From Ignicoccus pacificus DSM 13166 (lineage in GTDB: Archaea > Thermoproteota > Thermoprotei_A > Sulfolobales > Ignicoccaceae), in the NCBI GenBank assembly GCA_025340205.1, contig CP006868.1:390001-422000 (forward strand): a DNA stretch of 32,000 nt, read 5' to 3'. The notes below the pieces were generated by a model. The model was given only the letters and a program-made list of their open reading frames with translations, made no database searches and was not told the DNA's origin. Made by a program: the position numbers and the translations under genes. Positions 1-32,000 of the stretch are shown one piece after another (positions within the stretch are counted from its first letter, which is position 1; each line of letters begins with the position of its first letter).

Positions 1-650
1 AAAGCTCCTCCCTCTTGGAGCCGAGGACACCAAGTCCTTGGAGGAGGCTGGAGTTAATAGAGAGGCTCAGGGAGCACGGAGTTCCAGTGGTCGCTAGGGT
101 TCAGCCCTTGATTCCCGGCCTCGAGGAGGAGCAAGTCAGGGTCGCTAGGGAAGCCTTGGAGAGGGGGGCGTTGGGGATAATCACCGAAAGCTTGAGGGAA
201 AGTGAGGAAGGAATAAACATAATCTACAAGGTGTTAGGAGTAAAGAGGAGCGGGAAGTGGGAGCCCTACGATATTAAGGGAAGACTGATACATCCGTCTC
301 TAAGATGGAGGCTTGAAAGGCACTTCGCCTTCAAGTCCTTAGCTAGGTCGTATGGTAAAGAGCACGCCGACTGCAAGGACGTCTGCGAGTTCAGGGGAGA
401 GTTGAAGGACTGTTGCTTAACCCACCTAGCCTTCGAGTCCACCAAGAGGCCCACCCTCCGAGACTTGTTAGCTCTAGGAAGGGAAAGAGCTTGTGAGAAG
501 TACCTCTGCGGAGATAGGTTGAGGGAGCTCGGGAAGCTGGCTAGGCCCTTCAGAATGCATGAGAAGTTGCTTCTTAGGGCCTTCGAGAAAAGGAAGGAGT
601 TGTGTCCCTTAGCCTACGCTGAAAGTTCCGTGCGAGGTCTCAACGACTAA
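1..650 (+). CDS. radical SAM-family protein, C-terminal part (SplB/COG1533-like class); 5' end outside window
   Basis: The frame is open to base 1; the track starts it at an internal TTG at 15. The segment VVARVQPLIPGLEEEQVRVAREALERGA resembles the PiiPGl..e...il..a..aGa strand-helix unit of SplB-like radical SAM barrels, and the tail is Cys-rich. Family recalled from pattern only. Confidence 0.45.
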   Translation, partial: SSSLLEPRTPSPWRRLELIERLREHGVPVVARVQPLIPGLEEEQVRVAREALERGALGIITESLRESEEGINIIYKVLGVKRSGKWEPYDIKGRLIHPSLRWRLERHFAFKSLARSYGKEHADCKDVCEFRGELKDCCLTHLAFESTKRPTLRDLLALGRERACEKYLCGDRLRELGKLARPFRMHEKLLLRAFEKRKELCPLAYAESSVRGLND

Positions 651-1118
651 CTTAACTCCCTTTACCTCGTTCCACGGATTTAAGCAGATGTCACCCTTCT
701 TGAGGGATGGATACTGCTTTAGCATCGAGGTAAGTATGTTATTGAGTGTGCTTTTGAAGATGCCGGAGAAGGCGTTCTCTATAGTGGAGTCCTTCAGTTT
801 AGTCAAGGGAACCTTTCTAGATAAGACCCCTAGGACGTCGCTAACTACCACCTTCGGCAGCTTGCAGCCGTTCGTGTACAAGATGAGCGTCACGTTGCTC
901 TTGAGAAATTGCTGAGGGGAGGGAGCGGTGGAGGGGGAGAGAAGCCAAGTCATTTGAAAGTGATACTCAAAGGTGGAGTAGTTCGAGGTAGAGGCCGAAG
1001 TATAAGCCATTACCAAGGTTACTAGAAGTACTACGAAAACAGCTATCAAATGAGTTATTTTAAAGGGAGAACGTTTCTCCTTCTCTTTCATAAATACCTC
1101 CATCTCTTTTGTTGACAA
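609..1118 (-). CDS. hypothetical N-terminally membrane-anchored protein
   Basis: 169-aa ORF with one hydrophobic helix (ITHLIAVFVVLLVTLVMAY) after a Lys/Glu-rich N-terminus. It is convergent with the previous gene and overlaps it by 42 nt. No family recognised. Confidence 0.4.
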   Translation of the reverse strand: MSTKEMEVFMKEKEKRSPFKITHLIAVFVVLLVTLVMAYTSASTSNYSTFEYHFQMTWLLSPSTAPSPQQFLKSNVTLILYTNGCKLPKVVVSDVLGVLSRKVPLTKLKDSTIENAFSGIFKSTLNNILTSMLKQYPSLKKGDICLNPWNEVKGVKLVVETSHGTFSVG

Positions 1119-1254
1119 AATTTATTTTCTCTCCTCCTTTCTATATAATTCGATTGACTAATAAAGAAAGAGAGGAATTCCTCATGTCTATTCGGTCAAC
1201 TTAGAGATCCATAATAAAGAATGCGCGTTGACCGTTGTAATTTTTTAGTAAAAA

Positions 1255-1264
1255 CTTTTTATCC
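1255..1264 (+). promoter_or_regulatory. TATA-like box upstream of tRNA-Ser
   Basis: CTTTTTATCC lies 22-31 nt upstream of the mature tRNA 5' end at 1286. This is the usual archaeal TATA-to-start spacing. Confidence 0.4.
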
Positions 1265-1285
1265 TTCGTTCAGAACCCCTTCCAT

Positions 1286-1374
1286 GCCGGGGTGCCCGAG
1301 CGGCCCAAGGGGGTGGCCTGGAGAGCCACTCCCCCTAACGGGGGGCGCGGGTTCGAATCCCGCCCCCGGCGCCA
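1286..1374 (+). tRNA. tRNA-Ser (anticodon GGA), class II with long variable arm, CCA encoded
   Basis: Acceptor GCCGGGG pairs with CCCCGGC. The anticodon stem is GTGGC/GCCAC with loop CTGGAGA, giving anticodon GGA. The variable arm is CCCCC-TAAC-GGGGG. The T arm is GCGGG-TTCGAAT-CCCGC, followed by discriminator G and CCA. Confidence 0.9.
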
Positions 1375-1511
1375 TGCTCCTTTTTACCTTTAGGGTGTCG
1401 TCTCTACATGCAACAGACCCAGAGATGAGAAACTGTGATTTCCGTCCCAAGTCTCCTCGTTCTAAAATCCCCAATCTCCATAGGGTAAAGTTAAACTATA
1501 TTCTGTAGCTT

Positions 1512-2597
1512 ATGAAGTACATAGGGTATGATAACATTACTAGATTCTCTATTTTGAAAAGTGAAATGAACGGAGGGGTAAGAACCTACGTATTCATGGA
1601 GGTCAGAAGCGGAACACTCTCGTTAAGCGTACCACAACTCCCCTTTGGGAAACTGAAGTTATCTAAGATTGAGCATGATTTGGACATAATACTCGACGAT
1701 AAAGCAAATGACCCTCTTGGGAAGCTCAGGGGTGTGTTATGGCTAAACAATAAAGTACAAGCAATCGCAGTAACCAAGGGACTCTACGGAATTTCGTCAA
1801 CTTGCTCCCACGTCTTCGATTCTTCTCTAGGTCTGATTGAGAAAAAGTGTTCATTCATAAAGGCCCTTGATGTTTCATCATATAATAGTAGGATTGTCTT
1901 TACTGTTCTTTCAGATAACAATAGTCTTTACTTATTCGATTCAAATCTGAATAGATGGTTTCGAATAAGTGCAGCCCACCCTCCTCGTGGTGTTACACTT
2001 TTTCGAAGAGGAATACTCGTGGGATATCGAAATCTAGAATACATTGCTCTAGACGAGATCGGAGGTAGCATAAGAGGTTTAACAAAATACTCTATCTTTA
2101 TGAAGAAAATAGAGAAGGGTCCTGCTATTTGTGAGAATTTAGTTTACGTAGCTAGACACGAATGGCCTTCAGATAACGAGGGAACTCTTAGTTTGGTTGA
2201 CATAGACACCTACAAATTAAAGGAAGTAAAGTCTTTCACCTTTAGCGAGGCTCTTTGGGATGTAAAGGTATGCAAAGATATCATAGCATTAGGTGGGGCG
2301 CGTCACGTATACCTTCTTGAACTTAGTAAATCTTACGAGTTAAAAGAAATTATAGATCCTATTGAATTAATTGGCACCTCATTCCCTAGGGATTATGGGG
2401 CCTACAGCATTTCTTTTAGTCCTGATTGTAAATATCTGGCAAGTACTAACTATGAGGGCATGGAATTATTAATTATAAATTTGGATACTTCAGAGGTATT
2501 CAAATATGAGTTGAGTGACAACGTCGTTGCTGTCTCTTGGGAATCAGAGTTAGTTGTTGGGCTTAGGGGAGGTATGGTATACATCTTCTCTAGTTAG
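1512..2597 (+). CDS. WD40-like beta-propeller repeat protein (hypothetical)
   Basis: 361-aa ORF that is beta-rich throughout. The C-terminal blades look like WD40/PQQ-type repeats (YSISFSPDCKYLASTNYEGMELLIINLDTSEV; VVAVSWESELVVGLRGGMVYIF). Confidence 0.55.
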   Translation: MKYIGYDNITRFSILKSEMNGGVRTYVFMEVRSGTLSLSVPQLPFGKLKLSKIEHDLDIILDDKANDPLGKLRGVLWLNNKVQAIAVTKGLYGISSTCSHVFDSSLGLIEKKCSFIKALDVSSYNSRIVFTVLSDNNSLYLFDSNLNRWFRISAAHPPRGVTLFRRGILVGYRNLEYIALDEIGGSIRGLTKYSIFMKKIEKGPAICENLVYVARHEWPSDNEGTLSLVDIDTYKLKEVKSFTFSEALWDVKVCKDIIALGGARHVYLLELSKSYELKEIIDPIELIGTSFPRDYGAYSISFSPDCKYLASTNYEGMELLIINLDTSEVFKYELSDNVVAVSWESELVVGLRGGMVYIFSS

Positions 2598-2640
2598 GAC
2601 AATTAGGGTGTAGCAAAAATAACTCCGTGTAGTACCAGAG

Positions 2641-3705
2641 ATGTTTGGGGATGGAACAATTAAATGTAACTTGTTAGAATGGGCCTATCGTCTTGAGCAA
2701 ATAGATAGTGAAATAAAAAGAGGTATGCTTGACCCCGCCGCTTACGAAGCAGAGATCAAGAAAATGTATAGTGTTAAATACGATGATTGCAAGCCTTCGA
2801 TAAAGGTTGTCCTCAGCGAGGACTTAGGGTCTCTAAAATTAATTTATGACGATAAATACGTCGAAATAGATATAAGCAAGTTCCCGCTTCTCTATCCGTG
2901 TAACTGTATGGTCCACAAGCTACTACCAGATTTCATAAAAAAAGAAATAGTCCGGCTTCCTTGTCCGTTACATTCAAAAATCGGTGATGATAGAATAGAA
3001 AGAGCGTTCTCAGAGCTCGCCGAAATAGAATTCATTGTGCCAGTTTATTGGAGCTCTCTAGAGAGCCTATGGCCTCCTGCCATAGACAGCCTAATCTTGG
3101 CGAAGATAATTAAAGAAAGATATAGCTCTGAGAAAATAGAATCTGTCCTTGACATGGGTTCGGGAACAGGGTACTTAGGTATAGTCTTCAGTAGCGTGAA
3201 TAAAAGTGTGAAGGAAGTTACCTTTGTTGACATACTATATGCACCATTACTTTTCTCGATAGTAAATGCAAGAAGAGTCAAAGAGATGGAGTTAACCAAA
3301 GCTAACTTTAGAGCGATAATAAGTAACGGATTTAAAAAAGTTAAAGGAACCTATGATATTATTGTAAGCATACCACCATACATACCATTCTCGAAGGCCT
3401 CGTTGCCCTCTGCCGCGTTTGGCACATCGCTGCTCAAAGACTTAACAGAAAACTTCAGCAAGTATTCAAGTAAATTGCTAATGGTGATTTCAAGTGTTTC
3501 TTTCGATGTCTTTAATGAGGCTCTAAGCCATTCAGGCGCTAGGTATAAAAAAGTGGCAGAATACGAGGTACCCTTCAGAGTAGGGCCCATTTTGGGCGAC
3601 CCTGAATACTTAAAGCATGCGATTGAGGAAGGTAAGCTCTATTTGAAGAAGGATAATCCTTTCCCCCTTTGGCACAAGATATATGTCTTAGAACTCTCTG
3701 TATGA
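2641..3705 (+). CDS. class I SAM-dependent methyltransferase, HemK/Mtq2-like, with about 150-aa N-terminal extension
   Basis: Motif I is VLDMGSGTGYLG. The motif IV position reads DIIVSIPPYIP, where the family normally has (N/D)PPY. A pre-motif segment PPAIDSLILAKII resembles the EDS.LL element of Mtq2-type enzymes. It lies 43 nt downstream of the propeller gene on the same strand. Confidence 0.7.
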   Translation: MFGDGTIKCNLLEWAYRLEQIDSEIKRGMLDPAAYEAEIKKMYSVKYDDCKPSIKVVLSEDLGSLKLIYDDKYVEIDISKFPLLYPCNCMVHKLLPDFIKKEIVRLPCPLHSKIGDDRIERAFSELAEIEFIVPVYWSSLESLWPPAIDSLILAKIIKERYSSEKIESVLDMGSGTGYLGIVFSSVNKSVKEVTFVDILYAPLLFSIVNARRVKEMELTKANFRAIISNGFKKVKGTYDIIVSIPPYIPFSKASLPSAAFGTSLLKDLTENFSKYSSKLLMVISSVSFDVFNEALSHSGARYKKVAEYEVPFRVGPILGDPEYLKHAIEEGKLYLKKDNPFPLWHKIYVLELSV

Positions 3706-3714
3706 TACCAACAA

Positions 3715-4131
3715 CTAGCTCTGGCTTACTACTCTTATTGTGCTTTGTACTTTTCTTCTAACTCCCTCCACCTTATCGAACTCCTTATCCTCGCTCACAA
3801 TAATTTCTATTCCTTCTTCCATCATCAAGCCTACGTGTAAGGCATCGGAGGGCTTCAAGTTGTACTTGAGCATGAGATCCCTAGCCCTTTTCCAAGAACC
3901 TTCACCTAGTTGGAGCACGTTCACGAAGGGCAGTATCAAGTTATCTATGAAATCCAAGGAAATGCTATAGGGTACTGAGTACTTCCTCTTGGAGACCCAG
4001 ACTAACTCATCCAGCACTAGGACGTCCGTTACCAATGAGTAATCTGAAACGAGCTCCTCATAGCACCTTTCGTGCTCGTCCGATCCTAGTAGGACATATA
4101 CGAATAAGTTCGTATCGATAAATATTCTCAT
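3715..4131 (-). CDS. vapC: PIN-domain toxin VapC
   Basis: Starts MRIFIDTNLFVY, carrying the first PIN acidic residue. Later acidic motifs are VLDELV and SDALHV, with IVSEDKEF near the C-terminus. There is a 4-nt ATGA overlap with the upstream antitoxin gene. Confidence 0.85.
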   Translation of the reverse strand: MRIFIDTNLFVYVLLGSDEHERCYEELVSDYSLVTDVLVLDELVWVSKRKYSVPYSISLDFIDNLILPFVNVLQLGEGSWKRARDLMLKYNLKPSDALHVGLMMEEGIEIIVSEDKEFDKVEGVRRKVQSTIRVVSQS

Positions 4132-4382
4132 TCGAACTCTTCCTCCAAGTAGCCCTCATACTTTTCTATTTTCCTTATCTCTTTCAGCTTCTTCTTGTGT
4201 TCCTCATATCTCCTCCTCAGCTCCTTTACGTCAACCTTTTTGATGGGCTTTAGTACTATTCCATCCCTTATCTCCACGACCAACTTGTCGCCTTCAGATA
4301 TGTTGAGGGCTTCCCTCACGCTCTTTGGAAGTATTATGTAGCCCTTCTTGCCCACCTTAACGGTGAGCGGCAACCGCTCCAC
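4128..4382 (-). CDS. vapB: AbrB/SpoVT-type antitoxin VapB
   Basis: The segment VKVGKKGYIILPKSVREALNISEGDKLVVEIRDGIVLKP is a typical swapped-hairpin AbrB domain. GTG start. Translationally coupled to vapC. Confidence 0.85.
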   Translation of the reverse strand: MERLPLTVKVGKKGYIILPKSVREALNISEGDKLVVEIRDGIVLKPIKKVDVKELRRRYEEHKKKLKEIRKIEKYEGYLEEEFE

Positions 4383-4451
4383 CTCTAGCTAAACCGGTTT
4401 GACCGTTAAAAGGCTCCCCAGTTTTAGACTTCCCTAACTTTCCGAGCGGGG

Positions 4452-5447
4452 ATGAAGATGAGGACTTCGCCGACCTCCCTGACTATAATAGTGTCGATGG
4501 TTTTGATTCCAGTAGCGTTCAGCTTTCCCTTGCTGAGGCTTACATACTTGCATATGGAAATTATGCTTATAATTTTGTTTATTTTCGTGCATTCGGTAGC
4601 TGTGGCATACGTCTCCGGAGTAAGTAAGATGAGGAGGCTAGATTGGGCCTCGCCGCTAGCTTTGTTGGGTCTCTTGAACCAAAGGCTCTTAGTAATTCCC
4701 TCAATCATAATGATTCTCTCCTCCCTTATCGGAGCTAAGAGGAACAAAGACAGCATGAGGCTAAGCTTGATAGGCATATCGATATCTTACATATACGCGA
4801 TTTACTGGTCCCTCTACGAGGGAGACCTAATTTCGAAGGCGTTAGTAGGCTTAGCTTTCCCGCTTTCTATGATATTTGCAATTTCCATGCACTCCCTTCC
4901 TAGAACTTTTCGTTCCAAACCCCATCCGATAGCTCTCCTCTCCGTTCCCTTACTCGCCTTAGGCCTCTTTGATTACAGATTTTACTTGATGTCATTGATT
5001 CCCTACCTCATAGGCTCCAAGTACTTCGAGCTTCCTAGGTACTGCAAGTTGAGCAAGGAAATAGGAGGAATTGCTGGCAAGGGCCTCTTTTACTACTGCT
5101 GCGGTCACGCCTTCTCAGTCATTGCGTTAATCTTTCCATTGATCTTCTACTCTACTCCCCTCACCTTCCTCCACACCATGCTCTTGGGATTCGTAAGCAT
5201 TCACGTGTTCATTCACTTGCCCACGATGATCCCTCCAATACTCGGAATCAAAAACGCTAGAAGGTACAACTACTTCCCTTATGTTCTCACAATCCTAGCC
5301 TCTGCTCTTTGGCCTTTCTTCAAGGACCTCTCTTGGCTCCTCTACTTCTCAGCCTTAATTGCAGTAGCCTTGGTCTTTTTGCCCTTGAACCTCCCTAAGA
5401 GGGGTACGAAGAGCGCTAGGAGGGCTGGAGCTGGAATCTTAGCGTAA
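4452..5447 (+). CDS. polytopic integral membrane protein (about 8 TM), family uncertain; weak archaeosortase/exosortase-like motifs
   Basis: 331-aa ORF, hydrophobic throughout. A CCG motif sits at the start of a helix (YYCCGHAFSVIALIF), and PPILGIKNARR follows about 50 aa later. The start codon is uncertain. The 3' end overlaps the convergent gene by 106 nt. Confidence 0.55.
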   Translation: MKMRTSPTSLTIIVSMVLIPVAFSFPLLRLTYLHMEIMLIILFIFVHSVAVAYVSGVSKMRRLDWASPLALLGLLNQRLLVIPSIIMILSSLIGAKRNKDSMRLSLIGISISYIYAIYWSLYEGDLISKALVGLAFPLSMIFAISMHSLPRTFRSKPHPIALLSVPLLALGLFDYRFYLMSLIPYLIGSKYFELPRYCKLSKEIGGIAGKGLFYYCCGHAFSVIALIFPLIFYSTPLTFLHTMLLGFVSIHVFIHLPTMIPPILGIKNARRYNYFPYVLTILASALWPFFKDLSWLLYFSALIAVALVFLPLNLPKRGTKSARRAGAGILA

Positions 5448-5935
5448 GACGATATCACTTGCGTTAATGTGTTCGTTGTACTCGTAGTGGATGTTATAGT
5501 TGTGAAGATAGGGTTCAATATTAAGGTTACGGCAGCCTTTCCGAGTATCAAGTAATCGTAATTGTAGAACACGTTGGACCCCTCAGTCATTACGCCTCCC
5601 ACCTTGATATCATCCAATACAACGGTTCCGTAGAAGTAGTTGGTCTCCGTCACCAGAAGCTGAGCTTCCACCGAGTCATCGCAGTAGTACTCGTAGCCTT
5701 CATAGGTACAAGTCACCGTGGGGTCCGGGATGGTATAGGTGACGTAGTGGTCCGCCAAGTAAATAGAAGCTGATCCGCTCATGGTGTAAGTCCTTCCAGT
5801 TATGGTAAGGTAGACTGTATAGGTGTAATCCTCGCGGGCCCATAAGTCCCCTGCCGATACCTCCACAACGACCTTGGAGGCGTAGGCGAGGAGGAAGGTT
5901 GCTAGAAGAGCCAAGAGGACCCTTCTAATAAACAT
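5342..5935 (-). CDS. secreted surface protein with Thr/Ser linker and C-terminal TM anchor plus basic tail
   Basis: Sec-type signal MFIRRVLLALLATFLLAYA|S, then a Tyr/Thr-rich beta-type ectodomain. The linker is TTITSTTSTTNTLTQ. The C-terminus is IPAPALLALFVPLLGRF followed by KGKKTK. Confidence 0.65.
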   Translation of the reverse strand: MFIRRVLLALLATFLLAYASKVVVEVSAGDLWAREDYTYTVYLTITGRTYTMSGSASIYLADHYVTYTIPDPTVTCTYEGYEYYCDDSVEAQLLVTETNYFYGTVVLDDIKVGGVMTEGSNVFYNYDYLILGKAAVTLILNPIFTTITSTTSTTNTLTQVISSYAKIPAPALLALFVPLLGRFKGKKTKATAIKAEK

Positions 5936-6147
5936 CCCTAAGAGGAAATCTCTACAGAGCTAATATTCGTTAGGAAAACTTTGAAGATGAAAGAGGCGAG
6001 AAAGGCTTTAAATACAGGATAATTAGATAATTGAAAAACTTTACCTCATCCGTAAAGCCCTTTAAGAGTTCCTCGAGGCGTTTATGCTGAATTCGTCGCA
6101 TGAAGCCTTGACTCCCTCTCTTCTACTCCCCCTCCCTAGTGAATCGA

Positions 6148-6204
6148 GGCCTGTGAAGAGTCGGGCACGTCTGACCGGTGATGTGGGTCTTGAGTGCTGA
6201 GGCC
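6148..6204 (+). ncRNA. candidate box C/D sRNA (2'-O-methylation guide)
   Basis: Layout: GGCC-U-GUGAAGA(C)-11 nt-CUGA(D')-CCG-GUGAUGU(C')-12 nt-CUGA(D)-GGCC. The GGCC ends pair as a terminal stem and spacing is canonical. Each C-type box carries one mismatch to RUGAUGA. It lies in an ORF-free intergenic region. Confidence 0.5.
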
Positions 6205-6242
6205 CTTATTTAGCCTCCCCTAAATTCCGAGAGGGCAACGAA

Positions 6243-7263
6243 ATGAAGGCGATAGATGTTCTCTACAGGCTGGTAAAGGTCTACTCTCCTAGCGGAGACG
6301 AGGATGAGGTAGCGAACGCCCTAATGGAGTTGATAGAGGAGCTTACCGGAGGAACCGTTCAAGTTTGGAGGGACGAGGCCGGAAACGTGCTAGCGGCGCC
6401 TTCGAAGAAGGGAGAGTACAAGGTAGGCCTAATTTCCCACATGGACACCGTGCCGGGATACTGGGAGCCTAGGGTCGAGGGAAACGAGATCAGCGGAAGG
6501 GGGGCGGTAGACGCCAAGGGTCCCCTAACCTCAATGACCTTAGCCTTCTCTGAATTAGCGAAAGAGGAGGTCCCGGTCCTACTAGGCGCCATGGTAAGGG
6601 AGGAGACTGACAGCTTTGGAGCGAAGTACTTGAAGGAAAACGGACCTAAAATTAAATTCATAATAATTGGAGAGCCTTCCAATAACAATAACGTAATCAT
6701 AGCTTACAGAGGATATGCTTGGCTAAGGGTGAAGTGTAAGGCAAAGGGAGGCCACGCCTCCTCCCCGGAGGTGGGAGAAAGTGCTGTGGAGAAGCTCTGG
6801 GAGATATATCAAAGGGCGAAGGAGAAGCTGTCCCCTGCCACGGTCTCCTTGACTTCCATAGTTAGTCAGAACGCCTTCAACGTCCTCCCCACTGAGGTAG
6901 AAGCTAAGTTCGATATTAGGTATCCTGCCAAGGTAAGCTTGGATGACATCCTTAAAGCCTTTGAGCCCTGTGAGGTGGAGCTGGTAGATGGATTGCCTCC
7001 GGCCGAGGTAAAGCCCTCCTCCCCCGTCCCCGAGGTCCTTAGCTAGGTCCCTCATCAAGTTGGGTCACAAGCCGAGATACGCCAAGAAGAGGGGGAGCAG
7101 CGACATGAACGTTTTGGCCTCGATGAGCGAGAGCATTGCTGCCTATGGTCCCGGCAAGAGCGAGTTGAGTCATACTGAGATGGAGAGAATAAGCGAGGAG
7201 GAGCTTCAGCTGGCGAAGGAGGTTTACAAGGGAGCGGTGAGGGAGCTCCTTGAGAGGTACTAA
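6243..7263 (+). pseudogene. lysK: [LysW]-lysine/ornithine hydrolase / acetylornithine deacetylase type M20 peptidase (LysK/ArgE), split by a 1-nt frame change in a C-rich tract
   Basis: M20 motifs present: ISHMDTVPG, GRGAVDAKGP, VREETDSFGA. The frame stops at 7046. The family's C-terminus (..RSLARSLIKLGHKPRYAKKRGSSDMN..YGPG.SELSHTEMERI) continues in the +1 frame, which is open from 7012. The shift must lie within CCCTCCTCCCCCGTCCCC (7014-7031). Confidence 0.7.
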
Positions 7264-8047
7264 GGGATTCCTCTTCTCGATACTTTCCACGTTCACCGCC
7301 TCCTTAACCGCGGTAATAGCTAAAGCCTTGGTTTCCGACCTAAATCCGCTCCTCTTGAACGCTGTAATATACACGAGCGCCTTCCTCCTATCCTTCCCTT
7401 ACCTGTTCTTGAAGAATTCCAAACCTCGCTTTACTTCCAGAACCCTTCTCTCCGGAATATCTCTTTCACTTTATGGAGCATTACTCTACTACTCCTTCCT
7501 CACGATAAAGGCCAGCGTCGGAGGATTGGCGATATCCATCTTTCCCGTAATTACCTCAATTTTAGCTTCCTTGCTTTACAAGGAAAGGCTCGGGAGAAGG
7601 GAGATCATCGCCTTAGCTCTTTCCGCTAGCGCTATTGCCCTAGTCAGTTCCGTTAGTAATCCAGCCGGCGTTCTCCTAGCGCTTCTATCCTCCCTCTTCC
7701 TCTCGATCTACACTCTCCTTTTGAAAGATAGTTCCGTCGAGACGGTGTCTTCAGTTCTCTTAGGCTCATCTTTGGCTTCATGGATATTTGTAGTAATGTC
7801 CGGTGCTCCTCTCAACGCTTCCTCGTTGCTTGCCGTCCCCCTAGGAGCGCTCTCAATACTAGGAACCGCTTTGTGGATAGAAGCTGTAGAGGCCATAGGG
7901 CCATCGAGGGCCTCCTTGGGAGCTTTGAGCTATCCCTTCTTCGTTCTATCCCTAAGCATCCTGTTACTGAAGGAGAGCGTAGTGCTAAGCGAGATAATTG
8001 CCTATTCCTTGGCATTCCTCTCTCTGTTCTTGGTTTTACTGAGGTAG
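7250..8047 (+). CDS. EamA/DMT-family transporter
   Basis: 265 aa with about 8-10 TM helices and a two-halves EamA-like organisation. TTG start overlapping the end of the lysK C-terminal frame. Confidence 0.7.
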   Translation: MRGTKGFLFSILSTFTASLTAVIAKALVSDLNPLLLNAVIYTSAFLLSFPYLFLKNSKPRFTSRTLLSGISLSLYGALLYYSFLTIKASVGGLAISIFPVITSILASLLYKERLGRREIIALALSASAIALVSSVSNPAGVLLALLSSLFLSIYTLLLKDSSVETVSSVLLGSSLASWIFVVMSGAPLNASSLLAVPLGALSILGTALWIEAVEAIGPSRASLGALSYPFFVLSLSILLLKESVVLSEIIAYSLAFLSLFLVLLR

Positions 8048-8100
8048 TTTATGTCGCAAAGTTCACTTCCTTCTTTTTATACAAAACTTCGAGTTGATTA

Positions 8101-8514
8101 GTGGGCTACCCTTTGAACCGCTACCGTTTTTACGTAATGGAGTGGGCCAATTCGATTTATTATAAGTTCAGAGGGGTGGCCATGAGTATAGTTATTGACA
8201 ACACCAACCTAACTCCCGATCATCCGGACTTCGTTCCCTTCTTCGTTCACGTCCTCCTCGAGCTGGCGAGGGACGGCTTCCTAGAGCTGAACAGAGAGGG
8301 AAGCGAGTCCGATGCCCCAGGTTACGTATCCTCCTACGCCTTCGTAGCGGATCTTTACTATGAAGAGCTTAAGGACAAGCTAACCAAGATAGTTTCATTG
8401 ATGGTAAGGAACGGAAGTCTGTGGAGGCTCTACGAGCAAGTGAAGAGTATAGGATACTCCCACGACAGCATCGTCCCCCTTCAAGTTATCAACGTACTGA
8501 AGAACACCAACTGA
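8101..8514 (+). CDS. hypothetical protein (likely true start at ATG 8182)
   Basis: The ORF has an internal ATG at 8182 preceded by GAGGGGTGG, which is SD-like. No family recognised. Confidence 0.4.
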   Translation: MGYPLNRYRFYVMEWANSIYYKFRGVAMSIVIDNTNLTPDHPDFVPFFVHVLLELARDGFLELNREGSESDAPGYVSSYAFVADLYYEELKDKLTKIVSLMVRNGSLWRLYEQVKSIGYSHDSIVPLQVINVLKNTN

Positions 8515-8516
8515 GG

Positions 8517-9341
8517 TCATCTTCTTCTCTTTACGAACCTAAGTAGGTCCTTCTCAAGCCACTTGGGATCGACCATGCTGCACTTCCCATCGAGCACTCC
8601 TCTTATGATCCTTTCCTCGGCACTCTTCAAGTCCCCACTTAGTAGTTCCTCCAAGTTCATTTCTATACAGTAAGGTAGGAAGTCTTTGCAGTCGCTTCTT
8701 CCGACTTCCACGCACTTCAAGTAAGCCCTAAGTTGCCTCATAACGAGGCTTTCCCCATTGTATTCCCTTCTTAATATGTTCTCAAGATAATCCTTTCTCC
8801 TTTTTCTAAGCATCTCTTCTAAGATCTTATACATAGCGAGCAAGAATTTCCTCGTAAACCAAGGTCCCTCTTTTTCGATTGTATTCCTCACGCATATTAA
8901 TAGCGGCCTCATGCAAAGGAATGAGTAGACGATGTAGCCTCCGAACATATCGTAGATGTAGTCGAAATCGATAAAGCCACGGTAGGTTAGGTAGCCTACT
9001 CTGTTCATCTCAGCGCTTGCCCCTCTTATGAAGGATGTGACGTCCAAATTGCCCTTTAGACAGTCAACTAGAAGTTCATGAGAATAATATTTACAAGCTC
9101 TATCTACGTTCTTCTTATGCTCTTGAAAATTAAATATGTCGTACACCTTTATCAATGCCTCAAATTTCATCTGCTTTAATGATATATCCAGCTCTTTCAC
9201 CATTATTGCCATTGCCACGGTAGCCGCTGCAGTAATGGTCCCCATTACTACGTCAGCTAAGCTAGGAGAAGATCTCCAAAGAGCGATCCCCAACGATATA
9301 ATTATGATCGAAAGGGTTAGAGCCAATAACTCCGCTCTCAA
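8517..9341 (-). CDS. hypothetical membrane-anchored protein (2 N-terminal TM plus cytoplasmic helical domain)
   Basis: 274-aa ORF in an AT-rich patch. N-terminal helices are LLALTLSIIIISLGIAL and GTITAAATVAMAIMV. The architecture vaguely recalls DUF4760-type proteins; this is unverified. It lies 19 nt downstream of the wHTH gene on the same strand. Confidence 0.55.
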   Translation of the reverse strand: MRAELLALTLSIIIISLGIALWRSSPSLADVVMGTITAAATVAMAIMVKELDISLKQMKFEALIKVYDIFNFQEHKKNVDRACKYYSHELLVDCLKGNLDVTSFIRGASAEMNRVGYLTYRGFIDFDYIYDMFGGYIVYSFLCMRPLLICVRNTIEKEGPWFTRKFLLAMYKILEEMLRKRRKDYLENILRREYNGESLVMRQLRAYLKCVEVGRSDCKDFLPYCIEMNLEELLSGDLKSAEERIIRGVLDGKCSMVDPKWLEKDLLRFVKRRR

Positions 9342-9360
9342 GGAGGACTCCTAATCTTTT

Positions 9361-9939
9361 TCATTTCCCTATCCTTAACAAGAGCTCCCCCAATCTGCTC
9401 AGCTTGTAGTACTTGTGTAAGCACCTCGTCTCCCTCTTCGCCTTCGCCTTTCTATGCTTAGCCTTGAGTACCTTCGGCTTCGTCTCGACGATTAGGCCCA
9501 GTTCAACGCACCTATCCAATAGCTCTTGAGCCTCATCCTTAGTAATTGATAACCTCTTTGCTATCATTATTAGATGTTCGTGCTCGGCTCTCTTCAAGAA
9601 CTCCAACAGCTCATAAGCCTTATCCGATCCGACGCTTTCGTTCAAGGCTTTCCTTAGGTCATCCCTCGTCCTCTTCCATGCCTCCTTCCCCTTTGAAGTC
9701 AATGTATAGTATGTGTGATGCTTCCTCACCTCGTGGCTCAGCTTGAGCTTGGCGTCGGTGTTCTTTATGGCAGATCCGCTTACCCTTTCCACATAACCTT
9801 TCCTCTCCATGTCCTCTAGGGCATCAACCACGACGGCTATGGGCACCTCCGTTACCTTTGTTATTGACTTTGCGTAGTCACATTTAGCCTTCCTTAAGTG
9901 GTAAAGTAAGTAGAGCTGAAGGGGAGTGAGGTCCACCAA
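9361..9939 (-). CDS. winged-helix DNA-binding protein (two wHTH-like modules, basic linker)
   Basis: The N-terminal module (LQLYLLYHLRKAKCDYAKSITKVTEVPIAVVVDALEDMERKGYVERV...HHTYYTLTSKG) is MarR/PadR-like. A second module is IAKRLSITKDEAQELLDRCVELGLIV. A Lys/Arg-rich stretch KAKHRKAKAKR links them. Confidence 0.6.
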   Translation of the reverse strand: MVDLTPLQLYLLYHLRKAKCDYAKSITKVTEVPIAVVVDALEDMERKGYVERVSGSAIKNTDAKLKLSHEVRKHHTYYTLTSKGKEAWKRTRDDLRKALNESVGSDKAYELLEFLKRAEHEHLIMIAKRLSITKDEAQELLDRCVELGLIVETKPKVLKAKHRKAKAKRETRCLHKYYKLSRLGELLLRIGK

Positions 9940-9993
9940 ATATCCCTTCCTAACCCTCTAGATCCCCTCTATTAGCGTCGGAGCGAGGGGAGG

Positions 9994-10761
9994 ATGAGGA
10001 AGGGAGCGCTCTACGTTTACTCCGCCGCAGCCCTCTGGTCGACCATAGGTCCCGCCTCCCTCGGAGACCCTTGGTCGGTCTCCTTCTTCCGACTGATATT
10101 CGCTGGAATTGCTTCGGCTAGGTTCTTCAAGCCCTCGAAGGACTTGACGCTCTTAGGCTTAATAATATTTCCTTTCTACGTAAGCTACGTGCTAAGCGTA
10201 AACACGGTCGGAGTAACCTTAGCAGTAGCGATGCTCTACACAGCCCCAGCTTGGGTGTCCCTCGTGGAAAAGCTCGAGGGAAGGGGATCCATCCTTCCCG
10301 CCCTCTTAGCCTCCCTCGGAGTCTACTTGCTCACGGGAGCTCCTAAGCTCAAGGAGAACTTCCTGATAGCTCTCCTTCCCGGCTTGCTCTACGCCTCACT
10401 CATACTTTATAGCAAGAAGCTTTTGAACGAGTGGAACGAGGAGGACTTGCTTTCCGGGAACGTCTACGCTTCCGTCTTATCGCTATCATTGATTCCACTG
10501 GTCAAGCTTAACTTGAGACCTCTGCTTTCAGGGCTCTACTTGGGAGTGATCTGCTCCACCTTGGCTTACTTGCTTTTCTACAGAGGACTGAAGGAGGTGG
10601 AGGCTTGGTACGCGAGCGTGGCGGCGACGTTGGAGCCCTTGTTGGCCTCCCTCTGGGGATTCCTTTTAGGAGAAAGGATTTCCTTGATCTCTTGGGGAGG
10701 GTTTGGTCTAATCTTGCTCTCACAAGGAATAGCTTACAAGGAGGAGCTCAGTCGTACATGA
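9994..10761 (+). CDS. EamA/DMT-family transporter
   Basis: 255 aa, polytopic, EamA-like. ATG preceded by GAGGGGAGG. Confidence 0.7.
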   Translation: MRKGALYVYSAAALWSTIGPASLGDPWSVSFFRLIFAGIASARFFKPSKDLTLLGLIIFPFYVSYVLSVNTVGVTLAVAMLYTAPAWVSLVEKLEGRGSILPALLASLGVYLLTGAPKLKENFLIALLPGLLYASLILYSKKLLNEWNEEDLLSGNVYASVLSLSLIPLVKLNLRPLLSGLYLGVICSTLAYLLFYRGLKEVEAWYASVAATLEPLLASLWGFLLGERISLISWGGFGLILLSQGIAYKEELSRT

Positions 10762-11698
10762 GTCTTGGATCGTCCCAGTACTCGCTCACGTCGCAAGCGT
10801 CCTCCCCGAGGAAACTCTTAACCTTCAGCGTGCCGTCATTATCTATTATTATCAAGTTTGAGTCGTACCTTCCCCTTTCGCAGAGTTTCTGGAAGCTCAT
10901 CTTGATTACCTCCAGCGATTGGGTTGTCATAGTTACCTTCTTCCTCGACTCTACCATCCACTCTAACGCCTTATCCAACAGCTCAGGGTGCATGGCCGTC
11001 TCTAACTCGTCTATGAACAAGTGGTTTATCTCTGGGGAACTCAAGTATATCTTCAAGGCAAAGGCCCTCTGAAGCCCTCTTCCGGCGGAGTAGAAGCAGT
11101 ACTCCTTCTCCCTATCCTTTCTAACCTCCTTGACGAATATCGCGTCCTCTCCCCAAGGGTTCTTCCTTAAAACAAGCTCGTAGGTTACGTCACTCAAGCT
11201 TATCTTGAGATCCTTCACCTTACCTATCTCCGGTAAGGTATACTTCGCTACCCCCTCTATGGTCTCGAGGGGAATTATGCAAGGAGTTAAGACAGCCAAG
11301 CCCTTCTTATTATTATCATCGCATCCCTCGAACTCATGCTTTATTCCCTCCTTGGTAACGTCTATTCTTAAGGCACATCCGTTTGAAGCCTTGAAGGTCA
11401 GAAGCGCCCCCTTCTCGTTTATTTCCTTTTTCAAATCGACCCACTTCCCTCCTAACTCTATCCTGGCCCTATCGTTGGGAAGGGAGGAGATCAAGGATCT
11501 CCTTAGATCTCCCCTAGCTGCAAAGAGAACCAAGTAGATGGGGAAGGAGCCCGGCGCCTCGTGGAGGAGGGTTAGGGTGGCGTAAGCTTCCAGTATGGTA
11601 CTCTTCCCGCTACCGTTCGGGCCCACGAGAACGTTGAAGTCGCTGATCGGAAGTTCTCCCTTAATCCCCCTGAAGCCTTCTATTTTCAGGCTGTCCAT
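10748..11698 (-). CDS. ABC/SMC-like AAA ATPase (AAA_15/AAA_21 class), no fused effector domain
   Basis: Starts IEGFRGI..., as in RecF/SMC-type proteins. Walker A is GPNGSGKST. The signature-like motif is YSAGRGLQRAF. Walker B/D-loop is HLFIDELETAMHP. The H-loop position reads TMTTQS. Confidence 0.8.
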   Translation of the reverse strand: MDSLKIEGFRGIKGELPISDFNVLVGPNGSGKSTILEAYATLTLLHEAPGSFPIYLVLFAARGDLRRSLISSLPNDRARIELGGKWVDLKKEINEKGALLTFKASNGCALRIDVTKEGIKHEFEGCDDNNKKGLAVLTPCIIPLETIEGVAKYTLPEIGKVKDLKISLSDVTYELVLRKNPWGEDAIFVKEVRKDREKEYCFYSAGRGLQRAFALKIYLSSPEINHLFIDELETAMHPELLDKALEWMVESRKKVTMTTQSLEVIKMSFQKLCERGRYDSNLIIIDNDGTLKVKSFLGEDACDVSEYWDDPRLMYD

Positions 11699-11958
11699 AG
11701 TTTCCTTTTCACCGATTGCACTGAGGAACCGAGGTAGAATACGGAAGGCGTTGAGATGGGTTGCATTACTTCTATAAAAATTGGCGCTCTGTTTTGTGCT
11801 ACAGAATAATTAACGGCGTACAAGCCTTCGCTAGGAGCCCTTTCGTGCCTTATATCCTCTCCTCTGGATCCTTTGAGTTGGCACCTAACCGTTTTGACGA
11901 TGAACCTTACCTACCCACCTAAATTCCTCGTACCTTCAACTCTTACAAGGGGACGGAA

Positions 11959-12672
11959 TTGGCTTACAGAGCGATAATAGACGGCTTTGAATTCATCCTG
12001 GACGAGGGTATAGCGATCACTCCCAAGGGAGTGATCGAAGGGACTCCGAGGACCTTTGGAGAGCTCGGGGACGTCATGGTCAAGAAGGGGGAGGAGGGGA
12101 AGGTAGCTTACTGGATGTTTAGAGACGTGCTACCGGTTCCCGTGGGAGGGCTTAGAGGAGACGTGACCTTGGTCCTTCCCGGAAGACTTCCTTCTGGAGA
12201 GTTCATCAAGACCCACGGTCACTACCACCCGGAAGGCCCTTGGGGGAGGTGGCCGGAGCTCTACGGAGTGGTCAAGGGAGAGGTCCTCTTCATACTCCAA
12301 GACCTCAAGGGAAGGAGGGTCATGCTGGTTCCAGTTAGAGAAGGAGAGCTGATTATGGTTCCTCCCGGTTACGGACACGTAATGGTAAACCATAAGGATG
12401 AAGCGGCCATAACCTTCAACTACGTGAGCAGACTCTTCAGCTCCGTTTACGGCCCCTACAAGGAGAAGAAGGGGGCTTCCGTTTACGTCTATCCTTCCGA
12501 GGAGGGCTTTAGGGTAGTTAGAAACCCGAACTACGAGGTCGAGGAGGTGCTCTGGTGCAAGCCCCTTCCATTATACATAAAGGAGCCGATCCTCCACTTG
12601 GCCTTCAAGCCCCATGAAGAGGAGTGGTTTAAGTGCGAGGAGCGCTTAAGGGTTGAAGACTTTCCTCGCTAA
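11959..12672 (+). CDS. pgiA: cupin-type glucose-6-phosphate isomerase-like protein
   Basis: The segments KTHGHYHP...PELYGVVKGEVLFILQ, MVPPGYGHVMVN and VVRNPNY line up with the Pyrococcus cPGI segments TKGHFH...AEVYVALKG..MLLQ, VPPYWAHRTVN and VVDNPRW as I recall them. Confidence 0.7.
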   Translation: MAYRAIIDGFEFILDEGIAITPKGVIEGTPRTFGELGDVMVKKGEEGKVAYWMFRDVLPVPVGGLRGDVTLVLPGRLPSGEFIKTHGHYHPEGPWGRWPELYGVVKGEVLFILQDLKGRRVMLVPVREGELIMVPPGYGHVMVNHKDEAAITFNYVSRLFSSVYGPYKEKKGASVYVYPSEEGFRVVRNPNYEVEEVLWCKPLPLYIKEPILHLAFKPHEEEWFKCEERLRVEDFPR

Positions 12673-12711
12673 TATTACCCTCTCCTCCCCTTCCTCCCGG
12701 GGATCTTTCCT

Positions 12712-13941
12712 TTGGAAGACCTCGATAAGTACGTTGAGATGTTGGAGAAGGGCGAGATAAGCCTTAGCCAGCTCGATAAGCTCTTGGGCAATGCAAATCT
12801 AGCCGCATTGGTCAGGAGGAGGTTCTTGGAGAAGAGGACCGGGAAGGTGTTCTCCGCAATTGCCTCTACCTTGTTAGACTTCGAGGAGCTCGTGGGAAGG
12901 AATATAGAGAATCCCATAGGAGCCGTTCAAATTCCCTTGGGAGTAGCTGGCCCCCTTAAGGTCGAGGGAGACTACGCTAAGGGGGAGTACTTCGTTCCTC
13001 TGGCAACCCATGAAGGAGCTTTGGTTGCCTCTATTAATAGAGGATGCAAGGGGATAACCCTCTCGGGAGGCGCCAAGGCGAAGGTAATCAAGGACGGAAT
13101 GGCTAGGGCCCCAGTCTTCGAGGTTCCCGATATTAAGACCGCCTACGAGCTGGTGGAGTGGGTCAAGGAGCACTTCGATGAGATAAAGAGAGAAGCCGAG
13201 AGCACTACCAGGCACGGAAAGCTCAAGGAGATACAGCCGTTCATACTTGGCAACAACGTGTGGCTAAGGTTCGTCTACTTCACCGGAGATGCTATGGGAA
13301 TGAACATGGCTACTATTGCAACAGATAAAGCTTGTGAATACATAGAGAAGGAGTTCGGAAAGGCAAAGTGCTTGGCGTTATCCGGGAACATGTGCGTCGA
13401 CAAGAAGCCTGCTCACTTGAACGTGCTCTTGGGAAGGGGAAAGACCGTGGTGGCTGAAGCGGTAATCAAGAAGGAAGTGCTGGAGAAGGTGTTCAAGACT
13501 GATGCGAAGACTGTTCATGAGGTCAACTTGAAGAAGAACTTGCTCGGGAGCGCCTACGCCGGCTCCTACTCCTTCAACGCGCACTTCGCTAACATAATTG
13601 CCGCTATCTTCTTGGCAACCGGTCAAGACGCGGCTCAAGTGGTCGAGAGCTCGATGGGCTTCACCCATACCGAGGTCAGAGGAGAGGACCTCTACATCTC
13701 GGTGACCCTTCCAAGTCTAGAGATAGGAACCGTGGGAGGGGGCACAAGGCTACCCACCCAGAGGGAGGCCTTGGAGATCTTGGGAGTGGCAGGAGGAGGC
13801 GATCCTCCCGGAACTAACGCCTTGAAGTTCGCCGAGATAGTGGCCTCAGCCGTCTTGGCAGGGGAGCTGAACTTGCTAGCTGCTCTAGCAGCTAGGCAGT
13901 TAGCGAAGGCCCACGAGAGGCTCGGAAGGGGAAAGAAGTAG
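12712..13941 (+). CDS. hmgA: 3-hydroxy-3-methylglutaryl-CoA reductase (class I, archaeal)
   Basis: Diagnostic blocks: [52 protein letters not shown]. Confidence 0.95.
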
Positions 13942-13962
13942 TTTTAGACACTCCTAAAGTTC

Positions 13963-14709
13963 GTGAAGCGGTACAGCGAAGTGCTATGGATCGAAGGAGC
14001 TCTAGCGGGACTGCTGAGCGGTCTGGTGGCGGCCCTTTTCGGCATTGGAGGAGGAGCTGTAGCAATACCAATAATGATATTCCTCCTGGGAATACCTCCC
14101 TCCTACGCCGTAGGCACGAACTCGGTAATAATAATAGCAAGCACTTCCCTCTCGGCCTTATTTCACATGAGACAAGGAACGCTTAGGAAAGAGGGTATCT
14201 ACTTGGGAATAGGGGGAGCTATAGGGTCCCTCATAGGCAACTGGCTCTTCTTCTTAGCAGCCAAAAGTGGTTTAATGGAAAAGGTATTAGCAATATTATT
14301 CATATTAGTTGCTATAATGATGCTCTTGAGTCCTAGGGGAAGGAAGAAGGAAGTGCCCCCGAAGGACAAGCTCTTCCTCTCCGGCCTGGCCCTTGGAGTG
14401 TTCGCCGGTCTGGCTGGAATGAGCGGGGGAATATTCATCAATCCTCTCTTGGTCTTACTCTTCGACTTGGACATAAAGCTTGCTATAGGATTAAGCGTCG
14501 CAGCAATACCAATAACGTCCCTAGTCTCAGCCATCCCCAAGGTCATGTGGGGATACGTTCTCTGGCCTGTAGCGATAAGCTTCATTCCGGGAATAATAAT
14601 CGGGAGCAGGATAGGGGCTAAGCTCATGAAGAGGTGGAGCTCGAAGGTGTTGAGGAAGCTGTTCTCCATATTGATGATATTACTGGGTCTGAAACTCTGG
14701 TTTAAGTGA
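13963..14709 (+). CDS. TauE/SafE (DUF81) family anion exporter
   Basis: 248-aa polytopic protein. Duplicated motif GIGGGAVAIPIMIFLLGIPPSYAVGTNS / GMSGGIFINPLLVLLF, typical of TauE/SafE. Confidence 0.85.
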   Translation: MKRYSEVLWIEGALAGLLSGLVAALFGIGGGAVAIPIMIFLLGIPPSYAVGTNSVIIIASTSLSALFHMRQGTLRKEGIYLGIGGAIGSLIGNWLFFLAAKSGLMEKVLAILFILVAIMMLLSPRGRKKEVPPKDKLFLSGLALGVFAGLAGMSGGIFINPLLVLLFDLDIKLAIGLSVAAIPITSLVSAIPKVMWGYVLWPVAISFIPGIIIGSRIGAKLMKRWSSKVLRKLFSILMILLGLKLWFK

Positions 14710-15155
14710 TCGAACCGGAATGAATAACGGTATTACTATTTCGTATCCTGAGAAGGTCGTCTTCTATGGATCTTTTTAAGTCAACTGCTTTCAAAGATCA
14801 CCATCACTACTTTCATTCCTTATTATTTACACTTCTCAATGATCACACATTAGGACATTTATGGTCTCCTTTCTTCCCTTCACCTTGAGCTCTACTCGTC
14901 TTTGAATATGAATTCTTCAATTCATTTGAAGACCAAGCAATTCTTTCCATTATCACATACATGGGAACGCCGATGATAATAAACTCATTCGTTTGACTAT
15001 TAGTTCCAATTAGGTAATTCTAATTGATTAAAGTAAAGCAAAACTGTTCTCATGAAAGCTTAAGTATTCAGGGTTATTAAGGCAGACAAATCAAGGCAAT
15101 GGGAAAGGAATGGCTTATTAGCTAATGGAAGAGCTAGTTAAATAGGAGAGTCACG
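14710..15155 (+). promoter_or_regulatory. CRISPR leader (446 bp, AT-rich, ORF-free)
   Basis: It lies on the side of the array with perfect repeats, while decayed repeats lie at the far end. It is AT-rich with TATA-like elements (GCTTATTAGC, GTTAAATAGG) within 45 nt of repeat 1. Confidence 0.6.
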
Positions 15156-16061
15156 GAAGAGTCACAATAGTGAATGGAAAGAGTTTGCCCAGGCCCAGCC
15201 CGAAATTGATGTGGATGCCGCCTTGAAGAGTCACAATAGTGAATGGAAAGACTCTATCACGGCTTCGATTAGCTTCTCGCTAGTCATTTCAGAAGAGTCA
15301 CAATAGTGAATGGAAAGTTGGAGGAGAAAAATAGGTGCTTCGAAGATACAGACGAACCCGGGAAGAGTCACAATAGTGAATGGAAAGTATTGGCATAATT
15401 CCCTTCCAAATGCATTCATCTTGGTAGTCAGAAGAGTCACAATAGTGAATGGAAAGCGAACTTGAAGTGGCCGAGCGAGTCCTTGTAGGCCACGAGGAAG
15501 CGCTGAAGAGTCACAATAGTGAATGGAAAGTACGGATGATACGGAGACGGACGGCTTGTCCTCGCCTTCGACGTACGAAGAGTCACAATAGTGAATGGAA
15601 AGCCTGAAGAAGTAGGCATCGGTCTTGTTTTCCTTGTATTCGACCTGAAGAGTCACAATAGTGAATGGAAAGTAGCTCGCTAGCGTAAGGAACGTCTTCG
15701 GGAAGCTCAGAAGAGTCACAATAGTGAATGGAAAGCACATTTTTGCCGTTTCGAACTGCCTAATGCAGAAGCCCAAGTTTGGAAGAGTCACAATAGTGAA
15801 TGGAAAGACTCGTCCCTCTCAATTAGGCGTTCGTAAATGATTTTGGCCAGAAGAGTTACAAGAGTGAATAGAAAGGATAATAAAGTTCCTGGAGGGGATA
15901 GGGGCGAGCCTAGCCAACTTGGGAGAGTTACAATAGTGAATGGAAAAGAACTCTCGGCTCCTATGAGAACTCACAAAAAGTGAATAGAAAGATCTAAAAT
16001 ATCGTCTCTGATACTGTCGAGTAGGGACATCTAAGAAGAAGTTATGATAATAAATAGAAAT
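15156..16061 (+). CRISPR. CRISPR array: 10 identical 26-nt repeats GAAGAGTCACAATAGTGAATGGAAAG plus about 4 progressively decayed repeats
   Basis: Perfect repeats start at 15156, 15225, 15292, 15362, 15431, 15505, 15577, 15647, 15710 and 15782. Decayed copies start at 15850 (3 mismatches), 15922 (3 mismatches), 15965 (indel plus mismatches) and 16035 (about 18/26). Spacers are 37-48 nt, except a 17-nt remnant before the 13th repeat. The repeat ends in ATGGAAAG, close to the ATTGAAAG 8-nt crRNA 5' tag, which fixes + orientation. Confidence 0.95.
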
Positions 16062-16229
16062 TAGCTATGGATCACGAAGTCTCTTGCCAGTACCCTTATC
16101 AATATCCTCTATGGTACAGAATCGCAAGATTCTCCCCTTTCTTGGATAAGGAGAGTTAAGCTGATACAAGAAGGGTTTCGTGTTATTACGTGGAAATATA
16201 TCCACCTAAAATTGAAGATATTTCAGTGC

Positions 16230-16526
16230 TCAAGGTCTTGGAGACTTCACATAGACTCCCTTCTTTCCCTCCCTCTCGATCTCCTCCTTTCTAGGAACCA
16301 AGTAAAGCCAGCTCTCCCCTAAGGTCTCTCCCGGTTTGTCGGGCCTTGAGGGGTTGAGGGCCTCTGAGGGGGTGTACATAGGTTCAAAACCCTCTATCTC
16401 TTCATCCTCGAGGAGTTTTTGGAATAGTTCAACCATCTCGTCCAAGTCCTTCTGAAGCCTCTCGATTTCCCCCTCACTCATCTTTATCTTTGCTAAAGCT
16501 ATAGCCTTCCTCGCGTCAACCTTCAC
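16230..16526 (-). CDS. gatC: Asp/Glu-tRNA amidotransferase subunit C
   Basis: 98 aa. The segments AKIKMSEGEIERLQKDLDEMVELFQKL..., EPMYTP and NPSRPDKPGE follow the GatC pattern (LA.l.l.eeE...), with a ReD-like element. Confidence 0.75.
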   Translation of the reverse strand: MKVDARKAIALAKIKMSEGEIERLQKDLDEMVELFQKLLEDEEIEGFEPMYTPSEALNPSRPDKPGETLGESWLYLVPRKEEIEREGKKGVYVKSPRP

Positions 16527-16836
16527 CTTGGCACACCTCCTTCGCCCACTTCAAGTACTCCGGGAGGACCCTATCCGCCTTCACTCCTATGATCTCTGGA
16601 ACCTCGTAGGGATGGTTCTTCCTTACGAACTCCGTGAGCTCGTCGACCTTTTCCTCTGGGACCTTAGCTACTAACAGTACTTCCTTGTCTTCCTGCATCT
16701 CATTTTTCCAAATGTAGTAGCTCTTAATGCCCGGAACTATCCAGATGCAAGCCGCCAGCCTCTTGGCTATGGCCTCCTTCGCCACCTTCTCCGCGCTCTC
16801 CTCGTCGGGGAAGGTGCTAAAGATGACGTACAGCAA
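16516..16836 (-). CDS. cutA: divalent-cation tolerance protein CutA
   Basis: Matches the CutA1 family over its full length: VIFSTFPDEESAEKVAKEAIAKRLAACIWIVPGIKSYYIWKNEMQEDKEVLL..KNHPYEVPEII. Overlaps gatC by 11 nt. Confidence 0.9.
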   Translation of the reverse strand: MLYVIFSTFPDEESAEKVAKEAIAKRLAACIWIVPGIKSYYIWKNEMQEDKEVLLVAKVPEEKVDELTEFVRKNHPYEVPEIIGVKADRVLPEYLKWAKEVCQGEG

Positions 16837-16912
16837 ACGCCCACCGATAGGAGGAGGGAGGGACTAGTAATAGGAGTTTTGAAGGTCTGCTCCCTAACCG
16901 AGTGGGGAGAGC

Positions 16913-17134
16913 TTGTTCAGATTAGAGGCTCCTAAAGAGCAGTTCGAGAGGCTGAAGGAGGAGTTCAAGGATTTGTACAAGAGGACCTACGGGAGGGAGA
17001 TAAGTGACGAGGAGCTGCTGGAAGTATTAGATGGGAAGAAGGAGATAATTCCGATGACCTACAACATAGCCAAGGCGCTGGAGGAGCTGGCAGATGTATA
17101 CTGGAGGCTCAGGGCCATGGGAATAAAGCTCTGA
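16913..17134 (+). CDS. small hypothetical helical protein
   Basis: 73-aa ORF with TTG start and charged helical composition. No family recognised. Confidence 0.35.
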   Translation: MFRLEAPKEQFERLKEEFKDLYKRTYGREISDEELLEVLDGKKEIIPMTYNIAKALEELADVYWRLRAMGIKL

Positions 17135-17161
17135 GCACCTCTTTAAAGTCCCCTTACCTTC

Positions 17162-17614
17162 TCACTTCAGCTCCTTCTTCATTAGATAAGCGTCTTCTCC
17201 CCATGGATAGTAATTCTTCAAGACCTTGATTTTCTCAAAGCCCTCGCTCTCGTAGAGCCTTATCGCTGGATAGTTTATCGTCGATACTTCTAGCACTATC
17301 GCCTTTAGACCTTTCTTCCTTGCCAGCTTTTCGAGAACCCTAAGCATCAGCCTCCCTATTCCCTGACCCCTGTAGCTAGGGTCTACAGCGAAGTTGAGGA
17401 GGTGCAAAGCCCTTCCCTCCGGAAGGACCTTTATCGCCGCTATAGCGTATCCGACCACCTTGTTTCCGACAACTGCAACCAAGCTGGTGTCTGAGTGCAA
17501 TATCACTTGAGAGAGTATCACCGACTGCGGGAAGGGGTGCTCAAAGGAAAGCCTTTCTATTTCGTAGAGCCTTCCGACGTCGAATATCGAAGGGTGCCTA
17601 AAGCGCACCTTCAA
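17162..17614 (-). CDS. rimI: GNAT N-acetyltransferase, RimI/Ard1-type (N-alpha-acetyltransferase)
   Basis: Acetyl-CoA motif A is FAVDPSYRGQGIGRLMLRVLEKLARKKG. LEVSTINYPAIRLYESEGF is typical RimI. Confidence 0.85.
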   Translation of the reverse strand: MKVRFRHPSIFDVGRLYEIERLSFEHPFPQSVILSQVILHSDTSLVAVVGNKVVGYAIAAIKVLPEGRALHLLNFAVDPSYRGQGIGRLMLRVLEKLARKKGLKAIVLEVSTINYPAIRLYESEGFEKIKVLKNYYPWGEDAYLMKKELK

Positions 17615-17776
17615 CTCTCTACCCGATCTAGCGGGTCGAGGGGGCGTTTGAGCTGAGCGTTTCTTCTATGCACATTCCCTTAATTGTTTTATTCCTAACT
17701 CTTCTTTGAATCATAGAGAGATCGGCTCGAAGATAAAGCATTAAGACTGACTTAACGGAAGAAGAAGTAGGGCCCC

Positions 17777-18697
17777 ATGTTGTTGGATAAAGAGATGAAG
17801 AGAGAGGTAATTGAAGAGATTAGAAGGCTTGTGACGCCGATACCAGAGAGGAGGTCCCTAGAGCTTCTGTCTACCTTCATCGCCAGCACCATCCACACCT
17901 TCGAGGACATAGTGAGCGAGGACGTGATGCCCGGAGTGGTCAACTCCGTGGCGAGACTGATGGCAAGAGAGTACTGGCAGATGCTCGGGGAGCCGAAGAC
18001 TGTGGAAGAGCTCCTCGAGAGGGTAGCTCAAGGCTTTCCGGCATATTTCGAGAGGTACGACGACACTCATTTCATAGTTAGGGAATGTCCTATAAGGGAT
18101 ATAGCGGAGAGGGAGAACATAAGGTACGGAGGCCCCCTTTGCCTCTTCGCGAGGGGATTCCTCTGGTACTTCGTGAACAAGGTTGCGGGATTCAGGGCAA
18201 GGGTGGACATAGTTAAGCCCGGTTACTACGCTTGCCTCTGCTCCCTCAAGAACGCCAAGCTGGAGAGGGAGCTCAACCTCGAAGAGCCCACCGAGGAGGA
18301 GTTCATAGAAAAGTCTTACAACTTCCTAAAGCTCACCTTAAATGGTATGATAAGGTCTCTAGTAAACGTCATAGGAGATATCACCAAGAGCTACTTGTAC
18401 TACGCTGGGAGCAGCGTAGGGGCCGCCCACAGCTCCGTCCTCCCCAACTTCGACAAGGTGGAAGACGCTATAGAGGCGGTAAACGCCTTCATGGTAGTTT
18501 GGGAGGGGAAGGTGAAAGAGGAAGACGGGAAGTACGTTCTCGAGGAGACCAAGTACGAGTTCGGCTACCCCAAGGATCCCTACTTCTGTACCTTGTTCTA
18601 CTCTTACATATCGGGTCTCTTATCAGGTATTTTGAATAGGCACGTGAGGCTCCAGCCTTTAGACTGTAGCGAGAGGAAGGTGATAGAAATTGAGTGA
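17777..18697 (+). CDS. tandem V4R-like (4-vinyl reductase type) domain protein
   Basis: Two halves each carry the V4R-like pattern 'C...(G)G.lC.....G.l.g.......v....C': ECPIRD..GGPLCLFARGFLWYFVNKV..YYACLCSL, and FCTLFYSYISGLLSGIL..LDCSE. Assignment from pattern memory. Confidence 0.5.
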   Translation: MLLDKEMKREVIEEIRRLVTPIPERRSLELLSTFIASTIHTFEDIVSEDVMPGVVNSVARLMAREYWQMLGEPKTVEELLERVAQGFPAYFERYDDTHFIVRECPIRDIAERENIRYGGPLCLFARGFLWYFVNKVAGFRARVDIVKPGYYACLCSLKNAKLERELNLEEPTEEEFIEKSYNFLKLTLNGMIRSLVNVIGDITKSYLYYAGSSVGAAHSSVLPNFDKVEDAIEAVNAFMVVWEGKVKEEDGKYVLEETKYEFGYPKDPYFCTLFYSYISGLLSGILNRHVRLQPLDCSERKVIEIE

Positions 18698-19661
18698 GAA
18701 GAAGACCTTGGCGGTCCTTCCCCTAGGAGGATGCGGCGGATGTGAGTACGTGATCTACCAAGCCATAGCAGAAAGGCCAGAGATATTGGACATGTACGAA
18801 ATAGTGTACTGGCCCATGGTGGTGGAGAACACAGAGCTTCCTGAGAAGGTAGACGTAGCCATATACGAGGGAGTGGTGAACAATTATGGTCACTTGAAGA
18901 AGGCTTTGGAAATGAGGAAGAGAGCTAAGATAGTGATTTCTCTAGGAATGTGCGCCAGCTTCTCCGGGGTTCCGGGACTCTCCGCCTACTTTAACATAAG
19001 GGAAATATTGAAGGATCTGTACAACATGAGCGAGAAGGAGATGGGTAAGGACTACGACTTCCTAAAGCCCTTGCCAGCTCCTAGGAGCGTTCCGGAGGTG
19101 GTCCCGGTCGACTACATCATAAGCCATTGTCCCCCCATTCCCGAACACGTCTACGTTACCCTAAAGGACATCTATGAGGGAAGGGAGCCTAAGATAGCTA
19201 CTAAGACGGTGTGCGCCGAGTGCCCGCTCAAGATGAAGCCTATGGACGTGAAGAAGTGGAGTACCAAGACTACCAAGGAAATAGATCACGAAACTTGTTA
19301 CCTAAGCCAAGGCCTGTTGTGCCTAGGCCCGGTTACAGCTTCCGGCTGCGGAGCCAGGTGTCCTAGGGCCGGAATACCTTGCTACGGCTGCGCCGGACCT
19401 ACCAGAGACATCCTCATGTACGACAGAGAGGACATACCCACCAAGTTAGCGAAGGAGATCGCAGCCATGAAAGGCATGGACCCGGAGAGGGACTACAAGA
19501 AAGTGCTGAACGAACTCCTAAAGGTATACGAACCGAGGAGGTTCTACATGTTCACGCTTCAGAGCATATTCATGAAGAGCAAGCCGTTCAGCCTAGCGAT
19601 GCAGACGGTGCTCAAGGGAAGAGGGTTCAGGATGGAGATGAAGAAGCGCGCTCACCACTAA
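18690..19661 (+). CDS. [NiFe]-hydrogenase small-subunit-like Fe-S protein (FrhG/MvhG/HydD, COG1941 class)
   Basis: Proximal-cluster-type motifs: LPLGGCGGCEYV, LGMCASFSGVPG, VDYIISHCPPIPEHV. The C-terminal Cys cluster is VCAECP ... CYLSQGLLCLGPVTASGCGARCPRAGIPCYGCAGP. SD-like GGAAGGTGAT lies 6 nt upstream. There is an 8-nt overlap with the V4R gene. Confidence 0.8.
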   Translation: MSEKKTLAVLPLGGCGGCEYVIYQAIAERPEILDMYEIVYWPMVVENTELPEKVDVAIYEGVVNNYGHLKKALEMRKRAKIVISLGMCASFSGVPGLSAYFNIREILKDLYNMSEKEMGKDYDFLKPLPAPRSVPEVVPVDYIISHCPPIPEHVYVTLKDIYEGREPKIATKTVCAECPLKMKPMDVKKWSTKTTKEIDHETCYLSQGLLCLGPVTASGCGARCPRAGIPCYGCAGPTRDILMYDREDIPTKLAKEIAAMKGMDPERDYKKVLNELLKVYEPRRFYMFTLQSIFMKSKPFSLAMQTVLKGRGFRMEMKKRAHH

Positions 19662-19664
19662 AAA

Positions 19665-19683
19665 CTCCTTTTTATTTAAGGAG
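19665..19683. terminator. hairpin between convergent genes (CTCCTT-TTTATTT-AAGGAG)
   Basis: Perfect 6-bp stem with a T-rich loop and flanks, located between the stop codons of the FrhG-like gene and sui1. Confidence 0.4.
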
Positions 19684-19697
19684 AAAGCGGAGGTCCC

Positions 19698-20012
19698 TCA
19701 TCCTACTATCACTATGTTTTCAGGAGGATAGCCCATCTCCTCGAGGATCTCCTTCACTCTATCTCTATGATCCCCTTGGAGCTCTATCCTCCCGTTCTTC
19801 ACCGTTCCTCCAGTCGCCAGCTTGCTCTTGAGCTGCTTGGCCAGCTTCTTCAAGTGCTGGTCATCCATTCTCAGCCCTTCTATTATCGTTACTTCTCTTC
19901 CCCACTTCCTTTTCTCTAACTTGATCTTTATCAGCTCCTCTTGCTCCATCATGAGCTGTTCGCATATCTCCGGGGGCAAACCTCCGCAGACGGATGGGTC
20001 TAGCATAGTCAT
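19698..20012 (-). CDS. sui1: translation initiation factor aSUI1 (eIF1 homologue)
   Basis: The segments [14 protein letters not shown]...[42 protein letters not shown] are the conserved SUI1 core. Confidence 0.9.
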
Positions 20013-20046
20013 CTTCAGCCCTTCGTGTTCTAGCCCTCTACTTTGC

Positions 20047-20054
20047 TTTATAAA
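20047..20054. promoter_or_regulatory. palindromic TATA box TTTATAAA between divergent sui1 and rpoP
   Basis: It sits 35 nt from the sui1 start (20012) and 30 nt from the rpoP TTG (20084). This fits short or leaderless transcripts in both directions. Confidence 0.4.
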
Positions 20055-20083
20055 CGCTACTTCCCGTGCGATACGGGAGAGCC

Positions 20084-20236
20084 TTGAGCGCGGTCTACAA
20101 GTGTGCCAGGTGTGGGAGAACGGTAACCCCAGAGGAGCTGGAGAAGATGAGGATAGGGATAAAGTGCCCCTACTGCTACTATAAGATACTCTACAAGGTA
20201 AGGACTAAGGGAACCGTTTACGTGAAGGCGATATGA
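20084..20236 (+). CDS. rpoP: DNA-directed RNA polymerase subunit P (Rpo12/RpoP)
   Basis: Hand translation gives [50 protein letters not shown], 50 aa. It has a CxxC...CxxC zinc ribbon and resembles Sulfolobus RpoP as I recall it (AVYRC..C......RCPYCGYKI....R....VKAI). It is below the ORF-track size cutoff. Confidence 0.85.
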
Positions 20237-20302
20237 GGGGATGAGAAAGCCTTCGAACTCTGAGAGATGATGACTGTAGCCCGCACGACCCGAGGTGCTA
20301 TC

Positions 20303-21040
20303 ATGAAGGTCCTCTTTCTTGGAACCGGTCCCGCCTCTGGCTGGCCCTCCTACGGCTATCCTAAGGAGAAGAGGAGGAGGCCCAGCACCTATGCGATTCA
20401 ATGCGGGGAGACCTTCCTGTTCCTCGACACGGGCTCGGTAGAGGCGGTGATGGATGGAATAAAGATGATGGCGGAAAGTGGAATAGAGAGGGTCTCGGGA
20501 GTGCTCCTCTCCCACGCTCACAACGACCACTGGGCGGGTCTCAACAACTTGAGGTGGGGTCCTCGGACCAAGGTGTTCTTGACGGAGGATACCCTCTACC
20601 ATCCCTACTTCAAGGAGATAGCGGATAAGCCCTTCTCCCTTGACCTAACTCCCATCGAGTTCTTCGAGGAGTTCGAGGTGGGAAAGGTAAAAGTCACTCC
20701 TTTCCCCTTGAACCACATTCCCGGGACCTCCGGATTTCTAGTAGAGTGTAATGGAAGGAGAATAGCGTATGCGCTAGACACCAAGGGGCTTCCAAAGGAG
20801 AGCATGGAGTTCTTGAAGGGAAAGGTCGACTTGCTGATAATAGATTCCGCCTTACCGATAGGGGAGACGGGCCTTCACAACACCTACGAGGAGGCCTTGC
20901 TCATAGGGAAGGAGATAGAGGCCAAGGTAGCAGCGGTTCACTTGCTTCCGATGGTGAGGGAGGAGGAGGTGCTGAGGAAGGCTAAGGAGATAGGGGTTGA
21001 GGCAGCGGTACCGGACGATCTATCTATCTATGAGATTTAG
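20303..21040 (+). CDS. metallo-beta-lactamase fold hydrolase (PhnP-like class)
   Basis: Starts MKVLFLGTG. The HxHxDH motif is LLSHAHNDHWAG. The track ORF starts at 20267; the ATG at 20303 gives the canonical N-terminus. Confidence 0.8.
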   Translation: MKVLFLGTGPASGWPSYGYPKEKRRRPSTYAIQCGETFLFLDTGSVEAVMDGIKMMAESGIERVSGVLLSHAHNDHWAGLNNLRWGPRTKVFLTEDTLYHPYFKEIADKPFSLDLTPIEFFEEFEVGKVKVTPFPLNHIPGTSGFLVECNGRRIAYALDTKGLPKESMEFLKGKVDLLIIDSALPIGETGLHNTYEEALLIGKEIEAKVAAVHLLPMVREEEVLRKAKEIGVEAAVPDDLSIYEI

Positions 21041-21628
21041 ACAAACAGTTTCGACAAGATCTTCCATTAAGCCTCAATCTTGAATTTGATAATACTTGTG
21101 TTCGGAACGTCGAGTCTTATCTGGATTTTTAAAAGATTCGTCGGATTATGTACATTCTCTTGATTAATTAATTCTAGTAGTGAAGCACTCTTAATGGGGT
21201 TAACTCTATCATCTGACCTCTCATCTGAGGCTTTTGATGCTGATGTATGCCATGAACGTTGAACCGAGATCGGTGTTGCGTCCCTGATTATACTTTCAAA
21301 ATCCCTACTTAGGAATTGTAACTACTACCGCCGAGGTCAGAAAGGGCTTCATAATCGTATCTAGGCAACCAATAATAATCCCTCTAAAAGGGGAATCACC
21401 GAAATTCCATAGCAAATAAAGCACGTTTGCTAGGGATCCAGTAGCGGTCTTTCTGACATTACTCAGAAAGGTAGAGGAACCAACCAAAATTATCGTTATC
21501 GAACCTTCTTAACAACATTTAAGATCGGGAGGATAGACCGGACAGGAGTCATTGCAGGCCTCATTCATTAGGAGAAGGCCGATCCTGAAACTTCTATATG
21601 TCTTTTCTGGTAAAAGTATTGTCTATTC

Positions 21629-22102
21629 TTATTTTATCACACAGTTTACACAGGCTACTTTAGCTCCAAGCAACTCTACTTTAACGTTTGTGTAGATAGT
21701 TGGGAGGAATACGTAGATCACATGCCTTCCCTGAGGTAGGTACCTTTCAGCGCTAACGACCCTCACGACCTCATCTCGCTCGATATCTACTATCTTGTAC
21801 CCCTTTACGTTTCCTGGCGAAAGTACATCAACAACCATTACTATTACATAAGGATCAGTAGTGTTTCCAAATACTATGGCCTTTGGATCGTCTATTATCT
21901 TAGCCGCGTACATGTTAGCAGTCATGTTTAGGTAATAACTCCCGGGGTTTACGTCTAGCAAGCGGGCTTCGTAGATCGTTAATATCGGCTCTTGCGTTGT
22001 TATTTTCCTCGGTGTTAGCAACGCGCTGCCTAGAATCGCCGCTAGCGTTACAGTTAGCATCAGAAGAACACCTATTTCTATGGTAGTTAGACCCCTACGC
22101 AT
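21629..22102 (-). CDS. type IV pilin-like protein with class III signal peptide
   Basis: N-terminus MRRG|LTTIEIGVLLMLTVTLAAILGSALL: basic residues, Gly, about 22 hydrophobic residues, and Glu at +5 as in bacterial type IV pilins. A beta-rich domain follows. The start overlaps the upstream pilin-like gene by 16 nt. Confidence 0.65.
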   Translation of the reverse strand: MRRGLTTIEIGVLLMLTVTLAAILGSALLTPRKITTQEPILTIYEARLLDVNPGSYYLNMTANMYAAKIIDDPKAIVFGNTTDPYVIVMVVDVLSPGNVKGYKIVDIERDEVVRVVSAERYLPQGRHVIYVFLPTIYTNVKVELLGAKVACVNCVIK

Positions 22103-22659
22103 GATACCACCGTCCATTGAGTGGATGTTAAGTTGACGAAACAGAGGGCGAGCTTCTCCAAGCCACTAGGCATTACTATGTGAAGGTATGCATAGGGGTA
22201 GAATGTGAACGAAGTGCAAGGAACCTTTGGATCGAGCGAGGAAGATGACAGCGGGTGAAACTGGTATAATGCAATGCCATTTACGATCACCCTAGTAAAG
22301 TTGCCGTAGATGAAATATGAAAGAGGTTTACCGTCGCAGCTGAGTTGGACAACTAGATAAGCCCGATAAGAGGGAGCAGTAAGCTCTGCGTCACAGTAGG
22401 TCACGTTAGAGTAAGCGGGATCTTTTGATAAGTCAGTTACTGAGGGGACCGTAGGATCTATAGAAACAATATAGTTACCAGTACAATCTATTCTGAGAGT
22501 AGAAAGTTCGGCTTGTTGCGTAAGTCCTTTTAGCTGAGCGGTGCTCCTTCCGACGCCTTGTTGCCACTGGGTCAAGAGCCACCCTAACGCTCCTAAGACT
22601 ATCATGGCAAGCAACAAGCTTCCCAAGATCTCCGAGACGCCACGCTTGATCGTTAACAC
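22087..22659 (-). CDS. type IV pilin-like protein with class III signal peptide
   Basis: N-terminus MLTIKRG|VSEILGSLLLAMIVLGALGWLL matches the archaeal prepilin pattern (K/R)G(V/L)(S/T). The ectodomain is beta-rich, contains Cys and has N-x-S/T sequons. Confidence 0.7.
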   Translation of the reverse strand: MLTIKRGVSEILGSLLLAMIVLGALGWLLTQWQQGVGRSTAQLKGLTQQAELSTLRIDCTGNYIVSIDPTVPSVTDLSKDPAYSNVTYCDAELTAPSYRAYLVVQLSCDGKPLSYFIYGNFTRVIVNGIALYQFHPLSSSSLDPKVPCTSFTFYPYAYLHIVMPSGLEKLALCFVNLTSTQWTVVSCVGV

Positions 22660-22775
22660 CCGCTGTTTCTATCACTCTCTGTCAACTCTTTAGAGTTCTG
22701 GGTGCCGTTGCCAGCCGGAAATCCAGCCGAGTACTTTAGTCAAACGAGAGCGGCGTACAAAACTAGGAAGGTAAT

Positions 22776-25700
22776 ATGAGAGTGATTAGGAAAGGTGGAA
22801 TAGGAAACATAATAGCGTTGACTGTCATGATAATATTACTCGCCGCCACACTAGTACTCCTACTGAACACCATTTCAAGTACCCTCACGATAACTCAAAG
22901 CGGCTCTAAGTCGATCCAAAAAGCCAAGGTGAGCTATGAGATCACAAAGAAACTAAACATGTGTTACTTCACCGGATATCTAGGATCTGTTCCAGTAATA
23001 GCAATAAAGACCAACGATCCCGCCACCCTTTGTACGTACCTCCAAGCTCTTCAGCTTGTTGAATATGGAGCCAGTAACTCTACCATGAGCTTCCTAATTC
23101 CGGGTAGCGATATAAGGAACGAGTTAAATAAGGTACTCTACAGCGTGTGCAAAGAAGGCCTCACGAACAGCGTTACCGTAGACACGGATACGGGAACTAA
23201 GATGGAGGCGCAAGTAGTGCTTACCAGAGATCCGACCACTTTAGGTGTTGAGAAGCTACAAGCTCTGGTCAAGGGAGTGGGTTGGGTGCCGATAGGCAGT
23301 TGTAACACCCAAGTGGGCTCAGCGGTGAACATACAGTCGACCACCATACTCTATAGCATAGGACCTGTGACGATCATAGCTGCTCAAGGAACTAATCCCT
23401 TGGTCTATATGTGCCCCTCTCCCAGACAGGTCTTCGGGGATAGCAACGCCTACGTGATAGCGATGATGCTTACTCCAAACATGACTACAGCAGTTAACTC
23501 CTATAGAAACCACATCCCTACTAGCGTTGTTATCGATTTAAAAGACCTCATCAAGAAGGTGGCAACCTCTGGCTCACCTCTGCTGTTACCTTCTGGAGAT
23601 GTCAATCCCAATGACTATCTCAGAGGAATCAGAGTGATCCAGATGAGGTACGGCGGAGGTGTGCTTCCCGGAGCCTTCGGAACCGGCAGTAACTTGCCTT
23701 GGAGTTACACCTTCCTTAACCTATCCGCTGCTCAACCTCTCTATAAGAGCAGCGGAGTGCTGACGTTCGACTTCTACGTGAACAGCACCCAAGGAATTCT
23801 CTCTACTGAGGCAGCAGGCTATGGAGCTCTGGTCTGTCTCTATGTAGGAATTGCCGGTAGCGTTCCAGCCTCATCCACCGGCGAACCCTTTGATGGTAAG
23901 CTTATCTCACCTTCTAACGACGTCACGCCTCCCGGAGCCAAATATCCATGTTATAGCTTCTATGGCTACGATGTTTGCTATGAAGCCTTTGCCAATGCTA
24001 CCTCTGCCTTCGCCACCAACCTCACCAGCGCCGCTGGATTGAAATTCGAGGGACTGCAGGAACCCGTTGACAGCACAGTCAGGGTAAACAGCTTGGTCAT
24101 AAACAACCCTACCGATCAAGCGATCCTCGGAGGTTGTGGCTACGCTATTAGAATCGACTTAAACAAAACGGCTCCCGACGCTGTGGGGAAGCCCATAACA
24201 ATCAGAGGACCTCAAGGAGAGAACATTCCATTCTGTTATGAAACCATATATGGAAACTGTACCACTGACCCCACCAAGGGAGATGGGGCGGTATGGATCA
24301 AGATTCCTGCTGGAATGATCATTCCACCCAAGGGAAGCGTGAGCTTGACCATAAAGACCGGAAAGAACGGAGCGGTAAACCCGAAGGACGTATTCCCGTC
24401 CTACGTAGACTTCAGCTGGTACGACAAGAGTAAGGTAATAGGAGCACATTTCGTGCCGTATTTCCCCAACTCTTGGAGCGTGATAACGAACGGCGGAGCG
24501 CAGCTGGGGCAGCTGGTAGCGATACAGTTCAACACTACGAACGATATCCTCTTAGGAAAGAACTTCACCTTAGTTGCAGACGTCAGATGGGACGGAGCAC
24601 CGAATTACTACTATCCGGACAAGTTACTACCCTTCTTCGATCCACTGAGCTTCAGAGGGTGGGTCGCTGAATACTTGGACACCATATATCCCGGAACAGC
24701 GGACGAAGGCGCGGTGGGTTACTGGCTCTATCCCATAATATATGAAATCGATCCAACGGCCACGGGCGACGTAGGTTGGATGCTGGCCATCTACAACGGC
24801 TATCCGACAGCTTTCATCATAAAGTATGACCCAACTCTAGGAGTAGAGCTGGTACCGGAGGCAGTCGCCCCCAATCCCATAGCCCCTGGCGTGAGGTACT
24901 TCATAGTGCTGAGCAACGATACAAGTGGCATGAACATCAGCGTGATACCGGCCGAGGAGTTCAGCGCCTCAACGGTGAAGCCGCTGGCCGACGTTCCGGC
25001 ACCGACTAATCAAGACGTGGTGTTGGTAGCTGACACTAACAGCCTACTAAATCTTCTCTACAACCAGAACTCGAACGCCATAGTTCTATCCGATGCTGGT
25101 ATATACAGAGTGTACAATACAGTCGACGGCGACGTAACTCAGCTAGCTCAGATGGACGTCTATCAGATAGTAGGCGGTAGGAGGAGTCAAGTCGGTACGT
25201 TTTACCACTACACAAAGTTATATACAATATCATCGTTCAGTGGAAGGATCTACAATGTAACGGCCTTTAACGTGACGATAACAAATCCCGCGAAAGCGAT
25301 CAATTGTTACCTCACTCCCAGCACGTGCTCCAACGTCTCAGAGGTGCTTTCTCTAAGACCCTTCGGTTCAAAGGTTATACCAAACATAACTGCTGATAGT
25401 AGTAACGGAACCGTCGTCGCCTTGCCTATAAATGTAACCATAATAGGAAGCTATCCCATGACGCCGACCAGTACTACCACACTACCGCTCTACGGCTGGG
25501 CAACTGGTCAAGCGTACTACACTTCGTCAGTAGGAGAACTAATAGGTCAAGTCGTAACCATGACGGCAGGAAAGATAAACATCCAAACTCTAACAATAAC
25601 TTCCTACGTTGGAAACGTACCCGTCACTACCTACACTACACAAGTAACTTCCCTAGAGCCCTACTCCACCACCTCAGCATACGCGTACATCAATAGTGTG

Positions 25701-27338
25701 AGGTACGCCACATGGGGATTCAGAACAACGTTGCTCGCTCTGGGAATTCATGTCAACGAGTTCGTGCCGGGATCCTTTAGGTACTACGACCCGGCTGAGG
25801 GAGTACTGCCTTTGGGCGCCAAGGTCGAGCTAGCCTTCATAAACAGCACCAAGCCTACCGACTACGTCCTAGCTGAGTTAGACGGAGTTCCCACGGGTCA
25901 GAGCGCTATCAATCTGACAAGAGTCATACTCTACGCTAATACCAGCATGATCACCAACGGCCACATAGTACTCAACGGCAGCTTAGGAATAGGCTCTTGG
26001 AATCTGATGATACTTAAATCCTTCCCAACGATTTCAAGCTGTTCGGGTAACGCCTTCAGTATAGTGACTCTGAGCAACGGAGGCAGCGACGCCTTCTACG
26101 ATAGCCAGTATGACTATGCCAACGTGTACTATGCCTATGCTCCAGCTCTGATAAGCGACGGCAGGAGCTGGATGAAGTGGATGCTCTATGAGGACAGCGT
26201 AGACGGTTATAGAGTAGAGTACGTAAGGAGCGGTATAGGAGTTAACGCTTGGAGACTCTACTACTACCGCTTCAAGGTGGCTCCTACGAGCACCTTCACT
26301 AACCCCAACACTTGGTACTATACAAAGGTTTACGTTGACATGAACACATGGCAGACTCTCTTCACGGTGAACATCGGAGGTCCGAGCGGTCCGCAGCTCT
26401 TAGCAGACTACGGCGACTTGAGCAGTACCTCGCTGGTAAGCGAGTATCCTCAGCTACTGCCCAGCGACGTCAAGTACATCGGAATAGGCTACACCGCCGT
26501 AAGGAGTGGTGAATACGTGAGAAAGCTAGCATATGTGTTCGCCTACAGACAAGCGCCCCCAACCTTGGAGGTACTCTACCATAAGTCTGACATAAACTCA
26601 CCTCTAATCGATGCTCCTTTGATATACGTAAAGAAGAGCGGAGTAATAGCTAGCAACGTGAGCGGCGTACCCCAGCCCTTCAACGCCACTTACCATCTGT
26701 ACGGAGCTCAGTTCAACTACCTCTACCCAAGCGACTACCTAGAGTACAACCAGACCGTTAACTACGGCTACTTAACTGATAACGCCGACAACTTGACCGT
26801 CCCATTTAGCAACATAAGCTCTGCTCTCAAGGCAGGAAGGATCCAGATCGCTGGGCTGTGGAGCGACAAGCCCTTCAACATGCTTAGGATGGACGAGGTA
26901 CCACTGAACGTGTCGATAGTTGGCAAGTGGATAGTGTATGCATGGAGTAACGTTACTGAACCTCTGGTGCTAAGCGGTGCCAACAACACTAACGTGACGC
27001 TATACATGAACAACGTAACTGTGGCACTGTCGCCCTACACTAGCGACCTTATAATAACATTTAACAACATAACCAAGATGGAGGGACCAGTGGCAATAGG
27101 ACTGTTCTTCAACAATACGTTCAGTAGAAGCATAGTTATCTTAGCAAACGTGACGGACGGCACCGGAAACTATAAGCTGGTCGATGGCTTGCTGAGCTGG
27201 GAAGCCCTCAACAGCGATCTGAGCAAGCTCAACGGAACTAGCATAATAATGATAAATAAGATGGACTATCACATGACGGTAAACGGACCTATGTGCGTGC
27301 CAATACCGCCTGAGATGGGCGGTATGGGAACGTGCTGA
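22776..27338 (+). CDS. giant (1520 aa) extracellular glycoprotein with prepilin-like N-terminus; S-layer or adhesin candidate
   Basis: Uninterrupted 4.56-kb ORF with SD-like GGAAGGTAAT before the ATG. N-terminus MRVIRKG|GIGNIIALTVMIILLAATLVLLL. Composition is beta-rich (Y, T, N, V, G). I count about 36 N-x-S/T sequons by hand. There is no second hydrophobic segment at the C-terminus. Confidence 0.85.
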   Translation: MRVIRKGGIGNIIALTVMIILLAATLVLLLNTISSTLTITQSGSKSIQKAKVSYEITKKLNMCYFTGYLGSVPVIAIKTNDPATLCTYLQALQLVEYGASNSTMSFLIPGSDIRNELNKVLYSVCKEGLTNSVTVDTDTGTKMEAQVVLTRDPTTLGVEKLQALVKGVGWVPIGSCNTQVGSAVNIQSTTILYSIGPVTIIAAQGTNPLVYMCPSPRQVFGDSNAYVIAMMLTPNMTTAVNSYRNHIPTSVVIDLKDLIKKVATSGSPLLLPSGDVNPNDYLRGIRVIQMRYGGGVLPGAFGTGSNLPWSYTFLNLSAAQPLYKSSGVLTFDFYVNSTQGILSTEAAGYGALVCLYVGIAGSVPASSTGEPFDGKLISPSNDVTPPGAKYPCYSFYGYDVCYEAFANATSAFATNLTSAAGLKFEGLQEPVDSTVRVNSLVINNPTDQAILGGCGYAIRIDLNKTAPDAVGKPITIRGPQGENIPFCYETIYGNCTTDPTKGDGAVWIKIPAGMIIPPKGSVSLTIKTGKNGAVNPKDVFPSYVDFSWYDKSKVIGAHFVPYFPNSWSVITNGGAQLGQLVAIQFNTTNDILLGKNFTLVADVRWDGAPNYYYPDKLLPFFDPLSFRGWVAEYLDTIYPGTADEGAVGYWLYPIIYEIDPTATGDVGWMLAIYNGYPTAFIIKYDPTLGVELVPEAVAPNPIAPGVRYFIVLSNDTSGMNISVIPAEEFSASTVKPLADVPAPTNQDVVLVADTNSLLNLLYNQNSNAIVLSDAGIYRVYNTVDGDVTQLAQMDVYQIVGGRRSQVGTFYHYTKLYTISSFSGRIYNVTAFNVTITNPAKAINCYLTPSTCSNVSEVLSLRPFGSKVIPNITADSSNGTVVALPINVTIIGSYPMTPTSTTTLPLYGWATGQAYYTSSVGELIGQVVTMTAGKINIQTLTITSYVGNVPVTTYTTQVTSLEPYSTTSAYAYINSVRYATWGFRTTLLALGIHVNEFVPGSFRYYDPAEGVLPLGAKVELAFINSTKPTDYVLAELDGVPTGQSAINLTRVILYANTSMITNGHIVLNGSLGIGSWNLMILKSFPTISSCSGNAFSIVTLSNGGSDAFYDSQYDYANVYYAYAPALISDGRSWMKWMLYEDSVDGYRVEYVRSGIGVNAWRLYYYRFKVAPTSTFTNPNTWYYTKVYVDMNTWQTLFTVNIGGPSGPQLLADYGDLSSTSLVSEYPQLLPSDVKYIGIGYTAVRSGEYVRKLAYVFAYRQAPPTLEVLYHKSDINSPLIDAPLIYVKKSGVIASNVSGVPQPFNATYHLYGAQFNYLYPSDYLEYNQTVNYGYLTDNADNLTVPFSNISSALKAGRIQIAGLWSDKPFNMLRMDEVPLNVSIVGKWIVYAWSNVTEPLVLSGANNTNVTLYMNNVTVALSPYTSDLIITFNNITKMEGPVAIGLFFNNTFSRSIVILANVTDGTGNYKLVDGLLSWEALNSDLSKLNGTSIIMINKMDYHMTVNGPMCVPIPPEMGGMGTC

Positions 27339-27360
27339 TGAGCTAGAGATCCGATCATCC

Positions 27361-27380
27361 ATCCTTTTGATAAAGAGGAT
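27361..27380 (+). terminator. hairpin 3' of the giant gene (ATCCTTT-TGATAA-AGAGGAT)
   Basis: 7-bp stem (one G-U) starting 23 nt after the stop codon, followed by AT-rich sequence. Confidence 0.3.
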
Positions 27381-27738
27381 TAATATCTCGGAAAACGATA
27401 AAACATTTTAAATATGCATTCCGTTTTCTTGTGTTTTATTTCCTTATCCAACCTAAGGACTTCACAAATTTTTGTTTCTCCAAAGAAGATGAAAGCTTTC
27501 TGGGAAGTAGCATTGCTCCCTACATTAGCGTAAACTCTTAGAACCTTCGTAATGGCGGTGCAAGTCTAAATAGATAGAATATCCTTATAAAAGAGGCTAT
27601 TCAACATGGCTCTACGCTATTTTAGTTAAGTTCTTGTTGATTTGAGGCTACCAAAAGCAGTAGACGTATGAGATCCCAGCAAGTGGAGACGGCTCGAAGC
27701 TTTTTGTCCTCCCTCCCACTTCCATTAGGGAATCGATA

Positions 27739-28185
27739 TTGCCGTACACGTGCATCTCCGTGGAGGACAGCTTTCCCGCCGCTCATTACACCAACCCTAG
27801 GCTATCTCCAGCCGGGACCCTCCACGGCCACAACTGGAGGGTGAGGGTGACAGTCTGCAAGGAAGGGAGGAGCGGATGGGTGATAGACGCGGTGAAGCTA
27901 AAGGAGAAGCTTAAGGAGATAATAGACCCCTTCCGCTTCAGCTTGATAGTTCCGGAAACCGATGCTAAGACTTGGCTCGCTCCTGAGGGCCTTAGGGAGA
28001 TCATCGAGGAGAACATAGGAGTTAAGGTTAGGATAGCGGTCCTCCCGTATCCCTTGGTCTCAGCTGAGACCTTTGCACACTACGTCCACAGCAGGCTGAG
28101 CGAGGAGATCAGCTGCGACTGCTTGAAGGTGGAGGTGGAGGAGTCTCCGGGGGAGATGGCGACCTACGACGAGTGCCTCCAGTAA
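27739..28185 (+). CDS. queD: 6-carboxytetrahydropterin synthase / 6-pyruvoyl-tetrahydropterin synthase family (QueD)
   Basis: The segments FPAAHYT...LHGHNWRVRVTV...GWVIDAVKLKEKL and AETFAHYV follow the PTPS/QueD pattern, including its metal-binding His residues. Confidence 0.8.
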   Translation: MPYTCISVEDSFPAAHYTNPRLSPAGTLHGHNWRVRVTVCKEGRSGWVIDAVKLKEKLKEIIDPFRFSLIVPETDAKTWLAPEGLREIIEENIGVKVRIAVLPYPLVSAETFAHYVHSRLSEEISCDCLKVEVEESPGEMATYDECLQ

Positions 28186-28195
28186 AGGTGGTCCC

Positions 28196-29095
28196 TTGAA
28201 AGCCCTTTTCTATGTTTTAGGAACTTCGGCCGCTACTCCCAAGCCGAAGAGGGCCTTACCTTCCTACTACTTCGAGCACGAGGGAATAGGAATCTTAATG
28301 GACTGCGGAGAGGGGACTCAGTTTCAAGTGATGAAGGCCGGAATAGGCTTTTCCAAGATAAAGGTAATAGCAATCTCTCACAACCATGGAGATCATTTGC
28401 TTGGCCTTCCGGGCCTGATAGAGACAATGAGCATGGGGAGCAGGAAGGAGGACTTGTTAATAATAGGTCCTCCCGGAATCAAGGAGTTCCTAGAGGTCAG
28501 CTTCAAGGTAACCACCTTTGCTCCCTCATTCAAGGTCTACGTCCTTGAGATAACCGAGGAGGTGGAGGTTCCCCTAAGGGGGATCAAGCTCAAGATGTTC
28601 CCTGTAAAGCACCACGGCTATTCCTTTGGGATAAGGGTAGAGACGGTTCCGAAGAGGAAGGTGAACAAGGAGAAGCTGGAGGAGCTGGGAGTTCCCAAGA
28701 GGCTCTGGGGAAGGCTTCAGCAAGGGGAGGAGGTGGAGTGGAAGGGAAGGGTCCTCAAGCCGGAGGAGTTCACTTGGCAGCCTCAAGGGATAAAGGTGGT
28801 CTACAGCGGGGACACCGCCCCTTGCGAGAGGGTAATAGAAGAGGCTAGGGGAGCGGACCTATTGGTTCACGAAGCCACCTTCTTGAGCGACATGGAGGAG
28901 GAAGCTCATGAAAGGGGACATTCCACAGCTAAGGACGCTGGGATTATTGCTTCTGAAGCTAAGGTCAAGATGCTATTGCTGACCCACTACTCCAGCAGGT
29001 ATGAGGACTTGAGGAGGCACTTAGATGAAGCTAGGAGGTTCTTTGAGTATGCTTATTTAGCTCAAGACTTGATGAAGGTGGTTATCAAAAAGTGA
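28196..29095 (+). CDS. rnz: ribonuclease Z (tRNA 3' endonuclease)
   Basis: The motifs LGTSAATP, LMDCGEGTQ, AISHNHGDHLLGLPGL, HEATF and LTHYSSRY are the RNase Z / ELAC1 motif set. Confidence 0.9.
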   Translation: MKALFYVLGTSAATPKPKRALPSYYFEHEGIGILMDCGEGTQFQVMKAGIGFSKIKVIAISHNHGDHLLGLPGLIETMSMGSRKEDLLIIGPPGIKEFLEVSFKVTTFAPSFKVYVLEITEEVEVPLRGIKLKMFPVKHHGYSFGIRVETVPKRKVNKEKLEELGVPKRLWGRLQQGEEVEWKGRVLKPEEFTWQPQGIKVVYSGDTAPCERVIEEARGADLLVHEATFLSDMEEEAHERGHSTAKDAGIIASEAKVKMLLLTHYSSRYEDLRRHLDEARRFFEYAYLAQDLMKVVIKK

Positions 29096-29833
29096 TCATG
29101 GGAGGAGGTAGAGGTAGAGGAGGGCTATTACATCTCCAGTAGAGGGACAGAAGGGTAGGTAGACGTTGCTGTCCTCATTGTACGCCCTAGCCCTTATTGC
29201 AGCTACCAAGGCCTCAGCTACCCTGAAGGCTTTTTCGTCTCCCTTTAGCATGTCAGTGTAGGCAGCTGCTAGGAGGAGGGCTCCGTTCTTGATTTCGTTA
29301 GGGTCATTACCGAAAGCATTTTTGAGGGCGTTGTAGAGTTTCTTGGCTTTGGCCTCGTCGTAGCAAGTATCACAAAGGTTCTTCACTTTACTACAAATTT
29401 CACCTACCTTAATTTGATGGCCATTGTAAGTTACTTCAACGTCTTCGACGTTGTTCTCTTTTAGTTCTTTGAGGATTTTTGCAAATTTATCCTTGAGACT
29501 TAAATCAGTATGGTTAATGTTATTCATTATACTTTCTACCATATTTTCGAACACTTCCCTTAACCCATTTTCATCAAGCGTCACCTCATGTCCATTGATG
29601 TCTTTTACCTTTATTATTCCGTTTCTTGGTAAGAGTAACTTTTTGAGAATCTCTTTTATGGTATTAACTTGATTATATTGGCAATTCTCGATAGAGATTA
29701 TGTCCCTAATCCTAGCATTCGTGTTACCATTGTCAGTATTTGGACATCCAATTTTAATTGAGATTTCATCATCGTTTTTGAAGAGAACTATTGTTACTTC
29801 ACTATTCTCTATAAGTTCGTGTAAGAAACTCAT
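29096..29833 (-). CDS. hypothetical protein, AT-rich, divergent from cmr4 (possible type III accessory)
   Basis: 245-aa ORF. The N-terminal two-thirds is encoded by about 32% GC DNA. The C-terminus is helical and Ala-rich. No family recognised. Its stop codon abuts the rnz stop. Confidence 0.55.
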   Translation of the reverse strand: MSFLHELIENSEVTIVLFKNDDEISIKIGCPNTDNGNTNARIRDIISIENCQYNQVNTIKEILKKLLLPRNGIIKVKDINGHEVTLDENGLREVFENMVESIMNNINHTDLSLKDKFAKILKELKENNVEDVEVTYNGHQIKVGEICSKVKNLCDTCYDEAKAKKLYNALKNAFGNDPNEIKNGALLLAAAYTDMLKGDEKAFRVAEALVAAIRARAYNEDSNVYLPFCPSTGDVIALLYLYLLP

Positions 29834-29886
29834 CTCTTTCTCTCCTCACCCTAGTCCTATCCTCTCAAAGTTATATCCTCTTCGAC

Positions 29887-29911
29887 CCTTATAGTAAATG
29901 GGAATATAAGG
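29887..29911. promoter_or_regulatory. inverted repeat CCTTATA-N11-TATAAGG in the divergent promoter region
   Basis: Perfect 7-bp arms, each reading TATAAGG towards one of the two divergent genes. The right arm ends 33 nt upstream of the cmr4 TTG. Confidence 0.4.
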
Positions 29912-29943
29912 CGAGAGCGTTCCATACCTTTGGGTAAGCGAAC

Positions 29944-30882
29944 TTGCCTCCAAAAGGGGCTGAAGACTTAGCCTTGAACCTTATGATAGCATTGACGCAG
30001 ATACACGTAGGCATAGGTCGAGCTCCCGGAGCGGTGGACCTCCCAATAGCTAGAGACGCCTTCGGTTTGCCCTATATCCCCGCGAGCTCTATTAAGGGAA
30101 CAATAAAGTCGGCTTGTATTAGAACGTTCAATTGTAGTAGGGAAAACGCTAAGGAGTGTCCATGTCTCCAAATATATGGAAGAGATCCAAGGCTTGAGGA
30201 TGAGGTCAGCAGCGAGAACTCTTATCTGAGCCCGGTGAACTTCACAGATGCGTTCCTCTTGCTATTTCCCGTAAGGGTAGACTCACCTAAGGAGGGTCTT
30301 AGGTATGGCTATGTAACCTCCATGTTCAGCTTGAACAAGTTCGCTACACAAATACTCCCATTCTTAAGCAAGGAAGGAAAAGAATGGAATTTGAAGTGCT
30401 GGGTCGAGGATTCAGAGTTCAGCGGCTATCTCAACGACGTTTACATAGGCGAGGTTCGGGGCACTCTCCGCCTCTCAGAGGTACCTTATATCAATGCTAT
30501 CCTTGAACGCCTAGATGTTCCTATTGTCAAGTACTTACTTCAAAGGGGAGACATCTACGTTCTGAAGGATAACGATTTCAAGGAGGTGGTGGAAGCCGGA
30601 ATCGTTAGACAGACAAGAGTAAGGCTTGACTTCGTTAGGAAGACCGTACAGAGGGGAGCCTTGTGGACCGAGGAGTACCTTCCGGAAGGAGCTGTCTTTA
30701 GCTTCCTAACTGTGACAAAGACCGTCCTAGCAAGGAACGTAATCGTTGAAGCATCAAGGGCTATGAACGATCATGAAGAGGTTCTTAGGGAGAACTTATT
30801 TACATTCGAGATAGGTGGAAAGGAAACCATAGGTAAGGGGATGGTGAGGGTAGTTGAGGGGCCTAGAGTCTGTTGCCTATGA
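29944..30882 (+). CDS. cmr4: type III-B CRISPR RAMP protein Cmr4 (Cas7 family backbone subunit)
   Basis: N-terminal block LTQIHVGIGRAPGAVDLPIARDAFGLPYIPASSIKGTIKS matches the Cmr4 pattern TP.H.GsG...g.vD.PI.R....g.P.ipgSS.KG.lRs. The C-terminal glycine-rich loop is FEIGGKETIGKGMVRV. Confidence 0.85.
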   Translation: MPPKGAEDLALNLMIALTQIHVGIGRAPGAVDLPIARDAFGLPYIPASSIKGTIKSACIRTFNCSRENAKECPCLQIYGRDPRLEDEVSSENSYLSPVNFTDAFLLLFPVRVDSPKEGLRYGYVTSMFSLNKFATQILPFLSKEGKEWNLKCWVEDSEFSGYLNDVYIGEVRGTLRLSEVPYINAILERLDVPIVKYLLQRGDIYVLKDNDFKEVVEAGIVRQTRVRLDFVRKTVQRGALWTEEYLPEGAVFSFLTVTKTVLARNVIVEASRAMNDHEEVLRENLFTFEIGGKETIGKGMVRVVEGPRVCCL

Positions 30883-30883
30883 C

Positions 30884-31456
30884 ATGAGCGTTGCAGCTTG
30901 CAAGATGTTGGGTGCCCTTGCCAGCTCTTGTGATACCAGAAACGTGAAGGACTATCCAGACAGCTTGTACAGCAGGGCCAGAAGCGCTCCCCAGCTCATG
31001 GCCACTTGGGGGCCGGCCCACTTCTTGATCTTCTATGCATCTAAGAGCTTGGATGATATCGACTCGAGAAGGGCAGAATTCCTTTGGAGAGCATGGAAAA
31101 GTGTAATGATGGGAAGGGATAGGGAGGAAGTGAAGGGATTTGTAGCGTGTGAGATAGTTAGTAAGATTAGCGACACCTCGATGGGCTACCTCCTCTATAC
31201 GTTAGCGCTCTCAGAGGCTATAGTTAGGCTGATGGAAAGGGAACAGAACTTCGGAAGACTAGATGAGCTATTCGATTTCGTAATAAGGCTTTACGTTAAG
31301 CCGGAGGAAGGGAAGGAGCTGGGAGCTCCCAGCGTCGGAACGCTGAACCTCTTAGTCCAGACGCTCAGCAGACTAATTGAAACTAAGGTCCTACCAATAG
31401 TAAATACAAGAGGTACAGATGCCAAGATAGAATACATGATTCAAAACTGCTGGTGA
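30884..31456 (+). CDS. cmr5: type III-B small subunit Cmr5 (Cas11 family)
   Basis: All-helical, about 190 aa. RARSAPQLMATWGPAHFLIFYASK resembles the Cmr5 'lP..i...Gl.q.laFl..K' motif. The ATG lies 1 nt after the cmr4 stop. Position between cmr4 and a cmr1-like gene. Confidence 0.65.
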   Translation: MSVAACKMLGALASSCDTRNVKDYPDSLYSRARSAPQLMATWGPAHFLIFYASKSLDDIDSRRAEFLWRAWKSVMMGRDREEVKGFVACEIVSKISDTSMGYLLYTLALSEAIVRLMEREQNFGRLDELFDFVIRLYVKPEEGKELGAPSVGTLNLLVQTLSRLIETKVLPIVNTRGTDAKIEYMIQNCW

Positions 31457-31460
31457 GAAC

Positions 31461-32000
31461 ATGCAAGAAATCCTAGCAGATGTTGAGAACCTCTATGAAA
31501 CTGAAATGAAGAAAGAGGATATAGTAAACGTTGAAATGGAGAACTTAACTCCAGCGTTAGTGGGAGGGTGGACTGGCCATTCCATAATCGATCCAGAAAG
31601 GTGCTTAGCGGAGGGAGTCAGGCCTACCGACATAGCTGGTAAGCTGAGGTGGTGGCTGAGGGCTGCTATAGCTGGAGCGATATACGAGAAGATGTTAAGA
31701 GAAAAGTGTGGAGACGATCTAGATTGTGTAGGTAGAGAGCTTCCTACTTTGAGGAAGATAAATGAGATAGCTGGAGAGATACTGATGGGATACGTTATAG
31801 GAAGCAGAGCCCTCGCATCTAAGATATCGATAATCGTTGAGGGAAATGATGAAAGGCCTAGAGTTGAGTGTAGAAATCCGAAGGTTAGGAGAAAGACAAG
31901 GAATTGTGAGAGCTATGATAGGGATTACTACAGAGGCGAGTGTGATGAGTTGGCAAAAGAATCACCACGAGTTGCCTTGAGAATTAGCGGATGTGAAAAG
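31461..32000 (+). CDS. cmr1: type III-B RAMP protein, Cmr1-like (partial, runs off window)
   Basis: Hand translation gives MQEILADVENLYETEMKKEDIVNVEMENLTPALVGGW...GVRPTDIAGKLRWWLRAAIAG.... The motifs TP...GG and (S/A)i.G.LR.W.RA are the Cmr1 N-terminal RAMP signatures. The frame is open to base 32000. Confidence 0.6.
   Translation, partial: MQEILADVENLYETEMKKEDIVNVEMENLTPALVGGWTGHSIIDPERCLAEGVRPTDIAGKLRWWLRAAIAGAIYEKMLREKCGDDLDCVGRELPTLRKINEIAGEILMGYVIGSRALASKISIIVEGNDERPRVECRNPKVRRKTRNCESYDRDYYRGECDELAKESPRVALRISGCEK

What the first reader, a model, noticed from the sequence alone, without database searches (positions are those of the whole stretch)
21629..27338. Divergent cluster of three prepilin-type proteins, one a 1520-aa giant, with no assembly machinery nearby
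All three ORFs begin with the archaeal class III signal-peptide pattern: a short basic n-region, Gly, then about 20 hydrophobic residues.
- MLTIKRG|VSEILGSLLLAMIVLGALGWLL (190 aa)
- MRRG|LTTIEIGVLLMLTVTLAAILGSALL (157-162 aa, with Glu at +5 as in bacterial type IV pilins)
- MRVIRKG|GIGNIIALTVMIILLAATLVLLL (1520 aa)

The two small genes overlap, which fits an operon. They are transcribed divergently from the giant gene across a 116-bp region. No PilB/FlaI-type ATPase, PilC/FlaJ platform protein or prepilin peptidase lies within the window. The cluster is bracketed by unusually long AT-rich non-coding DNA, 588 bp on the left and 400 bp on the right.

A glycoprotein of more than 160 kDa carrying a pilin-type N-terminus, next to two ordinary-sized pilins, does not match the Aap, Ups or archaellum layouts I know. 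It could be a distinct surface filament or tip-adhesin system, or a pilin-anchored S-layer-like sheet.
Basis: partly seen in the sequence, partly recalled or inferred. Interest (0 to 1): 0.75.

Follow-up and report, generated by a model that had tools for sequence, protein, structure and literature searches.

The report
Ignicoccus pilin-like giant adhesin gene trio
Three neighbouring genes of the hot-vent archaeon Ignicoccus pacificus encode two small pilin-like proteins and one 1520-residue sugar-coated pilin-like protein, which always travel together in related genomes and most likely form an adhesive cap or accessory part of a type IV pilus-like fibre built by machinery encoded elsewhere.

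Summary
Three adjacent ORFs are the only ones in the 32-kb window with a prepilin-type N-terminus, and no pilus ATPase, platform protein or peptidase lies in the window. The window is Ignicoccus pacificus (IPA_02365 and IPA_02375 matched; the gene between them was not looked up).

The trio is linked in every related genome or contig long enough to show it, although the flanking genes differ. In two distant vent contigs the gene orientation differs too.

- **Small B:** it has a nearly invariant RG|LxxLE N-terminus. It folds confidently into a helix plus beta-sandwich. Its best structural matches, though weak, are archaeal type IV pilins.
- **Giant:** it has one N-terminal hydrophobic helix and a DUF2341-type domain. 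It carries twice the N-glycosylation sites expected. Its I. hospitalis orthologue, Igni_0370, was detected by proteomics.
- **Machinery:** I. hospitalis has a single pilus ATPase. That gene, the peptidase gene and the known fibre gene are all unlinked, so missing local machinery is normal here.

Best reading: a lineage-specific minor-pilin plus modular-pilin adhesin module assembled in trans. This is a new variant of a known kind, moderately interesting. The S-layer idea is unsupported. Peptidase cleavage and cellular location are untested.

The parts
21629..22102 (-). Small B: 157-aa pilin-like protein (IPA_02365, annotated as 162 aa from 22117). Its N-terminus is MRRG|LTTIE, with Glu at +5.
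   Evidence: The ORF is. The start is fixed by orthologue N-termini and by the conserved 16-nt overlap. The family has only 18 members among 1.84 billion representatives, with consensus M[RK][RK]G[LIF]x[TA]LE. The AF2 model has pLDDT 89.3, with a helix at 4-28 followed by a beta-sandwich. The top Foldseek PDB hits are archaeal type IV pilins 8fk7_A (E=0.01) and 6w8u_A (E=0.05). There is a weak profile hit to the N-terminal helix of the PDB chain 6xxd_A, named PilA (E=0.22).
22087..22659 (-). Small A: 190-aa pilin-like protein with a GTG start. Its N-terminus is MLTIKRG|VSEILG.... It has 6 Cys and ends in SCVGV.
   Evidence: The ORF is. GTG is the only start codon upstream of the KRG motif. Orthologues in five genomes align at 31-56% identity, with conserved K[RK][GA]xSE[IL]L. 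There is a weak NCBIfam UpsA hit over residues 5-53 (E=0.021, below cutoff).
22660..22775 (.). 116-bp divergent intergenic region, presumably holding both promoters.
   Evidence: The sequence is. CTTTAG-type A/T boxes lie about 33 nt upstream of the GTG at 22659 and about 39 nt upstream of the ATG at 22776. This is my own reading and is not tested. A semi-conserved CCGT box appears in the alignment of five species. Palindromes are seen in only some species.
22776..27338 (+). Giant: 1520-aa modular pilin-like glycoprotein (IPA_02375).
   Evidence: It is 100% identical to IPA_02375 of Ignicoccus pacificus DSM 13166. It has a single hydrophobic segment at residues 6-39, and 36 N-X-S/T sequons against 16.1 +/- 3.5 in shuffles. 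Homologues of 1275-2088 aa match at 33-37% identity (best local alignment), 25-41% in the multiple alignment.
22776..22880 (+). Giant residues 1-35: basic n-region MRVIRKG, then the GIGNIIALTVMIILLAATLVLLL hydrophobic helix.
   Evidence: The [KR][GA]GG[IV] motif is conserved in all eight homologues. The AF2 model shows a 49-residue N-terminal helix (9-57) at low confidence.
24069..24416 (+). Giant residues 432-547: DUF2341-type domain containing an FCYETxxGxC insert.
   Evidence: This is the most conserved block of the family. The Pfam DUF2341 score is 16.4 bits (E=0.013, cutoff 23.4) for the window fragment. It is 29.7 bits for the I. hospitalis orthologue and 104.7 bits over three copies for P0006. 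AF2 pLDDT is about 72-86 here.
24723..25115 (+). Giant residues 650-780: confidently predicted all-beta domain, possibly a lectin-like jelly roll.
   Evidence: AF2 pLDDT is 82-86 for residues 650-730 and 62-79 for 730-780, with consecutive beta-strands. Foldseek gives only weak hits: tetanus toxin Hc (prob 0.60), CBM40 (0.54), PAPP-A (0.47) and galectin-7 (0.41). These are a hint, not an assignment.
27294..27335 (+). Giant C-terminal Cys motif (C1507...C1520). Orthologues end GPYC[VI]KC.
   Evidence: Matching C-terminal Cys motifs occur in small B (CxxC) and small A (SCVG[AV]).

Best explanation
The trio is a lineage-specific accessory module of the Ignicoccus type IV pilus-like system.

**Proposed mechanism (inferred).**
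1. All three proteins are made with class III signal peptides and inserted into the cytoplasmic membrane.
2. The genome's single A24 prepilin peptidase cuts them after the conserved Gly.
3. The single VirB11-type ATPase/TadC machine, encoded elsewhere, extracts them from the membrane.
4. The giant is far too large to be a repeating filament subunit, so it sits at the distal end.
5. The two small pilins dock it onto the filament core through their N-terminal helices. This resembles a minor-pilin priming or tip complex.
6. The giant's glycosylated DUF2341 and beta-rich domains mediate adhesion.

**Shown here.**
- The prepilin-type N-termini and their conservation.
- Obligatory gene linkage.
- The pilin-like fold of small B.
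- The extracytoplasmic glycoprotein character of the giant and its DUF2341 domain.
- Expression of the I. hospitalis orthologue, from published proteomics.

**Inferred only.**
- Cleavage by the peptidase.
- Incorporation into a filament.
- Tip position.
- An adhesive role.
- Which filament is involved. The Iho670-type fibre is the obvious candidate, because only one machine exists in I. hospitalis.
For: 1. **Prepilin N-termini.** Only these three genes among 621 six-frame candidates match a prepilin rule. The cleavage-site motifs are conserved across homologues: giant [KR][GA]GG[IV], small A K[RK][GA]xSE, small B RG[LIF]x[TA]LE.
2. **Linkage.** The trio is adjacent in I. pacificus, I. hospitalis (Igni_0372/0371/0370), I. 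islandicus, the JGI/MAG loci L008/L009, L007 and L013. Flanking genes differ between species. In the distant vent contig L015 the order is A-like, B, giant on one strand; L016 holds the end of an upstream ORF, B and the giant in the same order. Linkage therefore survives a change of orientation.
3. **Small B fold.** The AF2 model has pLDDT 89.3 and pTM 0.71, with an N-terminal helix plus beta-sandwich. The best PDB structural matches are archaeal type IV pilins over the full length.
4. **Giant.** It has a single N-terminal hydrophobic helix, 36 sequons against 16 expected, and a DUF2341 domain by orthology. DUF2341 giants with class III signals are predicted pilus-tip adhesins in Methanococcales (PMC4858521). 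The M. maripaludis one was hit repeatedly in a transformation screen alongside pilus genes (PMC10133366).
5. **One machine.** I. hospitalis has exactly one VirB11-type ATPase (PMC4858521 Table S3). Igni_1009-1011 and Igni_1405 are unlinked to any pilin gene.
6. **Expression.** Igni_0370 was detected at 220/276 spectra.
7. **Glu pattern.** Glu+5 is kept in small B and absent from the giant. This is the pattern of tip-most subunits such as GspK in bacterial systems (my own knowledge; an analogy, not tested).
Against: - No experimental cleavage, filament or localisation data exist for any of the three.
- The giant's +1 Gly is atypical for class III signals.
- The small B structural matches are weak (E=0.01-0.05, TM about 0.3, none <= 0.001).
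- Small A could not be modelled.
- The giant model is poor (pLDDT 55), so its N-terminal domain is not shown to be pilin-like beyond the helix.
- DUF2341 is below the Pfam cutoff in the window protein itself.
- Igni_0370 raw spectral counts (220/276) equal those of the fibre protein Igni_0670 (241/143). Length-normalised, the ratio is 0.2-0.45, which is high for a tip-only protein. Igni_0371 and Igni_0372 were not detected at all.
- The I. pacificus peptidase and ATPase were not seen, because only the window is available.
Confidence: 0.55

Rival explanations
1. The trio builds its own separate thin filament. One small pilin is the major subunit and the giant sits at its tip. It uses the same ATPase/TadC machine as the Iho670-type fibre but is independent of that fibre.
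For: The module is self-contained and always inherited as a unit. None of the three shows sequence similarity to any solved pilin, Iho670 included. Crenarchaeal pilins are thought to be serviced in trans by shared machines (PMC4858521).
Against: Igni_0371 and Igni_0372 gave zero spectra whereas the giant gave 220-276. That is the opposite of what a major subunit would show. The only I. hospitalis appendage described in the papers I read is the Iho670 fibre, reported as a single 33-kDa protein (PMC4187195).
Confidence: 0.2
2. The trio is a non-filamentous or pseudopilus-like envelope complex. Pilin-type signals are used only to anchor or shortly extend a large glycoprotein from the inner membrane. 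This would be analogous to the Sulfolobus bindosome. In this double-membraned archaeon it might act as a tether or part of the 3-6 nm filament matrix in the inter-membrane compartment.
For: The giant is fairly abundant relative to Iho670. Class III signals on non-pilus proteins are known from the bindosome (PMC4858521). I. hospitalis has a filament/tether network of unknown composition between its two membranes (PMC5468417). The family is confined to the Ignicoccus lineage.
Against: No substrate-binding or other enzymatic domain was found. Heavy sequon enrichment and a DUF2341 domain fit an exposed adhesin. No data link the matrix to pilins; the only protein localised to it is the V4R protein Igni_1332.
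Confidence: 0.15
3. The three are ordinary Sec-inserted signal-anchor (type II membrane) proteins. Their N-termini only resemble prepilin signals, and they have no connection to the type IV pilus machinery.
For: No peptidase cleavage has been shown. The giant's +1 Gly is atypical. There are no above-threshold hits to any pilin family.
Against: The basic-Gly junction is conserved exactly at the start of the hydrophobic stretch in three unrelated families. Glu+5 is nearly invariant in small B across 17 members. The small B fold best matches archaeal pilins. The three families align with each other only in register at this motif.
Confidence: 0.07
4. The giant is a pilin-anchored S-layer-like sheet protein.
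For: It is large, glycosylated and beta-rich, and it was detected in the proteome.
Against: Ignicoccus has no S-layer by electron microscopy (established knowledge). No S-layer family hit was found. Length-normalised abundance (RSpC 48-91) is far below that of the outer-membrane pore protein Igni_1266 (RSpC 776/519).
Confidence: 0.02

Closest known systems
[quoted passage not shown]
   Same: Both are very large proteins with a prepilin-type N-terminus and DUF2341. Both are accompanied by several small non-major pilin-like proteins and have a predicted tip-adhesin role (PMC4858521). The M. maripaludis gene is genetically tied to a pilus-dependent process (PMC10133366).
   Different: The Ignicoccus trio is not inside a pilus locus; no ATPase, TadC or peptidase is nearby. 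It was given no arCOG in the I. hospitalis table. The 430-residue N-terminal region and both small partners have no relatives outside the Ignicoccus lineage. Homology to the methanococcal proteins beyond DUF2341 was not tested.
Iho670 fibre of Ignicoccus hospitalis (Igni_0670)
   Same: It comes from the same genus and has a prepilin-type signal cut by the single peptidase Igni_1405. Its gene is likewise unlinked to the assembly machinery (PMC4187195). It is the likely filament partner.
   Different: There is no detectable sequence similarity. Profile searches of all three families against PDB sequences returned no Iho670 chain. That the Iho670 structure, 5KYH, is in that copy is my recollection. 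Iho670 is a 33-kDa major subunit, whereas the trio has a 160-kDa member.
Bacterial minor-pilin tip complexes with a large or modular member (T2SS GspI-J-K; T4P minor pilins with PilY1; CofB/TcpB; Streptococcus sanguinis PilB/PilC modular pilins). These are recalled from my own knowledge.
   Same: Both combine a few small pilins with one oversized pilin-like protein that carries adhesive or lectin modules. The oversized member lacks Glu+5, while a small partner keeps it.
   Different: There is no sequence or demonstrated structural homology. The archaeal signal type has a basic residue at -2. This is an analogy only.
Sulfolobus bindosome (class III signal peptides on sugar-binding proteins)
   Same: Both show prepilin-type signals on large non-filament-forming extracytoplasmic proteins serviced by a T4P-like ATPase/TadC pair (PMC4858521).
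   Different: No substrate-binding-protein domain is present. The trio has two dedicated small pilins.

Membership tests
[quoted passage not shown] | A short basic n-region ending in [KR]-[GA], directly followed by about 20 hydrophobic residues | tested here: met
   All three proteins match, and they are the only such genes in the window. The motif is conserved in orthologues. Caveat: the giant has Gly at +1.
[quoted passage not shown] | Cleavage by an A24 prepilin peptidase (PibD/FlaK/EppA type) | not testable with these tools
   This needs N-terminal sequencing or an in vitro assay. I. hospitalis has one such peptidase, Igni_1405.
[quoted passage not shown] | An N-terminal alpha-helix packed on, or followed by, a beta-sandwich globular domain | tested here: inconclusive
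   Small B: the confident AF2 model has this architecture, and the top Foldseek hits are archaeal pilins, but at E=0.01-0.05 and TM about 0.3. Giant: a helix at 9-57 is followed by strands, at low pLDDT. Small A was not modelled.
[quoted passage not shown] | The genome encodes a VirB11-type ATPase and a TadC/FlaJ platform | not testable with these tools
   None is present in the window, and the rest of the I. pacificus genome was not available. In I. hospitalis they are Igni_1009-1011.
DUF2341 large pilus-associated proteins (Makarova, Koonin and Albers 2016) | A Pfam PF10102 (DUF2341) domain | tested here: inconclusive
   The window protein scores 16.4 bits against a cutoff of 23.4. Among aligned homologues only the I. 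hospitalis protein (29.7 bits) and P0006 (104.7 bits) pass; P0005 (19.1) and P0003 (13.6) do not. The block is the most conserved in the family.
DUF2341 large pilus-associated proteins (Makarova, Koonin and Albers 2016) | Encoded within a type IV pilus locus alongside the ATPase, TadC and pilins | tested here: not met
   No machinery genes lie within 32 kb here. None lies within 10 kb in I. hospitalis, I. islandicus, L007 or L008.
Iho670 fibre protein family | Sequence similarity to Igni_0670 | tested here: not met
   Profile searches of PDB sequences at E <= 10 returned no Iho670 chain for any of the three families. That the Iho670 structure is in that copy is my recollection, not checked.
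Archaeal S-layer proteins | An S-layer family domain and a lattice-forming major envelope protein | tested here: not met
   There are no S-layer Pfam or NCBIfam hits. The genus lacks an S-layer (established knowledge). Abundance is moderate.
Bindosome-type class III substrate-binding proteins | A solute-binding-protein domain behind the class III signal | tested here: not met
   No SBP family was detected in any member.

The most novel reading that the evidence does not exclude
The trio may not be an ordinary pilus-tip adhesin. It could be a type IV pilin-derived structure specific to the double-membraned Ignicoccus cell. One form would be the unidentified 3-6 nm tether/filament matrix that links the inner membrane to the outer cellular membrane. 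Another would be the element that carries or anchors fibres through the outer membrane. A role at the contact site with Nanoarchaeum is also possible. The evidence does not exclude this. The family is confined to this lineage, and the giant is abundant relative to the fibre protein. Its normalised count was about 1.9-fold higher in co-culture (RSpC 48 to 91), but that figure was not statistically assessed.
Probability: 0.1. Interest if true: 0.8.

Novelty: new variant of a known kind. Interest (0 to 1): 0.45.

Why it matters
Ignicoccus is the best-studied archaeon with two membranes and the only known host of Nanoarchaeum equitans. How its fibres adhere, how they are primed and how they pass the outer membrane is unknown. 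Only the major fibre protein has been identified.

This trio gives three concrete candidates for the missing minor-pilin and adhesin components, and one of them is expressed. Antibodies, fibre proteomics and the existing peptidase assay could test them directly.

It would also extend the idea of modular pilins, in which a pilin helix is fused to large adhesive modules. That idea has been documented experimentally mainly in bacteria, and in archaea only predicted for Methanococcales. The extension would be to Crenarchaeota.

Tried and rejected
- **Structure of giant residues 1-1200.** The job failed. The 1-840 model is mostly low confidence, and its Foldseek hits are uninformative multi-Ig receptors.
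- **Second DUF2341 copy.** An apparent copy at giant residues about 1081-1290 (hhalign probability 96.7%) was an artefact. P0006's extra DUF2341 copy had been forced into those alignment columns. Without P0006 the signal vanished (E=0.11).
- **Homology among the three families.** Only the signal/helix region aligns, at probability below 7%. They are not detectable paralogues.
- **Mobile cassette.** No flanking direct or inverted repeats and no Rfam hit were found in 20900-27800.
- **Shared operator in the divergent promoter.** There is only a loose CCGT box, with palindromes in some species.
- **Locus-tag literature search.** It returned nothing for Igni_0369-0372, Iho_0370, IPA_02375, EYM_05220, WP_011998405 or A8A9F1.
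- **Papers not held.** Mueller 2009, Meyer 2014 and Szabo 2007 were unavailable. The exact FlaFind rule could therefore not be quoted, and I used my own rule.
- **Genome-collection scan.** It returned only one full-length relative.

Full report
**What is in the sequence**

The window carries three ORFs at the stated coordinates.
- 21629-22117 (-), 162 aa.
- 22087-22659 (-), 190 aa, GTG start.
- 22776-27338 (+), 1520 aa.

The giant is 100% identical to IPA_02375 of Ignicoccus pacificus DSM 13166. The 162-aa product is IPA_02365.

I wrote a FlaFind-like rule: [KR][GA] in the first 16 residues, then 22 hydrophobic residues without charge after +6. Applied to all 621 start-to-stop candidates of >= 60 aa in six frames, it picks only these three genes and one internal start in an unrelated membrane ORF. 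The clustering of three such N-termini in 5.7 kb is not chance.

Pfam scans of the trio and of 30 other ORFs of the window found only unrelated functions. Examples are SUI1, metallo-beta-lactamase-fold proteins, PTPS, HMG-CoA reductase, EamA, a GNAT, a PIN domain and a RAMP. There is no VirB11/T2SSE ATPase, TadC/FlaJ or A24 peptidase. Eleven ORFs gave no hit.

**Corrections to the observation**
- Orthologues of the smaller protein begin MRRG/VRRG.
- With the ATG at 22102 (157 aa), the overlap with the stop of the 190-aa gene is 16 nt. The same 16 nt is seen in I. hospitalis, I. islandicus, L008 and L013.
- The 588-bp and 400-bp AT-rich flanks are real.
- Gaps of 521 and 724 bp occur elsewhere in the window.
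- In I. hospitalis the neighbouring genes abut or overlap the module.
- The flanks contain no repeats and no Rfam match.

**Conservation of the trio**

The giant has few relatives, at 33-37% identity in the best local alignment:
- I. hospitalis ABU81553.1 (1341 aa).
- I. islandicus EYM_05220 (1275 aa).
- Two JGI proteins.
- A 2088-aa protein from assembly GCA_054016855.1.

Two metagenomic fragments were found with an N-terminal profile.

In every case where the contig is long enough, a gene of about 190 aa and a gene of about 150-166 aa lie next to the giant, divergently transcribed:
- I. hospitalis.
- I. islandicus.
- L007.
- L008.
- L009.
- L013.

The flanking genes differ between species:
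- TatC/Sua5 and a CLP1-type GTPase in I. hospitalis.
- An RNA ligase-like gene (with CRISPR-Cas genes 4-7 kb further on) and a polyprenyl synthase in I. islandicus.
- A metallo-beta-lactamase-fold protein and PTPS in I. pacificus.

In the more distant hydrothermal-vent contig L015 the order is small A-like, small B, giant on one strand; L016 holds only the end of an upstream ORF, small B and the giant in the same order. Linkage therefore survives both rearrangement of the surroundings and inversion within the module. This is strong evidence that the three products work together.

**The small proteins**

Small B belongs to a tiny family. Only 18 proteins reach E <= 0.001 among 1.84 billion representatives; the full-length members are 142-169 aa. 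The N-terminal consensus is M[RK][RK]G[LIF]x[TA]LE, so Glu is at +5 relative to the predicted cut. A review states that many archaeal class III substrates lack Glu+5, while a basic residue at -2 is typical (PMC3387779). Small B has both features.

With a 17-sequence alignment, AlphaFold2 gave a confident model with pLDDT 89.3 and pTM 0.71. It has a helix at 4-28, a linker, and a beta-sandwich with one extra helix.

Foldseek against the PDB ranks the Pyrobaculum calidifontis archaeal type IV pilus first (8fk7_A, E=0.01, 154 aligned columns). The P. arsenaticum pilin is seventh (6w8u_A, E=0.05). No hit passes 0.001, and TM-scores are about 0.3. A profile search of PDB sequences gives only a weak match of the N-terminal helix to chain 6xxd_A, named PilA (E=0.22).

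Small A has K[RK][GA]xSE[IL]L followed by a long hydrophobic and then amphipathic stretch. It has a sub-threshold NCBIfam UpsA match over residues 5-53 (E=0.021).

The three families align with one another only across the signal and helix, in register at the basic-Gly junction.

**The giant**
- Its only hydrophobic segment is N-terminal, and it has 16 Cys.
- It has 36 N-X-S/T sequons against 16.1 +/- 3.5 in shuffles, whereas cytoplasmic proteins of the window have 0-2. It is therefore an extracytoplasmic N-glycoprotein candidate.
- The most conserved block is residues 432-547, with FCYETxxGxC and G.NGA motifs.
- That block is a DUF2341 domain:
  - 29.7 bits in the I. hospitalis orthologue.
  - 104.7 bits over three copies in P0006.
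  - 16.4 bits in the window protein, below the cutoff of 23.4.
- The 1-840 AlphaFold model is poor overall (pLDDT 55).
- The model does show a 49-residue N-terminal helix. It is confident for the DUF2341 block (pLDDT mostly 72-86) and for an all-beta domain at about 650-780 (pLDDT mostly 75-86, dipping to 62).
- Foldseek hits are weak and only hint at a lectin-like jelly roll.
- An apparent second DUF2341 copy was an alignment artefact.
- All three families carry conserved Cys at the extreme C-terminus:
  - Giant: GPYC[VI]KC.
  - Small B: CxxC.
  - Small A: SCVG[AV].
- The role of this Cys motif is unknown. It might be disulfide stabilisation or inter-subunit bonding.

**Context from the sister species**

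By gene order and lengths, the I. hospitalis trio is Igni_0370 (1341 aa), Igni_0371 (190 aa) and Igni_0372 (166 aa). All are listed as hypothetical, without an arCOG, and positive for signal peptide and TM (PMC3149612 supplement).
- Igni_0370 was detected at 220 and 276 spectra (RSpC 48 alone, 91 in co-culture with N. equitans).
- The two small proteins gave no spectra.
- The fibre protein Igni_0670 gave 241 and 143 spectra (RSpC 227 and 204).

I. hospitalis has exactly one VirB11-type secretion ATPase and no archaellum ATPase (PMC4858521 Table S3). That ATPase is Igni_1009, next to two TadC genes, Igni_1010 and Igni_1011. The single prepilin peptidase is Igni_1405.

The machinery, the peptidase, the known fibre gene and the trio are thus four separate loci. 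The absence of machinery next to the trio is normal for this genus. Any pilin-like protein must also share the one machine.

No paper in the searchable library names these genes.

**Interpretation**

The best-supported reading is a lineage-specific accessory module of the type IV pilus-like system. Two small pilins and one modular giant pilin are processed and assembled in trans. The giant is displayed at the filament end as an adhesin.

The closest described kind is the set of large DUF2341 proteins with class III signals in Methanococcales pilus loci. These were predicted to be PilY1-like tip adhesins accompanied by minor pilins (PMC4858521). One of them was hit repeatedly in a transformation screen together with pilus genes (PMC10133366).

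The Ignicoccus module differs in three ways:
- It is an orphan trio away from any machinery.
- Its 430-residue N-terminal region and both small partners have no relatives outside its lineage.
- It occurs in a crenarchaeon with two membranes.

Bacterial tip complexes such as GspI-J-K, and modular pilins, offer a working analogy. The oversized member lacks Glu+5 while a small partner keeps it. This rests on my own knowledge and was not tested.

**Weak points**
- Cleavage, filament incorporation and location are all inferred.
- The giant's +1 Gly is atypical.
- The structural matches are weak.
- The giant's spectral counts are high for a tip-only protein, while its partners were undetected. Small, hydrophobic, glycosylated pilins are poor targets for tryptic proteomics, and brittle fibres are lost during harvest. 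The evidence cuts both ways.

**Rivals**
- A separate thin filament built by the trio.
- A non-filamentous or pseudopilus-like envelope complex. It might be connected with the uncharacterised 3-6 nm filament/tether matrix between the two membranes (PMC5468417).
- Plain signal-anchor proteins.
- An S-layer-like sheet. This last has no support.

**Verdict**

This is a real, conserved and expressed gene module that has not been characterised. It is a new variant of a known kind, namely a pilin-borne adhesin with dedicated minor pilins. It is of moderate interest, mainly because it supplies testable candidates for the unknown accessory parts of the Ignicoccus fibre system.

Noticed in passing
window 27294-27335; 21629-21660; 22087-22110 (and orthologues in L001, L004, L005, L007, L008): All three protein families end in conserved cysteine motifs. 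The giant ends GPYC[VI]KC, or C...C spaced by 12 residues in I. pacificus. Small B ends CxxC. Small A ends SCVG[AV]. This could be an inter-subunit disulfide or metal site, or a D-region-like loop.
   Followed up: partly
L015 1399-4316 and L016 1-3191 (hydrothermal-vent metagenome contigs): Distant relatives keep the trio but with all three genes on one strand (A-like, B, giant). The giant there has at least two FCYE-type DUF2341 blocks. The small A-like gene has no canonical start codon upstream of its KGASEIV motif.
   Followed up: partly
window 22660-22775 and the equivalent regions of L001, L004, L007, L008: The divergent intergenic regions share a loose G(T/G)T(T/G)CCGT(T/A)CG box. I. hospitalis and I. 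islandicus have palindromes there (GTTTCCGTACGAAAAC; CGTTCGCGTT/AACGCGAACG). This may be a regulator site.
   Followed up: partly
window 1286-3705: A tRNA-Ser (GGA) gene is followed by a low-GC stretch (0.37-0.40). It holds a 361-aa ORF without Pfam hits and a methyltransferase-domain ORF. A PIN-domain gene follows at 3715-4131. This could be an integrated element.
   Followed up: no
window 29944-31456: A RAMP-superfamily (Cas) protein gene and a following 200-aa ORF lie at the right end of the window. They suggest a type III CRISPR-Cas module that continues beyond the window.
   Followed up: no
window 10748-11698: An AAA_21/AAA_15 (AbiEii-like, SMC-N type) ATPase gene lies on the minus strand. 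It is a possible defence or toxin-antitoxin-related ATPase.
   Followed up: no
window 14710-15230, 15792-16515, 21041-21628, 27339-27738: There are several long non-coding gaps (400-724 bp). GC is about 0.40-0.42 in the windows over 14710-15230, 21041-21628 and 27339-27738, and about 0.44 over 15792-16515. The gap at 21041-21628 holds a 60-aa ORF (21305-21487, minus strand) with no assignment. There is no Rfam match in 20900-27800.
   Followed up: partly
I. hospitalis Igni_0669 (literature table, not in the window): The gene next to the Iho670 fibre gene encodes a 548-aa hypothetical protein. It is positive for signal peptide and TM and was undetected by proteomics. It may be another large pilin-like partner of the fibre.
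   Followed up: no
protein P0027 (hit of the small B profile search): This 404-aa protein, matched in five stretches, is built of tandem repeats of a segment resembling the small B N-terminal helix (…YLKALEVGVLACII…). Its origin is unknown and it is probably unrelated.
   Followed up: no
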